Positions 1 through 64,000 of a DNA stretch of 64,000 nucleotides are shown in pieces. This stretch comes from Candidatus Saccharimonadales bacterium (GTDB taxonomy: Bacteria > Patescibacteriota > Saccharimonadia > Saccharimonadales > UBA10212): assembly GCA_035758565.1 (NCBI GenBank), contig DASTXL010000001.1, positions 203,242 through 267,241 of the forward strand, written 5' to 3'. Under the pieces are notes generated by a model that saw only the letters and a list, made by a program, of their open reading frames with translations, was not told where the DNA came from and made no database searches. The translations under genes and the position numbers were made by a program. Numbering within the stretch: the first letter of the stretch is position 1; every line of letters starts with the position of its first letter.

Positions 1-165
1 ACGCCCCCGCCCGGGGCACTTCCGCCATTTTGGATGTTAGTAAGATATTCAGTGCTCTAAAGCGGTGATTTTTTACGACATGCCGGTTAGTTAATCTACA
101 GAGGGCTAGCTCTGGCTCACTTACTATGGTAAGTGCCATTAATTAACGAAAAGAGGAGGGAATAT

Positions 166-375
166 ATGGCAGATTCTAAAAACCCAGGTCAATTTGGCAA
201 TCGTCCTGATACAACAGATGCGGCACGGGCCGGCGGTAAAGCGAGTAGCGGCTCGTTTGGCGACGCTAACAGCGCCGACCCCAGCGAAGCCGGTCGCAAG
301 GGCGCAAAAGCCCAGCCTATTGAGGCTAAGCGTGAAGGTGGCCGAAAGGGTGGTTCCGCTTCAAGAAGCAGCTAG
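166..375 (+). CDS. KGG-repeat general stress protein (YciG/GsiB-like)
   Basis: Start was moved to the ATG at 166, which follows a GAGGAGGG SD. The protein is Gly/Lys/Ala-rich with repeated GGKAS/GRKGA/GGRKGG motifs typical of KGG stress-protein repeats. Confidence 0.5.
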   Translation: MADSKNPGQFGNRPDTTDAARAGGKASSGSFGDANSADPSEAGRKGAKAQPIEAKREGGRKGGSASRSS

Positions 376-434
376 CCCCACGGCTGTAACTTGAAGAAGC
401 CCGGCTGTTTAACAAACTAGCCCTCACCGTTAAA

Positions 435-466
435 AGAGACCTGCTTGCCCCGGGTCTCTTTTATTT
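435..466. terminator. Bidirectional rho-independent terminator between convergent genes
   Basis: AGAGACC...GGTCTCT stem followed by a T-run, with an A-run upstream. Confidence 0.5.
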
Positions 467-1033
467 TGCCTGAATTACCTTATAGCCCGACCGCCAAGAA
501 ATTATTAGCAGTCTTTCCACCTCATTCCAGTCTGGCGGATTTTCTTGCCAATCACCCTCGTGGTTGGGCAGCATCATTGCTGCCGCCCTATATTTGGCGT
601 AGGTTTTTAAGCCAGAGGCGGGCACGTTATATATAGCAGCGGCGCTTTCGGCCAGACTGGCCTCTAAAGTCTTTTTATATTTCTCGGGGTAGCGGTGGAT
701 ATCCCACCACTCTAGTTCCAGTTCGGCGGCCTTTTTGTAGTCAAATGGCTCAGTGCAGTTATCTGATATAGCTTTATAGAATTTTGTTAAGTTTTTTAGT
801 GTTTTTTGATAGTTTTCACGGCCCTTTTTTAAACGGTAGTCAGTGGCCGCAGCAGCAGCGTAATAGGCTAACTTGAGTGTTGCGACCCAGTTTGTTCTGA
901 GCTGAGTCCTCATTAGCTGGATCAATTGTAAAAACATCTTAAAAAAACGGTGATTATAATAGGAACGCCACATTTGAGCGTCCAGGTGAGCAACTTTTTC
1001 CCAATCAAACCTTCTTAAGTTAGCCTTAGCCAT
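461..1033 (-). CDS. Hypothetical helical protein
   Basis: 190-aa ORF with no competing ORF; no motif recognised. Confidence 0.45.
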   Translation of the reverse strand: MAKANLRRFDWEKVAHLDAQMWRSYYNHRFFKMFLQLIQLMRTQLRTNWVATLKLAYYAAAAATDYRLKKGRENYQKTLKNLTKFYKAISDNCTEPFDYKKAAELELEWWDIHRYPEKYKKTLEASLAESAAAIYNVPASGLKTYAKYRAAAMMLPNHEGDWQENPPDWNEVERLLIISWRSGYKVIQAK

Positions 1034-1130
1034 AGCAAAAGTATTATAAAAGTGAGTTGATTCGGCAAGTAGCGCTAAGTGGTCTGGGGTGGCGGCCGTT
1101 GCCAGCTACCACCCCAGACTAAAAATCGTA

Positions 1131-1410
1131 TCACCCTCTCCGTCGTAATGCTTTACGAGGGAGAAGCTCCTCGAGGAACTCCAACACCGATGTCGGTGTG
1201 AAGTGGATGACGAAGAGCCAGATGTAGCGGGCGGGGGCGAACGCGTAGCCGACGAAGGTCATCAGGCCGTGGTTGAAGCGTGCCCGTGCCCTGCTGGGAG
1301 TCCAGACGGGCCAGACCACCTCACAGGCCCCAGATGGAGATCGTGAGGATGGCGGTGAGGGCAATCGCGGCCAGCGCGAGTCCCCCAAGCCACTTGAGCT
1401 CGTTGAGCAT
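1131..1410 (-). pseudogene. High-GC, frame-disrupted membrane-protein fragment (foreign origin suspected)
   Basis: After an AGGAAGGA SD, the ATG at 1410 opens a 29-aa TM-like peptide (MLNELKWLGGLALAAIALTAILTISIWGL) that stops at 1321. A second frame continues through 1388-1131 with a hydrophobic segment (NHGLMTFVGYAFAPARYIWLFVIHF). G+C is clearly above the flanks. Confidence 0.35.
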
Positions 1411-1609
1411 TAACGTTCCTTCCTGCCTCTTCTCTCGAGGCGGTCGCTAGGGTCAGTTGCTACTTGCCGAAAGGTTCCCGTCGATAAGGTTGTAGGCAAT
1501 AAAGCGAACCTTATGACGAAGGGTTTATTATAACATTTTTACTCAACTATGTCTACAACTATGTAATGGAGTCTCGAATAGGCTCTTTGTAATATTCTCA
1601 ACAGACCTG

Positions 1610-1678
1610 CCCAGCACCTAGCTCCAAGAACGTCCGTCTTAGCGGACGTTTATGAAATACTTGGAGCTAGGTGCTGGG
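1610..1678. repeat. Nested perfect palindrome (19-bp arms enclosing a 7-bp hairpin)
   Basis: CCCAGCACCTAGCTCCAAG (1610-1628) is the exact reverse complement of 1660-1678. The inner hairpin is ACGTCCG...CGGACGT, and the same inner stem recurs in the terminator at 11233-11263. Confidence 0.8.
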
Positions 1679-1903
1679 TTGGCAGCTGCAAAATCAACCG
1701 TTATTGTAGAATTAACTTCGCATTGACCGGTGTTAGGGTTTTGTGATAATCTGTTTTGGTAAAAGCAGCTTTAGATCTTGGTTCCTGAGTCAAGTCTGCC
1801 CTAATAACAGAGGTAGAAACTGCCAGGACCAAGAATTTTTAAAGTGCGGACCCATTAATTATGGGCGTTGCTTTTTACGCTAACAATGAAAAGGAACCAC
1901 TAA

Positions 1904-2521
1904 GTGAAGGCCCTTATAACAAGAAAAGTAGGCATGACAAGCGTGATCAACGAAGATGGCGCTGCTGTTGCCGTTACCCTACTTTCGGCTACTCCCAACG
2001 TTATAACTCAAATCAAAACCGACGAAACAGACGGTTATAAGGCCTTAGCTTTTGGTTTCGAAGAAAAAAGTGCTGACAAGGCCGGCAAGACAGCCAAGGG
2101 TCAATTTAAACTCGCTGGTATTATGCCAAAGATTGTCCGCGAGTTCCGCATTAATGAATTACCAGAAGAAACAAAAGTCGGCGATAAAATAAGCGCCGAC
2201 GTTTTTAATGTTGGAGACACAGTAGATGTCACTGGCACCAGCAAGGGCAAGGGCTGGGCCGGCACAATTAAGCGCCACAACTTCCATCGCGGCCGCAAGA
2301 CGCACGGTGGTCGCAGCTATCGTCGCCCAGGTTCTATTGGCTCTATGTATCCACAGCATATCTTTAAAGGCACAAAAATGGCTGGCCGCATGGGCCACGA
2401 CCAAGTTACGGTCAAGCGCCTAAAGGTTGCTCTAGTTGATACTGATTTGAATGTTATTGGCGTCGAGGGTTCTGTGCCAGGCCCCCGTAAAAGCATAGTT
2501 CTTATAAAGGAGGCCAAATAA
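1904..2521 (+). CDS. rplC: 50S ribosomal protein uL3
   Basis: GTG start. RKVGMT and KGKGWAGTIKRH motifs; first gene in the conserved rplC-D-W-B order. Confidence 0.95.
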   Translation: MKALITRKVGMTSVINEDGAAVAVTLLSATPNVITQIKTDETDGYKALAFGFEEKSADKAGKTAKGQFKLAGIMPKIVREFRINELPEETKVGDKISADVFNVGDTVDVTGTSKGKGWAGTIKRHNFHRGRKTHGGRSYRRPGSIGSMYPQHIFKGTKMAGRMGHDQVTVKRLKVALVDTDLNVIGVEGSVPGPRKSIVLIKEAK

Positions 2522-3159
2522 TGTCGGTTGCTACCTACACCAAGGGTGGCGCTAAAGCCACTACTCCAGCCAAGCTGAATAAAGCCGTGTTTGGCGTAGA
2601 AGTAACCAATCACGAATTATTAAAAGATGCTTATCTGGCTTATCTGGCTAACGCTCGTCCTAACTTGGCTGTTGCCAAGAAACGCGGTGAAGTAAGTGGT
2701 GGTGGCCGCAAGCCGTGGCGCCAGAAAGGTACTGGCCGGGCCCGCTTTGGTTCAAGCCGTAACCCGATTTGGACTGGCGGTGGCGTGGCTTTTGGCCCAA
2801 ATGGCAATGAAAACTATAGCCGCAAGTTGAACACGGCTGCTAAGCGCACGGCTATTCGTCAAGCTTTGAGCATGGCTAACAAAGAAAATCGTATTAAAGT
2901 TATTGAAAAATTTGTAAGTGACGGCAAGGTTAAGCCGGCCGTAGCTTTGCTGGCCAAGATCGAAGCTAATGGAAACGTTTTGTTGGTGGTGGCCAACAAA
3001 GATGAAGCAGCCGTTCGTGCTACCCGCAATATCAAGAACGTTAGAACAGTTGCCGCTAACTACTTAAATGTTTACGATCTTATGAACGCTGACGTTATCG
3101 TTATGGAAAACGAAGCCTTAAAGGCAGTACACGGTTGGCTGGGAGGCAATAATGAGTAA
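2521..3159 (+). CDS. rplD: 50S ribosomal protein uL4
   Basis: WRQKGTGRAR motif. ATG overlaps the rplC stop (TAATG). Confidence 0.95.
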   Translation: MSVATYTKGGAKATTPAKLNKAVFGVEVTNHELLKDAYLAYLANARPNLAVAKKRGEVSGGGRKPWRQKGTGRARFGSSRNPIWTGGGVAFGPNGNENYSRKLNTAAKRTAIRQALSMANKENRIKVIEKFVSDGKVKPAVALLAKIEANGNVLLVVANKDEAAVRATRNIKNVRTVAANYLNVYDLMNADVIVMENEALKAVHGWLGGNNE

Positions 3160-3478
3160 GTCAGTATTCTTAAAGCCGCGCTTGAGCGAGAAAGCCTATG
3201 CAACCAGCGAGGTCACCAATACTTATGTTTTTGATGTTCCAGCTGATATGAACAAGCATGCCATTGCTGACGCCGTAGCTGCTCAGTATGAAGTTACGGT
3301 TACCAATGTTCGGATTACCAATATTCCTGGTAAGGCCAAAAAGCTTTATCGTAAGCGCACCCGTGGTATTGAAACCAAGCGTAATGATGTCCGTAAGGCT
3401 TACGTAACTTTAAAGCAAGGCGATAACCTGCCATTCTTTGCCGGCAGCGAAGCTGAAGCAGGCGAGGAGGCTAAGTAA
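3152..3478 (+). CDS. rplW: 50S ribosomal protein uL23
   Basis: Position between rplD and rplB, with size and sequence typical of uL23. Confidence 0.9.
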   Translation: MSKSVFLKPRLSEKAYATSEVTNTYVFDVPADMNKHAIADAVAAQYEVTVTNVRITNIPGKAKKLYRKRTRGIETKRNDVRKAYVTLKQGDNLPFFAGSEAEAGEEAK

Positions 3479-3479
3479 T

Positions 3480-4316
3480 ATGGCTATCAAGGCTTACAAT
3501 CCAACTACTCCAGGTCGCCGTGGTATGAGCACGCAGGATTTTGATGCTATCACTACTAAAAAGCCTGTTAAGAGCTTGCTGCGCATCAAAAAATCCACTG
3601 CTGGTCGCAACAACCAAGGCCGCATCACTACTCGCCACAAGGGCGGCGGGGTTAAGAACTACTATCGTTTAGTTAACTTCAAACTACCTGTCGGTACGGA
3701 GGCTACTGTTGAGCACATTGAATACGACCCAAATCGTAGTGCCCGAATTGCCCGCGTCAAAGACCAAAATGGCGCTCTGCACTATATATTAGCCGTTCGT
3801 GGCATGCGCCCAGGTCAGAAGTTTACTGTTGCCGAAGAAACCAGCATTGAGTCTGGCAATCGTTTGCCGCTCAAGAGCATTCCAACCGGTACTGTTATCC
3901 ACGCTATCGAACTGCAACCGGGCCGTGGTGCTCAGCTGGTCCGCACCGCCGGCGCTGGTGCCCAGCTAGTTGCTAAAGAAGAAGATTACGCTCAGGTTCG
4001 CCTGCCAAGCGGTGAGGTTCGCATGATTAATGTTGAGTGCATGGCTACCATAGGTGTAATTGGTAATGAGCAGCATCAAAATATCCAAGTTGGTAAAGCC
4101 GGCCGCAACCGCTTAAAGGGTAAACGCCCAACTGTTCGCGGTGTAGTAATGAACGCCGCCGACCACCCTCACGGTGGTGGTGACGGTGGTCGTCACCGTA
4201 TGGCCCGCCCGCCCGTAACTCCGTGGGGTCAGAAGACTTTGGGCTATAAGACTCGCCGCCGAAAAGCAAGTAGCAAGTTTATTGTAAGAACACGTCATCA
4301 AGGAAAGAGGAGATAG
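3480..4316 (+). CDS. rplB: 50S ribosomal protein uL2
   Basis: Starts [15 protein letters not shown] at 3480. HPHGGGDG motif present. Confidence 0.95.
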
Positions 4317-4317
4317 T

Positions 4318-4587
4318 ATGAGCCGCTCACTGAAAAAAGGTCCATATGTTGACCCTAAACTAGCTAAGAAGATTGCCGCCCTGAACTCGGATGACCGCAC
4401 GGTCGTTAAAACCTGGGCCCGTGCCAGCACTATCTCTCCTGATTTTGTTGGTCGCACTGTTGCTGTTCATAACGGCCGTGTGCACGTACCGGTCTTCATT
4501 ACCGAAAACATGGTTGGTCACAAGCTTGGCGAATTCGCTCCAACCCGTAAGTTCCGCTCGCACGGTGGAAAGTTAGCCAAAGGTTAA
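4318..4587 (+). CDS. rpsS: 30S ribosomal protein uS19
   Basis: [11 protein letters not shown] start and [11 protein letters not shown] motif. Confidence 0.95.
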
Positions 4588-4597
4588 GGATTAAATT

Positions 4598-4984
4598 ATG
4601 CCAGTTAAAGCAATTTCAAAAGGAGTTCGCATCAGCCCGCGCAAAGTCAGCGTGGTGGCGGCGTTGGTTCGTGGCCGAACTGTTGAGGATGCCATCGTAA
4701 TTCTTGACCACACACCGCGTCGCAGCGCTAAAGCCGTTAAGGAAACCATTAAGAGCGCGGCTGCTAATGCCGAGCACAACCATAATTTTAAGCCAACTAG
4801 CTTGTTTATCTCTGAGATTTCCGTAACTCCGGGTCCACGCCTTAAGCGCTATCGCCCAGCTGCTCGTGGCCGCGCCCTGCCATTTGAGCGAAAGACCAGC
4901 CACATCCGCGTTGTTGTTGACGGAGATCAGCGTGAGATTAAAAAGACGACCACCAAAGTCACTACCGAGAAGGAGGCCAAATAA
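4598..4984 (+). CDS. rplV: 50S ribosomal protein uL22
   Basis: ISPRKVSVVAALVRG motif and operon position. Confidence 0.9.
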   Translation: MPVKAISKGVRISPRKVSVVAALVRGRTVEDAIVILDHTPRRSAKAVKETIKSAAANAEHNHNFKPTSLFISEISVTPGPRLKRYRPAARGRALPFERKTSHIRVVVDGDQREIKKTTTKVTTEKEAK

Positions 4985-5106
4985 TGAGTGAATTTGGAAG
5001 AGGGGTTCCTGTGGGAGAGGCTTTAGAATTCGATCGCACCAATGAAGGCGACAGAGCTGTTGTTAGCATCGAAAATATTGACCCACGCACTTTGGCGGCT
5101 GTTCTG

Positions 5107-5193
5107 AGGGAAAAGAAAAGCACCGGTTCGCCGGATGGCGAATCTGGATTTATTCCAGAAGGTGCGATAGGAAAAACCGTAGGTTTGTCCTAT
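5107..5193 (+). repeat. Structured intergenic repeat, copy 1 (three-way variant), rplV|rpsC junction
   Basis: AGGGAAAAGAAAAGC box. CACC...GGTG closes two sub-hairpins (GGTTCGCC/GGCGAATC and TGGA/TCCA). Followed by GCGAT and hairpin ATAGGAaAAACC-gta-GGTTTgTCCTAT. Confidence 0.8.
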
Positions 5194-5216
5194 GAACGAC
5201 CGGAGGGAGTGTAGTT

Positions 5217-5846
5217 ATGGGCCAAAAAGTAAATCCAATCAGCATGCGTTTACAAGTCAACAAAGATTGGCGCTCTAAGTGGTTTGCCGGCAAGCGCGAA
5301 TACGCCAACTACCTCAAGCAGGATTTGGCTGCCCGCAAGCTCATTGCCGACAAACTTGGTTCTCGCGCCGCTGTATCTAAGGTTGATATCGAACGCTCGC
5401 CAAACCTAGTCACCGTAACTATCCAGACTGCTAAGGCCGGTGTTGTTATTGGCCGTGGCGGTTCCGGCGCCGCTGAACTCAAAGAGGCTATCGAAAAACT
5501 TTATGGTGTTCCGACCCGCGTAAACATCGAAGAGATTAAGCGCCCTGAGCTGCAGGCCAAGCTGGTTGCCGAAAATATTGCCCACCAGCTAGAACGCCGT
5601 ATTGCCTTCCGCCGCGCCATGAAAATGGCCGCTGCCGGCAGTATGCGTGCTGGCGCTAAGGGCATTCGCATAGAAGTTTCCGGTCGCCTAGGCGGTATGG
5701 AAATGAGCCGTCGCGAAAAAATTACTGAAGGCTCTGTGCCTCTGCACACGCTTCGCGCTGACATTGACTACGCTGCTGCCCGCGCTCTTTACCCGGGTGC
5801 CGGCATCATTGGTGTTAAAGTTTGGATCTACCGAGGGGAGACCTAA
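5217..5846 (+). CDS. rpsC: 30S ribosomal protein uS3
   Basis: MGQKVNP start, KH-domain sequence and operon position. Confidence 0.95.
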   Translation: MGQKVNPISMRLQVNKDWRSKWFAGKREYANYLKQDLAARKLIADKLGSRAAVSKVDIERSPNLVTVTIQTAKAGVVIGRGGSGAAELKEAIEKLYGVPTRVNIEEIKRPELQAKLVAENIAHQLERRIAFRRAMKMAAAGSMRAGAKGIRIEVSGRLGGMEMSRREKITEGSVPLHTLRADIDYAAARALYPGAGIIGVKVWIYRGET

Positions 5847-5849
5847 GCC

Positions 5850-6266
5850 ATGTTAATGCCATCCCGAACTAAGTACCGCAAAGTGCGCAAAGGCAAGATC
5901 CACGGCGGCAAAGCTACCGCCCTATCTACTATTGCCTACGGCCGCTACGGACTGGTTAGCCAAGACAAGGAACGCATTAATAGCCGCCAGATCGAGGCTG
6001 CCCGCCAGGCTATGACCCGTTACGTTAAACGTGGCGGTCAGATCTGGATCCGTATTTTCCCGCACACCCCAGTTACCCGTAAGCCACAAGACGTGAAGAT
6101 GGGTAGCGGCAAAGGTAATCCAGAATTTTTTGTTGCCAAGGTTAAGCCAGGGACCATCATGTTTGAGATGGACGGCGTGCCAGAAGAAGTAGCTCGCGAA
6201 GCTATGCGCCTTGCTGGTCACAAACTACCTGTTAAGACCAAGTTTTTAGTTAAGGAGGAGGCGTAA
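5850..6266 (+). CDS. rplP: 50S ribosomal protein uL16
   Basis: [11 protein letters not shown] start and KMGSGKG motif. Confidence 0.95.
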
Positions 6267-6283
6267 TGGTTTCTTTTGCTAAA

Positions 6284-6357
6284 AGGGAAAAGATAGCCCA
6301 GGCAAAAACCACGCTTTTTGCCTGGCGCGATAAGAAAAACCGCAGGTTTGTCTTATC
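6284..6357 (+). repeat. Structured intergenic repeat, copy 2, rplP|rpmC junction
   Basis: AGGGAAAAGATAGC box; hairpin CCAGGCAAAAA/TTTTTGCCTGG; CGCGAT linker; hairpin ATAAGAaAAACC-gca-GGTTTgTCTTAT. Confidence 0.8.
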
Positions 6358-6380
6358 TGAAGTTAAGGAGGAGGCATAAG

Positions 6381-6581
6381 ATGAAAATTGCTGAAATCCG
6401 CAAGCTAAAAACAGAGGAACTGACCAAGCAAAGCAACTCATTGCGTGAAGAAATTGCCGAATTAAAGCGCCGGCTATATAGCGGCGAAGTATCTAACACC
6501 CGTGTTATCCGCTCTAAGCGCAAAGATTTAGCCCGAGTATTAACAGTTTTACAAGAACAACTAACCAAGGAGGCCCAATAA
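6381..6581 (+). CDS. rpmC: 50S ribosomal protein uL29
   Basis: The ATG at 6381 follows an AAGGAGGAGG SD. Sequence MKIAEIRKLKTEEL... is typical of uL29. Confidence 0.9.
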   Translation: MKIAEIRKLKTEELTKQSNSLREEIAELKRRLYSGEVSNTRVIRSKRKDLARVLTVLQEQLTKEAQ

Positions 6582-6599
6582 ATGACCTCTTCCATTTTT

Positions 6600-6671
6600 A
6601 GGGAAAAGACAGCCCGACAAAATGTATTCCATTTTGCCGGCGCGATAGGAAAAACCGTAGGTTTGTCCTAT
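6600..6671 (+). repeat. Structured intergenic repeat, copy 3, rpmC|rpsQ junction
   Basis: Identical over 72 nt to copy 7. Hairpins are CCGaCAAAATG/CATTTTGcCGG and ATAGGAaAAACC-gta-GGTTTgTCCTAT. Confidence 0.85.
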
Positions 6672-6694
6672 GAACGACCGGAGGGAGTGTAGAT

Positions 6695-7000
6695 ATGGCC
6701 CGTTCAATTACCGGCACTGTGACTAGCGATAAAGGCGACAAGACTATCGTCATTACTATGCGCGTCCGCAAAACCCACCCCCTATATAAGAAGCAGTACA
6801 CAGTCGATACCAAATTTATGGCCCATGACGAAAAGAACGAGGCTAAAGTTGGCGATCTAGTCATGATCACCGAATGCCGCCCTTTGAGCGCCCGCAAACG
6901 CTTCCAGTTGACCAAAGTGTTGGAGCGCGGCGGGGTTCGCTTTGAAGAATCTGACGCTACAGCTGATATCCCGCAAGAAGAGAAAGAAGGAGAAGCTTAA
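6695..7000 (+). CDS. rpsQ: 30S ribosomal protein uS17
   Basis: GTVTSDKGDKTIVI motif and operon position. Carries an acidic C-terminal tail. Confidence 0.9.
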   Translation: MARSITGTVTSDKGDKTIVITMRVRKTHPLYKKQYTVDTKFMAHDEKNEAKVGDLVMITECRPLSARKRFQLTKVLERGGVRFEESDATADIPQEEKEGEA

Positions 7001-7372
7001 ATGATTCAGCAAGAATCCCGCCTGCTTGTTGCCGATAACAGTGGCGCCCGCTCACTTCTTTGCATTCGTGTTCTAGGCGGTTCGCGCCGCCGATACGCCC
7101 GCGTTGGCGACATTATTGTTGCTAGCGTCAAAACCGCTAACCCAGCTGGCGGCGTAAAGCGCAAGAGCATCGTTAAGGCGGTAGTAGTGCGTACTCGTAA
7201 TCCGATTCGCCGCGCTGATGGCAGCACTATTCGCTTTGATGACAACGCCGCTGTAGTACTCGCCGAGGATGGCAAGAGTCCACGTGGTACCCGTATCTTT
7301 GGCCCGGTTCCACGCGAACTGCGCGAGCAAGGTTACAGCCGAATTATTTCACTAGCTCCGGAGGTACTGTAA
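7001..7372 (+). CDS. rplN: 50S ribosomal protein uL14
   Basis: [16 protein letters not shown] start. Confidence 0.95.
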
Positions 7373-7701
7373 TGGATAAGATCTTTAAGATCCGGCTAAA
7401 AAAAGGCGATACTGTTATGGTTCGCTCAGGTAAATATAAGGGTAAAACCGGTAAAATCACGGCCGTTCATCCCAGAGAAAACAAAGTAACAGTCGAAGGC
7501 ATCAATGTGGTTAAGCGCCACCGCAAACCCACTCAACTTCGGCCTCAAGGCGGTATTTTTGAGATTACAAAGCCGATTGACGTTAGTAAGGTTGGAGTTT
7601 TGGACTCAGTAGCCAAAAAGCCTTCGCGAATTGGCTTTAAGATCGACAAAGATGGCAAAAAAGTTCGTGTTTTAAAGACCAGCGGAAAGGAGATTAAGTA
7701 A
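7372..7701 (+). CDS. rplX: 50S ribosomal protein uL24
   Basis: KOW motif (KKGDTVMVRSGKYKGKTGKI) and operon position. Confidence 0.9.
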   Translation: MDKIFKIRLKKGDTVMVRSGKYKGKTGKITAVHPRENKVTVEGINVVKRHRKPTQLRPQGGIFEITKPIDVSKVGVLDSVAKKPSRIGFKIDKDGKKVRVLKTSGKEIK

Positions 7702-8366
7702 TGGCTACGTCTCCTGATGTAAGGAAAAAGAGCAGCCCGAGCGGCGATTCACTCGACGCCCGGCGCGATGAGAAAAAACCATCGGTTTTGTCTCATAAGG
7801 CCGAAGGCCGCAGTTACGAATCTCGCTTGAAAGTGGCCTACAACACTAAATTCGCTCGTGAACTCAAAGACGAGCTTAAGCTAGATAACATCAACCAGGT
7901 TCCAAAGTTAGAGAAGATTACAATTAACGTTGGCCTGGGTCGTGCCAAAGACGATAAACGCTTGCTGGAAGTTGCTGCCAATACTATCCGCAAAATTACT
8001 GGTCAGCAACCAATCGAAACTGTGGCCAAACAGTCAATCGCAACCTTTAAGCTGCGCGAAGGTAACAAAATCGGTATGAAGGTTACCTTACGCGGCGACC
8101 GTATGTACGATTTTGCCGATCGCTTGATCAACATTGTTCTCCCACGTCTGCGCGACTTTCACGGCACTAGCAACCGGGCTTTTGACCGCCAAGGCAACTA
8201 CAGTATTGGCCTAACCGACCAGTCGGTCTTCCCCGAACTTAGTTACGAAGATACAGCTACCGCTCACGGGCTTCAGGTAGTGTTTACTATCCGGACCCAA
8301 GAGCCAGATCACGCTAAAGCACTGCTGAAGAAATTCGGCATGCCATTTGAGAAGGAGAATTCCTAA
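7701..8366 (+). CDS. rplE: 50S ribosomal protein uL5 with an N-terminal extension encoded by repeat copy 4
   Basis: The conserved uL5 core starts near RLKVAYNTKF...QVPKLEKITINVGLG. The only ATG is at 7701, overlapping the rplX stop. In-frame TTG 7827 and GTG 7833 lack a well-placed SD. Confidence 0.85.
   Translation: MATSPDVRKKSSPSGDSLDARRDEKKPSVLSHKAEGRSYESRLKVAYNTKFARELKDELKLDNINQVPKLEKITINVGLGRAKDDKRLLEVAANTIRKITGQQPIETVAKQSIATFKLREGNKIGMKVTLRGDRMYDFADRLINIVLPRLRDFHGTSNRAFDRQGNYSIGLTDQSVFPELSYEDTATAHGLQVVFTIRTQEPDHAKALLKKFGMPFEKENS
7722..7796 (+). repeat. Structured intergenic repeat, copy 4, inside the 5' end of the rplE ORF
   Basis: AGGAAAAAGAGCAGC box; imperfect hairpin CCGAGCGGCGA/TCGACGCCCGG; CGCGAT linker; hairpin ATGAGAaAAAACC-atc-GGTTTTgTCTCAT. 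Confidence 0.7.
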
Positions 8367-8382
8367 AATGTTGAATTTAGTA

Positions 8383-8455
8383 ATGGAAAAGAGCAGCCAG
8401 AGTTTGGATTCACTCCAAACCCTGCGCGATGAGAAAAACCGCAGGTCTGTCTCAT
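8383..8455 (+). repeat. Structured intergenic repeat, copy 5, rplE|rpsN junction
   Basis: TGGAAAAGAGCAGC box; hairpin CAGaGTTTGGA/TCCAAACcCTG; CGCGAT linker; hairpin ATGAGAaAAACC-gca-GGTcTgTCTCAT. Confidence 0.8.
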
Positions 8456-8477
8456 GCTCTGATAAGGAGGATAAATA

Positions 8478-8747
8478 ATGGCCAAGAAATCAATCCTCGC
8501 GCGTGATGCGAAACGAGACAAAATGATCGCTAAATACGCCGCTAAGCGCGCCGAACTCAAAGCAGTCGGTGATTACGAAGGCCTAGCCAAATTGCCTCGC
8601 AATTCTAGCCCGACCCGTCACACTAACCGCTGCGCCGAGACAGGCCGCCCACGCGGATTTATGCGTCAGTTTGGTTTATCTCGCATTGCTTTCCGCGAGC
8701 ACGCCAGCCGGGGCGAAGTTCCAGGCGTAACAAAGAGTAGTTGGTAA
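8478..8747 (+). CDS. rpsN: 30S ribosomal protein uS14 (long, non-zinc form)
   Basis: [13 protein letters not shown] start, [18 protein letters not shown] motif and a ...KSSW end. Confidence 0.95.
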
Positions 8748-8774
8748 GAATATATGAGTACATTCCATTTAATA

Positions 8775-8861
8775 AGGGAAAAGAGTAGCACCGGTCCGGC
8801 AATTGCCGGATTTGGATTCATTCCAAAAGGTGCGTTGAGGAAAACCGTAGGTTGTCCTCAA
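8775..8861 (+). repeat. Structured intergenic repeat, copy 6 (three-way variant), rpsN|rpsH junction
   Basis: AGGGAAAAGAGTAGC box. CACC...GGTG closes TCCGGC/GCCGGA and TTGGA/TCCAA. Followed by hairpin TTGAGGAaAACC-gta-GGTTgTCCTCAA. Confidence 0.8.
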
Positions 8862-8878
8862 AAGCCGGAGGCGCAAAT

Positions 8879-9283
8879 ATGAAGCAAATAGTAAATACAG
8901 ATCCAATCGCAGATATGCTCACTCGTATCCGCAACGGCATTGCCGTCGGCAAGAGTGAGGTCAGGATGCCGCATTCTAAGGTCAAAGAGACCGTTGCCAA
9001 GATTTTGGCCGATAACGGTTTTCTTTCGAGTGTCAAAGCTTCAGAAGAAGGCGGTCGCAAAGTTCTGACTGTTGTGATTACCGGCAGCGACGAACCGGCT
9101 AAGATTACCGAAATTTCCCGCATTAGCCGCCCGGGTCGCCGTGTTTATGTTAAGGCCGCCGATATTCCATCGGTTAAGCGCGGCCGGGGTATTGTAGTTG
9201 TTTCAACTTCCCACGGTGTTATGAGCGGTAAAGAAGCCGTCAATCAACACCTTGGCGGAGAATTAATCTGTCAGGTTTATTAA
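8879..9283 (+). CDS. rpsH: 30S ribosomal protein uS8
   Basis: Start at the ATG at 8879. DPIADMLTRIRNG motif. Confidence 0.95.
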   Translation: MKQIVNTDPIADMLTRIRNGIAVGKSEVRMPHSKVKETVAKILADNGFLSSVKASEEGGRKVLTVVITGSDEPAKITEISRISRPGRRVYVKAADIPSVKRGRGIVVVSTSHGVMSGKEAVNQHLGGELICQVY

Positions 9284-9293
9284 GGAGTAAATA

Positions 9294-9830
9294 ATGAGTC
9301 GAATAGGAAAACTACCGATTTCAGTTCCATCCGGTGTGACAATCACTGTCGACGACGACTTTGTGAGCGTTAACGGCCCCAAAGGCAGTTTGAAGCAATT
9401 CACTATGCCGGGCGTTAAGGTTGCTGCAACTGGCGATCAAGTGTTGGTTACCCGCGAAAATGATGAGCGAGCTAACCGTGCCCGTCACGGACTAATGCGC
9501 TCATTGGTTGCTAATATGGTTCAGGGCGTCAGCCAAGGGTTTGAAAAGAAGCTAGAGCTAAACGGCGTAGGCTACCGCGTGCAAACGCAAGGTGCCGATC
9601 TCAAATTTAACCTCGGCTTTTCTCATGACGTTGTCTATAAAGTGCCGGCGGGTGTTAATGTGACTGTCGAGCAGAACGTCATCACCGTTAGCGGTATTGA
9701 TAAGCAACAGGTTGGCCAAGTGGCCGCCGAAATCCGAGCGCTTAAGAAGCCAGAGCCATACAAGGGCAAAGGTATCAAATATGTCGATGAGCGCATTATC
9801 CGTAAATCAGGTAAGAGCGGTAAGGAATAA
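9294..9830 (+). CDS. rplF: 50S ribosomal protein uL6
   Basis: MSRIGKLPI start and operon position. Confidence 0.95.
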
Positions 9831-9831
9831 G

Positions 9832-10185
9832 ATGAATAACTTAAAGCACAAACAAATGATGAGTGAGCGCCGAGCTAACCGTGTCCGCGCTAAGGTTTCT
9901 GGCACTTCTGAGCGCCCGCGCTTGGCTGTCAGCATTAGCAACCTGCACGTTACGGCCCAAATCATCGACGATACAACCAGCAAAACTTTGGCCTACGCGA
10001 CAACCGTCGGACAAAAACTAACTGGCACAATGACCGAAAAGGCTGCCGTTATTGGCGAACAGATTGCTAAAAAAGCCGCCAAAGCCAAGGTGAGTAAAGT
10101 TGTTTTAGATCGCTCAAGCCGTAAATATCACGGCCGCGTCAAGGCTTTAGCTGACGCCGCGCGCAAGTCAGGATTGGAGTTTTAA
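9832..10185 (+). CDS. rplR: 50S ribosomal protein uL18
   Basis: The ATG at 9832 follows a [28 protein letters not shown] motif. Confidence 0.9.
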
Positions 10186-10186
10186 T

Positions 10187-10741
10187 ATGGCCGAAAATCA
10201 GCAAAATCAACCACAACGTCGCAATCCACGAGCCCAAGCTGTCGAAGAAAAGCAGTTCGACGAGCGCGTCGTTTACGTTAACCGCGTTGCGCGTGTCGTT
10301 AAAGGAGGCCGTCGTTTTCGCTTCCAAGCTTTAGTCGTAATTGGCGACCACAAAGGTCAAGTCGGTATCGGTGTTAGTAAGGGTGCCGACGTTCAGGCTG
10401 CCGTTACCAAAGCTACGGATGTGGCCAAAAAACATCTAACGAGAATCCCGATGCACAACGCGACTCTTACCCATGAAGTCCAGGCTAAAGTTGGTGGTTC
10501 CAAGATTTTGATTATGCCGGCTGCACCAGGTACTGGTTTGATCGCCGGTGGTGTTGTGCGTATTGTTCTAGAGGTTGCCGGTATCGAAAACGCTCTCTCT
10601 AAGTCGCTAGGCTCTTCTAACCGCATCAATACGGCTTACGCCACGCTAGCTGCGTTATCTCAGATGGAGCCAGCTGACAAATGGGTTCCGAACCAGACGA
10701 GTAAGCCAGCTTCAAAAGCTAAAGCAAAGGCGGAGGCTTAA
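10187..10741 (+). CDS. rpsE: 30S ribosomal protein uS5
   Basis: VNRVARVVKGGRRFRF motif and operon position. Confidence 0.95.
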   Translation: MAENQQNQPQRRNPRAQAVEEKQFDERVVYVNRVARVVKGGRRFRFQALVVIGDHKGQVGIGVSKGADVQAAVTKATDVAKKHLTRIPMHNATLTHEVQAKVGGSKILIMPAAPGTGLIAGGVVRIVLEVAGIENALSKSLGSSNRINTAYATLAALSQMEPADKWVPNQTSKPASKAKAKAEA

Positions 10742-10744
10742 ACT

Positions 10745-11212
10745 ATGAAATTTAATGAACTTACAGTATCTAAGCAGACTAAGCCAACTCGCGTTGGACG
10801 CGGTATTAGTGCCGGTCGCGGCAAGACTGCCGGTCGCGGCACCAAAGGCCAGGGTTCGCGTAAAAGCTCCGGCCGAGCCGGATTCGAGGGCGGTCAGATG
10901 CCGATTTATATGCGCCTGCCTAAACTTCGCGGCTTTAAGAGCCACCGGGTGGCCGCCGAAAATGTTTACACCGGTCAGCTGAACGACGTTAAGGGCGTCA
11001 CTGTTGATCCAACCTCGCTAGCCGAAGCCGGATTGATTAGCAGCCCCTACGTCAACGTGAAGCTGGTTGTTAAGGGCGAGTTAACCGCTAAAAAGACAGT
11101 TAAGCTGCAATCTGCCAGCAAATCAGCCGTTGAGACGGTCGAAAAAGCCGGTGGCAAATTTGAGCGCATTGACCGCCTGGCGCGAACTAAAAAAGCCAGC
11201 GAATCAAAATAA
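10745..11212 (+). CDS. rplO: 50S ribosomal protein uL15
   Basis: RVGRGISAGRGKTAGRGTKGQ motif. It follows rpsE directly, with no L30 gene between them. Confidence 0.95.
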   Translation: MKFNELTVSKQTKPTRVGRGISAGRGKTAGRGTKGQGSRKSSGRAGFEGGQMPIYMRLPKLRGFKSHRVAAENVYTGQLNDVKGVTVDPTSLAEAGLISSPYVNVKLVVKGELTAKKTVKLQSASKSAVETVEKAGGKFERIDRLARTKKASESK

Positions 11213-11232
11213 AGCAACTCTCTGTTTAAAAA

Positions 11233-11267
11233 ACGTCCGTTAAAGTGTTACGCTAGCGGACGTTTTT
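11233..11267 (+). terminator. Rho-independent terminator/attenuator after rplO
   Basis: ACGTCCG...CGGACGT stem followed by TTTTT, with an A-run upstream. Confidence 0.55.
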
Positions 11268-11284
11268 CTGTATAATTATTACGA

Positions 11285-12817
11285 ATGAACTGGGGCATAA
11301 TTTTAAAGTCTCTTGGCCACAAAGAGATGCGAAACCGCATTTTGGCGGTGCTTGGCATGCTGCTTGTTTTTCGAATCTTAGCTCACGTTCCAGTTCCTCT
11401 AGCCGACCCGCACACTTTAAAGCAGGTCCTCAATAACCTCTTTACGCAGACAAATTCCAACCAACTTCTCGGGTTTCTTAATGTTCTTTCTGGCGGCGCG
11501 CTAGCTAACTTCTCGATCATGCTAGTGGGCTTGGGCCCTTACATTAACGCCAGCATTATTATGCAGCTGCTCACCAAAGCTATTCCAAAATTGGAAGCTA
11601 TGAACAAAGAGGGAGAGTACGGCCGCAAAAAGATTAACCAGTACACCCGCATGCTTACATTTCCGCTGGCCATCGTTCAGTCAATCGGCACCATTTATTT
11701 AATCCGCCAAGAGGCCTCAAGCATTGGTGGTTTGGGCGATATCACGGCCAATACTTCATTTTTGCAGTGGGCTTTAATGATCGCCACACTCACCGGCGGC
11801 TCTATGGTATTGATGTGGCTGGGTGAACTTATTACCGAACGTTCTATCGGCAACGGTATTAGCTTGCTGATTACCGTGGGCATTGTTAGTCGCCTGCCGA
11901 CCCTATTTACCGAGCTTTGGAGTGGAGCCTACTGGGTTAAGGGCACTAACGCGGCCAATGATAAATTTATGCTGTTCCATCGCAATTTTTCTAAGCACGG
12001 CATGATTATTTTTTGGATAATCATGCTGGCCATTATTGCCATCACGTGGGCGGTGGTGAAGCTTAATGAAGCCAGCCGTAAACTTACGGTTAATTATGCT
12101 AAACGCGTGCAAGGCAATCGTACTTATGGTGGCGTAACCACTACTTTGCCGGTCAAACTTATTACGGCCGGTGTTATTCCAATTATCTTTGCCGTGGCCT
12201 TTCTTTCCGTGCCCAATTTCTTGGGCCAGTTGCTAACGCACGGGCAGGGAGTGAATCTGGCTAATCCAGTAGGCACTTGGCAGCATTTGGGCGTTAATTT
12301 GTCTACCTGGTTTCAGAGTCCTAGCCAGCTAACCTTTGCTACCGAGGGTTGGAAGGCCTGGATTTACCCGGTGACCTACTTCTTATTAGTGTTTATCTTT
12401 ACTTACTTCTATACCAGCGTAACGTTTAACTCTAAAGAGATTGCCGAGAACTTGCAAAAACAAGGCGGCTTTATCGCCGATGTCCGTTCTGGCAAGCAAA
12501 CCGAAAGGTATTTGTCTAAGGTAGTTAATCGCCTAACTTTGTTTGGTGCGCTAGCACTTGGTTTTTTGGCGATTTTGCCGATTGTCGCCCAAGTTAAGCT
12601 GAATGAGAACATTGCCATTGGCGGCACTAGCATTTTGATCTTGGTTTCCGTTTCGCTTGAAACCTTACGCCAAGTAGAATCACGCGCTTTGATGATTACT
12701 TACGATCAGTATGAGCAACCCGACTATTTTTACGAAGCTCCAGGAGTAGAGGGCGCTCCATCTAGCCGCACGGCTATTCTCTCGCGCCTGCCGCTGGTTG
12801 GCCGCCGCAAAAAATAG
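11285..12817 (+). CDS. secY: Preprotein translocase subunit SecY (long form, 510 aa)
   Basis: Multi-TM protein with LNVLSGGALANFSI, GISLLI and GGTSILI motifs. It sits after rplO. A TATAAT box lies 8 nt upstream of the ATG. Confidence 0.9.
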   Translation: MNWGIILKSLGHKEMRNRILAVLGMLLVFRILAHVPVPLADPHTLKQVLNNLFTQTNSNQLLGFLNVLSGGALANFSIMLVGLGPYINASIIMQLLTKAIPKLEAMNKEGEYGRKKINQYTRMLTFPLAIVQSIGTIYLIRQEASSIGGLGDITANTSFLQWALMIATLTGGSMVLMWLGELITERSIGNGISLLITVGIVSRLPTLFTELWSGAYWVKGTNAANDKFMLFHRNFSKHGMIIFWIIMLAIIAITWAVVKLNEASRKLTVNYAKRVQGNRTYGGVTTTLPVKLITAGVIPIIFAVAFLSVPNFLGQLLTHGQGVNLANPVGTWQHLGVNLSTWFQSPSQLTFATEGWKAWIYPVTYFLLVFIFTYFYTSVTFNSKEIAENLQKQGGFIADVRSGKQTERYLSKVVNRLTLFGALALGFLAILPIVAQVKLNENIAIGGTSILILVSVSLETLRQVESRALMITYDQYEQPDYFYEAPGVEGAPSSRTAILSRLPLVGRRKK

Positions 12818-12818
12818 C

Positions 12819-14135
12819 CTACTTTATTTTTGAACAATCAACGTCACCGCCAACTGGTAGCGGGCGTCCAGTTACACCAGCGTAATAACGGACTAGTCGT
12901 TCACCTAGATCTGATCCAGGATATGGTTGATCGTATAATCGGGCTAGCAAAAATTCTGTTTTGGCGCGGATAACCGGACGAGCAGGATCTAGTAGGTCTG
13001 GAAAATTACCGTTTGGCAAGGACATCATCCCGCCGAGAGCTTCCTTGTCGTCGGCAACGCTGGCAAATCCATCTGTATCGGCTACCACTTCTTTGCTTTC
13101 TTCAGCGGCGAAACCTTCTTGCACTCGACAATATTCTTTATAGTCTTTCTTTTCGTATGCTTTGAGACCCTTCTGGCCGTTCTTTATATCCGACGGTCGG
13201 CGGTATATATCGATTGAATTTAAAATGGTCAGTCCTTTATGATTGCCGGAGCCATAGATGTTTTTATGCGGGTTCAGAGCGACGTAGCCGGGGTCATTAT
13301 CGGCGGTAGTGTAGCACTCTTCGTTATCTAACCCATCGTAAAGCGCCTTGTCGATTTCGTCTGCGCTTCCATCACCGCTTATATCCCAATAAAGAGTGCC
13401 TGGACCGTAATAATAGTCGAAGGCATAGGCAGAGCTCTTCATAAGGATGATCTTTTTAAGTCCGCTCAGCTGTACGTATTCCGCAGGGATATTCCGAAGA
13501 CCTCGCGTAATTCTAGACAAGCTGGCCAAAGCCTCATCCTGAACGTCTAATTTGGTTGGGCTCTCGAAGTCATCAACCTGCTTTTTAGATCCAATCTGCA
13601 ACGATATGCCGTACTTACCCAGATATTCGCGCACAGCTTGTAAGTCTTCGTTAATCGAAGGTAAGATTTGGTCTGTGACGCCGAAATTTTTCTTATCCCA
13701 TTTTGCCCAAGCGGGCGTAACACCTTCTTGGGAGTTAAATGCAATGTCCTCTATGGCCGGCGACTGCTCAACGAATGTTAAATGATATTTTTTGGCGGCG
13801 ACTTTTTCTTGCCAGCTGGGATCGCTTAGAGTTTTGTCCACGTAGGCTTGGGTCGGGACAGGTAGTTTATTGGCATCGAACATGCCGCCAAATAGCTTAT
13901 CAACTGCTTTTGTCGCTTTGGCGGATGGCGCCGGACAACTCGTGGCAGGCATTAATGAGCTTTTGTTTTCATGTTTAGCAATTAAAAATAGCGACAACGC
14001 GGCGGTACCAATCGCTCCCCACTGAACCAGCCGTGTTTTGCGCCATCTAAAATCTGGATGATTAATAATGTCGCTAATAGTTTGAGAGCCGCGTGAGTCG
14101 GCACCTTCGGATTCATTAGGTGGCTTTTCTGACAT
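12819..14135 (-). CDS. Hypothetical membrane-anchored/secreted protein
   Basis: 438-aa ORF with one N-terminal TM helix (WGAIGTAALSLFLIA). No family recognised. Confidence 0.5.
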   Translation of the reverse strand: MSEKPPNESEGADSRGSQTISDIINHPDFRWRKTRLVQWGAIGTAALSLFLIAKHENKSSLMPATSCPAPSAKATKAVDKLFGGMFDANKLPVPTQAYVDKTLSDPSWQEKVAAKKYHLTFVEQSPAIEDIAFNSQEGVTPAWAKWDKKNFGVTDQILPSINEDLQAVREYLGKYGISLQIGSKKQVDDFESPTKLDVQDEALASLSRITRGLRNIPAEYVQLSGLKKIILMKSSAYAFDYYYGPGTLYWDISGDGSADEIDKALYDGLDNEECYTTADNDPGYVALNPHKNIYGSGNHKGLTILNSIDIYRRPSDIKNGQKGLKAYEKKDYKEYCRVQEGFAAEESKEVVADTDGFASVADDKEALGGMMSLPNGNFPDLLDPARPVIRAKTEFLLARLYDQPYPGSDLGERLVRYYAGVTGRPLPVGGDVDCSKIK

Positions 14136-14282
14136 TTTATAACTATACCATCTTTTTGAATTTTTTAAATAATTAATCGACTGTAGCTTTCTAAGCGTAA
14201 GCGTTTGCCATAATACCCTCAGTAAAAGGATAATCAGGCCACGAGCTTTAACGAGGCTTTAGAGAAGAAACGTCTAAAGGAA

Positions 14283-14822
14283 ATGCCGCGCGAGGATCTT
14301 TTGGCGGCAGTTGATGACACTATTGAACTCCATGGCGAATACCTTCGGCTTTACGACTATTACGAGAATACCGACGGCACGCTAAATTATTGGGCCGGTC
14401 ATGTTGCCGCTAGGGATGTGGCGCACTATGTTTTGACCGGCGAAAACGAACACATTGCTTGGATTGATTATTTAATCGCCGAAGGATTGGCCGAAAGTAG
14501 GCAAAACTGGCAAGATTGGGCGCGACCGCACCCGCATTCAGTTTATGAAAGGGCTATTCACGATTTTTCTAGATCAGAACATTCTTTGAATAGCACGTAT
14601 TTTCTGATGAGTTCTATGGCCGCAGCCTTAAGGCGCTTAAGGAATCAAACTGGCTGGATTGAGCGAGATGGTGATTACGGCTGGCGCTTAACACCCTCTG
14701 GCATAGCCGTGGCCGATGCTCTTGCCGAGGACATGGTTGAAGAAATCGGCCAAAAGTCACAGATTACTTTCAAGAACACGCAGTATAATCTCCTTGAACT
14801 AAATAAAGGAGGCACGCTATGA
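14283..14822 (+). CDS. Hypothetical protein
   Basis: 179-aa ORF with an AAAGGAA SD. Its end overlaps the next gene by 4 nt. Confidence 0.45.
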   Translation: MPREDLLAAVDDTIELHGEYLRLYDYYENTDGTLNYWAGHVAARDVAHYVLTGENEHIAWIDYLIAEGLAESRQNWQDWARPHPHSVYERAIHDFSRSEHSLNSTYFLMSSMAAALRRLRNQTGWIERDGDYGWRLTPSGIAVADALAEDMVEEIGQKSQITFKNTQYNLLELNKGGTL

Positions 14823-15238
14823 ATCCAGTTGTTCATTTCGAAATGGGATATTTCGATCGAGATCGGATGAAAGAGTTTTACCAGACGGCTTTTGGCTGGA
14901 AGTTGCAGCAATACGGTGAAGATATGGGTAATTATGTAGTAGCCCAAACGGCTGAAACCGACGAAGACGGCATGGTCAAAACTCCTGGCGCTATTAACGG
15001 CGGTTTTTATGCCAAAAGCGACAGTCCAGATTCGCATGCGCCATCAGTAGTTATATCTGTTAAAGATATTAATAAAGCTATCGAGGATGTTAAGTCTGCC
15101 GGCGGCAAAATCAAAGGTGGCATGACTCCAGAAGGCGAACACACCATGGAGCCGACGATGATTCCGGGTGTTGGTCTTTGGATTTCTTTCGAAGACACCG
15201 AGGGCAACCGCGTAAGCCTTATGCAGCCAAAACGGTAA
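14819..15238 (+). CDS. VOC/glyoxalase-bleomycin-resistance family protein
   Basis: MNPVVHFEM start followed by AFGW, and a C-terminal FEDTEGNRVSLMQP, both typical of VOC-fold proteins. Confidence 0.55.
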   Translation: MNPVVHFEMGYFDRDRMKEFYQTAFGWKLQQYGEDMGNYVVAQTAETDEDGMVKTPGAINGGFYAKSDSPDSHAPSVVISVKDINKAIEDVKSAGGKIKGGMTPEGEHTMEPTMIPGVGLWISFEDTEGNRVSLMQPKR

Positions 15239-15300
15239 AGTTCAATTATCATTTGCTCTCCGGTCATTGAATTTTTAGTAAATAGTGGTACGGTTGGGCT

Positions 15301-15678
15301 ATGGCACACAATGAATATCCGTCAGAAATACCGCAGTATTATTTTTCTGAAGATATAGAAGTGCCAGTAGCGACCGTCTATTTACCTCAAGAGTCCGATT
15401 TATATAGCGAACCTGCTGTTAGACCAGTCGTTCTGGGCCACATCGCGAATGACGAGATAGAAAGATTAGTGCTGGACTTTGAGCATGTTGAGTATATAGA
15501 CTCCACGTTTTTGGGCATGTTCGTTGGGGCCGCTAAGCGAGTTAGGGCAGCTCAACGCCGAACAATCAAAGAGTTAATTTTACAGGGCCCGGCTGCCAAT
15601 AAGTCCATTCCAAAAATATTTGAGGTCACCGGACTTGACCGAGTCTTTAAGATGGAGGGCTTCAAGGGTCGTGTATAG
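15301..15678 (+). CDS. STAS-domain protein (anti-sigma-factor antagonist-like)
   Basis: VEYIDSTFLGMFVGA and FEVTGLDRVF resemble the SpoIIAA/STAS signature. Confidence 0.5.
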   Translation: MAHNEYPSEIPQYYFSEDIEVPVATVYLPQESDLYSEPAVRPVVLGHIANDEIERLVLDFEHVEYIDSTFLGMFVGAAKRVRAAQRRTIKELILQGPAANKSIPKIFEVTGLDRVFKMEGFKGRV

Positions 15679-15748
15679 AATTCTTGGCCAAGCCCGCATA
15701 TAAAGCTTGTGCTTGCGTTTAAAGGATTCTGGTGGAAGAATTACTCAG

Positions 15749-16045
15749 ATGAGCGAGCACATGTCAGAAAATGAGAAATTTATCTTAAGCATTCCCGAAT
15801 CGGTTACTTACACTGCCGATGGCAGGCGGATAGTCGAAGGCGTGGGTTATGCTAGCCCAGGTTTGAGCGAGGGTGAAACTCGAGAGATGCTGGCCAATGG
15901 CTATGGGTTTGATCCAGATTCGATAGAAATAACTGGGTTACAGGAAGCCACAGCATCCAGGGGACGCCGCTTGAGTGTCGGTTTTAGACGGTGGAATTCC
16001 AGCTGGGACCCTGATGCGACCCGCCAAAACGCCAGCCTGAATTAA
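15749..16045 (+). CDS. Hypothetical protein
   Basis: ORF trimmed to the ATG at 15749, downstream of GGTGGAAG. No motif recognised. Confidence 0.35.
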   Translation: MSEHMSENEKFILSIPESVTYTADGRRIVEGVGYASPGLSEGETREMLANGYGFDPDSIEITGLQEATASRGRRLSVGFRRWNSSWDPDATRQNASLN

Positions 16046-16102
16046 TTTATCAAAACCCTTTACAACTCCTTACCGCTCTGGTATATTGAACAGGTTGTAT
16101 TT

Positions 16103-16324
16103 ATGGCCAAAGACAAGGAAGTAATCGAACTCGCCGGAACGGTAGTCGAAGCATTACCAGGAACGCAGTTTCGTGTCGAGCTTGAAAACGGCCATCAAAT
16201 CATAGCTCACGTTGCAGGGAGGATGCGGAAACATTATATCCGTTTAGTCCCAGGCGACCGCGTTAAGGTAGAATTGACACCTTACGATCTGACGAAGGGT
16301 CGGATAACTTACCGCGAGAATTAA
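16103..16324 (+). CDS. infA: Translation initiation factor IF-1
   Basis: [31 protein letters not shown]...KGRITYR is typical of IF-1. Confidence 0.95.
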
Positions 16325-16377
16325 TAAATTAGTTCTATAAGAGCAGTGTGTCACCCAGGATAAGGAGGATGATCCGC

Positions 16378-16494
16378 ATGAAAGTGCGTGCCAGCGTAAA
16401 GAAAATCAGTCCAGATGATAAAATCGTCCGCCGTAAAGGACGAGTTTACATTATTAATAAATTAAAGCCTAAGCACAAGCAGAGGCAAGGTTAA
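16378..16494 (+). CDS. rpmJ: 50S ribosomal protein bL36
   Basis: 38-aa ORF absent from the ORF track: [38 protein letters not shown]. It follows a TAAGGAGG SD and lies between infA and rpsM. Confidence 0.9.
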
Positions 16495-16497
16495 TAT

Positions 16498-16884
16498 ATG
16501 GCAAGAATTTCTGGTGTAACTATTCCAGATAATAAGCAGGTGTTAGTAAGTCTGACCTATGTTTATGGTGTCGGTCCTAAATTCGCCAGCGAAATTTTAG
16601 ATAAGGCTAAGATTGAGCCAACTGTCCGCGTAAAAGACCTGACGGATGCGGAAATTGGCCGCATTCAGGATGTTATTAACGCTGATTACATTATTGAAGG
16701 TGAGCTGCAGCGGATTATTACTGGTAATATCAAGCGTTTGCGAGACATCAAAGCCTACCGAGGCGAGCGTCACGCTCGTAACCTGCCAAGTCGAGGGCAG
16801 CGCACCAGAACTAACGCCCGCACTCGCCGCGGCAAGAAAATGACCGTTGGCGGCACAGCTAAGAAAGCCCCGAGCAAGACCTAA
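16498..16884 (+). CDS. rpsM: 30S ribosomal protein uS13
   Basis: MARISGVTIP start and operon position. Confidence 0.95.
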   Translation: MARISGVTIPDNKQVLVSLTYVYGVGPKFASEILDKAKIEPTVRVKDLTDAEIGRIQDVINADYIIEGELQRIITGNIKRLRDIKAYRGERHARNLPSRGQRTRTNARTRRGKKMTVGGTAKKAPSKT

Positions 16885-16892
16885 GGATTAGT

Positions 16893-17372
16893 ATGGCAGA
16901 CGAAATTACACAAGAAAAGGCCAAGCAAACAACTCCAGAGCAGCCAGAAGTTACCACTCAGGCCGCCGAACAGCCAGAGGCAACTGCAGCCGCTCCCAGT
17001 CGCCGTCGTAAGGCTAAACGTACAGTTAGCGCGGCGCACATCCACGTTTTGGCAACTTTTAATAACACCATCGTTACCGTGACTGATGACAAGGGTAATA
17101 CCCTGACTACCGCTAGCGCTGGCGCTTCTGGTTTTCGCGGATCCAAGAAGGGTACAGCCTATGCCGCTCAAGTAGCCGCCGAGAAGGCCATTGGTGATGC
17201 CAAGAGCGCTTACGGAGTAACTAAGGCCGACGTATTTGTAAAAGGTGTTGGCTTGGGCCGCGACGCAGCCGTTCGTTCGTTGATCAACCAAAAGATTACC
17301 GTCGAGAGCGTTCGTGACGTAACCGGCGTACCACACGGTGGCGTACGTCCAAGAAAGCCGAAGAGGAACTAA
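16893..17372 (+). CDS. rpsK: 30S ribosomal protein uS11 with an N-terminal low-complexity extension
   Basis: HIHVLATFNNTIVTVTD and GFRGSKKGT motifs. About 40 aa of Q/E/A/T-rich sequence lie at the N-terminus. Confidence 0.9.
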   Translation: MADEITQEKAKQTTPEQPEVTTQAAEQPEATAAAPSRRRKAKRTVSAAHIHVLATFNNTIVTVTDDKGNTLTTASAGASGFRGSKKGTAYAAQVAAEKAIGDAKSAYGVTKADVFVKGVGLGRDAAVRSLINQKITVESVRDVTGVPHGGVRPRKPKRN

Positions 17373-17395
17373 AAATGATGTATTTGCAGCTAAAT

Positions 17396-17467
17396 AGGGA
17401 AAAGACAGCCCGACAAAATGTATTCCATTTTGCCGGCGCGATAGGAAAAACCGTAGGTTTGTCCTAT
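17396..17467 (+). repeat. Structured intergenic repeat, copy 7, rpsK|rpsD junction
   Basis: Its 72 nt are identical to copy 3 (6600-6671). Confidence 0.85.
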
Positions 17468-17486
17468 AAGGACGGAGTCCGCTAAG

Positions 17487-18107
17487 ATGGCACGAGATAC
17501 TCAAAGTATAGTTAAAATGTCTCGCCGTGAAGGCTACGCTCTTCACCCTAAGGCTCACAAAGCCCTGGTTAAGCGCAGCGCCCTACCTGGCCAGCAGAAC
17601 ACCGGCGGCTACAACCGCACTAAGTCTAGTCAGTATTCATTGCAGTTGCGCGAAAAGCAGAAAGTGAAGAGACTTTACGGCCTATTAGAGCGTCAATTCG
17701 CTAAATTAATGACCGAGGCCAGCAAAGCCCGCGGTCAATCCGGCGCAACTTTATTGCAGTACCTAGAGCGGCGCTTAGACAATGTTATTTACCGGGCTGG
17801 TTTAGCGCCAAGCCGCCGCGCCGCGCGCCAAATGGTCACTCATGGCCACTACATGCTCAATGGCCGCCGAGTTGATGTTCCCTCTATCCGTGTTAAGGAA
17901 GGTGATGTAATCGTCGTGCGGGATCACAGCAAAGGCAGTGATTATTTCAAACGCCTGGAAGATACCAGCCCAGCACCGGCCGCTTATCCTGCCTGGTTGA
18001 AGGTTAATCGCAAAAAGCTGGAGGTTACTATTACAGGTATTCCTACCCGTGACGATGCCGAACCAGACATCAAAGAACAGTTAATCGTAGAATATTATTC
18101 ACGCTAA
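17487..18107 (+). CDS. rpsD: 30S ribosomal protein uS4
   Basis: SRREGYAL motif, an S4 domain (RLDNVIYRAGLAPSRRAARQMVTHGH) and operon position. Confidence 0.95.
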   Translation: MARDTQSIVKMSRREGYALHPKAHKALVKRSALPGQQNTGGYNRTKSSQYSLQLREKQKVKRLYGLLERQFAKLMTEASKARGQSGATLLQYLERRLDNVIYRAGLAPSRRAARQMVTHGHYMLNGRRVDVPSIRVKEGDVIVVRDHSKGSDYFKRLEDTSPAPAAYPAWLKVNRKKLEVTITGIPTRDDAEPDIKEQLIVEYYSR

Positions 18108-18128
18108 AAGGAGGCGAGGAGTAAAAGT

Positions 18129-19079
18129 ATGAGCAAATTAATTCACACCCCAGCGCTGGCATCGGTCAACGATCATGGCGCTACCAGTGCGACGTTCGTT
18201 ATCGAACCGTTGCATCCTGGTTACGGTATGACGCTCGGTAATTCTCTGCGCCGCGTTCTGCTATCCAGCATTGCTGGGGCCGCAGTCACGGGCTTTAGAG
18301 TCGAGGGCGTTAGCCACGAATTCACTACTGTAAAAGGCGTTAAAGAAGACGTCGTGGCCATTATGCTAAATCTAAAGGGTTTGCGCTTTAAGGTTTATAG
18401 CGACGAGCCACAAACCATTCGTTTGAGCAAAAAAGGCAAAGGTGCCGTGACCGGCAAAGACCTAGAACTCAATTCTGATATTGAAGTCGTCAACCCAGAG
18501 CAGGTTATTTGTCACATAGACGACGACAAAGCCAGCGTTTCTATGGAGCTTACCGTTGAGACTGGTCGCGGTTATCGTCCAATCGACGAAACCGGCAGCG
18601 GCCGCAAAGTTAGCGATATGATTATGCTAGACGCCTTGTTCACTCCAGTTTTACGTGTTCGTTACAAGGTAGAAAATACTCGTGTTGGCCAGGCCACCGA
18701 CCTTGACCGCTTGCTTTTAACTGTTGACACCGACGGCTCAATCAGCCCACGCGAGGCTTTTGAAGAAGCCGCCGCGCTTTTGGTTAATCAATACACTGCT
18801 TTGGCCGGTCAAACTCGTGTAGAGGCCAGCCCAGCACCTGTTAGCGGTTCTAGCGACAGCGCCACCGCTTTAGAAGACGGTGACGAACCAGCTGAACTCA
18901 TGACCTCTATCGAGGACCTAAACCTTAGCGCTCGTACTACTAACGCTTTGATCAACAATGATATTCACACCATTCGCGACTTGTTGAGCCTGTCAGAAGC
19001 GGAATTACGCGACCTCAAAGGTTTTGGCAACAAAGCCTTAGATGAAGTTAAAGATAAAATAGCCGAATTGGAACTCTAG
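18129..19079 (+). CDS. rpoA: DNA-directed RNA polymerase subunit alpha
   Basis: GYGMTLGNSLRRVLLSSI motif and a C-terminal domain (LNLSARTTNAL), positioned after rpsD. Confidence 0.95.
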   Translation: MSKLIHTPALASVNDHGATSATFVIEPLHPGYGMTLGNSLRRVLLSSIAGAAVTGFRVEGVSHEFTTVKGVKEDVVAIMLNLKGLRFKVYSDEPQTIRLSKKGKGAVTGKDLELNSDIEVVNPEQVICHIDDDKASVSMELTVETGRGYRPIDETGSGRKVSDMIMLDALFTPVLRVRYKVENTRVGQATDLDRLLLTVDTDGSISPREAFEEAAALLVNQYTALAGQTRVEASPAPVSGSSDSATALEDGDEPAELMTSIEDLNLSARTTNALINNDIHTIRDLLSLSEAELRDLKGFGNKALDEVKDKIAELEL

Positions 19080-19091
19080 GAGACTCACTAA

Positions 19092-19589
19092 ATGCACCGC
19101 CACGGATACCAAGGAAGAAAATTCGGCCGCGAACGCGACCAGCGCCGCGCTTTGCTCAAGGGCTTAGCGGAGTCTTTGGTTATTCGTGAGTCGATCGAGA
19201 CTACCTTACCCAAGGCTAAAGAAGTTGTAACTTACACCGAAAAGTTGATTACCAAAGCTAAAAAGGGAGATTTACACTCCCGTCGCCAGGTTATTGCCAG
19301 CCTTTCTACCGTGGAAGCCGCTAACAAGCTGGTTAACGAGTTAGCGCCAAAGCTAGCCGGTCGCAACAGTGGTCACCTGCGCGTAAAACGCACCGGCTTG
19401 CGACGCGGCGACAACGCTCAGATGGCCCGTGTTAGTTTTGTAGATGATTTGTCAAAGAAAGCCGCAAAAGCTGCCGAAGCCAAAAAGGCAGAAGCAAAGC
19501 CTGCAGATGCAAAAGCACCAGCTAAAGCTGCCAAGAAGCCTGCTGCGCCCAAAAAGCCAGCCAGTCGCACCAAGAAAGAGGATAAATAA
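19092..19589 (+). CDS. rplQ: 50S ribosomal protein bL17 with a Lys/Ala-rich C-terminal tail
   Basis: GRKFGRERDQRRALLKGLA motif. The tail reads AKAAEAKKAEAKPADAKAPAKAAKKPAAPKKPA. Confidence 0.9.
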   Translation: MHRHGYQGRKFGRERDQRRALLKGLAESLVIRESIETTLPKAKEVVTYTEKLITKAKKGDLHSRRQVIASLSTVEAANKLVNELAPKLAGRNSGHLRVKRTGLRRGDNAQMARVSFVDDLSKKAAKAAEAKKAEAKPADAKAPAKAAKKPAAPKKPASRTKKEDK

Positions 19590-20020
19590 TGAAGACTTAT
19601 AGTCAAAAACCGGCTGAGGTTACCCGCAAGTGGTACGTTTTGGACGCTTCGCAGGCCAGCATGGGCCGTGTGTCTACTGTGGCTGCATCATTATTGATCG
19701 GCAAAGGGAAACCAACCGTAACTGCCCACGTAGATGGTGGCGACTACGTCATTGTTATCAACGCCGATAAGCTAGTTGTAAGCGGTGGCAAAGAAGAGAA
19801 AAAAGTTTATTACAACCACAGTGGTTTTCCTGGCGGTTTACGTGAGCGCCCGCTCAAAGAAGTTTCCGGCACCGAGGCTTTGTACGCTGCTATTCGCGGC
19901 ATGCTGCCAGTTAATAAACTACGCGATGGCCGCTTGGCTCGTCTTAAGATTTACGCTACCGAAGCACACAATCACAACGCCCAGCAGCCCGACGTTTACG
20001 AATTGAAAGGTAATAAGTAA
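19589..20020 (+). CDS. rplM: 50S ribosomal protein uL13
   Basis: RKWYVLDA and GDYVIVINA motifs. Confidence 0.95.
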   Translation: MKTYSQKPAEVTRKWYVLDASQASMGRVSTVAASLLIGKGKPTVTAHVDGGDYVIVINADKLVVSGGKEEKKVYYNHSGFPGGLRERPLKEVSGTEALYAAIRGMLPVNKLRDGRLARLKIYATEAHNHNAQQPDVYELKGNK

Positions 20021-20418
20021 TGGCAAATAACTACTTTTACGCCCTAGGTCGCCGCAAAAGCGCCACTGCCCGAGTACGCTTGCAGTCTGGCAAAGGCGAA
20101 TTCAGAATCAACGACAAGACCTCCGATGAGTACTTCGCCGGCAGCAAAACCTTTACTACTGAGCTTTTCCGCCCGTTCAACGTACTGGAACTAGATCCTG
20201 AGAAGTACGCTGTCAGCGCCAAGGTTTCCGGCGGCGGCCACGCCAGCCAGGCTGACGCTATCCGCCTCGCTATTTCTAAGGCTTTGGTTGAACTTAACGA
20301 AGATTACCGTGGTACTTTGCGCCGAGCTGAGCTACTGGGCCGCGACCCGCGCGAGAAAGAACGCAAGAAGTTTGGCCTTAAAGGCGCGCGCAAGCAACGC
20401 CAGTTTACTAAGCGCTAA
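20020..20418 (+). CDS. rpsI: 30S ribosomal protein uS9
   Basis: GRRKSATARV motif, GGG..QA, and the C-terminal RKQRQFTKR. Confidence 0.95.
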   Translation: MANNYFYALGRRKSATARVRLQSGKGEFRINDKTSDEYFAGSKTFTTELFRPFNVLELDPEKYAVSAKVSGGGHASQADAIRLAISKALVELNEDYRGTLRRAELLGRDPREKERKKFGLKGARKQRQFTKR

Positions 20419-20440
20419 ACAGCCAAAATTATAAGAAAAG

Positions 20441-20465
20441 GAGCCTTAAAAACAAGGCTCTTTTT
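20441..20465. terminator. Bidirectional terminator between rpsI and the convergent gene
   Basis: GAGCC...GGCTC stem followed by TTTTT. Confidence 0.45.
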
Positions 20466-21425
20466 CTATTTTCGACTCTGAGAACGCGTTCTAGTAACTT
20501 GCGTGGTTGCCAGTAGAAGTTCGTCCAGAGCAGTAATGTAATCATCGACGCTTTTTGTTCCGACAGCCATGCTTTTACGAACGTAAGTTAGGTATTCTTT
20601 ACGTTTGTCTTCTGGAATTTCTGGGTTTTTAAGCTCAGTTAGTGCATAGCTCATCCAGGCTTGAGAATTGCTGTCGATAGTCGTGAACCTGAGCACTCTG
20701 TCGACGCTATTCTCGTCTTGGCCTTCTTGTTCAGTCACGCGCTTGCCATAAATCTCCCGGCCGGTAAGATCTTTGCCGATAGGTTGCATGTCGCTGCCTT
20801 CTGGTTTTTGATCTACGCCAGCAACATAAAAAACATCGTAGCTATCAAAATGAAACACATCAAAAAAATCTCGACCGCTAGACCTCTCTCCAAAGTGCAG
20901 AGTTGGAGTGTAGACAGATTCTCTGCCGGCGTCTCCGCCCCTAAAAATTCCCCATAGCCGCAGCGCACCAAAAGTTTCAATGCCTGTTTCGCCGACACCT
21001 AGCGGAATGAGTAGAGAGTCAGCGTAAACCCGCTCTACCTCTGCTTCGCCTTTGCCGGGGCGGTTTTCACCGTCTTGAATACGGCTGGCCTTATCTACGT
21101 TTCTTGGATCGCCAAACAATTTATCACTGGCTTCAACCGCGAATTGATTCCTATCTAAAACACTTTGCCACCTCTCGTGCAGGGCTTCAATGCTTCTGGC
21201 TCTTTGAGCATTACGCCTTTGTTCGCGACGCAGCTCCGCGGCTTGTTCGCGGACTCGAGCTACATGCTCTTCTTCTAGCTGCATGCCAGCTTTAACCGAT
21301 TCTCTGGTTTCTTCTAGTCGCTGATTAACTCTTTCTGTGCTCATAAATCCCTTTGGTTTCGATTGTATGCCAGAGGAGTAAGAATGCAAGCATAGGCGGC
21401 TTAATAGCTCGGCTATCGTTGACAT
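20466..21425 (-). CDS. Hypothetical protein
   Basis: 319-aa ORF; an alternative start is M28 at 21344. It has a coiled-coil-like N-terminal half. No family recognised. Confidence 0.45.
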   Translation of the reverse strand: MSTIAELLSRLCLHSYSSGIQSKPKGFMSTERVNQRLEETRESVKAGMQLEEEHVARVREQAAELRREQRRNAQRARSIEALHERWQSVLDRNQFAVEASDKLFGDPRNVDKASRIQDGENRPGKGEAEVERVYADSLLIPLGVGETGIETFGALRLWGIFRGGDAGRESVYTPTLHFGERSSGRDFFDVFHFDSYDVFYVAGVDQKPEGSDMQPIGKDLTGREIYGKRVTEQEGQDENSVDRVLRFTTIDSNSQAWMSYALTELKNPEIPEDKRKEYLTYVRKSMAVGTKSVDDYITALDELLLATTQVTRTRSQSRK

Positions 21426-21606
21426 AAGGTTTTTGTTGAGATAAGGTCATTGTTATGAACTTTGTTAAGACCGTCTTGAAGTATTGGTTCACACCCAGAA
21501 AGCTGGCGGTTTCTCCTGTGCGTATTAAAAAGTAAATAACTTAGTAACCACGAGTGAGGCCGCCAAGCTGGCGGCTTTTTAAATTAATTAGAATTGGAGA
21601 AAAACA

Positions 21607-21897
21607 ATGAACCGTCAACACGGGCCAGAGCAAGCTTCTGGCGAACAAATATCGTCCGAAAGATTAAGATTACACGAGCTTGGCCAACTTGCCCTAAGTG
21701 GTCGCGAACAGCGAATTTTAGAAGCAAGACAAACCAGAGCGGCTCGAAACTTTGTGGAACGTTTCCACTTTATGGAGGTCTTCGGCTTTGATCCACACTT
21801 TGGTATTGCAGATAGCGGCGAGGAGGCGCCAGAAAACGACTATAAGCCTCGGCTTAAGACAACCCCGGCCGTAAGGCCGCTTTTAGTCGCACTATAG
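21607..21897 (+). CDS. Hypothetical protein
   Basis: 96-aa ORF following a GGAGAAAAA sequence. Weak call. Confidence 0.3.
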   Translation: MNRQHGPEQASGEQISSERLRLHELGQLALSGREQRILEARQTRAARNFVERFHFMEVFGFDPHFGIADSGEEAPENDYKPRLKTTPAVRPLLVAL

Positions 21898-21929
21898 AAA
21901 ACTAAAAGAATACCGATATAATGAAAGTA

Positions 21930-23006
21930 ATGAAAGAAACAATTTTAACTGGCATTAGGGCCAATAATGATCTTCATATTGGCAATTATTTTGGCGCGCT
22001 ATTGCCTATGATTGATATGGCCAAAAAACACTCTGACGAGTACGAAATCAATTTGTTCGTGCCAGATCTACACAGCTTTACGACGCCGATTGACCATAGC
22101 AAACTGCAAGCCCAAATCTTACATAATCTTAGGCTATTTGTAGCTGCTGGATTACCGCTGGATAATGATTCGATTCATATTTACCGCCAAAGCTATATTC
22201 CAGCGCATTCCGAGCTGACTTGGATACTAGACTGCTTCACCGGCTTCGGTGAAATGCGAAGAATGACCCAGTTTAAAGATAAAGCGCAAAAAGCAACTCT
22301 CGACGTAGCGGAGGCGGATAATCCAGAGCATATTCGCTCCATCGCTCAAGATTTATTTGCATCTGTCTCTGTAGGGCTGTTCAACTATCCCGTCCTGATG
22401 GCGGCGGACATTCTGCTTTATGGCGCTAAATATGTGCCGGTTGGCGACGACCAAACACAACACCTGGAGTTTACGCGCGATATTGCGACCCGAATGAATA
22501 ATCAGTTTGGAGAGCTTTTTGTGGTGCCAGAACCAGTGGCGAAGCAACATGAATTCTTCGGTAAAGACCAGGGCTTGCGTATCAAAGACTTAGTTGATCC
22601 AACTAAAAAGATGAGCAAGTCCGACGAATCCGGCCGCGGAATTATATTCCTTGGCGATAATCCTGACGACGCCGCAAAAAAGATCATGAGCGCCACAACT
22701 GACAGCGAAAGCAGCGTTGGCAATCCGGATATGCAGACTCGCCCGGGTGTTGCCAACCTGGTTCAAATTCTTAAGCTGTTGGATCCAAACATTGGTGATG
22801 TCAGCAACCTAGGATATAAAGATTTTAAAGAGAAAGTCGCGAACTCAGTCAAAGATTTCCTTAATGATTTTCAAGCCAAGCTAGCAAGCGTGGACGAACA
22901 AGCGATAATGCAGAAACTCGAAGCCGACGAGTCAGCTATGACTAAGATTGCTGGCGAAACCTTGCTGAGCGTACAAAGAGCTGTAGGATTAAGACCAAAA
23001 GAATAG
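21930..23006 (+). CDS. trpS: Tryptophan--tRNA ligase
   Basis: GIRANNDLHIGNYFGA (HIGH-type) and KMSKS motifs. The start was placed at the ATG at 21930 because the TATAAT box at 21917-21922 overlaps the upstream ATG at 21921. Confidence 0.85.
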   Translation: MKETILTGIRANNDLHIGNYFGALLPMIDMAKKHSDEYEINLFVPDLHSFTTPIDHSKLQAQILHNLRLFVAAGLPLDNDSIHIYRQSYIPAHSELTWILDCFTGFGEMRRMTQFKDKAQKATLDVAEADNPEHIRSIAQDLFASVSVGLFNYPVLMAADILLYGAKYVPVGDDQTQHLEFTRDIATRMNNQFGELFVVPEPVAKQHEFFGKDQGLRIKDLVDPTKKMSKSDESGRGIIFLGDNPDDAAKKIMSATTDSESSVGNPDMQTRPGVANLVQILKLLDPNIGDVSNLGYKDFKEKVANSVKDFLNDFQAKLASVDEQAIMQKLEADESAMTKIAGETLLSVQRAVGLRPKE

Positions 23007-23870
23007 ATGCAAGAGTTTACAGTTGATCAAGGCAGCGTAGGGGTACGGGCTGATAAGTTCGTGGCGGCCCAGTATCCGCAGTTCACCCGTTCGGCGTTAG
23101 AAGCATTATTCGACCAAAGTCTAGTGAAAGTCAACGATAAGACAGCCAAACCAGCTCATAAGGTTAAAAGCGGCGATAGGGTCATCGTGGATGAAACCTT
23201 GATAAAATTAGATCCACCCAAAATTGATCTGCCGATAATCTATGAAGACGAAAACGTAGTTGTTATCGATAAACCGCCCGGCGTTCTAACGCATTCTAAA
23301 GGCGCCCTAAACTTAGAGGGTACAGTGGCGAGCTTTGTTAGGCCAAAAGTCAAAGAACTTGAAGGAAATAGGGCAGGGATTGTACACCGTCTAGATAGAG
23401 CCACCAGCGGTGTGATTATCACCGCCAAGAACCCGCAGACGCTATCCAAGCTACAAAAACAGTTTTCTAATCGCAAAGCTAAAAAGGTTTATTTGGCACT
23501 CGTAGAAGGCAGTTTAGACCCGCCAGAAGCTATTATTGACGTGCCGATTGCCCGCAATCCAGCTCGTCCGCAGACATTTAAAGTATCAAGCAGTGGCAAG
23601 CCAGCCATTACCCAATATAAAGTTCTAAAGACTTTTGCGGATAAAGATAAAACGTATTCATTAGTGGAGCTCAAGCCCCAAACCGGCCGCACTCATCAGC
23701 TAAGGCTGCATATGGCTTATATCGGCCATCCGATAGCGGGCGACCCAATATACGGCCACAGCAACGATGATCGCCTGATGCTGCACGCTAGTAGTCTGGA
23801 AATAACTTTGCCTACTAGCGAAAGAAAGGTGTTTGAGGCTAAGCTGCCAAAGGAGTTTAGAGATGTTTAA
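23007..23870 (+). CDS. rluD: RluA-family 23S rRNA pseudouridine synthase (RluD-like)
   Basis: N-terminal S4-like domain, plus HRLDRATSGVII and RTHQLR motifs. Confidence 0.8.
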   Translation: MQEFTVDQGSVGVRADKFVAAQYPQFTRSALEALFDQSLVKVNDKTAKPAHKVKSGDRVIVDETLIKLDPPKIDLPIIYEDENVVVIDKPPGVLTHSKGALNLEGTVASFVRPKVKELEGNRAGIVHRLDRATSGVIITAKNPQTLSKLQKQFSNRKAKKVYLALVEGSLDPPEAIIDVPIARNPARPQTFKVSSSGKPAITQYKVLKTFADKDKTYSLVELKPQTGRTHQLRLHMAYIGHPIAGDPIYGHSNDDRLMLHASSLEITLPTSERKVFEAKLPKEFRDV

Positions 23871-24738
23871 CGATCTTTTGCTGCACGAAGCTACTCGTCA
23901 ACAATTGGATGGTTTTATGAAAAGACCGTCACATGCTCTATTGCTTAGCGGTCTGCCCGGTAGCGGCAAATTAACTGTTGCTCGAGCACTAGCCGCGCAG
24001 CTGCTTTCACTTGAACCAGAAGTATTAGAAAATTATCCTCATTTCTTAATAATCAGTCGCTCTGGCGGTAAGCAAGATATAAGTATCGATTCGATTCGGC
24101 AAATTCCTCGTGCTTTATACCTACAAATTCCTGGAAACGCAGCCGTAAAGAGAGTGATTTTGATAGAAGATGCCCAACTCATGAACCCAGAGGCTCAAAA
24201 CGCACTTTTAAAATCGTTAGAAGAACCCGGCGGCGGCACGATCTTTATACTAACTGCCACGGACAAAGCAGAGCTTTTGCCAACCGTCGCCTCTAGAGCA
24301 ACCAGCATTTCTATCAATCCGGTAGGGCAGGAATTAGCCGTTAAATTCTTTAATCAGTTCCCTCAGAACAAAGTTCTATCGGCTTGGGCGCTTAGCCAGG
24401 GCGCCCCTGGACTGCTAGCAACATTACTGGGCGAAGAAGACAGTGAACTTAGATCAGCAGTTGATCAGGCCAAAACTTTCCTTACCATGGACCGCTACGA
24501 GCGGTTAGTAGAACTAGATCGGTTAAGCAAGAACAAAGCAGACCTCTCTAATCTGTTAGAAGGTCTAAAGCGCGTACTCAACGCTTTATATAGAAATGCG
24601 GCCAAAACCAATAACAAAGACAGGCTAAAGAGGTTTTTAGAGGCTACGAAGCTAGTGAGTCAATCTCAGCAAGATTTAAATAACAGCGTTATGCCGCGTT
24701 TAATTATCCTAAAATTAGCCCTGAGCTTACCGGTATAG
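23863..24738 (+). CDS. holB: DNA polymerase III subunit delta-prime
   Basis: The ATG at 23863 overlaps the rluD end. HALLLSGLPGSGKLTVA P-loop-like motif and a clamp-loader fold pattern (LLKSLEEP, SR). Confidence 0.7.
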   Translation: MFNDLLLHEATRQQLDGFMKRPSHALLLSGLPGSGKLTVARALAAQLLSLEPEVLENYPHFLIISRSGGKQDISIDSIRQIPRALYLQIPGNAAVKRVILIEDAQLMNPEAQNALLKSLEEPGGGTIFILTATDKAELLPTVASRATSISINPVGQELAVKFFNQFPQNKVLSAWALSQGAPGLLATLLGEEDSELRSAVDQAKTFLTMDRYERLVELDRLSKNKADLSNLLEGLKRVLNALYRNAAKTNNKDRLKRFLEATKLVSQSQQDLNNSVMPRLIILKLALSLPV

Positions 24739-24759
24739 ATTTGTTATAATTAAGCCGAA

Positions 24760-25413
24760 ATGTATTCACTACTCTTATTAGTTGTACTTTGGTTGGTTGT
24801 TTATCGGCACGGTCACCGCTCCGAACAAGAAATGGTGGTGATTCCGCAGCGAATTGGTAACCGTTTAACCAAACTTTGGGAAATAGCGCATATGGGTATG
24901 CGTGAGAATCGTTTATTACGCGCCGAAAAGGCCCTTTTGACCATTCTTAAAATCGACGAAAAGAACGCCGCCGCTTATAACCGCTTAGGCATTTTGTACG
25001 CTAAACAGCGTGAATACCGAGACGCTATCGACTGTTTTGAAATTGCTAGCTCCATCGAGCCAAGCGCTTCCAGCCTGCACAACCTGGGACTGATCTATTA
25101 CGAAACAGAGAATTATCAAAAGGCCGCTACCGCTTTCGAGCAAGCCCTTAAACTGGAAGATGAGCTGGCTGCCCGCCATATTGCCTATGCCAAAGTTCAG
25201 GAAAAATTAGGCAATGAGAAACTGATGATTCAGGAGCTGGAAAAATCCGCCGAACTTGAGCCAAACCGCGAAACGTATGCCTTGCTCACCAAAGCCTATG
25301 AAGCTCAAGGCATGGAAGACGAAGCCAAAGCCGCCCAAAAGAAACTTGATAAAATGTTGCTGCCGGCAGCAAAGCATAAACGAATCTTACGCCCCAAACG
25401 GGTGGTTATCTAA
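24760..25413 (+). CDS. TPR-repeat protein with an N-terminal TM helix
   Basis: N-terminus MYSLLLLVVLWLVVY. TPR-like AYNRLGILYAKQREYRDAIDCFEIA repeats. TGTTATAAT promoter upstream. Confidence 0.6.
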   Translation: MYSLLLLVVLWLVVYRHGHRSEQEMVVIPQRIGNRLTKLWEIAHMGMRENRLLRAEKALLTILKIDEKNAAAYNRLGILYAKQREYRDAIDCFEIASSIEPSASSLHNLGLIYYETENYQKAATAFEQALKLEDELAARHIAYAKVQEKLGNEKLMIQELEKSAELEPNRETYALLTKAYEAQGMEDEAKAAQKKLDKMLLPAAKHKRILRPKRVVI

Positions 25414-25865
25414 AAACACAACCTTACTACAGACAAATAAACCCAAATTATAACAAAACCAAAAACAAACAGGCTAAATAGAGTTAACGCAAAAGTTGCT
25501 TCAATCCTCACGCGCCTAATTTCAATTTTTGAAGCTAATTTATGAATCGAAAGCAAAAGCGTCGACGCTAATAAGACAATGGTTGCTAAACTAGAGATAA
25601 TCAGATAGGGATAGTACTTGGACGCTCCACAGGTGTCAGAAGATGGGTCGAGGTAGTTGGATAATAAAGTGAGTGCTGTAGCTACCAGCAGGCTGATAAA
25701 GGACGATCGTAGCCTGTGTCTGGCTACTGTCGACCAGGCCGTTTCTACTATCATTGCATAAGTATAGTACGGTTTAGATTTTTTACCGCAATATCTGGCA
25801 TTTTTACCTCTGTTTTGATAAACTAACTTCGAGCTTAACAAATAAGCTCTTTTTCTTGCCGACAT
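25410..25865 (-). CDS. Hypothetical multi-TM membrane protein (start uncertain)
   Basis: Hydrophobic ORF. The annotated ATG lies 8 nt inside tRNA-Thr, so the internal M at 25754 is an alternative start. Confidence 0.35.
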   Translation of the reverse strand: MSARKRAYLLSSKLVYQNRGKNARYCGKKSKPYYTYAMIVETAWSTVARHRLRSSFISLLVATALTLLSNYLDPSSDTCGASKYYPYLIISSLATIVLLASTLLLSIHKLASKIEIRRVRIEATFALTLFSLFVFGFVIIWVYLSVVRLCF

Positions 25866-25933
25866 AGCTCAGTGGCTAGAGCGGCTGTTTTGTAAACAGC
25901 GGGTCGTGGGTTCGAATCCCTCTGTCGGCTCCA
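25858..25933 (+). tRNA. tRNA-Thr (anticodon UGU)
   Basis: Manual cloverleaf: acceptor GCCGACA/TGTCGGC, D arm GCTC...GAGC, anticodon stem GCTGT/ACAGC with loop TTTGTAA, T-loop TTCGAAT, encoded CCA. Confidence 0.85.
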
Positions 25934-26085
25934 TGATTTTGAGCCCGCCTTTTGGCGGTAGCAAAATTATCTAGTCGATACGGATGAGAACCCGGGTGAG
26001 TGAGCGAAAGCGAACAAGGGTTCGTACAGGAATGAGCGTGCAGGAATTTATTCCGAACAAGCGAATTCCGTGCAAGCGTAAGCGC

Positions 26086-26103
26086 ATCCCTCTGTCGGCT
26101 CCA
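26086..26103 (+). repeat. Direct repeat of the tRNA-Thr(UGU) 3' end (18/18 nt)
   Basis: ATCCCTCTGTCGGCTCCA is identical to 25916-25933, and lies 152 nt after the tRNA end. Confidence 0.9.
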
Positions 26104-26197
26104 TTTTTTGAACGTGTTTGCGAGGGCGTTCAAGGTGAGGAAAGTTCAGGTGGGTGTTACATTGCTAACCGCACTATACTCTGCTATAGTGCGGTCT

Positions 26198-26602
26198 ATG
26201 CAGACTAAACAAAAGGGAGATCTAGCCCTAGCATCCGCAATTCAATATTTTGTCAGCCAGGATTACGAGGTCTGTCTGCCGATAGGAGACAAGCGTGACT
26301 ATGACTTAATAATTGAGAAGGGTGGCCAGCTGTCTAGGGTTCAGGTAAAGTACGCTGGCTTATACCTGCGCGGCAATCAATGTAAGGTGGGACTACGCAT
26401 AACTGGCGGAAATCAATCATTTCATTATGCAAAGAAATACATGGACGATGCCTTTGACGAGCTTTTTGTTTATACTGCTAAGGGTGAAATGTTCCTTTTG
26501 CCATGGAGTAAAGTAACCGCAAGAAATGAAATCAGTATCGAACATAAAAAATATGAAGTTTTTCGACTGCGCGGAGGTAGTGAAGCGGTCAAACACGTCT
26601 GA
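26198..26602 (+). CDS. PD-(D/E)XK endonuclease, I-Ssp6803I-like (PDDEXK_5-type) homing-endonuclease candidate
   Basis: Start at MQTKQKGDLALASAIQYF. The DYDLIIEKGGQLSRVQVKY core gives a D...(Q)VK motif. The last 32 nt, including the stop, overlap tRNA-Tyr. Confidence 0.55.
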   Translation: MQTKQKGDLALASAIQYFVSQDYEVCLPIGDKRDYDLIIEKGGQLSRVQVKYAGLYLRGNQCKVGLRITGGNQSFHYAKKYMDDAFDELFVYTAKGEMFLLPWSKVTARNEISIEHKKYEVFRLRGGSEAVKHV

Positions 26603-26656
26603 CTGTAAATCAGATGGCATTCGCCTTCGGGGGTTCGAATCCCTCCCTCCGCACCA
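26571..26656 (+). tRNA. tRNA-Tyr (anticodon GUA), class II with long variable arm
   Basis: Acceptor GCGGAGG/CCTCCGC, anticodon stem TCTGA/TCAGA with loop CTGTAAA, 14-nt variable arm, T-loop TTCGAAT, encoded CCA. Confidence 0.85.
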
Positions 26657-26832
26657 TGAAATATGGCTAGTCATTTGACCGGCCATATTTCATCTTGTAG
26701 AGTGGGCTGAACCACCGGCGACAGCTTTAGCTGGCGCAAAAGGGGTTCGGCGTAGCAAAGGCACGCGCAAAAGCTCAGCTTTGAGCATGTCTGAGGCGGA
26801 GAAGCGACGAGCCGCAAGGCGAGGGAAGCGCT

Positions 26833-26850
26833 ATCCCTCCCCCTGCACCA
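26833..26850 (+). repeat. Imperfect direct repeat of the tRNA-Tyr 3' end (16/18 nt)
   Basis: ATCCCTCCCCCTGCACCA here compared with ATCCCTCCCTCCGCACCA at 26639-26656, 176 nt after the tRNA end. Confidence 0.75.
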
Positions 26851-26861
26851 AGTACAGCAAA

Positions 26862-27293
26862 ATGAATGATTTGAAACCTAAAGTTGGCGTCGGTATATTC
26901 CTCATCAAAGAAGGTCAATTATTGATGGGTAAAAGAAAGGGGTCTCACGGAGAGGGCGAGTATGCCTTGCCTGGCGGCCACCTGGAACAAGGCGAGTCTT
27001 TTGAAGAATGTGTTTTGAGGGAGCTAAAAGAGGAGGCTGGTCCAGATCTCAAGGTTGATCGGATCAAATTTCTGTGCGTGACTAATCTCCGCAAATATGC
27101 CCCTAAGCACTACGTAGATATAGGTATGTTAGCCGAGTATGTGTCAGGAGAACCGATAGTTGCAGAACCGGACGAAAAAGACTCCTGGGAATGGTACGAC
27201 ATGGATAAGTTGCCCGAACCTTTGTTTGGATGCACGGAAAACTATATTGAATCCTATCGGACTGGCAAGAGTTACTTTGAAGGCAACTTATAA
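26862..27293 (+). CDS. NUDIX hydrolase
   Basis: Nudix box GGHLEQGESFEECVLRELKEEAG. The start was trimmed to the ATG at 26862 so that the pseudo-tRNA end is not translated. Confidence 0.8.
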   Translation: MNDLKPKVGVGIFLIKEGQLLMGKRKGSHGEGEYALPGGHLEQGESFEECVLRELKEEAGPDLKVDRIKFLCVTNLRKYAPKHYVDIGMLAEYVSGEPIVAEPDEKDSWEWYDMDKLPEPLFGCTENYIESYRTGKSYFEGNL

Positions 27294-28310
27294 ATGGACA
27301 AGTTTAAAGAGATTCTCGAAAAAGCAGCAAGTGTTTTGATTATTACCCATGTCGGGCCGGATCCTGACGCTTTTTGCTCTTTGCTTTTGACCGGAACTAC
27401 TTTAGAGGCAAACTATCCAGATAAAAAAATAGTTATGAGCTCAGAAGAACAAACCGGCGGGCTTAACTTCTTAACCGGTTATGGCAAGATTAAGCTTCAA
27501 AAACTCGCTGATGCTATCCAGAATGACCAACCGGACCTAATAATTATGGTCGATGCCATGAATTTTAAGCGCTGCACGCGTGGCGACGATCAAGAGATCG
27601 CCAAACTTGTCAAAGAAAAGCGCATCAAGCTAGCCATTATCGATCATCACGAAAGAGTCAACATTGAAGAAAATAACGTTTATATCAACCAAGACAGCCC
27701 AGCGGCCGTGCAAGATGTCTATGAGGTGATGTTTAGCGGCATAAAACTCAATAAACCAGTGGGTTATGCCCAAACCACTATGCTTGGTTTATACTCTGAC
27801 ACCGGCGGATTTGCCTACGAGAATAAACGCTACCGTGACACCTTGAAACTTGTAGGTGATTTGATAGAAGCCGGCGCCAGCGTGGAAAAGACCAGAAACC
27901 TACTCGATCGCTACAGCACCGACAGTATGCTCGCTCTAAGCGAACTGGCCCGCAACCTTAGCCATAAAGATGATTATTCGTTCAGCTTCGTGGGCGATGA
28001 TTTCACTAAAAACTGGCAAAATCAGGGAAAGAATTTTGACGAGCTCAAGATTGCTTGCGGCCATTTTGCTAATGACTACATTCGAAATATAGATGGCCGA
28101 GTCTGGGGCTTTGTGGTCTATAAGGATTTAGCCGGCGGAGACGATATTTACGGGGTTTCATTGCGCGCTATGGGCGGAACCAAGAACGTAGCTTTAATCG
28201 CCAACGCGCTTGGCGGTGGCGGCCACATTGCTGCTGCCGGAACGAAAATCAAAGCCAGTAGCGTGCAAGAAGTGATTAAAGCCGTACAATCTACCATTTC
28301 ACAGATGTAG
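27294..28310 (+). CDS. DHH-family phosphoesterase (NrnA-like)
   Basis: HVGPDPDA, IDHH and GGGGH motifs. Confidence 0.65.
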   Translation: MDKFKEILEKAASVLIITHVGPDPDAFCSLLLTGTTLEANYPDKKIVMSSEEQTGGLNFLTGYGKIKLQKLADAIQNDQPDLIIMVDAMNFKRCTRGDDQEIAKLVKEKRIKLAIIDHHERVNIEENNVYINQDSPAAVQDVYEVMFSGIKLNKPVGYAQTTMLGLYSDTGGFAYENKRYRDTLKLVGDLIEAGASVEKTRNLLDRYSTDSMLALSELARNLSHKDDYSFSFVGDDFTKNWQNQGKNFDELKIACGHFANDYIRNIDGRVWGFVVYKDLAGGDDIYGVSLRAMGGTKNVALIANALGGGGHIAAAGTKIKASSVQEVIKAVQSTISQM

Positions 28311-28329
28311 TTTGTGGTAAACTACTTCC

Positions 28330-28932
28330 ATGTCAAAAGATAGGACTACCATAAACAAAGTCACCCTAGAGACCTTGTATGTAAAAAAGGGGATGTCCAT
28401 GAGCACCATAGCCAAAGAGTTAGGGTGCTCGGTTAACAGGGTGGTCTATTGGATGGATCAACATGGTATTAAAAGGCGCAGCATTAGTGACGCCATTTAC
28501 TTGCACAAAAATCCCAATGGAGACCCGTTCAAAATAATAACGCCCACCACACTAGAAGAAGCCAAGCTTTTAGGCTTAGGAATCGGCCTCTACTGGGGTG
28601 AGGGCACGAAGGCAAATAAGCACTCTGTGCGTTTAGGAAACTCAAATCCACATTTAATCATCGCTTTTATAAAATTTCTTACTATAATATGCGGTGTCAA
28701 TAAAGACCATCTGAAATTTGGGTTGCAACTTTTTTCAGACGTCAGTAAGAATGAAGCCTTGAATTTCTGGACAGAAGCTCTTAGCGTAAAACCCTCGCAA
28801 TTTTATAAGATAACAGTTACTATATCTGGTGCGATTGGAACATACCGGATAAAAAATAAATACGGAGTGTTAACAATCTATTACCACAACAAGAAGCTAC
28901 GAGACGCTTTAGTCTCGATGTTGCCGACATAG
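28330..28932 (+). CDS. HTH + single-motif LAGLIDADG-like homing-endonuclease candidate
   Basis: N-terminal HTH (MSTIAKELGCSVNRVVYWM). LLGLGIGLYWGEGTK resembles a LAGLIDADG motif. The last 10 nt, including the stop, overlap tRNA-Thr(GGU). Confidence 0.45.
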   Translation: MSKDRTTINKVTLETLYVKKGMSMSTIAKELGCSVNRVVYWMDQHGIKRRSISDAIYLHKNPNGDPFKIITPTTLEEAKLLGLGIGLYWGEGTKANKHSVRLGNSNPHLIIAFIKFLTIICGVNKDHLKFGLQLFSDVSKNEALNFWTEALSVKPSQFYKITVTISGAIGTYRIKNKYGVLTIYYHNKKLRDALVSMLPT

Positions 28933-28997
28933 CTCAGGGGTAGAGCACGATCATGGTAAGATCGGGGTCATGGGTTCAAATCCCATTGTCGGCTCCA
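28923..28997 (+). tRNA. tRNA-Thr (anticodon GGU)
   Basis: Acceptor GCCGACA/TGTCGGC, anticodon stem CGATC/GATCG with loop ATGGTAA, T arm ATGGG-TTCAAAT-CCCAT, encoded CCA. Confidence 0.85.
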
Positions 28998-29196
28998 GAA
29001 AATTATCACAAAAACTGTGTGATAAAAATTACAGTGCGTATCTCGCCTATGAGCTTAAATGTACTTGTGTTTGTTGGGAGGTAAGCCTGAATGATTTATA
29101 GGCGCAAACACCAGTGAGTCCCGTCCGTTAGCTCGGAGCGGGGCTCTTTATTTTAGAGTTGTTTAATAGTCCCGTATCTGTTAATATATTTTCGAT

Positions 29197-29403
29197 ATGG
29201 CAAAAAAAGGTGATAAACGCAAAGTTGTTGGGCTGGTGTGCGAGGCTTGCGGCCAGCGCCACTACTACACCACCAAGAACACTATGAATACCCCAGAAAA
29301 GCTGGAGCTTAAAAAGCTATGCCCGGTTAAAAGGGTTATAGCTGTTCAGTCAGAAACCAAAAAAAGCCTAGGTCGCAACGAAGTCAAACCCCGCAAACAC
29401 TAA
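29197..29403 (+). CDS. rpmG: 50S ribosomal protein bL33 (with C-terminal extension)
   Basis: [28 protein letters not shown]...LELKKLCP. Conserved neighbour of tRNA-Trp, secE and nusG. Confidence 0.85.
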
Positions 29404-29476
29404 AACTAGCGGTTAATTTAAAACTGTTCTAAAATACTGGGGTCCCCGCAAATTTTAATTTGTGGGGTAATTCAAA

Positions 29477-29551
29477 GGGGAGTAGCTCAGTTGGTAGAGC
29501 ACCGGTCTCCAAAACCGGGTGTCGCAGGTTCAAGTCCTGTCTCCCCTGCCA
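29477..29551 (+). tRNA. tRNA-Trp (anticodon CCA)
   Basis: Acceptor GGGGAGT/CTCCCCT, anticodon stem CCGGT/ACCGG with loop CTCCAAA, T-loop TTCAAGT, encoded CCA. Confidence 0.85.
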
Positions 29552-29702
29552 AAATAAAGTAGTCTGTCGTAAAGACAGGCTGTTTTATTTTGATATGAGT
29601 TAGGACTTGAACCGATAGGCATGAATGGCCAGTAGGCTATTCATGTTTTCTTTGCTTGGCCGGCTCGGCCAATGCTTGCATTTTGGCCAGCCGCAGAATA
29701 AC

Positions 29703-29724
29703 TCAAGTCCTGTCTCCCCTGCCA
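29703..29724 (+). repeat. Direct repeat of the tRNA-Trp 3' end (22/22 nt)
   Basis: TCAAGTCCTGTCTCCCCTGCCA is identical to 29530-29551. An inverted copy of the T-arm (AGGACTTGAACC) lies at 29602-29613. Confidence 0.9.
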
Positions 29725-29758
29725 AGACGACCGCCTAATTATAGACGGTCGTCTTTTT
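29725..29758 (+). terminator. Rho-independent terminator after the duplicated tRNA-Trp end
   Basis: AGACGACCG...CGGTCGTCT stem followed by TTTT. Confidence 0.6.
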
Positions 29759-29796
29759 ACTTTATTAGCTAATCTGACAGTGGTAAAATCAAGAGG

Positions 29797-30459
29797 ATGA
29801 GTAAAACGGTTCTAGATAAACCGGTTCTATTATGTCTTTATGGCTTCCCGGGAGCGGGCAAGAGTTATGTGGCCCGCAACATGGCTAGTGAGGTCCAGAT
29901 GGCTCACGTCAGCGCCGATCGCATTCGCAGCGAGCTATTCCAGCAGCCACGCTATGACGCCCAAGAAAACGCAATAGTTTTACACCTTATGAATTACATG
30001 ACCGCCGAGTTTTTAGAAGCTGGTGTCAGTGTTGTTTACGATATTTGTGCTGCTCGCCTAGGGCAGCGCAGGGCACTGCGCGAACTAGCCAAAAAACACA
30101 GAGCCGAGTATTTGCTGGTTTGGCTGCAAATTGATCAAGATAGCGCCTTTAACCGGACTCAAGCTCGCGACCGCAGAACCAGCGATGATCGTTTCGCCCA
30201 GCCGCAAACCCAAGAATCCTTTGGCAAAGTGGTTGGCGACATGCAGAATCCTAACCCCAACGAACCTTACATGGTTATCAGCGGCAAACACTCCTTCGTA
30301 ACTCAGAAAAACGCCGTGGTTAACAAGTTCTACCAACTAGGTCTAATCAACAGCGAGATGGTCCAGCAACATGTGGCTAAACCGGAATTGATCAATCTTG
30401 TCCCTAATCCATACAGCGGCCGCGTGGATATGAGCCGCCGAAACATAACCATAAGATAG
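29797..30459 (+). CDS. P-loop kinase-like ATP-binding protein (AAA_33/zeta-like fold)
   Basis: Walker A GFPGAGKS near the N-terminus; the size fits small P-loop kinases. Confidence 0.45.
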   Translation: MSKTVLDKPVLLCLYGFPGAGKSYVARNMASEVQMAHVSADRIRSELFQQPRYDAQENAIVLHLMNYMTAEFLEAGVSVVYDICAARLGQRRALRELAKKHRAEYLLVWLQIDQDSAFNRTQARDRRTSDDRFAQPQTQESFGKVVGDMQNPNPNEPYMVISGKHSFVTQKNAVVNKFYQLGLINSEMVQQHVAKPELINLVPNPYSGRVDMSRRNITIR

Positions 30460-30460
30460 A

Positions 30461-31186
30461 ATGTCGCAAAAACGAGTTGAAATACCTGGCATAGGCGAGG
30501 TCGTTTTGTCTAAACGACGCGGCACCACACACTTGCGGCTTAGCGTTAATGCTAAGGGCATAGTCCGAGTCGGTATGCCTTATTGGACTCCTTATGCCGC
30601 CGGCATAGCTTTTGCCCGCGAGCGCACTGACTGGATCAACAAACACCTGTCAAGTCACACCAAGGCCACTTTTAGAAGCGGCGATAGGATTGGTAAGGCT
30701 CATGTTTTGAGCATTAATCAGGATGTAGCGTTGGATAGACCAAAATCCAGACTAACAAAGACCGAGGTAATAATTAGCAGTCCTTTGCCGATTGATCACA
30801 AATTCACTCAAGAGAAAATAGTTGAGGCGTCGATCCGTGCGCTAAAACAAGAGGCTGAGACACTGTTGCCGCAACGGCTGCAATATCTAGCCCGCCAACA
30901 CGGTTTTAACTATAAAGAGGTAAGGATTCGCAGTCTAACATCCAGGTGGGGTAGTTGCTCGACCCACAAGGTCATTACTTTGAGTTTTTATCTTATGCAA
31001 TTGCCCTGGGAATTAATAGATTACGTTCTTTTGCACGAGCTGGTTCATACCGAGCAAATGAATCACGGCCCGGATTTTTGGCGACGCTTTGAAAGCGTAC
31101 TGCCAGGCGCCAAAAAATTAAGAAAGCAGGTTAATGCTCACAAACCCAGAGTTATCGCCACTAACCTCGGTGAAATGCTTGCTTAA
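30461..31186 (+). CDS. YgjP-like metallopeptidase (DUF45/M48 family)
   Basis: RWGSCS motif and the zinc motif LLHELVHTEQMNHGPDFW. Confidence 0.65.
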   Translation: MSQKRVEIPGIGEVVLSKRRGTTHLRLSVNAKGIVRVGMPYWTPYAAGIAFARERTDWINKHLSSHTKATFRSGDRIGKAHVLSINQDVALDRPKSRLTKTEVIISSPLPIDHKFTQEKIVEASIRALKQEAETLLPQRLQYLARQHGFNYKEVRIRSLTSRWGSCSTHKVITLSFYLMQLPWELIDYVLLHELVHTEQMNHGPDFWRRFESVLPGAKKLRKQVNAHKPRVIATNLGEMLA

Positions 31187-31245
31187 TTTGAAAATTTAAG
31201 ATAGTATTGACTCTAGACACCTACTTATCATAAGTAGGTTTTTTA

Positions 31246-31677
31246 GTGTCAAAGGGGACAAAAGTGGCAGAGCAACCAAGTAGAGCCAGAAAACCGCGTA
31301 TTCGAAAGACTGCGCCGACCGTTAGAGAAAGGGCAGCTGCTGCCCAAGAAAAAGCTCAAAAAGAAAAGCCCAAACGGCTGAAGAAAGTTTTTGTCAAAGT
31401 CCCAGTACCTAAAGTAAAGCGTCCGCACCTTCCGCAAAACCAGTTCTTCAACACTCTGCGAAAGATCTTTCAGCCAATTGGCAGAGTTCTTTCCAAGCTA
31501 GCCCCTCGCTATTTTGCGAACGCTTGGCGCGAACTAAGACAAGTTACTTGGCCGAACAGGGGTGAAACCTGGCGCTTAACGCTGGCTGTTTTTGTCTTTT
31601 CAGTAGTGTTTGGAGCGTTGGTAGCTGGAGTAGACAAAGGTCTAGACGAAATATTTAAGCACGTAGTTCTAAAGTAA
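31246..31677 (+). CDS. secE: Preprotein translocase subunit SecE with a long Lys-rich N-terminal extension
   Basis: The C-terminal LRQVTWPNRGETWRLTLAVFVFSVVFGALVAGVD matches the SecE TM segment. GTG start. It lies directly upstream of nusG. Confidence 0.8.
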   Translation: MSKGTKVAEQPSRARKPRIRKTAPTVRERAAAAQEKAQKEKPKRLKKVFVKVPVPKVKRPHLPQNQFFNTLRKIFQPIGRVLSKLAPRYFANAWRELRQVTWPNRGETWRLTLAVFVFSVVFGALVAGVDKGLDEIFKHVVLK

Positions 31678-31689
31678 AGGGAAGAAATA

Positions 31690-32232
31690 GTGAGCAAACG
31701 TTACGACTCAACCAAACAGTGGTATGCCATTCATACTTATAGTGGCTACGAAGAGAAAGTTGCCGAATCAATCCGTCAGCGCGCGGAAAGTCTTGATATG
31801 GGCGACAAGATCTTCCAGGTTCTAGTACCCAAAGAAAAGATGATAGAAATCAAGAACGGCAAGCGCAAGATTGTCGAAAAGCGTATTTTTCAGGGCTACG
31901 TATTAGTAGAAATGAAACTATCAGAAGATGCTTGGTACATCGTGCGTAATACGCCGAATGTAACTGGTTTTGTAGGCACAGGTACCGAACCAACCCCTGT
32001 TAGCGACGATGAAATTTCCAAGATTATGAAGCGCATGGGCCGTGAAGAGCCAAAGCATAAGTTCGATTACGCCGTGGGCGAGGTTGTAAACATTGTTGAC
32101 GGACCGTTCAAAGGCTTTGATGGTGCAATTAACGAAATCGACGCCCAAAAAGGCAAACTTAAAGTGTTGGTCAACATGTTCGGCCGCGAAACTCCGGTTG
32201 AGCTCGACGGCCTTCAGGTAAAGCGAGTTTAG
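31690..32232 (+). CDS. nusG: Transcription termination/antitermination factor NusG
   Basis: WYAIHTYSGYEEKV (NGN domain) and a KOW motif (GEVVNIVDGPFKGFDG). Confidence 0.9.
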   Translation: MSKRYDSTKQWYAIHTYSGYEEKVAESIRQRAESLDMGDKIFQVLVPKEKMIEIKNGKRKIVEKRIFQGYVLVEMKLSEDAWYIVRNTPNVTGFVGTGTEPTPVSDDEISKIMKRMGREEPKHKFDYAVGEVVNIVDGPFKGFDGAINEIDAQKGKLKVLVNMFGRETPVELDGLQVKRV

Positions 32233-32241
32233 GAGAGATTT

Positions 32242-32673
32242 ATGGCAACAAAACCAATTAGAGCAAGTTTAAAGATGAAAATCCGCGGCGGCCAGGCCAG
32301 CGCGGCGCCTCCCGTAGGTAGCACTCTTGGTCAGTACGGCGTAAACATGATGGATTTTATCAATCCGTTCAACGATCAAACCAAGGACAAGATGGGTCAA
32401 AATCTGACAGTTCATATCACTATTTATGAAGATCGGACTATGGACTGGCGCATTGTAGGCACACCAACTGACGAACTTATCTTAAAGGCACTCGGCGTTG
32501 ATAAGGGTTCTGGCAAGCCTAACAGTGAAAAGCTTTCTAAGAAGCTTAGCCAAGCCCAACTGACCGAAATCGCTGGGGCCAAGATGGCCGACATGAACGC
32601 CGACGACATCGAATCAGTCAAAAAGATGGTTGCCGGCACTGCCCGCAGCATGGGCATTGAGGTGGAGGCTTAG
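32242..32673 (+). CDS. rplK: 50S ribosomal protein uL11
   Basis: GGQASAAPPVGSTLGQYGVN motif, positioned after nusG. Confidence 0.95.
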   Translation: MATKPIRASLKMKIRGGQASAAPPVGSTLGQYGVNMMDFINPFNDQTKDKMGQNLTVHITIYEDRTMDWRIVGTPTDELILKALGVDKGSGKPNSEKLSKKLSQAQLTEIAGAKMADMNADDIESVKKMVAGTARSMGIEVEA

Positions 32674-32674
32674 T

Positions 32675-33046
32675 ATGTCAGCATCCGCAGCAGAGGTGGG
32701 CGTTGACTGGTTTGACGATGGTGAGCGCCTAGGTCGCAATCGCAGCAAGGGCATCGCGCCAGAGGTCTCTACCGGCGAATCTACCGAGGGGTTTGAACCA
32801 ACTCCAGGCATCCACGAACGCGAGACATTTAGAGTCCGCACAGCACCCGAGATTGACTTATACTTTGGCGCCGTCAAAGAGCTGGGAAAGGCAAGAATAG
32901 CTGCGAACCTGGCACTGTTAGACGGCTCCAGCGCGACAAATCGCCTAGGCACCCATCCACCGAGCGCCCAAGAAATTAAAGAGCTAGAAGATCAGGCTAG
33001 AAGTTTAGCTTACAGAGCCTCGGATATTCAGCAAGGAATTCAATAA
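32675..33046 (+). CDS. Hypothetical protein inserted between rplK and rplA
   Basis: 123-aa ORF starting at the ATG at 32675, 2 nt after the rplK stop, using the GGTGGAGG sequence inside the rplK end as SD. No family recognised. Confidence 0.4.
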   Translation: MSASAAEVGVDWFDDGERLGRNRSKGIAPEVSTGESTEGFEPTPGIHERETFRVRTAPEIDLYFGAVKELGKARIAANLALLDGSSATNRLGTHPPSAQEIKELEDQARSLAYRASDIQQGIQ

Positions 33047-33103
33047 TTAACTAACGTGGGAGGCGCTAAGAAACGCCGCATGCACCACGAAAGGAGAGTA
33101 ACC

Positions 33104-34015
33104 ATGGCAGAAGCCAAGAAAAAGCAAGTCAAAAAGGCAGACGTAGTTGCCGAGACCGTAGTTGAGGGCAATGTGCCCGAAGTCAAGGTAGAAAAAGAAG
33201 TCGTTCAGACCCCAGCCGAGCCAAAAACTACTGCTAAAGCCGGCAAGCGCAGCGCCAAAGCTGCTCGCGAAACCGAAGAGAAGGAAGCCAAAGAAGCCCG
33301 CAAGGCAGAAACACCGGCAGAAGCCACTAAGCCAGCGGCCAAACCGCAGCAATCTCGCACCAAAGCTGAGCGTGCCGGTAAAAAATACCGCGAAGCCGCC
33401 AAGCTCGTAGACAGAGAAAAGTTTTATACTCAAGAGGACGCCCTAGAGCTTGCTACCAAGACCAGCCCGTCCAAGTTCGACGCCACTGTCGAACTTCATA
33501 TTAACCTAGGTGTTGATCCGCGCCAGGCTGATCAGAACGTCCGCGATACTGTTAGTTTGCCAGCCGGTACCGGTAAGGACGTCCGCGTTGCCACTCTAGC
33601 CAGTGACGACGACGCCGAAAAGCTGTTTGCTAAGTTAGACAAAGAAGAAATCGACTTTGATATCCTGGTCGCTACACCTGGCATGATGCCTCGTTTGGGT
33701 AAATATGCCCGCTTGCTCGGCCCGCGCGGCTTAATGCCTAACCCCAAGAGCGGCACCATTACTAACGACGTAGAGGCGGCTGTAAGCGAAGCCAAAGCCG
33801 GCCGTGTTGAATATCGCGTAGATCAAAGCGGCATCATCCACATTGGCATCGGCAAGGTAAGCTTTGGCAAAGACAAGTTGAATCAAAATGCCGAGGCTGT
33901 AATGTCATCTATCCGCGCCGCCCGTCCTGCCAGCCTTAAAGGTAACTACATCAAGGCCATTACTGTCAGCACCACCATGGGCCCTGGCATAAAAGTAGAG
34001 GTTAGCGGCCGCTAA
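33104..34015 (+). CDS. rplA: 50S ribosomal protein uL1 with a ~100-aa Lys/Glu/Ala-rich N-terminal extension
   Basis: The ATG at 33104 follows an AAAGGAGAG SD. The uL1 core includes [23 protein letters not shown]. Confidence 0.9.
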
Positions 34016-34497
34016 GCTCGCTCGTAAACTTCCATCTTAAAATCGTAAGGATTTTTTTGATCTTTAGCCCGTGTTTCGCTCGAAATTAGCCTCCAATCTC
34101 GGGGATCAAACTCAAAAAACCGGTCGCCTTTGGGCAAAAATTTGACAGTGTTTAAGTAAAGCCTTGTCGCTTGCGGCAGGGCTTGCTTAAATATCGACTC
34201 GCCACCGATTATAAACACCTGGTCTTCGTCGTCGACCAGGCTAAGTGCTTCTTCTAGCGAATGGGCCACTTCAGCACCCGGGCTGGGCGTGTAGCTTTGG
34301 TTGCGCGTAATAACAATATTGCGACGTTCTTTGAGTGCCCGGCCGATATTCTGGTGTGTTTTGCGGCCCATTATTATGGGGTGGCCAGTGGTAATTCTCT
34401 TAAAGTAGACCAGGTCAGCCGGCAAATACCAAGGCGTGCCTTTGGAGCTTCCAATGACATTATTTTGCGCTCGTGTAACTATTATCGAGATGTTCAT
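34012..34497 (-). CDS. folA: Dihydrofolate reductase
   Basis: [15 protein letters not shown]...[26 protein letters not shown] is typical of DHFR. Confidence 0.85.
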
Positions 34498-34563
34498 TTT
34501 ACAACCTTAAAAAATATTATCCTGCATATGTTAACTGGTATTATGGAGGCAAAGGAGGCATTC

Positions 34564-36198
34564 GTGCAAAAAGATAAAAATCCTCTTGTGGAATACAAGA
34601 TGCAGATTTCACCTGCCGGATATGTCTTCTTGGGCGATCGCGTTACTGACGTCGAGGGCAATATTTACGCTTTTAACGGTAAGACTTCTCCGCTACTGAT
34701 TGCCGCCGCTATGGCCCGTCTTAGCCGTCGAGGCAGCGATTTACGAGAAATTTTTGTTGATGAATTCGGCATGGCCGGTGAAAAAGATGCTTCGGGCCTA
34801 ATTCACCGCGTGGTTACCGCATATGGCGACGACAGCGTGCAGCAGCTCACCGGTTTGCATTTTGTGGTAGAGGACGCCTCTAATCTATTAACCAAAATGC
34901 TGGAATGGGGACGGTTTGCTGCCTACCTAGAACAATCTACCCGCTACATTTACTATGACGAAAAAGATAAAAATGGACAGTACAAATATTACGTTCCAGC
35001 CGATTTAGACCCAGAGACAGAAGCTCAATATTGCCGAATTCACGACCAGATTTTTGATCTTTATTCTGGCATGGTCCACAAGTTGACTCGCCATGTGCGC
35101 AAAGCTAATCCCGCACCTGAAGACGTCCGCGAAAAAATTGCCTGGAGAGGCGCCACCAAAGCCCAAGCCTGCGACACCATCAGACCAGTCTTGCCCGTGT
35201 CTACAAGATCGACTGTGGGCATTTATGCTTCGGCTCAGGCCGTTGAAAGTCTTATTTTGCACCTTCTCAGCGAAGATTTGCTAGAAGCCCGCTTAGCCGG
35301 TCAAAAGATCTTAGAAGAAGCTCGCAAAGTTATTCCGGCCTTTTTAGAGCGAGCCGACAAGCCAGATCGTGGCGGCGCTACCACGGCTTACCGAGCCAAT
35401 ACCCGCGCGGCCATGTCTAAACTCGCTAAAAAATATCTGCCAAAAGAATCTAAAGATTTTGATAGCGAAGTAAAGCTTATAGATTACTGGCCAAAAAATG
35501 AGTCAGAAATTATCAATCACCTGCTGTTCGCCGAAAGCAATCTATCAACCGCAGAGCTAGAAAAGGCGGTTAGAAAACTCAAGAAAGCCGATAAGCGAAG
35601 GATCTTTGATACTTATATGGGCAAAAGACTTAATCGCCGCCATCGTCCTGGCAGGGCCCTGGAGTTTCCGCACTACTTATGGGAAGTCACGGCCGATTAC
35701 GGCACTTTTCGTGATCTGCAGCGCCATAGGGTTATCGACGGTTTTGAGTGGCAAGATTTGAGCACCGCTTACGGTTACGAGGTGCCGGAGCTTGTTCGAG
35801 AAGCAGGCTTGGAGCAAGATTTTCATAAGTGTTTTGAATTATCAGAAGAACTCCATCAACTGATGCTTCAAAAAAAATACGTAGAAGAAGCCCAGTATGC
35901 AACTTTGTTCGGGCACAGGATGCGCTACCGATTTATGCTAAACGCCCGAGCAACTTTTCATTTCTTAGAACTAAGATCGAGTCCGCAAGGTCATCCAGGC
36001 TATCGCCGCATTTGCATGCAGATGCATGAGCAACTCAAAAAAGTCCACCCCATGCTAGCTAGCGCCATGCGTTTTGTAAATCAAGACGAAGACCCCAAAC
36101 TAACTAGAATGGCGGCCGAACTGGCCACTCAATATAAGCTAGAAAAGCTCGACAACCTAGAAAAACAGGCCGAGGCCGAGATGGAGAAGAACCAGTGA
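34564..36198 (+). CDS. thyX: Tandem-domain (pseudo-dimeric) ThyX-type FAD-dependent thymidylate synthase
   Basis: GTG at 34564 lies 5 nt after an AAGGAGG SD (alternative in-frame ATGs at 34528 and 34543). The first half has LEQSTRY (the S-x-RY part of the ThyX motif) but WGR in place of RHR. The second half has LQRHR but lacks the RY. Confidence 0.65.
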   Translation: MQKDKNPLVEYKMQISPAGYVFLGDRVTDVEGNIYAFNGKTSPLLIAAAMARLSRRGSDLREIFVDEFGMAGEKDASGLIHRVVTAYGDDSVQQLTGLHFVVEDASNLLTKMLEWGRFAAYLEQSTRYIYYDEKDKNGQYKYYVPADLDPETEAQYCRIHDQIFDLYSGMVHKLTRHVRKANPAPEDVREKIAWRGATKAQACDTIRPVLPVSTRSTVGIYASAQAVESLILHLLSEDLLEARLAGQKILEEARKVIPAFLERADKPDRGGATTAYRANTRAAMSKLAKKYLPKESKDFDSEVKLIDYWPKNESEIINHLLFAESNLSTAELEKAVRKLKKADKRRIFDTYMGKRLNRRHRPGRALEFPHYLWEVTADYGTFRDLQRHRVIDGFEWQDLSTAYGYEVPELVREAGLEQDFHKCFELSEELHQLMLQKKYVEEAQYATLFGHRMRYRFMLNARATFHFLELRSSPQGHPGYRRICMQMHEQLKKVHPMLASAMRFVNQDEDPKLTRMAAELATQYKLEKLDNLEKQAEAEMEKNQ

Positions 36199-36896
36199 GC
36201 GTATATAGCAACAAGCAGATCTTTGAAGCCATCAAAACCGGGCATATTGTTTGCTACCCATTGGTGAAAGACAACGTGGCCGGTAGCAGCGTAGATGTTA
36301 CGCTTGGCGAGTGGTTTTACCGCACCGAACGCACCGGCAGCAGCGGTTTTTATAACCCCTTTGACATCAAAGACGTGGATCGCTACTTTGCCGGACCCTA
36401 TAAAGCCGAGATTCATAGCAAATGGGCTAAAGCTAACGGGCGCCAACTGTTCGAGGGCATTCCGGCCAATCACCCAATTATTGTCTTGCGACCTGGCGAG
36501 CGCATTTTGGGCCACACGCACGAGTTTGTAGGCATTAAGGCCCCTGGCACCAGCACCATGCAGGCCCGCAGCACCTGGGGCCGAAACGGCGTGGCTGTTT
36601 GCCTAGACGCCGGCTGGGGCGACCCCGGTTACATTAACCGCTGGACCATGGAGATATATAATATGAACCAGCACGAGAGTGTTGTTTTGCCCGTAGGCGA
36701 GCGTGTCGCCCAACTTGTTTTTTACGAAACCGGACCCGTAGACGGCGAATATAAGAAACTTAGCGGCAAATACCAATCGGATAAGAGCTCGGATCTAGCC
36801 ACTATAGTTAAGAACTGGCGACCCGAACAAATGCTGCCTAGGGCTTATAAAGACGAGCGGCGCAAGCCAAAAAATGTTAAAGGGTTAGAGGTTTAG
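36195..36896 (+). CDS. dcd: dCTP deaminase-family protein (long form)
   Basis: The N-terminal SNKQIFEAIKTGHIV...AGSSVDVTLG and later GWGDPGY...TMEIYN resemble the Dcd/dUTPase fold. Confidence 0.6.
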   Translation: MSVYSNKQIFEAIKTGHIVCYPLVKDNVAGSSVDVTLGEWFYRTERTGSSGFYNPFDIKDVDRYFAGPYKAEIHSKWAKANGRQLFEGIPANHPIIVLRPGERILGHTHEFVGIKAPGTSTMQARSTWGRNGVAVCLDAGWGDPGYINRWTMEIYNMNQHESVVLPVGERVAQLVFYETGPVDGEYKKLSGKYQSDKSSDLATIVKNWRPEQMLPRAYKDERRKPKNVKGLEV

Positions 36897-36921
36897 AGGT
36901 GGGCATGCGGAAAGGATCAAA

Positions 36922-38838
36922 ATGCAGAACCCATCTGGCACATTTATAGTCATCGAGGGTGCCGACGGCTCCGGCAAATCCACTCAGTTCAATATCCTAA
37001 AAGCCCGTCTAGAGGCGATAGGGCACGAGGTAGATGTTTTTAAATTCCCGCAGCACCACGAACCATCGGGCTATTTCGTGCATAAGTACCTGAACGGCGG
37101 ATACGGCCCGATTGATAAAATAAGCCCCTACACAGCCTCTTTGTTTTATGCGCTAGACAGATTCGAAGGAGCGCCGGCCATACGTCAATCAATGCAAAGC
37201 GGACATATAGCGTTAAGCGACCGCTATGTGGGCGCCAACATGGCTCACCAGGGGTCCAAATTTACAAATCCGGCAGAACAAAGAGGTTTCTTTGTGTGGG
37301 AAGACGGCTTGGAGTTCGAACTCTTAAACATACCTCGACCAACTCTGACTATTTTTTTGCACGTTCCAGCCGAAATATCTCAAAGACTGTTGGCTGAACG
37401 CGCCAAAAAAACTGGCGTAGCCTTAGACGAGCACGAAAAAAATGTCGAGCACCTTAGAACAACCGTCTCAACATATGAAAAACTTTGCCAGTTGTTTCCG
37501 AACGATTTTAAGTTGGTAGATTGCACCGAAAATGGCAAGCTGCTGAGCGTACCGCAAATCAACAATAAGATTTGGGATGTTGTTAAGCCTATTCTGCCCG
37601 ATAAGCCAAGCAAACCAGCTCACAGCGTAACGGTAAAACTCAACGAGACTGCTCAGTCTAAATCAGCGCCCAAGACCGATACGTCTGAGGTTCCAAAGAA
37701 GGCGGTCAAAGAAGCGGTAAGCACAAAATTAAGCCTGGCGGCCATATTAGAGGCTCGCCTGGCCGGATTAGACATTCAGCCTGAGCTAGATTGGTCAAAA
37801 GCCGGCTACGAGTACTTTAAACCACAGGATTTGCCTAAGAAAACAGCAGCTAAGTACGAGCAGTTTATGGAAGGTTTTGTGGTGTTTCACCGGGCCATGA
37901 AAGGCAAACTCAAAAAAACCGGTGCTAGCGAGGCTTTGCTCTATGACGCCTTGCCGCTAGCGGCGCAATTCGAAGTTAAGGTCCCTTTGCCAGAGAATGA
38001 ACAAGGCCTGTTAGAACAGTTTTCTGGTAGTCAAAATGTGGAGCTGCGCCAACTTGCAGGCCAGCTAAACGGCAATTCTAAGAGTAAAGCCAGCGTCCGC
38101 GACTCTAATCCGCCAGAATCTATCGATAAAATCCTTGCCCGAATCGCCGGTGAACATTTGCCGCAAGCTTTGGCACAACAACCTGAGACAGTAGAGCTGG
38201 TAGAAGCCCAGCCACGCAATGAATTTAAGGTTTTGGCCGATGTTTTATACCCGTATAGTAACTTGCCCAAACTAGACCTAGAGGCCGAGATAGACCAGTG
38301 GGGCTACCAGCAAAAAACAAAGGCCTTAGAAACCGCGCTAAAAAACTCGCCGTCAGAGGTAATGCCCAAACTTCAGTATCGGTTTGACCTAACGCTTGAC
38401 TACCGGCTCTTAAGTCACGTGGTTGGCCTGGTTAAAGATATTAAGCTACAGCCGGCCACGCCACGCTATGGCTACGACGTTCCTCACGCGGTTGACGAAG
38501 CCGGCATAACAGAAGAGTATTTAGAGTGTTTTGACAAAAGCCTGGAGCTATTTAGCACCTTGCAAGCCGCTAGCCGTGACGACTTGGCTGTTTATGCCAC
38601 CTTAACCGGGCACGAGAACCGCTGCCACGTTACTTGCAGCTTGGCGGACCTAAAGACCATTAAAGATAAAAGTCTGTCTAGCGAACTTAACCAACTGATT
38701 GATCAATTGCTAGAAAAGATAAGCGAACACCACCCAATAGCTGCCGCCAGCCTGGGTGAACAATTGTCGGAGGAAGCGCCAAAGTCAGCACGCAAAAAAC
38801 GCCCTCGCCGCCGGGGCGGCAAATCCAAGAAGTCCTAA
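36922..38838 (+). CDS. tmk: Thymidylate kinase fused to a degenerate ThyX-like C-terminal domain
   Basis: The N-terminus has FIVIEGADGSGKSTQ and DRY (Tmk). The C-terminal ~200 aa (PRYGYDVPHAVDEAGITEEYLECF...YATLTGHENRC) parallel thyX residues AYGYEVPELVREAGLEQDFHKCF...YATLFGHRMRY but lack RHR. The tail is basic. Confidence 0.65.
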   Translation: MQNPSGTFIVIEGADGSGKSTQFNILKARLEAIGHEVDVFKFPQHHEPSGYFVHKYLNGGYGPIDKISPYTASLFYALDRFEGAPAIRQSMQSGHIALSDRYVGANMAHQGSKFTNPAEQRGFFVWEDGLEFELLNIPRPTLTIFLHVPAEISQRLLAERAKKTGVALDEHEKNVEHLRTTVSTYEKLCQLFPNDFKLVDCTENGKLLSVPQINNKIWDVVKPILPDKPSKPAHSVTVKLNETAQSKSAPKTDTSEVPKKAVKEAVSTKLSLAAILEARLAGLDIQPELDWSKAGYEYFKPQDLPKKTAAKYEQFMEGFVVFHRAMKGKLKKTGASEALLYDALPLAAQFEVKVPLPENEQGLLEQFSGSQNVELRQLAGQLNGNSKSKASVRDSNPPESIDKILARIAGEHLPQALAQQPETVELVEAQPRNEFKVLADVLYPYSNLPKLDLEAEIDQWGYQQKTKALETALKNSPSEVMPKLQYRFDLTLDYRLLSHVVGLVKDIKLQPATPRYGYDVPHAVDEAGITEEYLECFDKSLELFSTLQAASRDDLAVYATLTGHENRCHVTCSLADLKTIKDKSLSSELNQLIDQLLEKISEHHPIAAASLGEQLSEEAPKSARKKRPRRRGGKSKKS

Positions 38839-38865
38839 AGTGGCCCTTAGTGTTACGATAGAGCT

Positions 38866-39084
38866 ATGCAAAAAGTAGCTACTCGAGTATTTATTGGCGC
38901 GTCGATCGTTTTTGGTATTCTGGGCGTCATCCAGGTTATAACAATGCCAGACAATGACAACGATGCGTCAGATTTTAACAAGATAATCGTGCGGCTTCTA
39001 ATGGCAACCGTCTTTATCGTCTTGCCTTCATTCGCATTAAGCATTGCCGGCAAGTATTTAAACGATAGTTCCAGAGGTCGATAG
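38866..39084 (+). CDS. Small two-TM membrane protein
   Basis: 72-aa ORF with two hydrophobic helices. Confidence 0.4.
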   Translation: MQKVATRVFIGASIVFGILGVIQVITMPDNDNDASDFNKIIVRLLMATVFIVLPSFALSIAGKYLNDSSRGR

Positions 39085-39092
39085 GCAAGAAT

Positions 39093-39674
39093 ATGGGAAA
39101 GCTAATATATTTATTCACCACATCGCTGGACGGCTACGTCGCCGATAAAAATGGCGATTTTAGTTGGTCGAAACCAACCGAGGAGGTCCACTTTTTTGTC
39201 AACGACCAATTGCGTAACGTCGGCACGATTCTAATGGGTCGCAATTTGTACGAGACCTTAAAAGCTTGGGACGACATTCCTACTAAAGGGGTAGGCGGCA
39301 TCATGGACGGCCCAAGTCCAGCCATGAATGATTATTCTAAGATATGGCACGCCGCTAATAAGGTAGTTTATTCTTCTTCGCTTTCTGAGCTCGCGATAGA
39401 CAACGCGAAGATTGAGCGGTCATTTGATCCTGAAGCAGTCAAAAAGCAAGTGGCCGAATCGGCTCATGATTTTGATATCGGCGGTCCGCATCTGGCCGCC
39501 CAGGCCATCAAGGCTGATATTATCGACGAATACCACCAAATTATCGCTCCGCTAATCCTTGGCGAAGGTAATTTCTGGCTGCCCGGCGGGAACCGCAACA
39601 AGCTGGAGCTGGTAGATATGCGCAAGTTTGAAAACGGCTTCGTGCACCTGCATTATAGAAAGGCTGAAGAATGA
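39093..39674 (+). CDS. RibD C-terminal domain / dihydrofolate reductase-family protein
   Basis: TSLDGYVADKNGDFSW and ILMGRNLYE motifs are typical of RibD_C proteins. Confidence 0.6.
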   Translation: MGKLIYLFTTSLDGYVADKNGDFSWSKPTEEVHFFVNDQLRNVGTILMGRNLYETLKAWDDIPTKGVGGIMDGPSPAMNDYSKIWHAANKVVYSSSLSELAIDNAKIERSFDPEAVKKQVAESAHDFDIGGPHLAAQAIKADIIDEYHQIIAPLILGEGNFWLPGGNRNKLELVDMRKFENGFVHLHYRKAEE

Positions 39675-40231
39675 AGAAATTAATCATGTGGAATTTGGTC
39701 ACGCTCGATGGGTTTTTTGAGGGCGAGAAGCCGTGGGATTTATCTTTCCACGGCCTGGTTTTCGATAAAGAGCTAGAGGATTTTACGATCAAGCAGCTAG
39801 ATTCAGCCGACGCAGTTATTTATGGCGAGAATACATACAAAGGCATGGCCGAATACTGGACCGACCCCGACCAAGTAGACGATATTAAGACCGAACCTAT
39901 AAATAAAATTAAAAAATATGTTTGTTCGCCTACACTTAAGACTGCCGATTGGCAAAATACCACGGTTATTAAAGACGCCGTGAGCGAGATACCCAAATTG
40001 AAGCAGGAAGGCGACGGCAATCTGTTCGTTTTTGGCAGCGCCATCTTGAGCGAATCGCTTACGCGCGCGAACCTGTTCGATGAATACCGCTTGTGCGTAG
40101 TGCCGGTGTTCTTGGGCAAGGGCAGGCGGCTGTTCAACGACGGCCTGCCGTATCAAAAATTAAAACTACTAAAATCTCAACCCCTACAATCCGGCGCCAT
40201 CATCCTTACATACGCTCCAAGCTCAAGTTAG
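39671..40231 (+). CDS. RibD C-terminal domain / dihydrofolate reductase-family protein (paralog)
   Basis: VTLDGFFEG, VIYGENTY and LFVFGSAILS motifs. Overlaps the upstream paralog by 4 nt. Confidence 0.55.
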   Translation: MKKLIMWNLVTLDGFFEGEKPWDLSFHGLVFDKELEDFTIKQLDSADAVIYGENTYKGMAEYWTDPDQVDDIKTEPINKIKKYVCSPTLKTADWQNTTVIKDAVSEIPKLKQEGDGNLFVFGSAILSESLTRANLFDEYRLCVVPVFLGKGRRLFNDGLPYQKLKLLKSQPLQSGAIILTYAPSSS

Positions 40232-40262
40232 CGGGAGACCCAAAAACCCAGTTTGATATAGT
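40231..40262 (+). promoter_or_regulatory. Island cassette repeat R1 (GC box - A tract - extended -10)
   Basis: GCGGGAGACCCAAAAACCCAGTTTGATATAGT. Six nt separate the -10 box from the ATG at 40269. Confidence 0.6.
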
Positions 40263-40268
40263 GAGCCT

Positions 40269-40838
40269 ATGCGAACTCGAATAATTCTTCATGGCGGCAA
40301 CTCCGATAGAAGCACCGAAAAGAACGCCAAGTTCTTTAAAGAAATTGTCGATGGCGTGGGAACTAATACGGTAAAAGTCTTATGTGTCTATTTTGCCCGT
40401 CCGGAACACCGCTGGGATGATTCGTACGAAGAAGATAAATATATTTTCCAAAGAATAGATACCGACAAAGATGTAGAAACCGAATTAGCTACTTATGATT
40501 CATTCGTAGACCAAATAGCCGCTGCGGATATTGTGTTTATAAATGGCGGCCATAGAGGGCACTTAAAAGAAACTCTGCTTTCGATCGGTGTGGAGCGCTT
40601 TAGACAGATGGTTGAAGGCAAAACTCTAGTGGGCATAAGCGCCGGAGCGAACATTCTTTCAAAATATTATTATTCGTCGGTAGCTCAAGACATCCGAGAG
40701 GGAACTAACTTCTTGAACATAAAGCTGTTTACTCACTTCTCAGAAGATGAACCTGAACAGCTCAATGATTTAAAGTCGTATGCCGAAGATCTGCCTGTAG
40801 TCACGATTCCCGAAGAAGAGTATTTAGTTATCGAGTAG
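40269..40838 (+). CDS. Peptidase S51 (dipeptidase E-like) family protein
   Basis: ILHGGN, FINGGH and GISAGAN motifs. Confidence 0.5.
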   Translation: MRTRIILHGGNSDRSTEKNAKFFKEIVDGVGTNTVKVLCVYFARPEHRWDDSYEEDKYIFQRIDTDKDVETELATYDSFVDQIAAADIVFINGGHRGHLKETLLSIGVERFRQMVEGKTLVGISAGANILSKYYYSSVAQDIREGTNFLNIKLFTHFSEDEPEQLNDLKSYAEDLPVVTIPEEEYLVIE

Positions 40839-40855
40839 GCACCCGCAGAAAATCA

Positions 40856-40893
40856 GGCGGAGCGGACCCAAAAAATCCCCAGTTTGTTATAAT
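40856..40893 (+). promoter_or_regulatory. Island cassette repeat R2
   Basis: GGCGGAGCGGACCCAAAAAATCCCCAGTTTGTTATAAT. Six nt separate the -10 box from the ATG at 40900. Confidence 0.65.
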
Positions 40894-40899
40894 TCATTC

Positions 40900-41145
40900 A
40901 TGGCAGAGGATGAATTTACTAAACTTTTCAAATACATCACCGAACGTTTCGACAAGGTAGATGCAGAGCTTGAGAAAAAAGCCGATGCAGCTCTGGTAGA
41001 AAAAGTTCTGGCTTTGATTGATAAGATTGCCAAACAACAGGAAATCAACGACGAAGAACGCCTGGTCATGGGCCACCAGTTGGACAGAATGGACCGCTGG
41101 GTCCATGAGCTGGCCGACAAGATTGGTTATAAACTTTCAGTTTAA
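40900..41145 (+). CDS. Small coiled-coil hypothetical protein
   Basis: 81-aa ORF with a leaderless-type start. Confidence 0.45.
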   Translation: MAEDEFTKLFKYITERFDKVDAELEKKADAALVEKVLALIDKIAKQQEINDEERLVMGHQLDRMDRWVHELADKIGYKLSV

Positions 41146-41158
41146 GACTGTAGTGATT

Positions 41159-41287
41159 ATGAAGCTCAAAGGAAAAGTAGCAAAAATTGGCAAAGCGACG
41201 GTTGTTGTATTCGATAAAGCCATGTTCGAAAAGTCAGGTTTGAAGGTTGGTGATTTGGTAAGCCTAGCTGGTATCAAAAAGCTTTAA
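41159..41287 (+). CDS. Very small AbrB/MazE-like (SpoVT-AbrB fold) candidate
   Basis: 42 aa: MKLKGKVAKIGKATVVVFDKAMFEKSGLKVGDLVSLAGIKKL. The call is a weak pattern match only. Confidence 0.25.
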   Translation: MKLKGKVAKIGKATVVVFDKAMFEKSGLKVGDLVSLAGIKKL

Positions 41288-41296
41288 CGGCTAACT

Positions 41297-41557
41297 GCTC
41301 CATTTGTTCTGGCAAAACGGAATCTAAAAATCTCGAACCAAAGCTACGTTCTTTACCAAAGAACCAAATGTTTTTCATCCATTTCTTGGTCGCGAAGAAA
41401 CGGAAGCCAAAGAACGACAGGCAACTCACTCCCGCAGGACTGTTTCGTACGTTCATGAAAAGGGAAGACTGCGGAACTCGTGCTTTGGGCACTCAAACAG
41501 TCCTCGCTTCAGACTTTTCATAAACTTCTTTAGCAGCTCTGGTTCGCTCGAGCCTGG
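41297..41557 (+). repeat. Repeat family copy A (modules 1+2)
   Basis: Aligns with 43389-43604 (same strand) and with the reverse complement of 47505-47732. Ends in GGTTCGCTCGAGCCTGG. Confidence 0.8.
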
Positions 41558-41570
41558 GGTTTTTGAGCCG

Positions 41571-41609
41571 GGCGGGGCGGACCCAAAAAATCCCAAGATT
41601 GCTTATGCT
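41571..41609 (+). promoter_or_regulatory. Island cassette repeat R3 (divergent -10 part)
   Basis: GGCGGGGCGGACCCAAAAAATCCCAAGATTGCTTATGCT. The downstream gene has its own GGAGGAAGC SD. Confidence 0.5.
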
Positions 41610-41656
41610 TGCAATGTTGAATCGTTAAGAATATATTTCTGTTAATCGGAGGAAGC

Positions 41657-42016
41657 ATGGCAGAGAGAACACATCCAAATGAAAAGTACGTAGAAAATCT
41701 ATTTAACGACGCTATTAATTGGCTAGGTGTAGTTGGAGAATATGACCATAATATTCCAAAGGAAGATAATCCCTACAACCGGTCGGTAGATAAGGCCCTA
41801 AACTTCTTAGCTAGCCAAATCGCCGAAAGTTCAATAGATATAGCCATGCTACTATCTACCTTAGAACGACAAGCACAGACAGTAGTTGCCGAATCTGATG
41901 ACCTCTATGGGGACTTGGACAGAGTTATTAGGACCAATCAAATGTATGTGCTAGCCAGGACGATGAACGCATATTCTTCGCCAGAACGTATTGTTCACAT
42001 CCCGCTGGAAGTGTAA
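41657..42016 (+). CDS. Hypothetical protein
   Basis: 119-aa ORF with a CGGAGGAAGC SD. Confidence 0.45.
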   Translation: MAERTHPNEKYVENLFNDAINWLGVVGEYDHNIPKEDNPYNRSVDKALNFLASQIAESSIDIAMLLSTLERQAQTVVAESDDLYGDLDRVIRTNQMYVLARTMNAYSSPERIVHIPLEV

Positions 42017-42027
42017 ACCCTCAGCCG

Positions 42028-42065
42028 CTGAGGCAAACCCAAAAAATCCCAAGTTTTGATATAAT
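42028..42065 (+). promoter_or_regulatory. Island cassette repeat R4
   Basis: GCTGAGGCAAACCCAAAAAATCCCAAGTTTTGATATAAT. Six nt separate the -10 box from the ATG at 42072. Confidence 0.6.
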
Positions 42066-42071
42066 ATTCTT

Positions 42072-42167
42072 ATGAATAAAGTAGCAACAAAGCCGAACGT
42101 TCAGGTCTGGACAAAGAACTTCATCAAGAAGTACTCTCCGGCTTTAAAAGAGCTGTCCAAAAAATAA
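42072..42167 (+). CDS. 31-aa candidate antitoxin partner of Doc
   Basis: MNKVATKPNVQVWTKNFIKKYSPALKELSKK. It ends 6 nt before the doc start, in the usual upstream position of an antitoxin. Confidence 0.3.
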   Translation: MNKVATKPNVQVWTKNFIKKYSPALKELSKK

Positions 42168-42173
42168 AAATCT

Positions 42174-42560
42174 ATGAACCAAATATCGGTCGACGATGTT
42201 GTTTACATCCACGACCATATTATTGCCGCTTCTGGCGGTCTTACGGGACTAAGGGATAAAGGACAGCTCAAAGCTTGCCTAGCCAGGCCTTTTCAAAGCG
42301 CTTTTGGTGAAGAAACATATCCCGATCTGTTCGAGAAAGCAGCCGCCTTACTGGACTGCATTGCCAATGATCATCCGTTTGCAGATGGCAATAAACGAAC
42401 AGCCATGGCGTCGGCAGTTATCTTTCTGGTGTCGTACGGTATATCTACCGACTTCACGAACCAAGAATACGAAGATTTCATGCTCCACGTCGTTAATGAT
42501 AAGCCGAGCATCCAAGAGATTGCCAACTGGCTTCGCCAACACGGCGACATAATTATTTAA
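42174..42560 (+). CDS. doc: Fic/Doc-family toxin (death-on-curing type)
   Basis: HPFADGNKRTA matches the Doc variant of the Fic motif, and the 128-aa size fits. Confidence 0.8.
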   Translation: MNQISVDDVVYIHDHIIAASGGLTGLRDKGQLKACLARPFQSAFGEETYPDLFEKAAALLDCIANDHPFADGNKRTAMASAVIFLVSYGISTDFTNQEYEDFMLHVVNDKPSIQEIANWLRQHGDIII

Positions 42561-42566
42561 AACACA

Positions 42567-42603
42567 GGCGGGGCGGACCCAAAAAATCCCAGTTTGATAT
42601 AGT
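42567..42603 (+). promoter_or_regulatory. Island cassette repeat R5
   Basis: GGCGGGGCGGACCCAAAAAATCCCAGTTTGATATAGT. Seven nt separate it from the ATG at 42610. Confidence 0.65.
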
Positions 42604-42609
42604 TTTTAT

Positions 42610-43374
42610 ATGTACAAGTCATTTACAGCAGATGATTATCGCAAACACTTAAAGCTGCCGGCCGATTATGTTGTTGATGGTTTTTTAATTTACGGCACGT
42701 TTAGAAAGTTCCCATACGAACAGTTGGAGGATTCACTCAAAAAACAAAGGATAGAATATCAAACCGCAAAAATTGGCGACGAATATTTTGACCCAGTGCT
42801 TACGTTTAGGGTAGGCAATAATAATTATTGGTTCACTATTGCTTACGGCGGAACAATGCTAAGCGAATATCTACATTTAGCCTGCACGTTTGGCAGCAAG
42901 AAGAACCTTTTGATAGGTAGTTGCGGCGGGCTCAAAAAAGGCGCGTCGAGTTTGGACATCATAGTTCCGGACTGGAGCTATGGCGACGAAAGTTCCGCGA
43001 GGTCCTATCAGAACGAAAAAGATGGTAAGCAGTATTCGGACACTTCGATTTCTGATAGGTTGGCAGATAAACTAGCCGATAAATACAAGGTGCACCGTGG
43101 TCCAACCGTCACTCATCAAGCAATGCTTGGTGAAACCTGGGAAGACATTGAGCGCTGGGCACAACAGGGCTATATTGGCGTAGAGATGGAAGCATCTACT
43201 GTTTTTGCGGTATCGAATCATTTTAAAGTACCCTCGGCTGCCATTCTTCACATTGGCGATAACCTTATAGAAGAAGAAACGGTTATGGACATAAATTACG
43301 AAACCAACCGCGATTTACACAGGCAAGTTTCTCAAGACATCTTCGATGCAGCCGTTGAAGAATTACTTAAATAG
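42610..43374 (+). CDS. Nucleoside phosphorylase-superfamily (PNP_UDP_1-like) protein
   Basis: GSCGGL and GVEMEAS motifs. Confidence 0.5.
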   Translation: MYKSFTADDYRKHLKLPADYVVDGFLIYGTFRKFPYEQLEDSLKKQRIEYQTAKIGDEYFDPVLTFRVGNNNYWFTIAYGGTMLSEYLHLACTFGSKKNLLIGSCGGLKKGASSLDIIVPDWSYGDESSARSYQNEKDGKQYSDTSISDRLADKLADKYKVHRGPTVTHQAMLGETWEDIERWAQQGYIGVEMEASTVFAVSNHFKVPSAAILHIGDNLIEEETVMDINYETNRDLHRQVSQDIFDAAVEELLK

Positions 43375-43388
43375 CTTTTAGACGCAAA

Positions 43389-43604
43389 CTCAAAAATCCA
43401 TGTTCTTTAGCAAAGAACCAAATGTTTTCAACCATTTGATTCGGCAAACGGTTGACCAAAGCCGACAGGCATTCGCTCCGGCAGGGCTGGTTCGTACGTT
43501 TTTAAAAAGGGAAGACTGCGAAACTCGCGGATTGGCGCTTCAAACAGTCCTCGCTTCAGGCTTTTCATAAACTTCTCACCAATCTCTGGTTCGCTCGAGC
43601 CTGG
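43389..43604 (+). repeat. Repeat family copy B
   Basis: Shares GTTCTTTagcAAAGAACCAAATG...AAAAGGGAAGACTGCGaAACTCG...CAAACAGTCCTCGCTTCAG...GGTTCGCTCGAGCCTGG with copy A. Confidence 0.8.
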
Positions 43605-43641
43605 ATTTGATTAACGTAAAATTAAAGTCCCTATATTTGCT

Positions 43642-44550
43642 ATGATGAATCTCATGAAAACGGACTATTCTCTTGAATGGTTTCAGGAGAGAGCATTTAA
43701 ATCACTTAAGAAAATCAAAGAAGGCCAGTGGGACTATTCAGATCCATCATTGATCTACGTGCCTGACGAGGAAGAAAAATACGAAACAGTTCAGCAGAGC
43801 GGAAGTCGATACCACGAACTTATCACGGAACCAGAAAAGAAGTATCTGGAACAAATTGCACCAATAGTAGCAAATGCGCTGCCAAATGATTTTGAATATA
43901 TCGATCTCGGTCCTGGCAATGCACATAAAGAACAATATATTTTTGACGCGCTCAAAGCCCTGGGAAAAAAATTTAAGTACATCCCTGTAGACATAGATAA
44001 AAAATATCTTGATCTTGCTGCTCGGCATGCAGAGCGACAAGGTATCGAGGTTTCAGATGCTCAGCTACTCTTCGAAGAATTACCGTACAGATTGCCAGCA
44101 AGTCATACCCCGCGCTTTGTTTCCATCGGAATGACGTTTACGAACTATGCGCCTGACACGATCTTGCCGCTGTTGAAGAAGATTGCCGGTCAATCCGGAT
44201 ACGTCTTGACTAATTCACAGATCAGGGAACGGCTAGATATGGCCGCGGTCACGGATGTTTATCAGGATGAGGTTTATGCGTTACTGGAGACAAAGATAAG
44301 GTTGCTAGGACTTCGTCCCTCAGATCTTGAAAAGCAATGGTGCGACGACGGCATCAGAGCCTGGTTTAAGATAAAGAATGTCAGCCAAGATCTCAGCAAG
44401 CTCGGCGTCAGAGCTGGTGATGAGTTCTTAGCCTATTATTTCTTTAGGCCGACTATAAAATCGCTTTCAGAAAGCTTCAGCCGACACTTCGACAGCTTCA
44501 AACTGCTCGATATTAACGCCGCCTTTGTGGCCGGCCTACTCTTTACCTAA
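43642..44550 (+). CDS. SAM-dependent methyltransferase (EgtD/Methyltransf_33-like)
   Basis: YIDLGPGNAHKEQYIFDAL resembles the SAM-binding motif I of EgtD-type enzymes. This is the only supporting motif. Confidence 0.35.
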   Translation: MMNLMKTDYSLEWFQERAFKSLKKIKEGQWDYSDPSLIYVPDEEEKYETVQQSGSRYHELITEPEKKYLEQIAPIVANALPNDFEYIDLGPGNAHKEQYIFDALKALGKKFKYIPVDIDKKYLDLAARHAERQGIEVSDAQLLFEELPYRLPASHTPRFVSIGMTFTNYAPDTILPLLKKIAGQSGYVLTNSQIRERLDMAAVTDVYQDEVYALLETKIRLLGLRPSDLEKQWCDDGIRAWFKIKNVSQDLSKLGVRAGDEFLAYYFFRPTIKSLSESFSRHFDSFKLLDINAAFVAGLLFT

Positions 44551-44554
44551 AACC

Positions 44555-44596
44555 GGGCGGGGCAAACCCAAAAAATCCTCTTATTGTTAATATAGT
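44555..44596 (+). promoter_or_regulatory. Island cassette repeat R6
   Basis: GGGCGGGGCAAACCCAAAAAATCCTCTTATTGTTAATATAGT, followed by a second TGTTATAAT. Confidence 0.5.
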
Positions 44597-44671
44597 CATA
44601 TTATGTTATAATTTACTTATCTTTGGAAGCAATTCCTCAGATTGTAATGTCATCCTATTCTAGGAGGCATC

Positions 44672-45133
44672 ATGGACGATCAGACGGTGAGCCCCGAGGC
44701 TCGCACCGCTGCCAAGTGGTGGGCAGACCAGCTGCGTGGGCCGGCGAGGATGGACAACGGATCGCTTGAGTACTCCATGGAGACCGGCGACCCGAACCAC
44801 TTCGACCAGGCCATCACGACGATGGGTCTCGCAGGGATACTCAACGAGCGCGAACGCTCCGGCCTCAGCGACGAGCAGATCTCCGTGTTCGAAGAAGCGC
44901 TCGCAAGGCGCGTCCAGGAGCGGCTGCAGCAGTCCGGTGAGTTCGGCGTCACGATCGACGTCGACTACCACCCGGACTACCTGCTCGTCGACAGCGCGGA
45001 CGAGGCCGGCATTCGTGTCGGCATGACGCTCTTCCCCTGGAAGACGACCATGTGGATCGAGACCGGAAGCGTCAGGGTGAGCTGCGGCTACCGCGGCCCG
45101 ACCGAGGACCTGTCGATCGCCACCGCGTCATAG
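44672..45133 (+). CDS. High-GC hypothetical protein (horizontally acquired, actinobacterial-type codon usage)
   Basis: 153-aa ORF with a TAGGAGG SD. Codon third positions are almost all G/C (GAC, GAG, CTC, ACG, ATC), unlike neighbouring genes. A GC-rich terminator hairpin follows (GGGCGGGAGC...GCTCCCGCCC). Confidence 0.65.
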   Translation: MDDQTVSPEARTAAKWWADQLRGPARMDNGSLEYSMETGDPNHFDQAITTMGLAGILNERERSGLSDEQISVFEEALARRVQERLQQSGEFGVTIDVDYHPDYLLVDSADEAGIRVGMTLFPWKTTMWIETGSVRVSCGYRGPTEDLSIATAS

Positions 45134-45254
45134 GAGAAACAGCCCTCATTGCCGTTTCCACGGGCGGGAGCCGTAGAGCTCCCGCCCCAGCGCCATGAAC
45201 GCTTCTGCATTTGCAGTCAAGCGCCTTGGCGCTTTTTTCGATTCTAAAATCATC

Positions 45255-45286
45255 GGGGCGGACCCAAAAAATCCTGGTCTGTATTC
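45255..45286 (+). promoter_or_regulatory. Island cassette repeat R7 (divergent 3' part)
   Basis: GGGGCGGACCCAAAAAATCCTGGTCTGTATTC. A GATATAAT box lies at 45301-45308. Confidence 0.5.
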
Positions 45287-45331
45287 TTCGCTAAAACGAA
45301 GATATAATTGCGGTAAGGATGGTCTAAGAGT

Positions 45332-46507
45332 ATGAGCCGAGAAAATAGAGTTTTTAAATTAACCTTTCTTGTCGTCGCCAAGGACTGGGACGAAGTAATT
45401 ACTGTCTTCAAAAAAGAATTAGGAATCACAAAAGTTAAAGAGGACATTGGTGACTACAAGATGGCGGGTCACTATATTGTTGGATTAGATTTATCTGATA
45501 GAGACCTAAGCGACGGTTTCTATGGAAAGATTCATGCAAGTTCAACAATAACTCTGTTAAGCGACAAGGCATCTGATGAGCGAGCACAAAAGATCCTGGA
45601 CCTCGCAAGACCAATTGAGCTAAAGCTTAGAGAGTTAATTATCTATGCTCACGAGCTAGTTGACGCGTACTTCGACATTATTCAACCTAAAAGTCCTGTG
45701 GCGAAGAGGTTTATGGGCTCTAAGCAATTAGTGGGCAAGGAAGTTTTAGATTCGGCCGTTTCATTTCTCGACCTAGGGGAAATTATAAAAGTTCTGGGAA
45801 GTGATGGGAATGAGGTCGACACAACCAGACCCACAGACGACATAGTTAAACTGCTAGAGGCAACTTCGAACTTTGAACAATTTAAGGAAAAATTGATTAA
45901 GAAGTTTAAGCGCCTAACGGTCTGGGATGTTATTGCGAAGACGGTTTTGCAACAACCGATTTCTTGGTTAAGTATCAAAGATGACTTAAACGAGCTAAAA
46001 AACATCCGTAATGTAGCCGCTCATTTTAGAATCGCAACGCCGGATAATCTTAAGAGAGCGACCGAATTGTCAGGAAGTTTACTACCCCAGCTATCGAGAA
46101 AGCCGGACCCGGACCGAAAAGCAATTGAGGAGATGGCTCAAACTTTTTCTGTGTGGGCTAAAGAATACGAGTTGTTCAAGGAAGTAAATAAAGCCGCACT
46201 TGATGCTATAAAGGTTAATAATAGTTTTCTTACGCAGGCCACTAAAGACATTTCAAACTCTTTCAGATCTGCAATCCCAGACATAAATTCTTCGATATCA
46301 AACTTTAATACAGTTTCAGGTTCGATATATCCAGATTCTTTATTGCGAAGTATGGCGTTTCCTGATATTTCGTCGATAAATCCAGGAGCGGGTTTGCATA
46401 AGGCTAGTCCTGATATCGGGAAATTCTTGGGCAGTGAATACGATAGCGACCAGGGTGACAGCGAAGATGAAGATAGCACTTCTATGGCGCCTGTTAAGAA
46501 AAAATAA
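45332..46507 (+). CDS. HEPN-domain protein (Rx4H; Swt1/Abi-like)
   Basis: LNELKNIRNVAAHFR contains the R-x4-H HEPN signature in the usual helical context. The C-terminus is low-complexity and acidic. Confidence 0.5.
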   Translation: MSRENRVFKLTFLVVAKDWDEVITVFKKELGITKVKEDIGDYKMAGHYIVGLDLSDRDLSDGFYGKIHASSTITLLSDKASDERAQKILDLARPIELKLRELIIYAHELVDAYFDIIQPKSPVAKRFMGSKQLVGKEVLDSAVSFLDLGEIIKVLGSDGNEVDTTRPTDDIVKLLEATSNFEQFKEKLIKKFKRLTVWDVIAKTVLQQPISWLSIKDDLNELKNIRNVAAHFRIATPDNLKRATELSGSLLPQLSRKPDPDRKAIEEMAQTFSVWAKEYELFKEVNKAALDAIKVNNSFLTQATKDISNSFRSAIPDINSSISNFNTVSGSIYPDSLLRSMAFPDISSINPGAGLHKASPDIGKFLGSEYDSDQGDSEDEDSTSMAPVKKK

Positions 46508-46514
46508 AGACATA

Positions 46515-47477
46515 ATGAAACTGCCAAACCGCGACAAAATCATCAACGAGCTTACTCGCCGCTATGAAGAAGTGCTTAGGAGATCTGAGAGCAGATTGAA
46601 GAATGACGAGGACGCACGTCAATTTATATCGCTGATCGCCCACTATATTAACTACATTAAGCAAGACGAACTCACAGAGGAAGCCATAACAAAATTATTT
46701 AAAAATAAAGAGGCACTCGCGAGTGATCAAGTTCTTATTGATGAGGCAGATAAAATCATAGTTCAGTTAAGAAAAGATCGTAATAAGGTTGTTAAATTTG
46801 CAGCCAAACAAGGTATTGATACTGGACCGTATCAATTTAATACTTCCAGCACGGCTCAACAGATTACGCTAGACAAGGAGGTCTCTTTTAACCTTAGCTT
46901 CTTGGACAATTTCCTCAAACTTCCCAGCGACCATCAAAGAGTCAGTGATTTACCAAATCAAATAGGTCATTTCCGCTCAATTATTTTTGCCACCACGCAA
47001 TTAGCGGGCGAGACAAGAGCACTCACAAAGTTAAAGTCTGACTATAGCGATATATCTAACGAGTTTGCAAAGAAGCTAAAGATGCAGGGCGTGTATTTAA
47101 ATTATCTACGGATTGAAGATTATCAAGCCCTAGAGGTTGTTTGGCGAGAGGTTTATCAAGAGAGCGATCATGATGAGCAATTTATATTTCACTTTATGTA
47201 CGGAGATTTGTTTGAAAAAAACCGAACTTTTTCTCCCGGTCAACAAAATGATGCAAATGAATTTGTATCAAAATATATGAGCCACCTACAACGCGTGCAT
47301 AACTACCTAATCGATGGACTTGAGAATGCGCCCTCTTCTGAAAAATTTGTTAAGTGGCTTGTAGAACATTTTGGCCCAACTTTAGCTTCAGTAATAATCA
47401 TCCTAGTAATATATGTAATTCTCCGTCATCTAGGTCTGAAGATAGACATAAACTCACTAAAGAATTGGGTCGGGTAA
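46515..47477 (+). CDS. Hypothetical protein with a C-terminal TM anchor
   Basis: The ATG at 46515 is 8 nt after the HEPN gene stop. The C-terminal helix is LASVIIILVIYVILRHLGL. Confidence 0.45.
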   Translation: MKLPNRDKIINELTRRYEEVLRRSESRLKNDEDARQFISLIAHYINYIKQDELTEEAITKLFKNKEALASDQVLIDEADKIIVQLRKDRNKVVKFAAKQGIDTGPYQFNTSSTAQQITLDKEVSFNLSFLDNFLKLPSDHQRVSDLPNQIGHFRSIIFATTQLAGETRALTKLKSDYSDISNEFAKKLKMQGVYLNYLRIEDYQALEVVWREVYQESDHDEQFIFHFMYGDLFEKNRTFSPGQQNDANEFVSKYMSHLQRVHNYLIDGLENAPSSEKFVKWLVEHFGPTLASVIIILVIYVILRHLGLKIDINSLKNWVG

Positions 47478-47504
47478 GTCGAACGTCGACTTGTTCCTGA
47501 TATT

Positions 47505-47732
47505 CCAGGCTCGAGAAAACAGAGAGAGTGAGGAGCGAGTTCAAAAGTCTGAACCGAGGACTGTTTGAGCGCCAAACGGCGAGTTCCGCAGGTTCACTTT
47601 TGGCGATTGTGCGAGCGACCATCTAGTTTTCGAATGCCTGCCGTTTCTTGGCTTCCGTTCTTTCGCGGCCAAAGAATGGAAGAAAACATTTGGTACTTTT
47701 CAAAAGTACATTCTTGCCAGAACAAAATGGAA
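47505..47732 (-). repeat. Repeat family copy C (inverted orientation)
   Basis: Its reverse complement aligns with copy A. On the plus strand the core 47506-47640 is closed by CAGGCTCGAGAAAAC...GTTTTCGAATGCCTG. Confidence 0.8.
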
Positions 47733-47761
47733 CAAAAAATAGTTAAGCGTACAATAAAGTT

Positions 47762-48025
47762 ATGGCCTACGAACCGGACGAGGAAGACCTTAAATGGATG
47801 AAAACTCGCAAAAGCGGGCATACGTACGCAGAGCGCGCTAAATGGCGTGAAGAATACGCCAAAACCCACCCCGCTAAAGAAATTGAGAGCCATGGCTGGC
47901 GAGACTTCTTTATAGGTTTAGCTATTATGATAATCATTATTTTGATAGCTTTTGCTCTGGGCGGTAACGACCCTACTACTGACGGAAATTGTAATCAAGC
48001 TAACTTTTCGGGTTTGGGCTGTTAA
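47762..48025 (+). CDS. Small membrane protein
   Basis: 87-aa ORF with one TM helix (FFIGLAIMIIIILIAFALGG). Confidence 0.4.
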   Translation: MAYEPDEEDLKWMKTRKSGHTYAERAKWREEYAKTHPAKEIESHGWRDFFIGLAIMIIIILIAFALGGNDPTTDGNCNQANFSGLGC

Positions 48026-48265
48026 TCTGTTACCGTGTCTTAATGGGAGATATGCCCGCTTAGACTGTTGCCTAACAGAGTTAATTTTGCTAATATATCC
48101 AGGAACTTGAGCCAAAGACAGCGACGGGGAAACCTTAATAAAGTCGCCTAGGAACAAGAAAGTCTTATAGATTTTTACGTTAGTCTTTTGGCCATAATAG
48201 GCCATTTTTTATAGCTCAAGACACCTTAACAAATTGGTCGATATTGTTAAACAAGGAGAAAACTC
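48026..48265 (+). promoter_or_regulatory. Long untranslated leader upstream of rplJ (candidate L10 autoregulatory leader)
   Basis: 240 nt without a credible ORF, ending in an AAGGAGAAAA SD. L10-leader regulation is known in many bacteria, but no structure was verified here. Confidence 0.25.
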
Positions 48266-48790
48266 ATGGCTTTATCCAGAGAGAAAAAAGAAGAAGCCGT
48301 TAGTGAAGTTACGCAACTCCTGAAAGATTCCAAATTGACGGTCGTAGCCAAATACCAGGGCACGAGCGTTAAGTCTATGCAGGAGCTTCGCCGCGCTTCG
48401 CGCGATAACGGCACCCGAGTCCTCGTCGTCAAGAACCGCTTATTCAAAAAAGCGGCCGCTGGTGACGAACGATTTAAAGACACTGATCTAAGCGAACTGA
48501 ACGGACAGCTGATGTACGCCTTCAACAATGAAGACGAAGTCGCACCCGCCCAGAGCCTGGCCAATTTTGCCAAAAATGAGCCGCAGATCGAATTTGTCGC
48601 CGCCTTGACCCCAGAAGGTAAACTTCTACCTGCCGAGGAGGTCAAAGTCTTGGCCAGCTTGCCAAGCAAGAACGAGCTTATCGCTCAGACTGTCGCAATG
48701 CTTCTATCGCCCGTTAACGACGTTACAAACGCGCTTTCCGGCAACCTGTACGCTCTATTAGACGGCGTGGAAGCAAAGGCTACAGCGTAA
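48266..48790 (+). CDS. rplJ: 50S ribosomal protein uL10
   Basis: MALSREKKEEAV start and LRRASRDNGTRVLVVKN motif, upstream of rplL. Confidence 0.9.
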   Translation: MALSREKKEEAVSEVTQLLKDSKLTVVAKYQGTSVKSMQELRRASRDNGTRVLVVKNRLFKKAAAGDERFKDTDLSELNGQLMYAFNNEDEVAPAQSLANFAKNEPQIEFVAALTPEGKLLPAEEVKVLASLPSKNELIAQTVAMLLSPVNDVTNALSGNLYALLDGVEAKATA

Positions 48791-48816
48791 ATATTAATTA
48801 GGAAGGAATTGAAATC

Positions 48817-49200
48817 ATGGCAGATTTAAAGAATTTAGCTAAAGAACTCACAGGCTTAACTGTCCTGGAAGTCAACGAACTTAAGACCATCCTTAAGGAT
48901 GAATACGGCATCGAGCCGGCCGCCGCAGCTGTAGCTGTTGCCGGCCCAGCCGCTGGTGGCGCTGAAGGCGGAGCCGCCACGGAAGAGAAGAGCGAATACG
49001 ACGTCATGCTAAAAGACGCCGGTGCTCAGAAGGTTGCAGTCATCAAGGCTGTTAAAGATATCACCGGCCTAGGCCTGGGCGAGGCTAAGGCTATCGTAGA
49101 CGGCGCTCCTAAGGCTGTTGTCGAGAAAGTTAGCAAAGAAGACGCTGAAAACGCCAAGAAGGCTTTAGAAGAAGCTGGCGCTACAGTCGAACTCGCCTAA
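48817..49200 (+). CDS. rplL: 50S ribosomal protein bL12
   Basis: Ala-rich hinge, and the C-terminal domain [27 protein letters not shown]...[10 protein letters not shown]. Confidence 0.95.
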
Positions 49201-49416
49201 CAATAACGCAACGCCTAGCCCTGCCAACTGGCTTTAGCCAGCCGCACCGGCTAGGCTTCTGGCGTATTACGGCGTCAGAAGCTTACGGTACTCCTTAGCA
49301 GTATTTCGATACAGCTAGAGTCCGTTCCTCAGCTTCTTTCTTGTACTACGCTCAGATGCGTGAATTGTTTGATTCAAAGAGAAAAGGAAAAGTTTTAGAG
49401 AGACTTTTGCAAAGAA

Positions 49417-49441
49417 CTGCCCCGAAAAAGGGCAGTTTTTT
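49417..49441 (+). terminator. Rho-independent terminator downstream of rplL
   Basis: CTGCCC-cgaaaaa-GGGCAG followed by TTTTTT. Confidence 0.6.
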
Positions 49442-49462
49442 GTTGGGTTAAGTTAATAGTAA

Positions 49463-49552
49463 AGGGAAAGGTAGTAGCTCCGGTTCGGCTTTGGCCGAAT
49501 CCGGATTTACTCCGGAAGGAGCGTTGAAGGAAAACCGCAGGTTGTCCTTCAA
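49463..49552 (+). repeat. Structured repeat, copy 8 (three-way variant; orphan, outside any operon junction)
   Basis: AGGGAAAGGTAGTAGC box. CTCC...GGAG closes GGTTCGGC/GCCGAATC and CGGA/TCCG. Followed by hairpin TTGAAGGAaAACC-gca-GGTTgTCCTTCAA. It has no start codon, and stop codons occur in the frames used by the other copies. Confidence 0.75.
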
Positions 49553-49667
49553 ATTGGTTTATCCACAGAAAAACGCTATATTTTTGACACCATATATAAT
49601 AGTGTGTTAGGTTTGGGGTGAATATAGGGGATTAAATAAAAAACCTATAGGGAGATTTGGAAAACAA

Positions 49668-50180
49668 ATGACAGACATACCTGAAAAGCAGATAAAACGG
49701 CTTCGCAGCTTAATTGCAGAGGCTGAGACGGCTTTGGCCGCCACTAAAGAATTGTTAGTGAGCTTGGTTGGCGACGACCCAGTTTTAACCGAGAAACTTG
49801 TAGATAAGCAGCTGGGCAAAGTTATAGAAGGCGTCTTCGACGGCCAGAACATGGTCGGCAGCGACGGCAAAACTTACCCAGTACCGGCTAACTACGCCTC
49901 TAAATCTAAGTTGGTGCAGGGCGATATTCTTAAGCTGACAATCGCCGATGACGGCTCATTCCTTTATAAGCAAATCGGGCCAATTCCACGCAAGCAGGTA
50001 GTTGGCGTATTGCAGCAAAAAGACGGCCACTACTTTGTAGAAGTTGATGGCAAACAATACCGCGTACTGTTGGCCAGCGTAACCTACTTTAAGGCTAAGC
50101 CTGGCGACCAAGTCAGCGTGAATGTTCCAGAAGATTCTACCGTCGACGCCGAGTGGGCCGCCCTAGAAGCCGCCCTGTAA
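49668..50180 (+). CDS. Hypothetical protein
   Basis: 170-aa ORF following a GGGAGA sequence. No family recognised. Confidence 0.5.
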   Translation: MTDIPEKQIKRLRSLIAEAETALAATKELLVSLVGDDPVLTEKLVDKQLGKVIEGVFDGQNMVGSDGKTYPVPANYASKSKLVQGDILKLTIADDGSFLYKQIGPIPRKQVVGVLQQKDGHYFVEVDGKQYRVLLASVTYFKAKPGDQVSVNVPEDSTVDAEWAALEAAL

Positions 50181-50262
50181 GAAGAGTTTCTATTGTAAAA
50201 AGCACGCCGTACAGATGGCGTGCTTTTTGTTATTCTTTTAGAAGAAGAGAGGGCTAATAAAA

Positions 50263-50907
50263 ATGGCTAAAAACCTATATTTTCGCTACGGTGCGATGAA
50301 CTGCGGAAAGTCTACTCGCGTATTGCAAGAAGCGCACAACTACGAACAATACGATCACAAGGTGGTAGTTACCAAACCAGGAATTGACACCAAAGGCAAG
50401 GACCACATCGTTTCTCGCTTGGGCGTTCAACGAGAAGCTGATTTTGTAATTACTCCCGAAGACAGAGTATTGGAAAAGCTCGCGCCAGTTGTGGCTAGAC
50501 ATGAGATTAAGTGTGTTTTTATTGACGAAGCTCAATTCTTAACAGTGCCACAAGTGGAAGAGCTGGCTTGGGGCGTGGTGCCGCAAGACGGACTCAATAT
50601 AGCAGTTATAGCTTATGGGTTAAGATTGGATTTTCAGGCTAATGGTTTTCCGGCTAGCGAAAAATTAATGCTCGAGGCTGACAAGGTCGAGGAAATGCCC
50701 GCCATATGTCCATGCGGCGACCATAAAGCTAGATTCAACGCTAGGATGGTCGATGGGGAGTATACTTTTGAAGGAGATCAAGTGGCAATTGACGGCGAAG
50801 GCGTGAGCTACGTGTCGCTTTGCAGAGATTGTTTCCGTAGGGAAGCCTCGAAATCAGAAGCTGGGCGGACGGCGCTCATGAATGCGGGCAATTTGGTGCT
50901 TGTCTAA
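50263..50907 (+). CDS. tdk: Thymidine kinase
   Basis: GAMNCGKST P-loop, FIDEAQF motif, and zinc-ribbon cysteines (CPCG...C..C). Confidence 0.85.
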   Translation: MAKNLYFRYGAMNCGKSTRVLQEAHNYEQYDHKVVVTKPGIDTKGKDHIVSRLGVQREADFVITPEDRVLEKLAPVVARHEIKCVFIDEAQFLTVPQVEELAWGVVPQDGLNIAVIAYGLRLDFQANGFPASEKLMLEADKVEEMPAICPCGDHKARFNARMVDGEYTFEGDQVAIDGEGVSYVSLCRDCFRREASKSEAGRTALMNAGNLVLV

Positions 50908-50915
50908 AGGATTGT

Positions 50916-52394
50916 ATGGCGCAGGTTTTATATAGAAAATATCGCTCTAAAAGTTTTGCCGACGTAGTTGGGCAGGAGCATATTACCGACACCCTGCAAA
51001 AAGCCATTAAAAGCGGCCGCATTAGCCACGCCTATTTATTTACTGGCCCAAGAGGCGTAGGCAAGACATCCGTCGCCCGTATTTTGGCCCATGAGGTCAA
51101 TGGCTTGCCTTACGAAGACGAATCGATTCACCTAGATATTATCGAAATCGACGCGGCCAGCAACCGCCGGATTGAAGAAATAAGGGATTTGCGCGATAAG
51201 GTCCATATTGCGCCAACCAGCGCCAAATATAAGGTTTATATTATCGACGAAGTCCATATGCTAACCCGCGAGGCGTTTAACGCTTTATTAAAAACCCTGG
51301 AAGAGCCGCCAGAACACTGCATATTTATCTTGGCTACCACAGAGGCCCACAAACTGCCAGAAACGATCATTAGCCGCACTCAGCGTTTTGAGTTTAAATC
51401 TATTGCCAATGCTTCGGCAGTTGGGCATTTGGCTTACCTTGCCAAGAAAGAAAAGATAGATATAGATAAAGGCGCCCTGGAGCTGCTAGCCGAGCACGGC
51501 GCCGGCAGTTTCCGCGACAGCATTGGCTTGCTGGATCAACTATCGGCCAGCGGCCAGAAAATCACCGAGCAAACCGTACGAGAATTCCTAGGCTTGCCGC
51601 CGGCTAAGCTAGTTCAAGCCCTGTCGGCCGCTATAGAAAGCGGCGATAGCAAGGCCGCGCTAGCTTGCCTGGATGAATTAAGAGATCAGGGCATAAGTGC
51701 CGCCGCTACGGCCAAGCTGCTGGCTAAAAATCTTAGACAAGCCTATATTGCCTCGCCGCAAAGCTGGATGGGCAGAGCGCTGAAAGACCTGATTGAAGTT
51801 CCGGCCAGTACGCGCCCCTTAGAGAATCTGGAAATAGTTGTTTTAGAAGCTTGTGCCGCTAACCTGGAACTGGCCGTGCCACGCTCGTCTGCCGCCAGTG
51901 TTAAATCACCAGAAATCCAAGTTAAGGTAGCTGCTCCAAAAATCGAAATTGAATCACCAGCCAAAATCGAAGAAGTTAAAAAAGAGTTAATGACCGAAGT
52001 GGCTAAACCCAAAAAACCGCGTATAGTCAGTGAGTTAAACGATCAAGCCTGGGAAGAAATTGTCGCTAAGGTTAAAGAGCAGGCTGCATCGCTTTATACG
52101 GCACTTAGGCTAGCTACCCCAGAAGTAGCCGATGGCAAGTTAACCTTGGCTTTTCAGTTTCCGCTGCATCAGAAAAAAGTTAGCCAAGCCCAGCACCGCG
52201 AACTAATTGGTCAAATTGTCGCTCAGGTGACGGGCCAAGATCTAATCATAGAGTCAGTCGTGGATAAATCTAAGAAGCCACAGCCCAAACAAGAAAAGAA
52301 GCCAGAACCAAAACCAGTAAAAACCAAGCCGGATAACGGCTCTTTAGAAAGCATAAGCAATATCTTCGGCGAAGCCGAGGTGATAGAATCCTAA
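50916..52394 (+). CDS. dnaX: DNA polymerase III subunit gamma/tau
   Basis: YRKYRSKSFADVVGQEH, GPRGVGKTS, IDEVHML and SRTQRF motifs. Confidence 0.9.
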   Translation: MAQVLYRKYRSKSFADVVGQEHITDTLQKAIKSGRISHAYLFTGPRGVGKTSVARILAHEVNGLPYEDESIHLDIIEIDAASNRRIEEIRDLRDKVHIAPTSAKYKVYIIDEVHMLTREAFNALLKTLEEPPEHCIFILATTEAHKLPETIISRTQRFEFKSIANASAVGHLAYLAKKEKIDIDKGALELLAEHGAGSFRDSIGLLDQLSASGQKITEQTVREFLGLPPAKLVQALSAAIESGDSKAALACLDELRDQGISAAATAKLLAKNLRQAYIASPQSWMGRALKDLIEVPASTRPLENLEIVVLEACAANLELAVPRSSAASVKSPEIQVKVAAPKIEIESPAKIEEVKKELMTEVAKPKKPRIVSELNDQAWEEIVAKVKEQAASLYTALRLATPEVADGKLTLAFQFPLHQKKVSQAQHRELIGQIVAQVTGQDLIIESVVDKSKKPQPKQEKKPEPKPVKTKPDNGSLESISNIFGEAEVIES

Positions 52395-52414
52395 AGAAGA
52401 ACAGGGTTAGTTAG

Positions 52415-53779
52415 ATGCCAAAGCCTCCCGTCGAAACCGCTCCGCAAAGCCTCGATATTGAGGCCAGTTTACTGGGCAGCATTTTAATTGACAGCGAGAG
52501 CTTTATTAAGATCGCCGATATGGTTCAAGCCGACGATTTTTATGATGAGCGGCACAAGGCGATATTTGCCGCCATGCGCACGCTGCACGATCGCCGCAGC
52601 CCGATAGATATCTTAACTTTGAGCGAACAACTCAAATCACTTGGCCAGCTGGACGGCGTGGGCGGCGCCAGCTATTTAACCGAGCTAACTAACACCGTGC
52701 CCACGGCCACACACCTTGAGCAGTATGCTGAAATCGTAGCCGATAAGGCTATTCGCCGCCGCTTGATTAGCGCTTCGCGAGATATTGCCAACATTGGCTC
52801 AGACGAAAGCAAAACCTTGCAGGAGCTGATCGAAGAGGCCGAGACCAGGCTGTTTGAAGTCAGCCAGCGGCACGTGCGCCAAGACATTACCAGCCTGGAA
52901 TCAATCCTAGAGGCTAGTTTTGATAGAATTGACGATTTGCACAATAACAAGGGCGCCATCCGCGGTATTCCAACCGGCCTGCGCGATTTAGATAAACTAC
53001 TTGCCGGTTTGCAGCGCTCGGATCTTATAGTTATTGCCGCCCGCCCGAGCATGGGCAAGACGGCGCTGATGCTAAATATCGCCCTTAACGTGGCCACCAA
53101 GGCCAAGCAAGGCTCGGTGTTAATATTCAGCCTAGAAATGGGTAAAGAGCAGCTTGTAGACCGCTTATTGGCCGCTGAAGCCGGCGTTGACGCCTGGAAG
53201 CTCCGGACTGGCGAAGGCTTAGACACCAAGGATTTTGAACGGCTTAGCGCCGGCATGGGCGAGCTGGCCGAAGCGCCGATTTTTATTGACGACACTTCTG
53301 GTATTACGGTCAGCGATATGCGCACCAAAGCTCGCCGCTTGCACCACCAGCATCCACTGGCATTAATCGTGGTTGACTATTTGCAGCTGATGAGCGGCGG
53401 TTCACGCTTTGCGGCCACCGCTAATCGTGTGCAGGAAATATCTGAAATTAGCCGTAGTTTAAAGATTTTGGCCCGCGAATTAAATGTGCCGGTCGTAGCC
53501 CTAAGCCAGTTGAGCCGCTCCGTAGAAAACCGCACGCCGCAAATTCCGCAATTGGCCGACCTGCGCGAATCAGGATCAATCGAGCAAGATGCCGATATCG
53601 TGGCTTTTCTTTACCGCGAAGATTACTATAACCCCGATAGCGACAAGCAAAACATCACCGAAATACTGGTTAAAAAACATCGTAACGGCCCGACTAAAAA
53701 CATTGACCTCTACTTCGACAGAGTCAAGCAGCGGTTCCGCGACTTAGACGTCGCGCACGACCAACCGTTCGAGTCCTAG
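52415..53779 (+). CDS. dnaB: Replicative DNA helicase DnaB
   Basis: PQSLDIEASLLGSIL, ARPSMGKTA (Walker A), VVDYLQLM and LSQLSR motifs. Confidence 0.9.
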   Translation: MPKPPVETAPQSLDIEASLLGSILIDSESFIKIADMVQADDFYDERHKAIFAAMRTLHDRRSPIDILTLSEQLKSLGQLDGVGGASYLTELTNTVPTATHLEQYAEIVADKAIRRRLISASRDIANIGSDESKTLQELIEEAETRLFEVSQRHVRQDITSLESILEASFDRIDDLHNNKGAIRGIPTGLRDLDKLLAGLQRSDLIVIAARPSMGKTALMLNIALNVATKAKQGSVLIFSLEMGKEQLVDRLLAAEAGVDAWKLRTGEGLDTKDFERLSAGMGELAEAPIFIDDTSGITVSDMRTKARRLHHQHPLALIVVDYLQLMSGGSRFAATANRVQEISEISRSLKILARELNVPVVALSQLSRSVENRTPQIPQLADLRESGSIEQDADIVAFLYREDYYNPDSDKQNITEILVKKHRNGPTKNIDLYFDRVKQRFRDLDVAHDQPFES

Positions 53780-54072
53780 CAACTGCGTCGCGCAGGGCCT
53801 GTTTTCCGGCATAGCCGGAAATTCCGCCCGCGCTCTCGGCGAATCGCTGCGTTAGCTACGCTCTGTCGCTCGTTCAGAGTAGCAATTCTACACTTCACTC
53901 GCTCCTCACTGCTGCCTTGCGATTCATCCAAGCGCAGCGCTAGGATTATCGCTATGTTTCAGACGCAAAAATGATTGCTCATGATTATTTATCAGTCTTT
54001 GCACTACGCCCAAATGTAAAGCTAGGGAACTGTTATTAAGGTACAGAAAGAGGTTTTGCTATAATTGTGCTT

Positions 54073-55233
54073 ATGTATACAAGATGGCGGGAGTGGGTTA
54101 GCGACCGCTGGGAATTATCAACTTTGCTCGGCTTTGGCAGCGGCCTGTTGATTGTTATTGCCTACCTTTGGCGCTTGGGCGCTAAGCCGTTTGGAGCTAG
54201 CGAGACTAATTTAGTAAACAGCTTAAGTCTACAAAATATTAAAGACAACCCCTTAAACGCACCTCATAATTTGCTGCTGTTAGCTTTAAAACATTGGCAT
54301 CACGCCGGCCCAACAGGCGCTAGGCTAATATCTGTTATTTTTGCCTTGATCATAATTGTTTGCTTTTACCTGATGGTTAAGTTTTGGCTTGGACGATTTG
54401 GTGGCTGGCTAGGAGCTTTAATGCTGAGCTTTACACCGCTATTTATGCTTGCTGGTCGAAATGCAGGCAATAGTTTAATGGTTCTATTACCCATTGTGAG
54501 CATAGTTGCCTATATGTGGATGCTCAGAGGCGGCAAGGTTAGTTTGTGGAGACTGCTGGCCCTGACTTTAGCAGCCGTATTAAGCGCATATTCGCCAGGT
54601 GGTCTGATAGTACTGATTGTGGGCGCTATTTATGAACGTCACAACTTGGCCAAGCTATTTAAGGCAGCATCAACATTTAGTTTGGCGGTAAATATCGTGG
54701 TTCTTTTGGCCTTGCTAACTCCAATCGGCTGGGCTTCTGCCCGCCATGCGGCCACCCTAGAACAATTTTTCTTAGTTCCGGCGACTTGGCTTGGCGCGAC
54801 AGTTATAGTAAAAAGCATTGGTTGGTCGGTTCTGGCGTTGTTCTGGCACAGTAGCACGCACCACGTTTTGCAGGTTGGACAGTTGGCCATTCTTGACGCA
54901 ACCGAAATAGTACTAGCCCTGTTTGGCTTTTATGCCCTGTGGAGCAAGGCTCCAAAGAAACTTTATCCTTTAATTTTTATTGCTGCCTGCGGTGTTTTAG
55001 CGAGCGCCATAAACCAAAACTATGACCTACTGCTTGTTTGCATCATACCAATTCTAGTGGTCGCCGCTACGGGTCTTCGTTACCTGTATCTAGAGTGGAC
55101 CAGAGTGTTCCCGCGCAATCCTTTGCCGCGCGGCTTAGCCCTGATAATTTTAGTAACCGTAATAGTGGTGCATATAGCCTGGGGCGCGCATTATAGCCTG
55201 ACAGCCTGGCCGCACAGCCTACCGGTTAGATAA
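54073..55233 (+). CDS. Polytopic membrane protein, ArnT/PMT-like glycosyltransferase family suspected
   Basis: About 10 predicted TM helices. The ATG at 54073 is 7 nt after TGCTATAAT. The family assignment is tentative. Confidence 0.4.
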   Translation: MYTRWREWVSDRWELSTLLGFGSGLLIVIAYLWRLGAKPFGASETNLVNSLSLQNIKDNPLNAPHNLLLLALKHWHHAGPTGARLISVIFALIIIVCFYLMVKFWLGRFGGWLGALMLSFTPLFMLAGRNAGNSLMVLLPIVSIVAYMWMLRGGKVSLWRLLALTLAAVLSAYSPGGLIVLIVGAIYERHNLAKLFKAASTFSLAVNIVVLLALLTPIGWASARHAATLEQFFLVPATWLGATVIVKSIGWSVLALFWHSSTHHVLQVGQLAILDATEIVLALFGFYALWSKAPKKLYPLIFIAACGVLASAINQNYDLLLVCIIPILVVAATGLRYLYLEWTRVFPRNPLPRGLALIILVTVIVVHIAWGAHYSLTAWPHSLPVR

Positions 55234-55275
55234 GTGTTTTGCTAGAATATAGGTAACGAAAAGGAGTTTTTAAAA

Positions 55276-55569
55276 GTGAGTAAAGTAGACCAAGCTAAGC
55301 TAATTATGCGAGCACGCAAGCTGCAAAAAGAGCTGCAAAAAGAAATTATTACAGTTGAAGCCGGCGAAGGTGCCGTTAGGGTAGAAATCACCGGTGAGCA
55401 GAAGATCAAAAAGATCCATATCGACCCTGAATATATCGACCTGGATGACATCGGCCAGCTAGAAATGTGGGTCGAAGAAGCCGTAAAAGAAGCTATCAAT
55501 CAAAGCCAAAAGTTGGCCGCCGAAAAAATGCAGCCGATGATGGGAGCTCTTTCTGGTCTAGGCTTTTAG
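55276..55569 (+). CDS. ybaB: Nucleoid-associated protein YbaB/EbfC
   Basis: GTG start following an AAAGGAG SD. KLQKELQKE...VEAGEGAVRVEITGEQKIKKIHIDPE matches the family pattern. Lies upstream of recR. Confidence 0.8.
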   Translation: MSKVDQAKLIMRARKLQKELQKEIITVEAGEGAVRVEITGEQKIKKIHIDPEYIDLDDIGQLEMWVEEAVKEAINQSQKLAAEKMQPMMGALSGLGF

Positions 55570-55572
55570 TTA

Positions 55573-56184
55573 ATGAGCGCCGTTATCCCAGAACCGTTAC
55601 TGGACCTCATCGAGGCTCTTCGCCAGCTACCTGGCGTTGGACCGCGTTCGGCCGAGCGCTATGCCTACAGCCTATTTAAGGCCGATAGCGCCAAAGCTCT
55701 GAACCTGGCGCAACAACTGAACCGGCTGCATAAAAGCATTGGCTACTGTCCAAAGACTTTTGCGCTGATTGAGGAAGGGCAGGAGGTGAGTTCGCTCTAT
55801 GCCGACCCCAAGCGTGATAAAACCGTCGTAGCGGTAGTGGCCGAGCCTTTTGATATTGTGGCTTTAGAAAAAACCAATAGTTTTAACGGCACTTATCACG
55901 TACTGGGCGGCTTGGTGTCGCCAATTGATGGCGTGGGCCCCGAGAACCTGCATATAAGCGAACTCATCAACCGAATAGATGAAGACAATGTGCAAGAGCT
56001 AATATTGGCCACTAACGCCAGCGTAGAAGGCGAGAGCACAGCTTTACTAATCACCCAAGCCGTTGGCGATAAGCCGGTTAAAATTACTCGCCTGGCTCGC
56101 GGCTTGCCGGTTGGCGTGGATTTAGAGTACGCCGACCAAATTACCCTCACCCGAGCCCTAGAAGGCCGCCAAGCCTTACTTTAG
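55573..56184 (+). CDS. recR: Recombination protein RecR
   Basis: LIEALRQLPGVGPRSAERYAY (HhH) and a Toprim-like region (VVAVVAEPFDIVALE). Confidence 0.85.
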   Translation: MSAVIPEPLLDLIEALRQLPGVGPRSAERYAYSLFKADSAKALNLAQQLNRLHKSIGYCPKTFALIEEGQEVSSLYADPKRDKTVVAVVAEPFDIVALEKTNSFNGTYHVLGGLVSPIDGVGPENLHISELINRIDEDNVQELILATNASVEGESTALLITQAVGDKPVKITRLARGLPVGVDLEYADQITLTRALEGRQALL

Positions 56185-56194
56185 TATATAGTCA

Positions 56195-56327
56195 GCACTC
56201 GAGAAAACAGAGGGAGCGAGTAGCGAGGCAAAAGCAGTATCGAGGACTTGTCTGACGAACAAAGTGAGGAGTCCCGCAGATTCACTTTTGACGAGCAACC
56301 GAGCGACCATCTAGTTTTCGAATGTGC
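56195..56327 (-). repeat. Repeat family copy D (module 2 only)
   Basis: GCACTCGAGAAAACAGAGGGAGCGAG...CTAGTTTTCGAATGTGC parallels 47506-47640, with compensatory closing pairs (GCAC/GTGC compared with AGGC/GCCT). Confidence 0.7.
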
Positions 56328-56381
56328 TGAGAGCTTGGCGCCACCTTGTCGGCACAAGGTGGCAAAGGTACAATTATACTA

Positions 56382-57395
56382 ATGAAACTTGCTGAAATTA
56401 CCGACATTGATGAATTTGTTAAAACTCACCAGAAAATTCTAGTTGTCCAGGCCGACAACCCCGACGGCGATAGCCTGGCTAGCGCCCTTGCCTTAGAAGA
56501 AATTTTGTCCGAGCTGGGCAAGGATGTCTATTTATATTGCGGAGTTGATTTGCCATCGTATTTGCACTATTTTCCTGGTTCTGACCGCGTAACCTCTGAG
56601 GTTCCCAACGATTTTGAGGCCAGCATTATTGTAGACACCAGCAGCGATTCGTTGCTAGAGCAGCTGCGGTTAAAAAGCCAGCGCTCATGGTTGGCCGCCA
56701 AGCCGAGCTTAATCGTCGATCACCACGCCACAGCGCCAACAATAGACTTCGCCGAGCTTGCTTACGTCAAGCCGGCCGTCGCCACCTGTGAACTCATATA
56801 TGAAATTGCCAAAGGTTTAAACTGGCCCTTAACTCAGCAAGCTAAAGAATTCATTGCCATGGGAATTTTGAGCGACAGCCTAGGACTTACCTCTGAAGCC
56901 ACAACCGCCCGTTCAATCCATATTATTGCCGAGTTGGTTGAAGGCGGTGTGAGCCTGGCAGAGCTAGAAAACGCCCGCCGCGAAACCATGCGCCGCGAGA
57001 CCGAGCTAATTCATTACAAAGGCCGTTTATTAGAGAGAGTTGAATTCTATAGCGATAACCGCATTGCTACCGTAACTATTCCGTGGGAAGAAATCGAGCG
57101 CTATAGCCCGTTATACAATCCGCCAATGTTGGTTATTGACGACATGCGACTGGCCAAGGACACCGACGTAGCTATCTGCTTTAAGGTTTACCGCGACGGC
57201 AAAATTACCGGTAAAATTCGCTGCAATTACGGCAAGGGAATCGGCGATAAATTAGCCGAGCATTTTGGCGGCGGCGGCCACCCATACGCTGCCGGTTTTA
57301 AGCTAACCGACGGCCGAAATTTTGAAGACGTAAAAAGCGAATGCATCCAAGTAGCTACCAAACTTCTAGACGAGCTAGGTGGTGATAAGTCATGA
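56382..57395 (+). CDS. DHH-family phosphoesterase (NrnA/RecJ-like), second paralog
   Basis: ADNPDGDSLAS, VDHH and GGGGHPYAAG motifs. Confidence 0.65.
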   Translation: MKLAEITDIDEFVKTHQKILVVQADNPDGDSLASALALEEILSELGKDVYLYCGVDLPSYLHYFPGSDRVTSEVPNDFEASIIVDTSSDSLLEQLRLKSQRSWLAAKPSLIVDHHATAPTIDFAELAYVKPAVATCELIYEIAKGLNWPLTQQAKEFIAMGILSDSLGLTSEATTARSIHIIAELVEGGVSLAELENARRETMRRETELIHYKGRLLERVEFYSDNRIATVTIPWEEIERYSPLYNPPMLVIDDMRLAKDTDVAICFKVYRDGKITGKIRCNYGKGIGDKLAEHFGGGGHPYAAGFKLTDGRNFEDVKSECIQVATKLLDELGGDKS

Positions 57396-58804
57396 AATTG
57401 TTTAACACGCTCGGCCGCAAGCTAGAAGATTTCTCACCAATAAATGATAACGAGGCGCGTATCTACACCTGCGGGCCAACTGTTTACGACTATCAGCATA
57501 TTGGCAATTACAGCGGCTATATTTACTGGGACGTTCTGGTTAGATTACTTAAATTCAAAGGCTATGATGTAAACCGCGTCATGAATATAACAGACGTAGG
57601 GCACTTAGTAAGCGACGCCGATGAAGGCGAGGACAAGCTGGAAAAGGGCGCTCACCGCGAAGGCAAAACCGCCCGAGAAGTTGCCGACTTTTACACCGAA
57701 GACTTTAAGAAAAATTTCAAATCCTTGAACCTGCTTGAACCAAGTCAATTTGCTAAGGCTACCGATTATATTCCGCAGCAAGTAGAAATGGTTCAAACAC
57801 TAATCGATAAAGGTTTCGCCTATAAAACTAGGCAGGCAATCTACTTCGATGTTCAAAAGCTCGACGACTACGGCAAGCTGACCGGACAAAAGTTATCGGA
57901 TAAAGAAGTCGGCGCTCGAAGCGAAGTTGTAACGGACAGTGCGAAACACCACCCACAAGATTTTGCGTTATGGTTCTTTACGATAGGTAGATTCGCTAAC
58001 CATGAAATGCATTGGTCAAGCCCATGGGGCGACGGATTTCCTGGTTGGCATATCGAATGTTCGGCTATAATCCACGCCATCCTTGGCGATCCCATAGATA
58101 TTCACACTGGTGGAGTCGACCATATCGGCACTCACCACACTAACGAAATCGCCCAAACCGAAGCCGCCTTTAACAAACCGCTTTCTAGGTTCTGGCTGCA
58201 CAACAATCATATGATGGTCAACGGCCATAAAATCAGCAAGTCTTTGGGTAACGGCTTTACTTTGCAAGACTTAGAAAAACGCGGCTATTCGCCAATGGAC
58301 TTCAAAATGCTAGTTTTACAAAGCCATTACCGCAGCCAGTCTAACTTCAGCTGGGAAGCGCTCGAGGCTGCTAAAAATCGTTTAAAAAGGTTTCGAAATT
58401 TTGCTGTTAGGCGTTTCCAAGAAGCTCAACCAGCTGCTGGTTCCTTTTCGCCAGCTATGATAGTTGTGAGTAAGTTCAGCACCATTCCTGCATTAGAAAA
58501 TGACTTAAACACTCCTGAAGCACTAGAAAAGATCGAGCAATTCATAGAGGGCGTAGAGAATAAATCACTAGCTGATGAGAAATTTTTAATCGGACCATTT
58601 GTAAAGCAAATAGATGATCTTTTCGGACTTGACCTGATGAGCGCATCAGATATCAGCAGCGATGAAAAAGATCTAATAAATCAGCGCGAAATTGCGCGCA
58701 AGGATCAGGATTGGCAAAAGTCCGATGAGCTGCGTGATAAGTTAGCTGAGCAGGGAATTGGCATAAACGACACGCCGCAAGGCCCAGTTTGGTACCGACT
58801 CTAA
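57392..58804 (+). CDS. cysS: Cysteine--tRNA ligase
   Basis: YTCGPTVYDYQHIGN, WHIECS and KISKSLGN motifs. Confidence 0.9.
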   Translation: MKLFNTLGRKLEDFSPINDNEARIYTCGPTVYDYQHIGNYSGYIYWDVLVRLLKFKGYDVNRVMNITDVGHLVSDADEGEDKLEKGAHREGKTAREVADFYTEDFKKNFKSLNLLEPSQFAKATDYIPQQVEMVQTLIDKGFAYKTRQAIYFDVQKLDDYGKLTGQKLSDKEVGARSEVVTDSAKHHPQDFALWFFTIGRFANHEMHWSSPWGDGFPGWHIECSAIIHAILGDPIDIHTGGVDHIGTHHTNEIAQTEAAFNKPLSRFWLHNNHMMVNGHKISKSLGNGFTLQDLEKRGYSPMDFKMLVLQSHYRSQSNFSWEALEAAKNRLKRFRNFAVRRFQEAQPAAGSFSPAMIVVSKFSTIPALENDLNTPEALEKIEQFIEGVENKSLADEKFLIGPFVKQIDDLFGLDLMSASDISSDEKDLINQREIARKDQDWQKSDELRDKLAEQGIGINDTPQGPVWYRL

Positions 58805-59904
58805 ACAGCCTGGATGGTTTCGTTTTTGGTGGGCGGTTTTACGCCCGGATTTTTATGTTTGAAATAATCTTCTAGAAGGACTTTGACGGCGCTAGCAGCG
58901 GGTATGGCTACGATAGCACCCAGAAATCCTGCGAGGCCGACACCAAGCAGCGCCGCGACAAAAACCGACAGAGCAGTCAGTTTATTAAGCCGCGACTGGA
59001 TGAACGGCTGGAAGGTGTGGTTCTCTACGAAGAAATAAACGATGAAGTAAATCAGCATGACTATGGCCAGGCTCAGGGAGTTCAACAGGCAGACTAAAAT
59101 AACGACCGTCGAGGCGATCGGGTTACCGAACAGGGGTATCAGCCCGAAGACGGAGACTATGCCGGCCAGTGCGGCGGCATTGATGCTGACATCCATGACG
59201 TGACTGGCGATCTCGAGCGCCAAAAAGGCGAAAAATCCGGCGATCAGAGCAATTATAACTTGTCCGTTGACGAAGCCGCTGACACCTTTATACATCTGCC
59301 TGGCAAGATCTTTGCGGTGGGCGCGCTTGCTTGCGGGCACGATGCCCCAATAAAGATCGAGCCAGTACGGACCCTCGACCAACATCATGAACGTCATGAC
59401 CAAAACAGCTAAAATCGAGGTAACGATCTCGGCTATCCGTTTGCCGGTGTCCCAGACAGTCGTACCGAAATTGCCATAATTATTGGCAAAGTCGCGGGCC
59501 GAGCTGGAAAGCTTCTGATCGAGTTTATACTTACGCGCCTCCCGGGCGAGCGTGCTATCCTGGTGCTGAAAATTATCAACCAGATGCGGGACCTCATTGA
59601 TGAAGGTGCGAGTTTGTTTGACCAGCGGCGGAGTCACCAGAATAAAGAAGGCGGCCAAGACCGCAATCACCAGTACATAAGCTAGCGATGTGGCTTGCAC
59701 GCGGCCTTTTATGCCCGAGCGGCGCGATAACCAGCTAACTACCGGGTTGAGCGCCAGGGCTAAAAAGAACGACGCGAAGATAAGTATAAGGATATGACTG
59801 ACGCGGCCGATGACCTTGAAGGCAACGACTGTCGCGACCACCCAGAGAATAGAGCGGAAGATTGTCCGGTTTGTTACACTGACGACAATTTTGTCAGATT
59901 TCAT
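58801..59904 (-). CDS. AI-2E family transporter (PerM/UPF0118)
   Basis: 367-aa polytopic protein whose topology and sequence pattern are typical of the family. Confidence 0.55.
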   Translation of the reverse strand: MKSDKIVVSVTNRTIFRSILWVVATVVAFKVIGRVSHILILIFASFFLALALNPVVSWLSRRSGIKGRVQATSLAYVLVIAVLAAFFILVTPPLVKQTRTFINEVPHLVDNFQHQDSTLAREARKYKLDQKLSSSARDFANNYGNFGTTVWDTGKRIAEIVTSILAVLVMTFMMLVEGPYWLDLYWGIVPASKRAHRKDLARQMYKGVSGFVNGQVIIALIAGFFAFLALEIASHVMDVSINAAALAGIVSVFGLIPLFGNPIASTVVILVCLLNSLSLAIVMLIYFIVYFFVENHTFQPFIQSRLNKLTALSVFVAALLGVGLAGFLGAIVAIPAASAVKVLLEDYFKHKNPGVKPPTKNETIQAV

Positions 59905-59909
59905 TGATA

Positions 59910-61061
59910 TTAATTATGCTCGTTTTTATTTTTATTGGCAATCAGCGAGTGGTAGATAGATTCGATTTGTCTGCCGACCACGTTGACGTCGTATTGTTTG
60001 ACAGCTTGCTCCTGCCAGGTATGCAGATCCGCGGCCAGTTTGCTATTAGTCAATAGAGACATGAGTCTTTGACTGAAAATCTCTGAATCCCTGGGATCCA
60101 CGAGCAGCTCTTCTCGTTCGCCAAGCACGCTGCGATAGCCGGGATTGTCGCCGCCCAAAACCACACCTGAACCAGCCGCCATCGCTTCGATCAAGACAAT
60201 ACCAAAAGCTTCTCCGTAAAGCGCCGGAAAACAGGCAAGTCGCGCTCCGGCAAGCAGCTTGGCCTTTTCTTCTTCGCTAACAAAACCAAAAAATTCGACA
60301 TTAGAACCTAGCTTGTTCTCTTTGACATAGTTTTTGAGCATTGATTCCAGCCCGCCGGCGCCAGCAACTCTAACCTTTATCTTCGACATGCCAGGCTCTT
60401 TAACCAAAATATTGACGGCTTTGAGCAGTTCTAGGCAGCCTTTGCGCCCGACTAGTCTGCCAAGAAATACAATATCGCTTTTGCTGACAGCGCCATGAGA
60501 ACGGAATTTAGATATGTCTACGGCATTGGGCAAAATTTCGGTTTTGAACCCGTAAGCCACGCGAGCAAATTCGGCAGAGGCTCGGCTGACACTAACCATC
60601 GCGTCAAAACGATGTTTGCTGTTAGCCAGAGCAATTCTAAGCAGGCGCGACCCAAATTGCGAAAGCCACCCAGCTGGAAAGATATGAAATGTTCCAAGAA
60701 TAACCGTATTTTTAGGAGCGAGCCTAATTACGCGCGAAGCAAGCAGCGGCGAATAGGGAACTTGCACGTGCAGTACGTCGAATTTTTCTTCATGCAAAAT
60801 TTTCTTAATTTGGCGGCGGCTAGCCGGACCGGGAATTGTGAGCCTGTTGCCGTTGAAGCGGACCTTATAATTCTTAGAAAGGCTATAGATTTTGCCGCCC
60901 TGCCAGGATTCAAGTTTGGTTTCGCCGACCAAATACCTAACTTCGTGACCTTGGCCTGAAAGCCACGCACCTATAGTTTTGACATACTGGGCGACGCCAT
61001 CCGAGCTATCAAGGGTGTCGTCAAAGACAAACCCAATCTTAAGCTTTGGCGTGTTCTTCAT
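59910..61061 (-). CDS. Glycosyltransferase family 4 (GT-B)
   Basis: The start was trimmed to MKNTPKLKIGFVFDD. EAFGIVLIEAMAAG (E-x7-E region). Confidence 0.7.
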   Translation of the reverse strand: MKNTPKLKIGFVFDDTLDSSDGVAQYVKTIGAWLSGQGHEVRYLVGETKLESWQGGKIYSLSKNYKVRFNGNRLTIPGPASRRQIKKILHEEKFDVLHVQVPYSPLLASRVIRLAPKNTVILGTFHIFPAGWLSQFGSRLLRIALANSKHRFDAMVSVSRASAEFARVAYGFKTEILPNAVDISKFRSHGAVSKSDIVFLGRLVGRKGCLELLKAVNILVKEPGMSKIKVRVAGAGGLESMLKNYVKENKLGSNVEFFGFVSEEEKAKLLAGARLACFPALYGEAFGIVLIEAMAAGSGVVLGGDNPGYRSVLGEREELLVDPRDSEIFSQRLMSLLTNSKLAADLHTWQEQAVKQYDVNVVGRQIESIYHSLIANKNKNEHN

Positions 61062-62184
61062 GGCGCTTGATTGCCTGTTCGTAAATAGCCAGATACTGTT
61101 CGGCAACAATCGGATAGTCAAATTGCTTTACATAATTCAGAGCCCACTCGCGCCAAATCTGCCTGATCTTTTCGTCAAACATCATTATTTCTAGGCGGCG
61201 AGCAAAATCAACTGTGTCCTTAGGATTAACGAGTGAAATAGCGCCGGTATCGATTAATGTGCTCTGGTAGCCAGCATTGTCGCCCGCTACCAGCGGCAAA
61301 CCGGCCGCCATTGCTTCTAGAAGCACGATGCCGAAGCTTTCGCCGTAGACCGCCGGCGAGCAAAATAGATCGCTCTCATGAAGATAACGAACTTTGTCCT
61401 CTTCGCTAATAAAGCCCAGGAACTCCACCCTAGGGATAGATTGATCGGCTACAAATTCTTTTAGTTTTTTATCATCCACGCCACTACCGGCAATTACCAG
61501 ACGAACGTCCTTGCGCTTTTTAGTTAAATCATGAAAAGCCTGCAGGAGGTATTTAACACCTTTGCGGTTTTCTAGACGGCCCACATAAAAAATGGTTTTT
61601 GTATTGCTTTTTTTGCCTTTTGGCTTAGGAGTGTAAACTTGAAATTTAGCAAGATCTATACCGTTGGGCACAATGATGATCGGTCGGTGTGTAACGGCCC
61701 TGAACCAGTCAGTGGCCGGCTCCGAAACGGCAGTAAAAACATCAAAGTGTTTAACCATTGACTTAACGTATGGAGTTACCACCGTGGTGACAGTTTTGGC
61801 TGTCAGCGTTTCCCAAAATCGTCCATGCTGAGTGCCAACCGTCGCCATATTGGCCCTGCCTAGCAGTTGGCGGCTCCAAAACGGAATCCAGGGCTCGTGG
61901 AAGTGCAGTACGTCGAACTGCTCGCGCTGAAAGACCTCGTCGATCGCGTCATTATCAACGCTAAAAGACCATTGCCAAGCGCTACCGGCAAAGGCCGTGG
62001 TACTCATTGAGGTGCCTAAGGTAATGATATGCTCGGGCACTTCGCCCTCGTAATCCCTGGGCATCGGCGTAATGATTTTAGCGTCATGGCCGCGAGCAGC
62101 GTACTCTTGCCGCAAAGCCGTAACGCATTCCTGAACACCGCCGCCGCGAAACATATGATAAGGACAAATTAGTGCTATTTTCAT
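61039..62184 (-). CDS. Glycosyltransferase family 4 (GT-B)
   Basis: MKIALICPY...GGVQE start and ESFGIVLLEAMAAG motif. Confidence 0.75.
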   Translation of the reverse strand: MKIALICPYHMFRGGGVQECVTALRQEYAARGHDAKIITPMPRDYEGEVPEHIITLGTSMSTTAFAGSAWQWSFSVDNDAIDEVFQREQFDVLHFHEPWIPFWSRQLLGRANMATVGTQHGRFWETLTAKTVTTVVTPYVKSMVKHFDVFTAVSEPATDWFRAVTHRPIIIVPNGIDLAKFQVYTPKPKGKKSNTKTIFYVGRLENRKGVKYLLQAFHDLTKKRKDVRLVIAGSGVDDKKLKEFVADQSIPRVEFLGFISEEDKVRYLHESDLFCSPAVYGESFGIVLLEAMAAGLPLVAGDNAGYQSTLIDTGAISLVNPKDTVDFARRLEIMMFDEKIRQIWREWALNYVKQFDYPIVAEQYLAIYEQAIKRHEEHAKA

Positions 62185-63170
62185 TTTTTTACCGTCCGCT
62201 TAGATGATCTCTTGGAAGATTGCTGGCTCTTTTTTGCCGTAGGGTTTTTGGCAAACGCCTTTCGCAGCCCGTCGGGCACGAATGGCGCGGCAGTTTTTTC
62301 GTCGGCAATGATTGTCGGAGCGTGGTTAGGATCTTTAGTGAAGAATACGTTCACGTCTGTAAATATCTGGCGGAAATGCTCCTCGACCTTTACGTGGTTA
62401 AAGTATCGGTCGTGCTGAGAAGCCACGTGATAAACCGGAAGATTTATGTGCTTGCCGCAATTGTTCAGATTAAACATTTCTACATTAGTTTTCATTTGAG
62501 TGCGAATATCATTGATCCGCCAGAGCACAATTTCCATATCCATGGTCTTGTTAAATTCGTCGCCAGACATTTTAGCTAATTTTTCTTTGGCAAAACGGGA
62601 GTGCTTGTAGGCACGGCGAAGGTAAAATGGCTGCAAAAACACGCCCTGAAAAAACGCCGCTGGAAGGCGTCTCGAAAATAGGCCGCAGACGAGTTTGTAC
62701 ATGCGCATGCGGCTCTTGGGAAATATAAAGTCATCATGGTGCGAAAATCCAACCACGCTCACCAGCATTTCGACACGGTCAGTTAGTTCGGGATATTTCT
62801 GAAGCATTCGGGTGGCGGTGGCAAAGCCCAAGCTCATGGCGACTATCGTAACTTTGCGCCGTTTGTACTTAAGTTTCATGAAGGCGGCCAGATAATCAGC
62901 CAGCTCATCAATAGTAGCCGTATGCCCGATTTTATATAGGCTGGCCATGCCGCCAAAACCAGGCATATCCGGCATTGTTACGTTGCCGTAATGGCTAAAC
63001 ACTTTAATCAAACCCCACCAGCGTTCCAAGCTAGAATGCTGACCGTAGACAAAAAGAATATCTCGATCGTATTTTTTATTTTGAGTAGGCAGGTACAGCA
63101 TACGGCCTTCGAGACCGTTGATATTAAGCGGCTGGATATAATCTGCCGCATCTAAGTTACGTTTTGGCAT
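62181..63170 (-). CDS. Alpha/beta-hydrolase fold protein
   Basis: AMSLG nucleophile-elbow-like motif, with typical size. Has a Lys/Ser-rich C-terminal tail. Confidence 0.45.
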   Translation of the reverse strand: MPKRNLDAADYIQPLNINGLEGRMLYLPTQNKKYDRDILFVYGQHSSLERWWGLIKVFSHYGNVTMPDMPGFGGMASLYKIGHTATIDELADYLAAFMKLKYKRRKVTIVAMSLGFATATRMLQKYPELTDRVEMLVSVVGFSHHDDFIFPKSRMRMYKLVCGLFSRRLPAAFFQGVFLQPFYLRRAYKHSRFAKEKLAKMSGDEFNKTMDMEIVLWRINDIRTQMKTNVEMFNLNNCGKHINLPVYHVASQHDRYFNHVKVEEHFRQIFTDVNVFFTKDPNHAPTIIADEKTAAPFVPDGLRKAFAKNPTAKKSQQSSKRSSKRTVKK

Positions 63171-63372
63171 GTCCGTTTAATTATAAATTGTTAGAGCCTA
63201 TCTGTAAAAGCCTAGACTAAAGCTTGCGCAGCGTATAAAATAACCTCTGTTCTTCGTCTTGTTCTGCAAAACAAAATCATGAGAGGATTCATGATTTTGA
63301 GAGGAGGAATCTAGCGACAAGCCGAAGCTTTTGCCGATAGGCAAAACGAGGCCAAAGCGCAAGTTCCGACGA

Positions 63373-63447
63373 TGGGACGTCGCCAAGTGGTAAGGCACCG
63401 GGTTTTGGTCCCGGTATTCGGGGGTTCGAATCCCTCCGTCCCAGCCA
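63373..63447 (+). tRNA. tRNA-Gln (anticodon UUG)
   Basis: Acceptor TGGGACG/CGTCCCA, 3-bp D stem, anticodon stem CCGGG/CCCGG with loop TTTTGGT, T-loop TTCGAAT, encoded CCA. Confidence 0.85.
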
Positions 63448-63600
63448 AGGCCGATAAATGGATCTTTAGGATTCGTTTGTCGGCCTTGATTTTTTAGATG
63501 GGATTCGAACGGGTTTGCCGGGGGCAAACCCCGAACCTAGCCCGGCGACCATGGGAGCCGGGTCGCCTTGGCAAAAGTAATTTTTCTTTTGCCGGCGAGG

Positions 63601-63621
63601 CGAATCCCTCCGTCCCAGCCA
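63601..63621 (+). repeat. Direct repeat of the tRNA-Gln 3' end (21/21 nt)
   Basis: CGAATCCCTCCGTCCCAGCCA is identical to 63427-63447. An inverted T-arm-like GGGATTCGAAC lies at 63500-63510. Confidence 0.9.
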
Positions 63622-63630
63622 TACAAAAAA

Positions 63631-63655
63631 CCGGACCATACTGGTCCGGTTTTTT
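63631..63655. terminator. Bidirectional terminator after the duplicated tRNA-Gln end
   Basis: CCGGACCA...TGGTCCGG stem flanked by an A-run and a T-run. Confidence 0.6.
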
Positions 63656-63679
63656 GTATGTTGATGTATAATTCACTCA

Positions 63680-64000
63680 ATGAAATCGGTGGTAATGTGC
63701 GGCGCAAGGCGCTTTAAGTCCGAGATTAGAGAGTTTGCCAAAGAGCTAAAAGCACAAGGTGTGTTCGTTTATGAGCCTTTTTTAACCAATTTCGACTGGG
63801 CCGAACTAGAAAAGCAGGATCCTTTAATCTCAGTCCTGGTAGCCACCGGCTTGACCCTTCACCATATTGAATTTATTAGAAAAGCCGATGTTACCTTCGT
63901 CTATAACAAGGGCGGGTATGCTGGAAATAGCGTGACTCTTGAGGTAGGAGCGGCAGCCGCGCTGCACAAATCAATTTATGCATTAGAGCATGATGAGGAA
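63680..64000 (+). CDS. Hypothetical protein, truncated by the window end
   Basis: The ATG at 63680 opens a frame that stays open to the window end (MKSVVMCGARRFKSEIREFAKELKAQGVFVYEPF...). It possibly resembles nucleoside 2-deoxyribosyltransferase, but this is not established. Confidence 0.35.
   Translation, partial: MKSVVMCGARRFKSEIREFAKELKAQGVFVYEPFLTNFDWAELEKQDPLISVLVATGLTLHHIEFIRKADVTFVYNKGGYAGNSVTLEVGAAAALHKSIYALEHDEE

What the first reader, a model, noticed from the sequence alone, without database searches (positions are those of the whole stretch)
28330..28932. HTH + LAGLIDADG-like ORF whose stop codon lies inside tRNA-Thr(GGU)
This 200-aa ORF has an N-terminal helix-turn-helix and a single LAGLIDADG-like motif (LLGLGIGLYWGEGTK). 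It ends 10 nt inside the acceptor stem of tRNA-Thr(GGU). It is the second case within 2.5 kb of an endonuclease-like gene abutting the 5' end of a tRNA. A minus-strand ORF start also overlaps the 5' end of tRNA-Thr(UGU). Both Thr tRNAs share the identical 5' sequence GCCGACATAGCTCAG, a possible common target.
Basis: partly seen in the sequence, partly recalled or inferred. Interest (0 to 1): 0.55.

Follow-up and report, generated by a model that had tools for sequence, protein, structure and literature searches.

The report
Mobile endonuclease gene fused to tRNA-Thr
This 200-residue gene belongs to a large unnamed family of probable selfish DNA-cutting enzymes found across the ultra-small CPR bacteria; the family always sits directly against the threonine tRNA(GGU) gene, which in about half of the sampled species also carries a self-splicing-type intron.

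Summary
ORF 28330-28932 (+) ends in a TAG formed by U8-A9-G10 of tRNA-Thr(GGU) (28923-28997). It has an N-terminal HTH and a conserved GLGxGLYWGEGxK motif.

The overlap is not a local accident. In 79 of the 80 related loci fetched (of 311 GTDB species with a relative, all CPR/Patescibacteria), the homolog is followed directly by tRNA-Thr(GGU). In 44 of these the tRNA carries an ORF-less ~200-nt group I intron after U36.

Six close relatives with the same gene order lack the ORF. Their tRNA has the anticodon arm CCTCC-ATGGTAA-GGAGG; the window has CGATC-ATGGTAA-GATCG. Identity between homologs barely tracks host relatedness, and dN/dS is 0.05-0.13.

A diversified family profile hits the LAGLIDADG enzyme I-DmoI (E 1e-5), with the family Glu aligned to E117. 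Pfam and Foldseek give no significant match. Phage relatives lie in tRNA arrays.

Best reading: a free-standing homing endonuclease of a divergent, unannotated LAGLIDADG-like family. It most likely targets the anticodon arm of the tRNA-Thr(GGU) gene. Its own genome is protected by the intron (collaborative homing) or, as here, by a variant anticodon stem.

Cleavage activity is untested.

The parts
28330..28932 (+). 200-aa ORF, including its stop codon: probable free-standing homing endonuclease of an unannotated HTH + LAGLIDADG-like family
   Evidence: ORF list and sequence. 1151 homologs, all named 'hypothetical'. dN/dS 0.05-0.13 between family members. Absent from six syntenic close relatives.
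28354..28500 (+). N-terminal helix-turn-helix DNA-binding module (aa 9-57)
   Evidence: Sub-threshold Pfam HTH_23/HTH_36/HTH_38 hits. phrog_7545 and phrog_8446, both annotated 'HNH endonuclease', at E 1.5e-10 and 2.8e-9. About 44% identity to haloviral HNH endonucleases. AF2 model shows helices at 10-19, 24-31, 35-45 and 52-60.
28531..28929 (+). C-terminal LAGLIDADG-like domain (aa 68-200)
   Evidence: AF2 pLDDT 89, pTM 0.83, topology a-b-a-b-a-b-b-a. Profile A6 hits I-DmoI residues 106-149 at E 9.6e-6; hhalign probability 76%. A phage relative gives a sub-threshold Pfam LAGLIDADG_3 hit, E 7.7e-4. No significant Foldseek match.
28567..28611 (+). Motif LLGLGIGLYWGEGTK (aa 80-94), with the candidate catalytic Glu91 and with Lys94
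   Evidence: Invariant G82, G84, G86, Y88, W89, G90, E91, G92. E and G of GEG are invariant even with phage relatives included. The motif aligns to GLYVAEGDK of I-DmoI, so Glu91 matches E117.
28923..28997 (+). Intronless tRNA-Thr(GGU). Its first 10 nt encode the last codons and the stop of the ORF.
   Evidence: ARAGORN and Rfam. It differs at 16-17 of 75 positions from the near-invariant tRNA of relatives lacking the endonuclease gene (HEG-minus). It differs at only 4 of 75 from the tRNA of the distant HEG-plus locus L081.
28948..28964 (+). Anticodon arm CGATC-ATGGTAA-GATCG: the inferred endonuclease target region, here in a variant and presumably immune form. In other species the intron is inserted after the anticodon GGT (28955-28957 here).
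   Evidence: HEG-minus relatives carry CCTCC-ATGGTAA-GGAGG in 6 of 6 cases. TCC at positions 29-31 occurs in 43 of 44 intron-containing alleles and in 5 of 37 intronless HEG-plus alleles. That this is the target is inferred, not tested.
28311..28922 (+). Segment present in the window but absent from six syntenic relatives (the DHH-tRNA spacer replaced by the ORF)
   Evidence: Alignment A4. tblastn with the window protein finds nothing in L082-L095.
28647..28675 (+). Promoter-like site inside the ORF (TCCACA-17-TAAAAT) that could drive the tRNA
   Evidence: Consensus scan only, 9 of 12 positions matched. Weak evidence. There is no intergenic space for a tRNA promoter between the ORF and the tRNA.
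26108..26602 (+). Neighbouring PD-(D/E)XK (PDDEXK_5) endonuclease-like ORF between tRNA-Thr(UGU) and tRNA-Tyr. It overlaps tRNA-Tyr by 32 nt; the likely start is the ATG at 26201.
   Evidence: Pfam PF11645, E 1.4e-20. Same position in L005, L047, L050, L070, L072 and L086/87. Absent in L081, L084, L089-L091 and L095.
26571..26656 (+). tRNA-Tyr(GUA), abutted by the PDDEXK_5 ORF
25858..25933 (+). tRNA-Thr(UGU). It is vertically inherited and is context only.
   Evidence: It differs at 3-4 of 77 positions from close relatives.

Best explanation
ORF 28330-28932 most likely encodes a free-standing homing endonuclease: an HTH DNA-binding module followed by one divergent LAGLIDADG-like domain. By analogy with single-motif LAGLIDADG enzymes it would act as a homodimer. 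Its family is specialised on the tRNA-Thr(GGU) gene of CPR bacteria.

Shown:
- The gene is an insertion between the DHH gene and the tRNA. Close relatives lack it.
- Across the family the gene is pressed against the 5' end of tRNA-Thr(GGU), so that the tRNA supplies its last codons and its stop.
- The protein is under strong purifying selection, and its similarity between genomes barely follows host relatedness.
- The window's tRNA-Thr(GGU) is itself foreign-looking.

Inferred:
- The enzyme cuts the DNA of the tRNA's anticodon arm (roughly N-TCC-ATGGTAA-GGA-N, a natural pseudo-palindrome) in genomes that lack the gene.
- Repair from a donor copies the endonuclease gene, which lies only about 36 nt from the break, together with the donor's protected tRNA allele.
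[quoted passage not shown] In the window's clade it comes from a rewritten anticodon stem (CGATC/GATCG instead of CCTCC/GGAGG), as in intronless homing.

Speculative:
- There is no spacer for a tRNA promoter, so the tRNA must be made from a transcript that crosses the ORF. RNase P cleavage at 28922/28923 would then remove the ORF's stop codon and limit endonuclease expression.
For: Family-wide linkage:
- 79 of 80 loci have tRNA-Thr(GGU) directly after the ORF.
- The stop lies inside the tRNA in 64 of 81 loci, in three different reading registers.
- Relatives at 30-40% identity still read through a tRNA-Thr(GGU).

Mobility:
- Six syntenic relatives (neighbouring TPR protein 80-85% identical) lack the gene.
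- The best non-self homolog is 68% identical, whereas the TPR neighbour has more than 100 relatives at 79% or above.
- Identity between homologs stays at 53-58% while host L33 identity ranges from below 40% to 90%.
- Some ORFs end in foreign stubs of a tRNA 5' end (L018, L032, L050).
- In L032 the cassette is bracketed by a copy of tRNA positions 1-25 and the full tRNA.

Target inference:
- TCC at positions 29-31 occurs in 43 of 44 intron-containing alleles, 6 of 6 HEG-minus relatives and 5 of 37 intronless HEG-plus alleles. Fisher p is 4e-16 and 8e-5; phylogenetic non-independence is not corrected.
- The window tRNA-Thr(GGU) differs at 16-17 of 75 positions from relatives, while tRNA-Thr(UGU) differs at 3-4 of 77.

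Intron:
- The alignment supports P1-P9, the P3/P7 pseudoknot, an invariant U.G at the 5' splice site and a terminal G in all 37 sequences aligned. 96% of cells are paired, 39 pairs show compensatory changes, and 0 of 500 shuffles reach the observed values.

Nuclease kinship:
- Profile A6 hits I-DmoI at E 9.6e-6, with the family Glu aligned to E117.
- A phage member gives a LAGLIDADG_3 hit at E 7.7e-4.
- The HTH module is shared with phage HNH endonucleases.
- Eight phage relatives all sit in tRNA arrays.

Function is maintained: dN/dS is 0.05-0.13.

Against: - No cleavage has been shown, and the target is inferred from comparative patterns only.
- Pfam LAGLIDADG models miss the window protein and 35 relatives.
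- The confident AF2 model has an a-b-a-b-a-b-b-a order rather than the canonical a-b-b-a-b-b-a. No Foldseek hit reaches E 1e-3.
- The I-DmoI match covers only about 45 residues.
- Five intronless HEG-plus loci keep the supposedly sensitive TCC/GGA stem beside an intact motif (L020, L040, L051, L061, L080).
- The HEG-minus sample is one clade of six genomes.
- No pair of near-identical endonuclease genes in distant hosts was found; the maximum is 62% identity where L33 identity is below 40%.
- Very strong purifying selection and a near-universal genomic position would also fit a domesticated host function.
- The locus sample was drawn with the GLYWGEG and FGLQIF patterns, so degenerate copies are under-sampled.
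Confidence: 0.62

Rival explanations
1. The protein is a homing endonuclease, but its target is the 5' end of the tRNA (GCCGACATAGCTCAG) or the junction just upstream of it. Insertion of the gene at that junction would destroy the site.
For: - The gene is always inserted exactly at the tRNA 5' end.
- ORFs that are separated from the tRNA still end in a stub of 10-13 nt of a tRNA 5' end.
- The 5' region of the tRNA is highly conserved, which would make it an attractive target.
Against: - The 15-mer is intact twice in the window, in both Thr tRNAs, so a site lying within it would be self-lethal.
- In HEG-minus relatives the sequence upstream of the tRNA is not conserved (alignment A4), which makes a junction-spanning site hard to maintain across CPR.
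- The allele differences that correlate with endonuclease and intron status lie in the anticodon stem, not in the acceptor or D arm.
- The breakpoint in L032 is at tRNA position 25/26.
Confidence: 0.12
2. The protein is a domesticated LAGLIDADG-like factor that no longer cuts DNA. It would act on RNA as a maturase or chaperone for the tRNA-Thr(GGU) precursor and its group I intron, or as a regulator of the tRNA's transcription.
For: - dN/dS of 0.05-0.13 is as low as for housekeeping genes.
- 44 of 80 loci carry an ORF-less intron in the adjacent tRNA.
- LAGLIDADG maturases are an established class (mentioned in PMC11270868).
- The predicted fold deviates from canonical LAGLIDADG.
- The gene and the tRNA must be co-transcribed.
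Against: - 37 of 81 loci, including the window, have no intron to mature.
- The gene is dispensable: six close relatives make the same tRNA without it.
- The acidic residue aligned with catalytic E117 of I-DmoI is invariant in the sampled family.
- Phage relatives sit in tRNA arrays, as known free-standing endonuclease genes do.
- The foreign tRNA allele in the window is what gene conversion predicts. It is not what a maturase predicts.
Confidence: 0.14
3. The ORF is cargo of a different kind of mobile element that targets tRNA genes, for example an integrative element or transposon moved by a recombinase encoded elsewhere. The HTH protein would be an accessory DNA-binding factor.
For: - tRNA genes are classic integration sites.
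- The window shows att-like duplications of the 3' ends of three other tRNAs.
- In L081 a serine recombinase abuts the 3' end of tRNA-Thr(GGU).
Against: - The inserted segment is essentially just the ORF, about 600 nt.
- No terminal repeats or recombinase accompany it in the window or in most loci.
- Integrases target tRNA 3' ends, whereas this gene is always at the 5' end.
- There is no direct repeat flanking the ORF in the window.
Confidence: 0.04

Closest known systems
[quoted passage not shown]
   Same: [quoted passage not shown]
- The inferred target coincides with the intron insertion site, so the intron protects the carrier genome.
- Endonuclease gene and intron are tightly linked, here about 36 nt apart.
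   Different: - The host is a cellular (CPR bacterial) chromosome and the gene is a tRNA, not a phage protein-coding gene.
- The endonuclease is LAGLIDADG-like, not Endo VII-like or HNH.
- The ORF physically overlaps exon 1 of the target gene.
- About half of the carriers, including this window, have no intron at all.
- Cleavage at the insertion site is not demonstrated here.
Intronless homing by free-standing endonucleases in T4-type phages, including SegB in the T4 tRNA gene cluster (SegB is recalled from memory; the general pathway is in PMC3984707 and PMC2988022)
   Same: - A free-standing endonuclease gene is inserted between or next to tRNA genes.
- The donor is protected by sequence differences at the target.
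- Flanking markers, here the whole tRNA allele, are co-converted.
- Distant relatives of this family lie in phage tRNA arrays.
   Different: - SegB is a GIY-YIG enzyme.
- The present family is chromosomal in bacteria, is fixed to one particular tRNA across a whole phylum-level radiation, and shares its stop codon with the tRNA.
I-DmoI and other LAGLIDADG homing endonucleases; single-domain CPR rRNA-intron enzymes such as I-ShaI (PMC11270868)
   Same: - The motif helix ends in an acidic residue followed by Gly, and is followed by a strand and helix alpha2. This region gives a significant profile match to I-DmoI residues 106-149.
- One motif per chain implies a homodimer acting on a pseudo-palindromic site.
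- CPR bacteria are already known to be rich in single-domain LAGLIDADG enzymes.
   Different: - The protein is not intron-encoded.
- It has an extra N-terminal HTH module.
- Pfam LAGLIDADG_1/_2/_3 do not reach threshold.
- The predicted strand and helix order after alpha2 differs from the canonical fold.
- There is no significant Foldseek match.
I-Ssp6803I, the PD-(D/E)XK endonuclease of the cyanobacterial tRNA-fMet group I intron (cited as B105 in PMC3984707)
   Same: - It is an endonuclease whose target is the anticodon region of a tRNA gene carrying a group I intron just after the anticodon.
- The window's neighbouring ORF 26108-26602 belongs to the same Pfam family, PDDEXK_5.
   Different: - I-Ssp6803I is encoded inside the intron and has a different fold.
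- The ORF studied here lies outside the tRNA and is LAGLIDADG-like.

Membership tests
LAGLIDADG homing endonucleases | LAGLIDADG motif: a helix ending in a conserved acidic residue followed by Gly | tested here: met
   The motif is L80-K94, LLGLGIGLYWGEGTK. G86, L87, Y88, W89, G90, E91 and G92 occupy the nine-residue pattern, and the motif is invariant in 33 homologs. E and G are invariant even with phage relatives included. AF2 places residues 75-91 in one long helix.
LAGLIDADG homing endonucleases | Significant sequence or profile similarity to characterised members | tested here: met
   hmmsearch with profile A6 against PDB returns I-DmoI as the only significant hit: E 9.6e-6, residues 106-149. 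hhalign gives probability 76% and E 2.2e-5. The match covers only about 45 residues (motif, strand, helix alpha2). The window protein alone and the narrow profile A1 find nothing.
LAGLIDADG homing endonucleases | Match to the curated Pfam models (LAGLIDADG_1, _2, _3) above their gathering scores | tested here: not met
   There is no LAGLIDADG hit at E up to 1 for the window protein. None appears among the 25 families matched by the most members when 36 diverse relatives were scanned at E up to 0.1. One phage relative reaches LAGLIDADG_3 at 20.1 bits, below the cut-off of 22.5.
LAGLIDADG homing endonucleases | The alpha-beta-beta-alpha-beta-beta-alpha core fold with a four-stranded DNA-binding saddle | tested here: inconclusive
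   The AF2 model of the domain (pLDDT 89) has the order a-b-a-b-a-b-b-a. Foldseek finds no match at E 1e-3 or better in PDB or BFVD. The alignments with the lowest rmsd and highest probability are intein or DOD-type endonucleases (7qss, probability 0.99, rmsd 4.4; a Harvfovirus RNA polymerase, presumed to carry an intein, TM 0.49, rmsd 3.6).
LAGLIDADG homing endonucleases | Mg-dependent site-specific double-strand cleavage leaving 4-nt 3' overhangs | not testable with these tools
   This requires the purified protein and DNA substrates.
Free-standing homing endonuclease gene (mobile by gene conversion) | Presence/absence polymorphism at a fixed site among related genomes | tested here: met
   The window carries the gene. 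L084, L086, L089, L090, L091 and L095 keep the same synteny but lack it, and tblastn finds nothing there.
Free-standing homing endonuclease gene (mobile by gene conversion) | Phylogeny decoupled from the host, and co-conversion of flanking DNA | tested here: met
   Identity between homologs is nearly flat against host L33 identity. The window's tRNA-Thr(GGU) differs at 16-17 of 75 positions from relatives but at 4 of 75 from the tRNA of distant locus L081. Its tRNA-Thr(UGU) follows the host. No recent cross-phylum transfer (above 90% identity) was seen.
Free-standing homing endonuclease gene (mobile by gene conversion) | The target site is present in genomes lacking the gene and is altered or interrupted in genomes carrying it | tested here: inconclusive
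   The pattern fits the anticodon arm. TCC/GGA is intact in 6 of 6 HEG-minus relatives, interrupted by the intron in 43 of 44 intron-containing alleles, and changed in 32 of 37 intronless carriers. There are five exceptions, and no cleavage data exist.
Collaborative homing system (endonuclease plus ORF-less group I intron) | [quoted passage not shown] | tested here: not met
   In the window the tRNA is intronless (75 nt). In the wider family the feature is met in 44 of 80 loci, where the intron architecture is supported by covariation. The window is therefore a relative of such systems, not an instance of one.
Group I intron (the tRNA-Thr insertion in related loci) | P1-P9 core with the P3/P7 pseudoknot, U.G at the 5' splice site and a terminal G | tested here: met
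   RNAalifold plus the added P3 helix give 96% of cells paired, 39 pairs with changes on both sides, 0 of 500 shuffles reaching the observed values, and slid controls at 34-45% paired. U36.G is invariant. Rfam RF00028 does not detect the intron. Self-splicing is untested.

The most novel reading that the evidence does not exclude
A selfish endonuclease family has been locked onto one essential tRNA gene across the whole CPR radiation and is reshaping that tRNA. Genomes survive it either by keeping a ribozyme intron in the anticodon loop or by rewriting the anticodon stem with compensated base-pair changes, which would be an endonuclease-tRNA arms race. The endonuclease's own expression would be gated by tRNA processing, because RNase P cleavage removes its stop codon. 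This would be the first cellular case of collaborative homing, and a nuclease domain distant enough from canonical LAGLIDADG to count as a new subfamily.
Probability: 0.3. Interest if true: 0.8.

Novelty: new variant of a known kind. Interest (0 to 1): 0.63.

Why it matters
- More than a thousand 'hypothetical proteins' of CPR bacteria would gain a function. They would define a new, compact HTH + LAGLIDADG-like endonuclease subfamily with a natural tRNA-gene specificity, which is of interest for meganuclease engineering.
- Collaborative homing is so far documented only in phages. This would extend it to bacterial chromosomes and to a tRNA gene.
- It would be a concrete case in which a selfish element appears to drive compensated sequence change in the anticodon stem of an essential tRNA.
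- There is a practical consequence. In 44 of 80 sampled species the tRNA-Thr(GGU) gene carries a group I intron that default ARAGORN and Rfam miss, so this tRNA is likely scored as missing in many CPR genome annotations.
- No paper found in the searchable library describes tRNA introns or tRNA-linked endonucleases in CPR. The closest study, PMC11270868, covers rRNA genes only.

Tried and rejected
- Pfam, NCBIfam and a PDB sequence search with the window protein alone gave only weak HTH hits. The narrow family profile A1 against PDB also gave nothing.
- Foldseek on the full-length model and on the C-terminal domain model, against PDB and BFVD, found no significant match. The top-ranked IspF and OmpA-like hits are topological look-alikes with rmsd 5-8 Å and were dismissed.
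- hhalign of the family against I-CreI found nothing.
- Rfam gave no group I intron call in intron-containing loci, at gathering score or at E up to 10. It gave none in viral loci sharing the intron-core pattern either. The intron claim therefore rests on covariation analysis.
It yielded no allele without the gene, so those alleles were obtained through homologs of the neighbouring TPR protein instead.
- The minus-strand ORF 25410-25865 was rejected as a third endonuclease case. It has no homologs and only weak DUF996-type hits, and its ATG is the complement of CAT inside the tRNA.
- A search for tRNA 5' stubs upstream of the ORFs, which would be a general insertion signature, found only one case, L032.
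- No direct repeats flank the ORF in the window, which argues against a transposon or integrative-element origin.
Full report
**1. What is in the window**

The window comes from a Candidatus Saccharimonadales (CPR/Patescibacteria) genome. The ORF product is 100% identical to an NCBI 'hypothetical protein' from such a MAG.

ARAGORN and Rfam place four tRNAs here:
- tRNA-Thr(UGU) at 25858-25933
- tRNA-Tyr at 26571-26656
- tRNA-Thr(GGU) at 28923-28997
- tRNA-Trp at 29476-29551

The 200-aa ORF runs 28330-28932 (+) and ends ...TTG CCG ACA TAG. Its stop codon is therefore tRNA positions U8-A9-G10, a 10-nt overlap. Only 19 nt separate the ORF from the stop of the upstream DHH/DHHA1 gene (27294-28310).

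**2. The overlap is a property of the whole family**

The protein has 1151 homologs in the clustered protein database. All are unnamed, about 194 aa long, and the nearest non-self hit is 68% identical. The exhaustive representative search finds 127 clusters at E below 1e-30.

In an alignment of 33 homologs the C-termini read (M/L)LP(T/R/K/M)-stop. That is the translation of a tRNA start GCCGNNNTAG.

A scan of one genome per GTDB species found 311 species with a relative, and 80 loci were fetched. They span Saccharibacteria, Peribacteria, Moraniibacteriota, Lipton-, Andersen-, Jorgensen-, Azam-, Jackson- and Colwellbacteria and Paceibacterota.

In 79 of these 80 loci the ORF is followed at once by tRNA-Thr(GGU). 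Counting 81 loci (78 of those 79, plus the window, L081 and L041), the stop lies inside the tRNA in 64:
- 51 with a 10-nt overlap
- 5 with 21 nt
- 4 with 38 nt
- single cases with 11, 83, 84 and 104 nt

All three reading registers therefore occur. In the other 17 loci a gap of 5-116 nt follows, and in several of these (for example L007, L018, L032, L050) the ORF then ends in a short stub of a tRNA 5' end. Relatives at 30-40% identity still carry tails such as VAQLVEHxHGKxxVxGSxP, which are read-throughs of a tRNA whose anticodon loop is CAT-GGT-AAG.

**3. An unexpected partner: a group I intron**

Default ARAGORN saw no tRNA in about half of the loci. The sequence shows why. The tRNA is interrupted immediately after the anticodon (…ATGGT | intron …G | AAGGA…) by 165-230 nt with no ORF. 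ARAGORN run with introns allowed finds 44 such genes.

An alignment of 37 of them folds into the tRNA cloverleaf plus P1, P2, P4, P5, P6, P7, P8 and P9. Adding P3, which forms the hallmark pseudoknot with P7, gives these results:
- 96% of cells are paired
- 39 pairs change on both sides
- 0 of 500 shuffles reach the observed values
- slid controls pair at only 34-45%
- the U36.G wobble at the 5' splice site is invariant
- the intron ends in G in all 37 aligned sequences

Rfam does not recognise the intron, so this is a group I architecture supported by covariation. Splicing is untested. The window's own tRNA has no intron.

**4. The gene is an insertion and behaves like mobile DNA**

The neighbouring TPR protein (24760-25413) has more than 100 relatives at 79-90% identity. 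Contigs for six of them keep the order TPR - tRNA-Thr(UGU) - tRNA-Tyr - (NUDIX) - DHH - tRNA-Thr(GGU) - L33 - … - SecE - NusG. These are L084, L086, L089, L090, L091 and L095. All have only 28-150 nt between DHH and the tRNA. tblastn with the window protein finds nothing in them.

Across 34 loci that also carry L33, identity between endonuclease homologs is almost flat while host L33 identity rises:
- about 53% where L33 identity is below 40%
- about 58% where L33 identity is 80-90%
- about 65% where L33 identity is above 90%

The closest hosts (L021 and L060, NusG 94-95% identical) carry copies only 54-58% identical to the window's.

dN/dS between family members is 0.05-0.13, so the protein is functional, not decaying.

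**5. The tRNA next to it is foreign and differs where it matters**

All six relatives without the gene share a nearly invariant tRNA-Thr(GGU) with the arm CCTCC-ATGGTAA-GGAGG. The window has CGATC-ATGGTAA-GATCG, which is three fully compensated base-pair changes.

- The window's tRNA-Thr(GGU) differs from those relatives at 16-17 of 75 positions.
- Its tRNA-Thr(UGU) differs from theirs at only 3-4 of 77.
- Its tRNA-Thr(GGU) differs at just 4 of 75 from that of L081. L081 is a carrier whose TPR is 49% identical and whose tRNA-Thr(UGU) differs at 13 of 77.

Family-wide, positions 29-31 read TCC in the following proportions:
- 43 of 44 intron-containing alleles
- 6 of 6 alleles from relatives without the gene
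- 5 of 37 intronless carrier alleles

The Fisher p-values are 4e-16 and 8e-5, not corrected for relatedness. By average-linkage clustering the window's protein falls in an all-intronless Saccharimonadales group. Its members have many different stems (TTTGC, CGAAC, CACGC, TGTGC, TCTGC, CGTCA, CATCA, …).

In L032 a copy of tRNA positions 1-25 lies 75 nt upstream of the ORF. The cassette is thus bracketed by a tRNA fragment that breaks at the 5' edge of the anticodon stem. This is a single anecdote, but it is consistent with a break in that arm.

**6. What kind of protein**

*N-terminal module.* The first ~57 residues form an HTH. They match PHROG families annotated as HNH endonucleases (E 1.5e-10 and 2.8e-9). 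They also match haloviral HNH endonucleases at about 44% identity. This is a DNA-binding module shared among homing endonucleases.

*C-terminal domain.* It carries the invariant GxGxGLYWGEGxK.

Negative results:
- Pfam, NCBIfam and PDB searches with the single protein or the narrow profile find nothing for this domain.
- Two confident AF2 models (pLDDT 89) give the order a-b-a-b-a-b-b-a, and no Foldseek hit reaches E 1e-3. The best-fitting alignments are intein or DOD-type endonucleases.

Positive results:
- Eight distant relatives (23-31% identity) occur on 100-500-kb viral contigs, all inside tRNA gene arrays. Several run into a neighbouring tRNA.
- One of these gives a near-threshold Pfam LAGLIDADG_3 hit (E 7.7e-4).
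- A profile combining CPR and phage domains (A6) finds I-DmoI as the only significant PDB hit. E is 9.6e-6 over residues 106-149, the second LAGLIDADG motif plus a strand and helix alpha2. hhalign gives probability 76%.
- The family's GLYWGEGxK aligns with I-DmoI's GLYVAEGDK. The invariant Glu91 therefore matches E117, which I recall from the I-DmoI literature as one of its two catalytic acidic residues.

I therefore call the domain a divergent LAGLIDADG-like domain. The motif and the profile similarity are met, the curated Pfam thresholds are not met, and the fold is inconclusive.

**7. Most likely mechanism**

The gene is a free-standing homing endonuclease gene.

*Inferred steps.* A homodimer recognises the pseudo-palindromic DNA of the anticodon arm of tRNA-Thr(GGU) in naive genomes. 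The break is repaired from a carrier. The endonuclease gene lies about 36 nt away and is copied together with the carrier's protected tRNA allele.

*Protection.* In about half of the sampled species protection comes from the group I intron. This matches collaborative homing as described for F-CphI/psbA and MobE (PMC6083498, PMC2790892, PMC3984707). In the window's clade protection comes from a changed anticodon stem, as in intronless homing. [quoted passage not shown]

*Expression (speculative).* No spacer is left for a tRNA promoter. One weak internal promoter-like site is at 28647-28675. The tRNA must therefore be cut out of a transcript that crosses the ORF. RNase P cleavage would then remove the ORF's stop codon, which could limit endonuclease expression.

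**8. What speaks against this reading**

- No biochemistry exists.
- Five intronless carriers retain the TCC/GGA stem beside an intact motif.
- The sample of genomes without the gene is a single clade.
- The locus sample was selected with the conserved motif as bait.
- No recent long-range transfer was caught.
- Strong purifying selection together with a fixed position also fits a domesticated RNA- or DNA-binding role.

The rival explanations are listed with confidences. It is intact twice in the carrier genome, and in tRNA-Thr(UGU) it is simply inherited.

**9. The second endonuclease**

ORF 26108-26602 (probable start at 26201) is a PDDEXK_5 protein, the Pfam family of I-Ssp6803I. It overlaps tRNA-Tyr by 32 nt. 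It recurs in the same place, between tRNA-Thr(UGU) and tRNA-Tyr, in L005, L047, L050, L070, L072 and L086/87. It is absent in L081, L084, L089-L091 and L095.

**10. Novelty**

Free-standing endonuclease genes, collaborative homing, tRNA group I introns and CPR LAGLIDADG enzymes in rRNA introns are all known. The most relevant CPR study does not mention tRNA at all (PMC11270868). Literature searches found no description of tRNA-Thr introns or tRNA-linked endonucleases in CPR, although the library is incomplete.

The combination found here is best filed as a new variant of a known kind. It comprises:
- an unannotated, divergent LAGLIDADG-like family
- a chromosomal location, locked onto one tRNA across a whole radiation
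- a stop codon shared with the tRNA
- protection by either an intron or a changed stem

Noticed in passing
window 25916-25933 and 26086-26103; 26639-26656 and 26833-26850; 29530-29552 and 29703-29725: The 3' ends of tRNA-Thr(UGU), tRNA-Tyr and tRNA-Trp (18-23 nt) are each repeated 170-194 nt downstream, at 100%, 89% and 100% identity. The Trp insert also holds an inverted copy of the T arm (29597-29613). In L086 no such duplicate is seen in the ~100 nt read downstream of tRNA-Trp. These look like att-like scars of small elements that target tRNA 3' ends, but they remain unexplained.
   Followed up: partly
window 26108-26602 (+): A PDDEXK_5 endonuclease-like ORF lies between tRNA-Thr(UGU) and tRNA-Tyr and overlaps tRNA-Tyr by 32 nt. 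The same position is occupied in six other species and is empty in at least six, so it is a second mobile cassette in the same tRNA cluster.
   Followed up: partly
L005-L079 (44 loci), e.g. L010 1513-1785: tRNA-Thr(GGU) of many CPR species contains an ORF-less 165-230-nt group I intron after U36. Default ARAGORN and Rfam's tRNA and group I models miss these genes. ARAGORN with introns allowed often mislabels them as Arg or His. This tRNA is therefore probably reported as missing in many CPR annotations.
   Followed up: yes
L108-L115 (viral contigs of 100-500 kb): Distant relatives (23-31% identity, same HTH + GLYWGEG layout) all sit inside phage tRNA gene arrays. Several run into the 3' end of a tRNA on the opposite strand.
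   Followed up: partly
L096-L107 (viral contigs): The intron-core pattern GAACGACTGRCAAGG…ATACAGTCTA occurs in 12 viral contigs. ARAGORN calls no tRNA at the match (only L097 has tRNAs, ~8 kb away), and Rfam finds no group I intron there. The host genes were not examined.
   Followed up: no
L081 11044-12636 (-): A 530-aa serine-recombinase-like ORF overlaps the 3' end of tRNA-Thr(GGU). This suggests an integrated element at the other end of the same tRNA.
   Followed up: no
L032 5926-5950: A 25-nt copy of tRNA-Thr(GGU) positions 1-25 lies 75 nt upstream of the endonuclease ORF, and the complete tRNA follows the ORF. The breakpoint is at the 5' edge of the anticodon stem. Only this one case was found.
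   Followed up: yes
proteins P0126, P0135, P0144, P0149, P0152 and others: Long proteins of 350-820 aa are made of 5-14 tandem copies of the N-terminal HTH module of this family. Their function is unknown.
   Followed up: no
proteins P0121, P0131, P0154, P0174: Some family members carry an extra N-terminal Cys-rich extension of about 75 aa (C..C…yCS.sCa). It is possibly a zinc-ribbon DNA-binding add-on.
   Followed up: no
window 25410-25865 (-): This 151-aa ORF has a start codon that is the complement of CAT at positions 6-8 of tRNA-Thr(UGU). It has no homolog in any of the loci fetched by then and only weak DUF996-type hits. It is probably spurious or lineage-specific and is not endonuclease-like.
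   Followed up: yes
window 48094-48218 (+): A ribosomal protein L10 leader (RF00557) scores just at its gathering score, 44.1 bits against 44.
   Followed up: no

Follow-up and report, generated by a model that had tools for sequence, protein, structure and literature searches.

Elements that are flanked by att sites and carry no integrase are known at the 3' ends of tRNA and tmRNA genes, of which the CIMEs of streptococcal ICEs and the tandem ssrA islands of Dehalococcoides are described examples (PMC5704250, PMC7563491, PMC3146451). These elements are kilobases in size and have an identifiable ICE or island parent whose integrase recognizes the same att sites. More generally, direct repeats of a tRNA 3' end are the classical footprint of prophage or island integration (PMC3146451, PMC5704250). 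The core used by mv4 Int at tRNA-Ser is 21 bp (doi 10.1101/2023.11.06.565760), and the attB of Ms6 is located in the T-loop (PMC1762012). The attP sites of mv4, Ms6 and the P4-like islands lie beside an integrase gene and are double-stranded DNA with arm-type sites.

Saccharibacteria (TM7) have genomes of roughly 0.7 Mb that contain very few mobile elements. We analyzed a 64,000-nt stretch of Candidatus Saccharimonadales DNA, here called the window, for which an earlier note had reported a duplicated 3' end of tRNA-Trp and had read the site as the leftover of a larger island that also brought in two genes. The observation is correct and is more general than stated. The reading was right about the kind of event, an insertion at a tRNA end, and wrong about its extent, since the two genes lie outside it; it was probably also wrong about the nature of the insertion, which belongs to a defined cassette family and is not a leftover.

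The insertion behind tRNA-Trp

The tRNA-Trp gene (anticodon CCA) is intact, has an encoded CCA end and is located at positions 29476-29551 of the + strand, as are all features described below. It was detected by ARAGORN and by Rfam (tRNA, 71.3 bits), both of which place its start one base before that given in the earlier note. The last 22 nt of the gene, from T-loop position 55 to the CCA (TCAAGTCCTGTCTCCCCTGCCA, 29530-29551, named S1), recur exactly at 29703-29724 (S2). The spacer between the copies is 151 nt (29552-29702), as had been reported, and the direct repeat becomes 23 nt when the following A is included. Within the window, TCAAGTCCTGTCTCCCCTGCCA is present only at these two positions, even when three mismatches are allowed; none of 100 shuffled sequences gave any match, and none is expected by chance.

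The cassette between the two copies starts with a predicted hairpin (hairpin 1, 29552-29590) that has a 17-bp stem and a 5-nt loop and is followed by a T-run, in agreement with the terminator-like structure noticed before. Since the flanks of hairpin 1 are A-rich on the 5' side and T-rich on the 3' side, it is terminator-like in both directions. It is followed by an inverted copy of tRNA-Trp positions 52-68, which comprise the T-arm and the start of the acceptor 3' strand (IRL, 29597-29613). The IRL is 17 nt long and 88% complementary (z 6.1), and none of 200 shuffles was equally good. The inverted T-arm AGGACTTGAACC at 29602-29613, the only part of the inverted copy that had been pointed out, lies inside this larger element. 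According to the predicted fold, S2 positions 29703-29716 would pair with the IRL and close the fold, as the earlier note had proposed. The remaining part contains a conserved body hairpin (29617-29648), which has the apex GCC-AGTA-GGC and a lower stem that covaries between cassettes, and a third hairpin region (29651-29697). The first bases of the latter, GTTTTCTTTGCTTGGCC, are common to the window cassette and to that of locus L072, and a variant is found in locus L087.

A second hairpin with a T-run follows S2 at 29724-29760, where the earlier note had placed a second terminator; the tRNA-Gln locus is arranged likewise. It is probably the native terminator of tRNA-Trp, now pushed downstream. 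The insert contains no real open reading frame (ORF). The insertion at this locus is 29552-29724 only, that is, 173 gene-free bases located exactly at the end of the tRNA gene.

A cassette family at several tRNA genes

All tRNA genes of the window and of 80 related loci were scanned for downstream copies of the last 16 nt of each tRNA. In the window, four of the five tRNA genes are followed by a cassette of this layout. The tRNA-Thr(tgt) cassette (25934-26103) consists of a 152-nt insert and an exact 18-nt repeat (26086-26103). The native Thr-Tyr spacer, as present in relatives, starts directly after this repeat, which indicates a clean insertion. The tRNA-Tyr cassette (26657-26850) has a 176-nt insert and an 18-nt repeat with two mismatches (26833-26850); this repeat falls within the mechanically called ORF 26781-27293. 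Behind the tRNA-Gln gene (63373-63447), the cassette at 63448-63621 is composed of a 153-nt insert, with an inverted T-arm at 63500-63510, and an exact 21-nt repeat (63601-63621), and a terminator is present after it. The cassettes of the window diverge from one another, and each of the four matches the tRNA that it follows. By simple arithmetic, about 0.04 repeats of this kind would be expected by chance over the 166 tRNAs examined.

Together with cassettes found in relatives (see below), these form a family in which at least 13 inserts between the repeat copies measure 149-176 nt. In all members, the order of the modules is S1, hairpin 1, IRL, a strongly folded body of about 90 nt and S2, with the latter being a direct copy of the last 16-23 nt of the tRNA. 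The tRNA gene is intact in every member, and its old terminator is probably displaced downstream. Two body types can be distinguished. Family A contains the window Trp and Gln cassettes and those of loci L072, L087, L089, L026, L068, L023 and L017. Their inverted copy lies 41-71 nt after the CCA end, and their hairpin apex reads GCC-RGK-GGC on a lower stem that is wholly different between copies yet paired; in nine of ten family-A cassettes, this conserved body hairpin is built from entirely different stem sequences. Family B is formed by the window Tyr and Thr cassettes, the cassette of L004, and two copies each in L030 and L047. It has the conserved core GCACGCGCAGGAGC...CCGAGCATGCC, with compensatory changes, and its 18-nt repeats cover tRNA positions 59-76.

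The cassettes fold better in one orientation. When RNA folds were compared, the tRNA-sense strand was the better one in 14 of 16 cassettes, with summed energies of -1161 kcal/mol for sense vs -1060 kcal/mol for antisense, and with 81 vs 60 G-U pairs. For the window Trp cassette, these values are -71.8 kcal/mol (z -6.8) and eight G-U pairs for the sense strand vs -56.8 kcal/mol (z -4.3) and one G-U pair for the antisense strand. Folded as single-stranded DNA, the region 29520-29724 is predicted to form a palindrome of tRNA end, hairpin 1 and inverted copy (z -7.5). This predicted strand bias points to a single-stranded nucleic acid, either RNA or DNA, as opposed to double-stranded arms that bind a protein.

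The inverted copy follows the local tRNA. It contains AGGACTTGAACC, with CTTGAA, for the T-loop TTCAAGT of the window tRNA-Trp, and CTCGAACC, with CTCGAA, next to tRNAs that read TTCGAGT; in L030, whose tRNA-Tyr has the CCTAC allele, the inverted copy reads TAGG...GAACC.TAC. In one of the tRNA-Trp cassettes of L087 (E2), it is 26 nt long and reaches into the variable loop, and some inverted copies extend to tRNA position 43, beyond the content of the downstream repeat. Many of them begin with TGG or TG immediately after hairpin 1, so that tRNA end, hairpin 1 and inverted copy constitute one long palindrome.

Bodies are not tied to one tRNA. Those of L026 (tRNA-Tyr) and L087 E2 (tRNA-Trp) are about 88% identical over about 88 nt, and the hairpin 1, inverted copy and repeat of these two cassettes differ, each matching the local tRNA. 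Similarly, the body of the window Gln cassette is common to the tRNA-Tyr cassettes of L023 and L017. The repeats themselves are not always identical, as they are at tRNA-Trp. At the window tRNA-Tyr, the upstream copy pairs perfectly with the 5' acceptor strand, and the downstream copy deviates from the resident tRNA at two positions (68 and 70) and is identical to the allele that L050 and L064 have at tRNA-Tyr; judged by these two positions, it may be either a fossil of an older allele or a foreign allele.

Two other readings of the cassette sequence were considered. ARAGORN did not find a tRNA-like gene on the antisense strand, and by inspection, the putative T-arm on that strand is unpaired. 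The body showed no similarity to the antisense of the tRNA 5' half, which a decayed inverted tRNA would be expected to have.

Presence, absence and precise gain or loss in relatives

We compared the window with 80 related loci of Saccharibacteria, taken from metagenome-assembled genomes, whose NusG proteins are 87-98% identical to that of the window. In this set, the downstream repeat is absent from 58 of 60 tRNA-Trp genes, from 23 of 28 tRNA-Tyr genes and from all 29 tRNA-Thr(tgt) genes. Because most relatives have no repeat behind tRNA-Trp, the window structure is an insertion and not a conserved trailer, a possibility that the earlier note had raised against itself. Its main proposal, that a segment was inserted at the tRNA 3' end and is delimited by a second copy of this end, is borne out by these absences and by the like pattern at tRNA-Thr and tRNA-Tyr. 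The note had also asked whether the entire region 29552-31186 is missing from close relatives, and this is true of the repeat and untrue of the genes. The genes at 29797-31186, encoding an AAA_33 kinase and a YgjP-like hydrolase, precede secE-nusG in 72 of the 80 relatives, mostly directly after tRNA-Trp, and the eight loci without the pair are mostly short contigs with little upstream sequence. Instead of interrupting a conserved gene order, the two genes are ancestral to the clade and lie outside the insertion.

Among the 60 tRNA-Trp genes of the relatives, only that of L072 is followed by an intact cassette. At the 28 tRNA-Tyr genes, cassettes are present in L004, L026, L030 (two in tandem) and L068, and degenerate or short forms in L023, L017, L055 and L047. 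A metagenome scan for the tRNA-Trp 16-mer repeated at a spacing of 135-165 nt added three loci, namely L087, with two tRNA-Trp cassettes in tandem; L089/L085, one strain in two states, of which only L085 has a further cassette of 1.8 kb; and L086, from a GC-rich lineage, which carries a tandem array. In total, tandem arrays were found in L030, L087, L085, L086 and L047. The tRNA-Trp cassettes of L072, L087 and L089 are homologous to that of the window, and the context of the tRNA gene differs in these loci.

Remnants are present as well. Behind tRNA-Trp of L035 and L055, fragments homologous to hairpin 1 and to the body are kept and the repeat is lost, which shows that cassettes decay by deletion and that some seemingly empty sites are old remnants. 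Hairpin 1 could alternatively be the native tRNA terminator, behind which a unit with inverted repeats at its ends would have been inserted. Two observations speak against this: in L035 and L055, hairpin 1 has persisted along with the body fragments, and every unit of a tandem array has a hairpin of its own.

The L085/L089 pair allows a direct comparison of two states of one locus. Over 8 kb, the two share 99.6% identity, and their difference of exactly 1775 nt corresponds to a cassette and a single repeat copy. In L085, this additional cassette sits between tRNA-Trp and the mini cassette, and the same arrangement recurs in a 706-kb contig (ERZ27251975:k141_846293); in its other contexts, too, the arrangement of the 1.8-kb cassette is unchanged. 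It encodes an XRE-type HTH protein and four small uncharacterized proteins, and no recombinase. The identity between the tRNA and the repeat behind this cassette is limited to 16 nt (from CCTGTC), and a degenerate T-arm precedes them; therefore, any crossover occurred within the last 16 nt. Cassettes of other sizes are present in L055, whose tRNA-Tyr is followed by a 76-aa ORF flanked on either side by a 48-nt unit of inverted T-arm, hairpin and T-arm and whose tRNA-Thr(ggt) carries a 1.5-kb cassette with a 47-nt repeat. Modules of 62 nt with a 12-nt repeat were found in L055 and L059. The repeat length thus ranges from 12 to 47 nt across cassette types.

Gain or loss of a cassette is precise at the repeat. 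The cassettes are insertions that recur at several tRNAs, stack in tandem and encode no protein in their small form; they are sporadic, heritable, horizontally distributed and specific for tRNA 3' ends.

Mechanism and relation to known systems

We searched for the machinery and for a parent of the cassettes. No integrase, transposase, reverse transcriptase or any other recombinase was matched by Pfam in 49 window ORFs and nine cassette ORFs. Likewise, there was no family match to Cas1 among the scanned ORFs, nor to TnpA or TnpB among those of the window. An autonomous parent element was not seen in 93 loci (about 1.4 Mb), in IMG/VR or in phage collections: pattern scans of IMG/VR for two motifs of family A and for the core of family B produced chance matches or nothing, and a BLAST search with the cassette found no match among 50,697 phage records. 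One protein of the 1.8-kb cassette had no viral relatives and retrieved only itself in a search of 5.8 billion proteins. Rfam 15 was run at gathering and at relaxed thresholds (E-value 0.5 to 5) on three related loci and, in the window, on the Gln locus and the tRNA cluster; only the tRNAs matched, and no credible match fell on a cassette. We found no described equivalent in Saccharibacteria or other CPR bacteria in the literature that could be searched.

We put the chance at roughly one half (0.5) that the cassettes are non-autonomous integrative elements, specific for tRNA 3' ends and mobilized in trans, a mechanism that we infer from their layout and distribution. Insertion would take place by recombination at the tRNA end, with the direct repeat acting as the attachment core, and the likely agent would be a tyrosine-recombinase-type integrase that is encoded elsewhere and acts in trans. 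By bringing its own terminator, the cassette would leave the tRNA functional. More speculatively, a single strand comprising tRNA end, hairpin 1 and inverted copy might fold and mimic the double-stranded target, as the attP of CTXphi and the attC of integrons do. A repeat of 16-23 nt at the tRNA 3' end is in the range of known integrase cores, and the constant position of the inverted copy and the palindrome predicted for single-stranded DNA also speak for this reading. Arguing against an integrase in trans are the scanned ORFs, which match no integrase, transposase or reverse transcriptase family, the lack of a parent element in the loci and collections searched, and the inverted copies that outreach the repeat. 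Classical double-stranded att arms do not predict the sense-strand folding bias or the fully covarying hairpin stems, and the constant presence of an inverted tRNA copy is not explained by classical integrase sites. Nor is it easily explained how an att core borne by the element would produce the same body behind different tRNAs with locally matched flanks. We consider two further ideas rather unlikely. Cassettes without a recombinase (60-nt modules, 150-nt units and 1.8-kb gene cassettes) might stack behind the CCA on a platform anchored at the tRNA, where the inverted tRNA-3' copy would pair with the direct copy and mimic the target, each cassette being captured through this single-strand fold; alternatively, insertion might write both flanks from the target, which would allow one body to be retargeted to any tRNA.

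Unlikely, but carrying some weight, is an insertion that duplicates its target. The mobile unit would then be the body, with or without hairpin 1, and the repeat, and perhaps the inverted copy, would be made from the target tRNA, either through staggered nicks (in the T-loop and after the CCA), as for casposons and CRISPR, or through target-primed copying with template switches. Target-duplicating or target-templated insertion best explains the rewriting of both tRNA-derived flanks, seen where the same body stands behind different tRNAs and both of its flanks match the local one. Also in line with it are the exact repeats of most copies, the 18-nt repeats of family B that span positions 59-76, the existence of repeat-cassette-repeat arrays and the position of the new L085 cassette, which adjoins the tRNA as a new CRISPR spacer adjoins the leader. 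Duplication of a defined target is difficult to reconcile with repeats of 12 to 47 nt in different cassette types, with cassette ends proper that lack terminal inverted repeats, with the inheritance of hairpin 1 and the inverted copy together with the body in the Trp lineage, and with the lack of a Cas1, transposase or reverse transcriptase family among the scanned ORFs. The latter result would instead suit homologous recombination alone, after DNA uptake and without dedicated machinery, which we consider decidedly unlikely; natural transformation has been reported for Saccharibacteria. Its left arm would be the conserved tRNA gene and its right arm the downstream repeat or flank, and loss would occur between the repeats. 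The precise indel in near-identical strains is indeed bounded by the repeat, the repeats enclose cargo of widely varying length (60 nt to 1.8 kb), and cassette lineages mostly keep one tRNA type. Homologous recombination leaves unexplained, however, how the repeat and the inverted copy originated, as well as the size mode of 149-176 nt, the conserved hairpins and the moves between tRNAs; moreover, an arm of 16-22 nt is very short for RecA-type recombination.

The folding data raise the question of whether a small structured RNA of the sense strand is the real product, a reading that is compatible with mobility and that we regard as quite unlikely. Such an RNA might be an anti-tRNA or tRNA-mimic regulator or a processed trailer, its 5' part being antisense to the cognate T-arm and its 3' end mimicking the CCA end. 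The much better sense fold of the Trp cassette and its excess of G-U pairs, the compensatory changes in several stems and the way the inverted copy tracks the local tRNA (CTTGAA vs CTCGAA) are all consistent with an RNA. Against it, hairpin 1 and its T-run should end transcription coming from the tRNA, a scan for a promoter-like site between hairpin 1 and the body found none, no Rfam family was matched, and the cassettes are distributed sporadically and decay by deletion. It is very unlikely that the locus is a randomly deleted remnant of a larger prophage or island in tRNA-Trp, as the earlier note had it, with the downstream copy being the original tRNA end and the rest being junk. The classical footprint of prophage and island integration is present, and larger cassettes occur at the same site. 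Yet at least 13 independent inserts of 149-176 nt share the module order, the motifs and the covarying hairpins, and random deletions would not converge on one size and layout. An assembly artefact, that is, a repeat-induced misjoin in a metagenome-assembled genome, is refuted for practical purposes. The window does resemble a metagenome-assembled genome, and the Logan contig L093 (SRR25158471) breaks within the tRNA. This contig, which runs from inside the tRNA-Trp T-arm through the cassette and into the kinase gene, is identical to the window wherever it covers it; since it is an independent assembly, the cassette is not an artefact of the window assembly, a doubt that the earlier note had voiced. 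Homologous cassettes are also present in many unrelated assemblies, including the 706-kb contig.

Repeats of tRNA 3' ends have long been known as a mark of integration; here, they enclose recurring, tiny, non-coding and highly structured units and small gene cassettes. If a trans-acting enzyme of the kind that we favour is found, it would define how cassettes are acquired and shuffled in reduced, host-dependent bacteria, and it could provide a compact insertion system that is directed by tRNAs and might be retargetable. A tRNA-anchored platform or target-written flanks, if true, would constitute a recombination system without a described counterpart. The cassettes are also practical markers of recent gene flow between Saccharibacteria strains, and they call for caution in annotation: their hairpins and tRNA fragments could pass for native terminators, pseudo-tRNAs or N-terminal gene extensions, as exemplified by the Tyr repeat that lies inside a mechanically called ORF.

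The cassettes share features with several other classes of mobile DNA, and each of the classes of MITEs, integrons, IMEX, casposons and IS200/IS605 elements departs from them in at least one defining feature. MITEs and other palindromic elements (Correia, ERIC, RPE and IS200/IS605-derived PATEs) are likewise non-coding, strongly folded sequences of 100-200 nt that can supply terminators. However, they make a short target duplication or none, have many near-identical copies per genome and lack copies of the target, whereas the window cassettes are divergent and the insert ends (29552..., ...29702) are not inverted repeats, the sole inverted pair in a test of the Trp cassette ends being the internal tRNA copy and the repeat. 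An IS200/IS605-derived element would be expected 3' of a target of 4-5 nt and without duplication, and a direct repeat of 16-23 nt is present here. Casposons are elements of 8-20 kb with a Cas1 casposase, terminal inverted repeats and a target duplication of 14-15 bp. Casposons and CRISPR resemble the cassettes in inserting at tRNA 3' ends, in duplicating a defined target segment and in forming tandem arrays in which the new unit adjoins the anchor; the cassettes differ in having no Cas1 match, no terminal inverted repeats and a duplication of variable length.

The module order of the cassettes (target, spacer, inverted target, cargo, target) is the one expected after a site of the CTXphi or attC type has integrated as a folded single strand. 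The attP(+) of CTXphi-type IMEX and the attC of integrons have inverted target-like copies, a spacer of 40-90 nt and strand-specific folding, as do the cassettes. Two inverted target-like sites with a spacer are thus common to IMEX and the cassettes, but a dif target, a XerCD site and filamentous-phage genes are not. As in integrons, cassettes without a recombinase, some with ORFs, form arrays in which new units are next to the anchor site, and each contains an imperfect palindrome that folds in one strand. The target, in contrast, is a tRNA T-arm and 3' end instead of dif or attI; there is no intI gene, attI site or RYYYAAC/GTTRRRY core, with only the AAC...GTT of the T-loop resembling attC cores; and the direct repeat measures 16-23 nt instead of the few bases in the CTXphi and integron systems. 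We regard this resemblance as architectural only.

The nearest known systems are the CIMEs and tandem ssrA islands, together with the integrase systems of tRNA 3' ends. The cassettes are devoid of recombination and transfer genes and att-flanked, as CIMEs are, and they differ from them in being non-coding units of 150-175 nt with an inverted target copy and in that no parent or integrase was found in the loci and collections searched. In mv4 (tRNA-Ser), Ms6 (tRNA-Ala) and the P4-like islands, a block of identity of about 16-23 bp extends from the T-loop or T-stem to the CCA, as it does in the cassettes, whose flanks, unlike the attP sites of these systems, resemble single-strand folds; among the scanned ORFs, none within or beside the cassettes matched an integrase. 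As in tRNA-integrating elements generally, a repeat of the tRNA 3' end is present at both ends of the insert, the tRNA remains intact, and presence or absence is precise at the repeat. With the CIMEs and ssrA islands, the cassettes have in common the direct repeats of a small-RNA 3' end, the intact target, the accumulation in tandem and, if the reading that we favour is right, the dependence on a recombinase acting in trans.

Genes on either side of tRNA-Tyr

The ORF at window positions 26201-26569 encodes a PD-(D/E)XK endonuclease (Pfam PDDEXK_5, 3.9e-20) and looks like a free-standing homing-endonuclease gene; among the related Saccharibacteria loci compared (designated L plus a number), a same-site counterpart is present in L018 only, with 77% identity. 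This ORF separates the native Thr-Tyr spacer from tRNA-Tyr, stopping 1 base short of the tRNA gene. The spacer (26104-26165), which follows tRNA-Thr(tgt), contains a conserved hairpin with the loop TGCGAG, also found in the Thr-Tyr spacers of L030, L055, L061, L064, L068, L026 and L076. Behind the hairpin lies GGTGTTACAAT, a sequence resembling an extended -10 element.

The folded, gene-free Tyr cassette is separated from a DHH-family gene by a NUDIX hydrolase gene (26862-27293). In several relatives the DHH gene is located directly 3' of tRNA-Tyr, and a close counterpart of the NUDIX gene was found in none of the loci compared. The NUDIX gene may be a further inserted cassette whose far repeat has been lost. 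A mechanically predicted ORF (26781-27293) reads through the downstream tRNA-Tyr repeat.

The ORF abutting tRNA-Thr(ggt) and other window features

The ORF at 28330-28932 encodes a protein of 200 aa whose N-terminus carries an HTH. The tRNA-Thr(ggt) gene begins within the stop codon of this ORF. Homologs were detected in L030 and L029 only (54-58% identity). Because each of them likewise adjoins tRNA-Thr(ggt), the ORF and the tRNA gene seem to move as a pair.

Long extensions beyond the recognized domains are present in two other ORFs: that of ThyX (34261-36195, 645 aa), in which the Thy1 domain covers residues 405-597 only, and that of thymidylate kinase (36922-38835, 638 aa), whose kinase domain spans residues 11-204. 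The L10 leader (Rfam RF00557, 48094-48218), which scores right at the gathering threshold, is an ordinary one upstream of rplJ.

Cassettes and modules in related loci

Downstream of tRNA-Trp, a separate 85-110-nt module (TTCGACTCG...AGTCGAAGGACCA) is present in L004, L008, L017, L023 and L029. In the Tyr cassettes of L023 and L017, the downstream repeat (~4400-4445 and ~4500-4545, respectively) is interrupted by a 25-28-nt piece of this module.

In L055 (4650-6210), tRNA-Thr(ggt) bears a cassette of 1.5 kb, bounded by a 47-nt repeat that begins in the anticodon loop. After this cassette comes a hairpin module of 62 nt, which has a 12-nt repeat (ACGACGGCTCCA) and is also present in L059 (1387-1460). 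Behind tRNA-Tyr of L055 (703-1160), a 76-aa ORF is flanked by two copies of a 48-nt unit, consisting of GAGAACCTAC, a hairpin and TTCGAATCCTACACC. Nowhere else is a gene cassette so clearly bounded by a unit of inverted T-arm (a reverse-complement copy of the T-arm) and T-arm.

Follow-up and report, generated by a model that had tools for sequence, protein, structure and literature searches.

The gene at 36922..38838 on the forward strand of the window (the whole 64,000-nucleotide stretch of Candidatus Saccharimonadales DNA that was analysed) is, as judged from its sequence, an intact thymidylate kinase (Tmk) joined by a disordered linker to a shortened and catalytically dead remnant of the thymidylate synthase ThyX. 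We hold it to be probable that the protein is a working Tmk carrying a truncated, dead long-form ThyX pseudoenzyme, which derives from a bifunctional fusion and is kept for some role other than catalysis. That an intact Tmk carries a degenerate ThyX-like domain without catalytic power had been proposed in the preliminary description of this DNA and is borne out by similarity and by the loss of site residues; the strings quoted there (GADGSGKST, DRY, YRLLSHVVG, PRYGYDVPHAVDEAGITEEYLECFDKSLELF...YATLTGHENRC and the matching stretch of the neighbouring thyX) are all found. The gene is laid out as follows:

36922..37596 (+), Tmk domain, apparently intact, aa 1-225, Pfam PF02223
37597..37716 (+), Lys/Pro/Ser-rich linker, aa 226-265, of low pLDDT and low identity
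37717..38121 (+), remnant of the first (N) half of long-form ThyX, aa 266-400
38122..38757 (+), remnant of the second (C) half of long-form ThyX, aa 401-612, predicted to be catalytically dead
38449..38484 (+), QPATPRYGYDVP, the kept 'ExS.RY' part of the ThyX motif, translation checked
38608..38622 (+), GHENR, the family motif GH[KR]xR, translation checked
38758..38838 (+), low-complexity polybasic C-terminal tail, EQLSEEAPKSARKKRPRRRGGKSKKS and stop, translation checked

The gene is one unbroken ORF of 638 aa, and a sequence-identical protein (P0001, labelled 'hypothetical protein') has been deposited from a 483,507-bp Candidatus Saccharimonadales MAG contig. The identical architecture is conserved in hundreds of independent NCBI, JGI, ENA and Logan assemblies, so we rejected a frameshift or mis-assembly as its source. 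A survey of the fusion yielded more than 500 protein clusters with the same architecture, all from Saccharibacteria (541 clusters at E ≤ 1e-10; 356 representatives at E ≤ 1e-30), and the length stays at 615-691 aa throughout 118 members. In public databases these proteins are named 'dTMP kinase' or 'hypothetical protein'. The preliminary description was not aware of any account of this fusion; the architecture turns out to be widespread in public data, but we found neither the active nor the dead Tmk-ThyX form described in a paper, as the full-text literature searched (most subscription journals lie outside it) holds no description of a Tmk-ThyX fusion or of a ThyX pseudoenzyme. The available relatives share at most 51% amino acid identity overall and are too divergent for unsaturated synonymous sites.

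The N-terminal Tmk of the preliminary description is confirmed by Pfam, which places Thymidylate_kin (PF02223) at aa 11-204 with an E-value of 5e-19 (69.1 bits against a cut-off of 27) within a domain of aa 1-225; the closest solved relative is the M. tuberculosis TMPK (1g3u, E 3.7e-17). Both Tmk motifs are present, the P-loop GxxGxGK[ST] as GADGSGKST and DR[YH] as DRY. Among 118 family members, whose Tmk domains have a mean pairwise identity of 0.67, the P-loop, D15, R80, DRY (R101), N106 and E172 are invariant and D169 is conserved in at least 90%. The window Tmk keeps the equivalents of D9, R74, R95, N100, D163 and E166 of the M. tuberculosis-type TMPK (1g3u; PRK07933) but differs from this type in having a 410-aa C-terminal extension and in scoring below the NCBIfam equivalog cut-offs (TIGR00041, 64.1 against 83.25 bits; PRK07933, 108.2 against 193 bits). 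These scores are those of a predicted divergent Tmk member and not of a failed fold, and we infer that the window protein would act as an ATP:dTMP phosphotransferase converting dTMP to dTDP. The window Tmk has FPQH where the family norm is FPRY; the Tyr of FPRY aligns to Tyr39 of the M. tuberculosis TMPK, which we take to be a dTMP contact.

The C-terminal part is ThyX-like, as the preliminary description stated, over a greater length than it allowed, namely ~350 aa (aa ~266-612) and not ~200; the colinearity also stands and takes in, beyond the second half, roughly the C-terminal three quarters of a two-domain 'long' ThyX. Alignment with the adjacent ThyX is significant both pairwise (BLASTP E 3e-17, 23% identity over 380 columns, aa 296-624 against 146-521) and profile to profile (hhalign probability 100%, E 1.1e-58, 333 columns). 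The remnant pairs from aa ~292 on with ThyX 147 on in the hhalign alignment, and the window protein covers the long-ThyX HMM from position ~141 only; the N-half remnant thus lacks ~110-140 N-terminal residues, together with the EQSTRY and R147-equivalent residues. Among the 118 members the pairwise identity is 0.23 in the linker and 0.27 in the N-half remnant, which therefore evolves almost as fast as the linker though its fold is confidently predicted, and 0.40 in the C-half remnant, where the dead domain is best conserved. An AF2 model of the C-terminal 373 aa (pLDDT 84.5, pTM 0.75) has ThyX/FDTS or ThyX-like PolB structures as its best 50 Foldseek matches in the PDB, all with probability 1.0 and with TM-scores on the target of 0.56-0.70. 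The full-length AF2 model (pLDDT 90.6, pTM 0.65) has a disordered linker, with pLDDT below 50 at aa 250-260, and lends no support to a fixed interface between Tmk and remnant. Family models do not recognise the remnant, since the window protein has no match to Pfam Thy1 (PF02511) even at E ≤ 1 and none to TIGR thyX (TIGR02170) at E ≤ 0.1. In sequence searches of the PDB, neither the neighbouring ThyX nor the long-ThyX or dead-domain profile had a match at normal thresholds; ThyX of PBCV-1 and of M. tuberculosis appeared at E ≤ 10 only, and their alignment served motif mapping alone.

The domain shares its fold with canonical ThyX (T. maritima TM0449, 1o26; PBCV-1 A674R, 2cfa/4fzb; Foldseek probability 1.0) but comes from the two-domain single-chain form and not from the ~220-aa subunit. 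We compared site residues in four classes, comprising 180 dead domains, 92 active fusions, 96 stand-alone ThyX and a set of intermediates. Both active classes are complete at most catalytic positions (96/96 stand-alone, 92/92 fused), with the H53-region His found in 95/96 and 86/92, respectively. In the window protein, and likewise in the 180 members of the dead class, the residues of the FAD and dUMP sites have been replaced or lost. This class lacks the equivalents of the T. maritima H53 region, R78-H79-R80, N163, R165, R174 and H178, as well as those of S88/R90 and R147 in the N half (N-half SxRY), and the segment ELRxSPQGHPGYR, which holds the R174 and H178 equivalents, is absent from the C-half remnant. 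The RHR residues, whose replacement the preliminary description had noticed, read V-V-G in the window protein and A/S/N, S/L/A and G/L/A across the dead family, and essentially all other FAD/dUMP-site residues are replaced as well. Of the ThyX motif RHRxxxxxxxSxRY only Q..T.RY survives, and the window protein scores 110 bits with the long-ThyX HMM where competent halves score 880-980. The dead domain is not expected to bind FAD, and residual catalysis was rejected, zero FAD-site residues surviving. An artefactual fusion or a still-active, unusual thymidylate synthase is accordingly a reading to which we give practically no credence: nothing was found in its favour (the missing Thy1 match fits divergence and loss alike), and against it stand the recurrence in independent assemblies and the substitution or deletion of every residue that binds FAD in solved ThyX structures.

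What the dead domain keeps is the S/T-x-R-Y piece of the ThyX motif, as in canonical ThyX. In QPATPRYGYDVP, which was aligned with 'QEFSQRY' of PBCV-1 ThyX via the long-ThyX profile, T513, R515 and Y516 correspond to T. maritima S88, R90 and Y91 and form the dUMP-phosphate loop. The G, H and R of GH[KR]xR are nearly invariant across all four classes (180/180, 171/180 and 178/180, respectively, in dead domains). The polybasic tail belongs to the dead proteins: a net charge of at least +5 in the last 20 aa is found in 86% of them but in 1-4% of the active fused, intermediate and stand-alone proteins. Basic low-complexity extensions are also seen on other proteins of these genomes, L1 being one example.

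The gene lies among genes of thymidylate metabolism and ribosomal protein genes, of which the following are needed here:

33056..34015 (+), rplA (L1), upstream anchor of the slot; Pfam Ribosomal_L1, E 4e-51
34012..34497 (-), folA (DHFR), divergent from thyX; Pfam DHFR_1, E 1e-53
34528..36198 (+), stand-alone long-form thyX, 556 aa, start codon position checked; Pfam Thy1, E 1.2e-33, in two stretches
36195..36896 (+), dcd (dCTP deaminase-like); Pfam DCD, E 9e-33
48266..49194 (+), rplJ-rplL, downstream anchor of the slot; tblastn with L10 and L12 of locus L010, 68% and 78% identity

The neighbouring ThyX (P0020, named FAD-dependent thymidylate synthase) has two Thy1 halves with all catalytic motifs intact. 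The start of dcd overlaps the thyX stop by 4 nt and its end lies 25 nt upstream of tmk, and thyX, dcd and tmk are probably co-transcribed in the window; a promoter and terminator scan of 32-39.5 kb returned counts at chance level. In loci L001, L003, L004, L009, L010 and L011 the tmk fusion gene is likewise preceded by dcd, a conserved arrangement, and the order secE-nusG-rplK-rplA-dcd-[tmk-dead ThyX]-rplJ-rplL-...-dnaX-dnaB is found in L001, L003, L004, L010 and L011. In L009 the same dcd/rplJ slot is occupied by an active 772-aa fusion (P0136), and in most sampled Saccharibacteria the rplK-rplA-dcd-X-rplJ-rplL slot holds an intact bifunctional Tmk-ThyX. Additional genes are inserted on both sides of dcd-tmk in the window, where rplJ-rplL is displaced by ~9.4 kb of inserted genes. 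The adjacency to thyX, the chief pointer to substrate channelling, is seen only in the window among the loci sampled: at 11 further dead-domain loci, all in species-representative genomes, no thyX lies closer than 10 kb. Two dead-domain genomes have thyX ~25-50 kb away on the same contig, so that a stand-alone thyX shares the contig with the dead version in 3/3 checkable cases (the window, a 207-kb JGI contig and JACPKG010000022.1), a count limited to the three genomes with both genes on one contig. The stand-alone ThyX of dead-domain genomes belongs to the same family as the fused ThyX (59% identical). Its gene is usually found elsewhere on the chromosome, next to folA and a gene for a GlcD-like oxidase, and the divergent folA/thyX pair of the window recurs in L012.

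The preliminary description called the dead domain a ThyX paralogue; an origin from the adjacent thyX is not supported. With the ThyX half of genuine Tmk-ThyX fusions the window domain shares 35% identity (E 7e-38), with the adjacent ThyX 23%. The Arg of the TPRY loop (QxxTPRYGY) is present in 92/92 active fusions and 169/180 dead domains and in 0/96 stand-alone ThyX; active fused and dead domains have in common the Arg and Pro of T-P-R-Y and the Asp of CFD, and the window protein has QPATPRYGY and CFDKS. The stand-alone long ThyX is homologous over 333 profile columns and lies in the same dTTP pathway cluster of the window, but it forms a separate clade that is catalytically complete, lacks this C-half Arg and has no Tmk. 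Since identity, clade signature and chromosomal slot all agree, we rejected a duplication of the adjacent thyX and conclude that the predicted dead domain descends from an active Tmk-ThyX fusion.

Such fusions (~770-800 aa; P0110 and P0136) carry the JGI name 'thymidylate kinase/thymidylate synthase ThyX' and share with the window protein the domain order, the layout of Tmk plus long ThyX, the dcd/rplJ slot, and T-P-R-Y and CFD, their Tmk being 47% identical to that of the window. In contrast to them, the window protein lacks ~140 N-terminal ThyX residues and all FAD/dUMP catalytic residues, scores 110 bits where they score ~950 with the long-ThyX HMM, and ends in a polybasic tail where they have a conserved ...TRLAAE..TQYKL. 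Tmk-fused proteins form a decay series from 980 down to ~60 bits against this HMM, and 157/171 dead-domain proteins make up one pure clade on the Tmk tree (a rough neighbour-joining distance tree).

We infer the following order of events. The window gene is by its position the orthologue of the bifunctional Tmk-ThyX between dcd and rplJ, and its C-terminal ~370 residues would be a pseudoenzyme from the long-form, internally duplicated ThyX. A separate stand-alone thyX, paired with folA, would provide the thymidylate synthase activity in the window's lineage; the fused ThyX half would then have been shortened by ~110-140 residues at its N terminus and stripped of essentially every residue of the FAD, folate and dUMP sites, keeping the fold, the phosphate loop QxxTPRYGY and GH[KR]xR and adding the polybasic tail. 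These retained elements and the newly gained tail suggest that the remnant is kept for a non-catalytic job. ThyX is an obligate oligomer, and the remnant may therefore be an oligomerisation or scaffold module; the most likely job would be such a structural one, with the fused kinase now dependent on the remnant, which may still bind a nucleotide phosphate via T513, R515 and Y516. Three findings speak against this reading as a whole, namely the near equality of N-half and linker identity (0.27 vs 0.23), which fits weak constraint, the full-length model, in which no fixed interface between Tmk and remnant is predicted, and the departure of the window Tmk from the family at FPRY.

The first of these would also suit a functionless domain that persists because clean deletion is rare or would destabilise the kinase, as would the existence of independent intermediate decay states and the pTM of 0.65 for the full-length model. 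We consider such a neutral relic improbable: the reading frame has stayed intact at 615-691 aa while the Tmk domains have drifted to an average identity of 67%, several positions vary little or not at all among 180 sequences, the fold is confidently predicted and a new tail was gained. Moreover, Saccharibacteria have very small genomes, from which one would expect ~1.1 kb of coding sequence without a use to disappear. An alternative that we think unlikely, if less so than a relic, follows the channelling or complex formation suggested in the preliminary description: the dead domain would dock on the stand-alone ThyX, in place of one chain of the pseudo-tetramer or on the ThyX surface, and so tether Tmk for direct passage of dTMP to the kinase (channelling), recreating the ancestral bifunctional enzyme non-covalently. 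Closeness of the two activities must once have been selected, as the ancestor was a covalent Tmk-ThyX; dead-domain genomes have a stand-alone long ThyX of the same family, ThyX oligomerises obligately and the remnant retains its fold, and in the window thyX-dcd-tmk is contiguous, with the 4-nt overlap and 25-nt gap. This adjacency is, however, confined to the window among the sampled loci, the remnant is without the ~110-140 N-terminal ThyX residues and poorly conserved in its N half, and its best conserved feature, the TPRY Arg, has been discarded by the stand-alone clade, which argues against simple subunit equivalence.

We are similarly doubtful of a neofunctionalised module, in which remnant and tail would bind dUMP/dTMP as a sensor or hold the kinase on nucleic acid or on the replication machinery and so couple dTTP supply to DNA synthesis. 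It is in keeping with the dUMP-phosphate loop (T/S-P-R-Y, Arg in 169/180) as the sole active-site element kept, the retention of GH[KR]xR (171-180/180), the gain of a polybasic tail specifically in the dead class (86% vs 1-4%) and the position of dnaX and dnaB a few kb downstream of the gene. Yet the partner residues that complete the ThyX nucleotide site (equivalents of R78, R147 and R174) are gone, the Arg is also found in tail-less active fusions, so that Arg and tail may be unrelated, and basic extensions such as that of L1 may be a general compositional habit. Put more broadly, the dead domain could tentatively be seen as a repurposed regulatory or tethering module that does more than scaffold, a pseudoenzyme control of dTTP supply that arose repeatedly from bifunctional Tmk-ThyX; with no greater confidence, its phosphate loop (T513/R515/Y516, GHxxR) and tail might serve to sense dUMP/dTMP or to fix the kinase on ThyX, on nucleic acid or on the replication machinery. 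Between these roles and a relic, a working Tmk with a retained pseudoenzyme remains the reading that we favour.

Both halves of this reading have precedents. DHFR-TS of protozoa and plants couples consecutive steps of thymidylate metabolism covalently, and the AdoMetDC prozyme of trypanosomatids is an inactive paralogue that persists as a structural or regulatory partner. These are different enzymes with different folds, and unlike in either of them the dead partner of the window is covalently joined to the next enzyme of the pathway.

ThyX serves as a drug target and as the textbook example of an alternative essential enzyme. The fusions described here provide a natural bifunctional Tmk-ThyX that is apparently common in Saccharibacteria, and their graded natural inactivation is a system for testing what parts of the ThyX scaffold do beyond catalysis. 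Hundreds of 'dTMP kinase' and 'hypothetical protein' entries hide an unrecognised ThyX-derived domain of ~350 aa, and metabolic reconstructions must not count the dead domain as a thymidylate synthase but should seek a separate thyX. The confinement of the dUMP-site Arg to Tmk-linked ThyX domains, dead or alive, points to a candidate second site in the fused enzymes. In the family as a whole, the decay series shows the birth of a pseudoenzyme once a redundant copy of the enzyme has appeared.

The plus-strand gene at 36922-38838 encodes 638 amino acids, and all sequence strings quoted in the preliminary description of this DNA are present. An identical protein (P0001) is deposited as 'hypothetical protein' on a MAG contig of 483,507 bp from Candidatus Saccharimonadales. 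The sole region recognized by Pfam is a thymidylate kinase (Tmk) at residues 11-204 (69 bits; cut-off 27); NCBIfam dTMP-kinase matches fall below threshold, the best being the mycobacterial-type PRK07933, and among solved structures M. tuberculosis TMPK comes nearest to residues 1-225 (E = 3.7e-17). Given this relationship, and as the P-loop, D15, R80, DRY, N106, D169 and E172 vary little or not at all among 118 relatives, we take the domain to be a functional kinase; FPQH at the family's FPRY position is a local oddity. No ThyX-like Pfam match is found in the protein even at E ≤ 1. BLASTP against the neighboring ∼550-aa ThyX aligns residues 296-624 with ThyX 146-521 (E = 3e-17), profile-profile comparison of the C-terminal part with ThyX gives a probability of 100% (E = 1.1e-58, 333 columns), and the AF2 model of residues 266-638 is confident (pLDDT 84.5, pTM 0.75), its best 50 PDB matches all being ThyX/FDTS or ThyX-like PolB. 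These comparisons show the C-terminal part to be homologous to ThyX, as had been proposed, and the extents of the matches put the homologous region at ∼350 rather than the proposed ∼200 residues.

This architecture is not rare. The C-terminal domain alone as query retrieves 19 clusters (30-49% identity), its profile, searched against 1.84 billion proteins, 1095 representatives at E ≤ 1e-3 and 356 at E ≤ 1e-30, and a full-length profile 541 clusters at E ≤ 1e-10. The best 120 of the 541 clusters are all 582-691 aa long (118, once aligned, span 615-691 aa), all but one carry Tmk-family Pfam matches only, and they come from Saccharibacteria under the names 'dTMP kinase', 'thymidylate kinase' and 'hypothetical protein'. 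Scanning one genome per GTDB species for the peptide T[PV]R[YF]GY[DE]VP yielded 149 loci, and the 80 listed have, apart from a few generic or odd labels, Saccharibacteria/Saccharimonadia MAG titles. This recurrence excludes, for practical purposes, the artificial fusion by frameshift or assembly error that the preliminary description had allowed for.

Directly upstream of the fusion gene lies a complete stand-alone synthase gene with a divergent folA:

34012-34497, minus strand: folA
34528-36198, plus strand: stand-alone thyX, coding for a long form that is duplicated internally, so that a single chain holds two Thy1 halves

Two genomes share the divergent folA-thyX pair, this one and that of contig L012 (3394-3885, minus; 4004-5674, plus), although dihydrofolate is not a product of ThyX. 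A GlcD-like FAD oxidase gene follows thyX in L005, L007 and L012. No solved structure matches the long ThyX by sequence at normal thresholds. Half-to-half alignment, mapped onto PBCV-1 ThyX, shows that its halves hold complementary active-site residue sets (numbering follows T. maritima ThyX, 1o26). ExSxRY and the R147 equivalent are retained in the N-half, which has W-G-R at the RHR position; the H53 region, RHR and the N163, R165, R174 and H178 equivalents are retained in the C-half, which has Gln at the R147 position and a TxRY loop without the Arg. The long ThyX resembles a pseudo-heterodimer made of a single chain, in which active sites would be half as many as usual.

When ∼450 relatives were aligned to a long-ThyX HMM, most of these catalytic residues were present in all 96 stand-alone and all 92 Tmk-fused active enzymes (95 and 86, respectively, for the His of the H53 region). 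The window protein and a whole 180-member dead class have them replaced or deleted. The window protein covers the HMM from position ∼141 only and scores 110 bits, against ∼980 for active enzymes. Judged by its residues, the ThyX-like domain is catalytically dead, in agreement with the preliminary description, and residual synthase activity is excluded for practical purposes. Motifs surviving everywhere are Q..T-P-R-Y-G-Y-x-V-P, Y457, G-H-[KR]-x-R, CFD, PxNE and HP; the TPRY loop corresponds to S88/R90/Y91 of T. maritima ThyX, where it binds the phosphate of dUMP.

Searches with the neighboring ThyX returned many 770-800-aa proteins consisting of Tmk plus a complete ThyX, labeled 'thymidylate kinase/thymidylate synthase ThyX' at JGI. 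Among 80 species-level loci, 61 carry complete active fusions, 3 intermediate and 11 dead versions, and 5 further active fusions are cut by contig ends or split, so that the intact bifunctional enzyme, with all catalytic motifs of both halves, is the commonest state in the Saccharibacteria sampled. Genes for active fusions (∼770-800 aa) lie in loci L020-L092 and others, for example:

L021, 8846-11173: active Tmk-ThyX fusion
L009, 8001-10319: active Tmk-ThyX fusion

In L084 an otherwise active-looking fusion occupies two overlapping ORFs (7540-8793 and 8778-9863; ThyX HMM 4-163 and 173-534), which a frameshift, sequencing error or recent pseudogenization would explain.

The dead domain had been described as a ThyX paralog; the data do not bear out an origin from the adjacent thyX. 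The active fusion P0110 is 47% identical to the window protein in Tmk and 35% over the last ∼220 aa (E = 7e-38), whereas the neighboring ThyX is only 23% identical to the dead domain. The TPRY Arg occurs in 92/92 active fusions and 169/180 dead domains, but in 0/96 stand-alone enzymes; the TPRY Pro is found in 92/92 active fusions and 153/180 dead domains, and the CFD Asp in 84/92 and 166/180. Gene order is decisive: five other contigs carry the dead version in secE-nusG-rplK-rplA-dcd-[gene]-rplJ-rplL-...-dnaX-dnaB, and the active fusion P0136 holds the same slot. The window gene is thus the positional orthologue of a bifunctional Tmk-ThyX, its own ThyX half having died.

ThyX-HMM scores of Tmk-fused proteins fall continuously from ∼980 to ∼60 bits and include full-length, motif-less intermediates. 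A rough NJ tree of Tmk domains places 157 of 171 dead-class proteins, the window's included, in one pure clade, and the other 14 with most intermediates among active fusions (e.g. P0019, which has a second Tmk type also present in active fusions). Together, scores and tree indicate a single old inactivation, whose descendants diversified widely, and several independent inactivations of younger date. By alignment, two clearly different Tmk types are fused to ThyX, one M. tuberculosis-like with FPRY...YLNG.YG and the other with REPDSQSDLTARAIRQL (P0103, P0115, P0136, P0137 and P0019 compared with P0104, P0110, P0129 and the window protein), which would require that fusion took place twice or that a domain was replaced; dead-ThyX derivatives occur for both.

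In all three genomes where both genes could be checked on one contig, a stand-alone thyX accompanies the dead fusion: the window, JGI Ga0265338_10000054 (thyX at ∼44 kb, fusion at ∼93 kb) and JACPKG010000022.1 (folA/thyX at ∼4 kb, fusion at ∼29 kb). This fits a relaxation of constraint on the fused ThyX after a second synthase had become available. Among the loci sampled only the window has the two side by side, folA-thyX (∼2.2 kb) being inserted here between rplA and dcd; none of 11 other dead-version loci has thyX within 10 kb of the gene. The spacing to rplJ, ∼150-220 bp in relatives, is here ∼9.4 kb of unrelated genes and looks like an inserted island in the ribosomal-protein locus:

38866-48265: insert between the fusion gene and rplJ, also encoding a peptidase S51
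39093-39674 and 39671-40231: tandem RibD_C (DHFR-like) paralogues
42174-42560: Fic/Doc protein
42610-43374: PNP_UDP_1 phosphorylase

In L009 a DNMK-family (PF21448) deoxynucleotide monophosphate kinase gene (6456-7211) lies between rplA and dcd. ORFs of ∼170-230 aa with weak Tmk-HMM matches upstream of the fusion or dcd in 15 other active-fusion loci (L023, L029, L034, L039, L044, L047, L061, L063, L066, L069, L075, L078, L086, L088 and L089) may be the same gene; none was found in the dead-version loci examined.

Is the remnant still of use? For retention we count the frame, intact throughout the clade at 615-691 aa (118 aligned members), the pairwise identity of the C-half remnant (0.40, with invariant residues; Tmk 0.67), the confident fold (full-length AF2 model, pLDDT 90.6) and the gain of a polybasic C-terminal tail (net charge ≥ +5 in the last 20 aa), which occurs in 86% of the dead class versus 1-4% of all other classes. 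For weak constraint we count the N-half identity (0.27, barely above the linker's 0.23) and the lack of a predicted fixed kinase/remnant interface in the full-length model, where pTM is 0.65 and the linker disordered. A purely neutral relic is unlikely. The TPRY Arg appears dispensable for catalysis in the long-ThyX architecture because stand-alone enzymes do without it, and its preservation in Tmk-linked ThyX, alive or dead, suggests that the loop has a role tied to the fusion and not to catalysis.

ThyX forms obligate oligomers, and the kinase fused to it would have evolved in that attached state. Most likely, the pseudoenzyme domain derived from ThyX is a structural or oligomerization module of the thymidylate kinase, and it may retain phosphate or nucleotide binding. 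The channelling complex with ThyX put forward initially is a possible but unsupported alternative, and the polybasic tail suggests a role as sensor or tether as a further possibility; how that tail is read depends on whether basic low-complexity extensions are a general habit of these genomes, as they may be. Ribosomal protein L1 has a ∼130-aa Lys/Ala/Glu-rich N-terminal extension (33056-33460; the Pfam L1 match starts at residue 135 of 319), and L1 in related loci is 307-326 aa long.

We found no description of a Tmk-ThyX fusion, active or dead, or of a ThyX pseudoenzyme in full-text literature that included few subscription journals, and a ThyX phylogeny paper does not mention fusions. Tmk, ThyX, pathway fusions and pseudoenzyme domains are all known, and we rate the combination as a variant of these. 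The finding is solid and unannotated; it overturns nothing, and it opens a testable question, that of a second site in fused ThyX.
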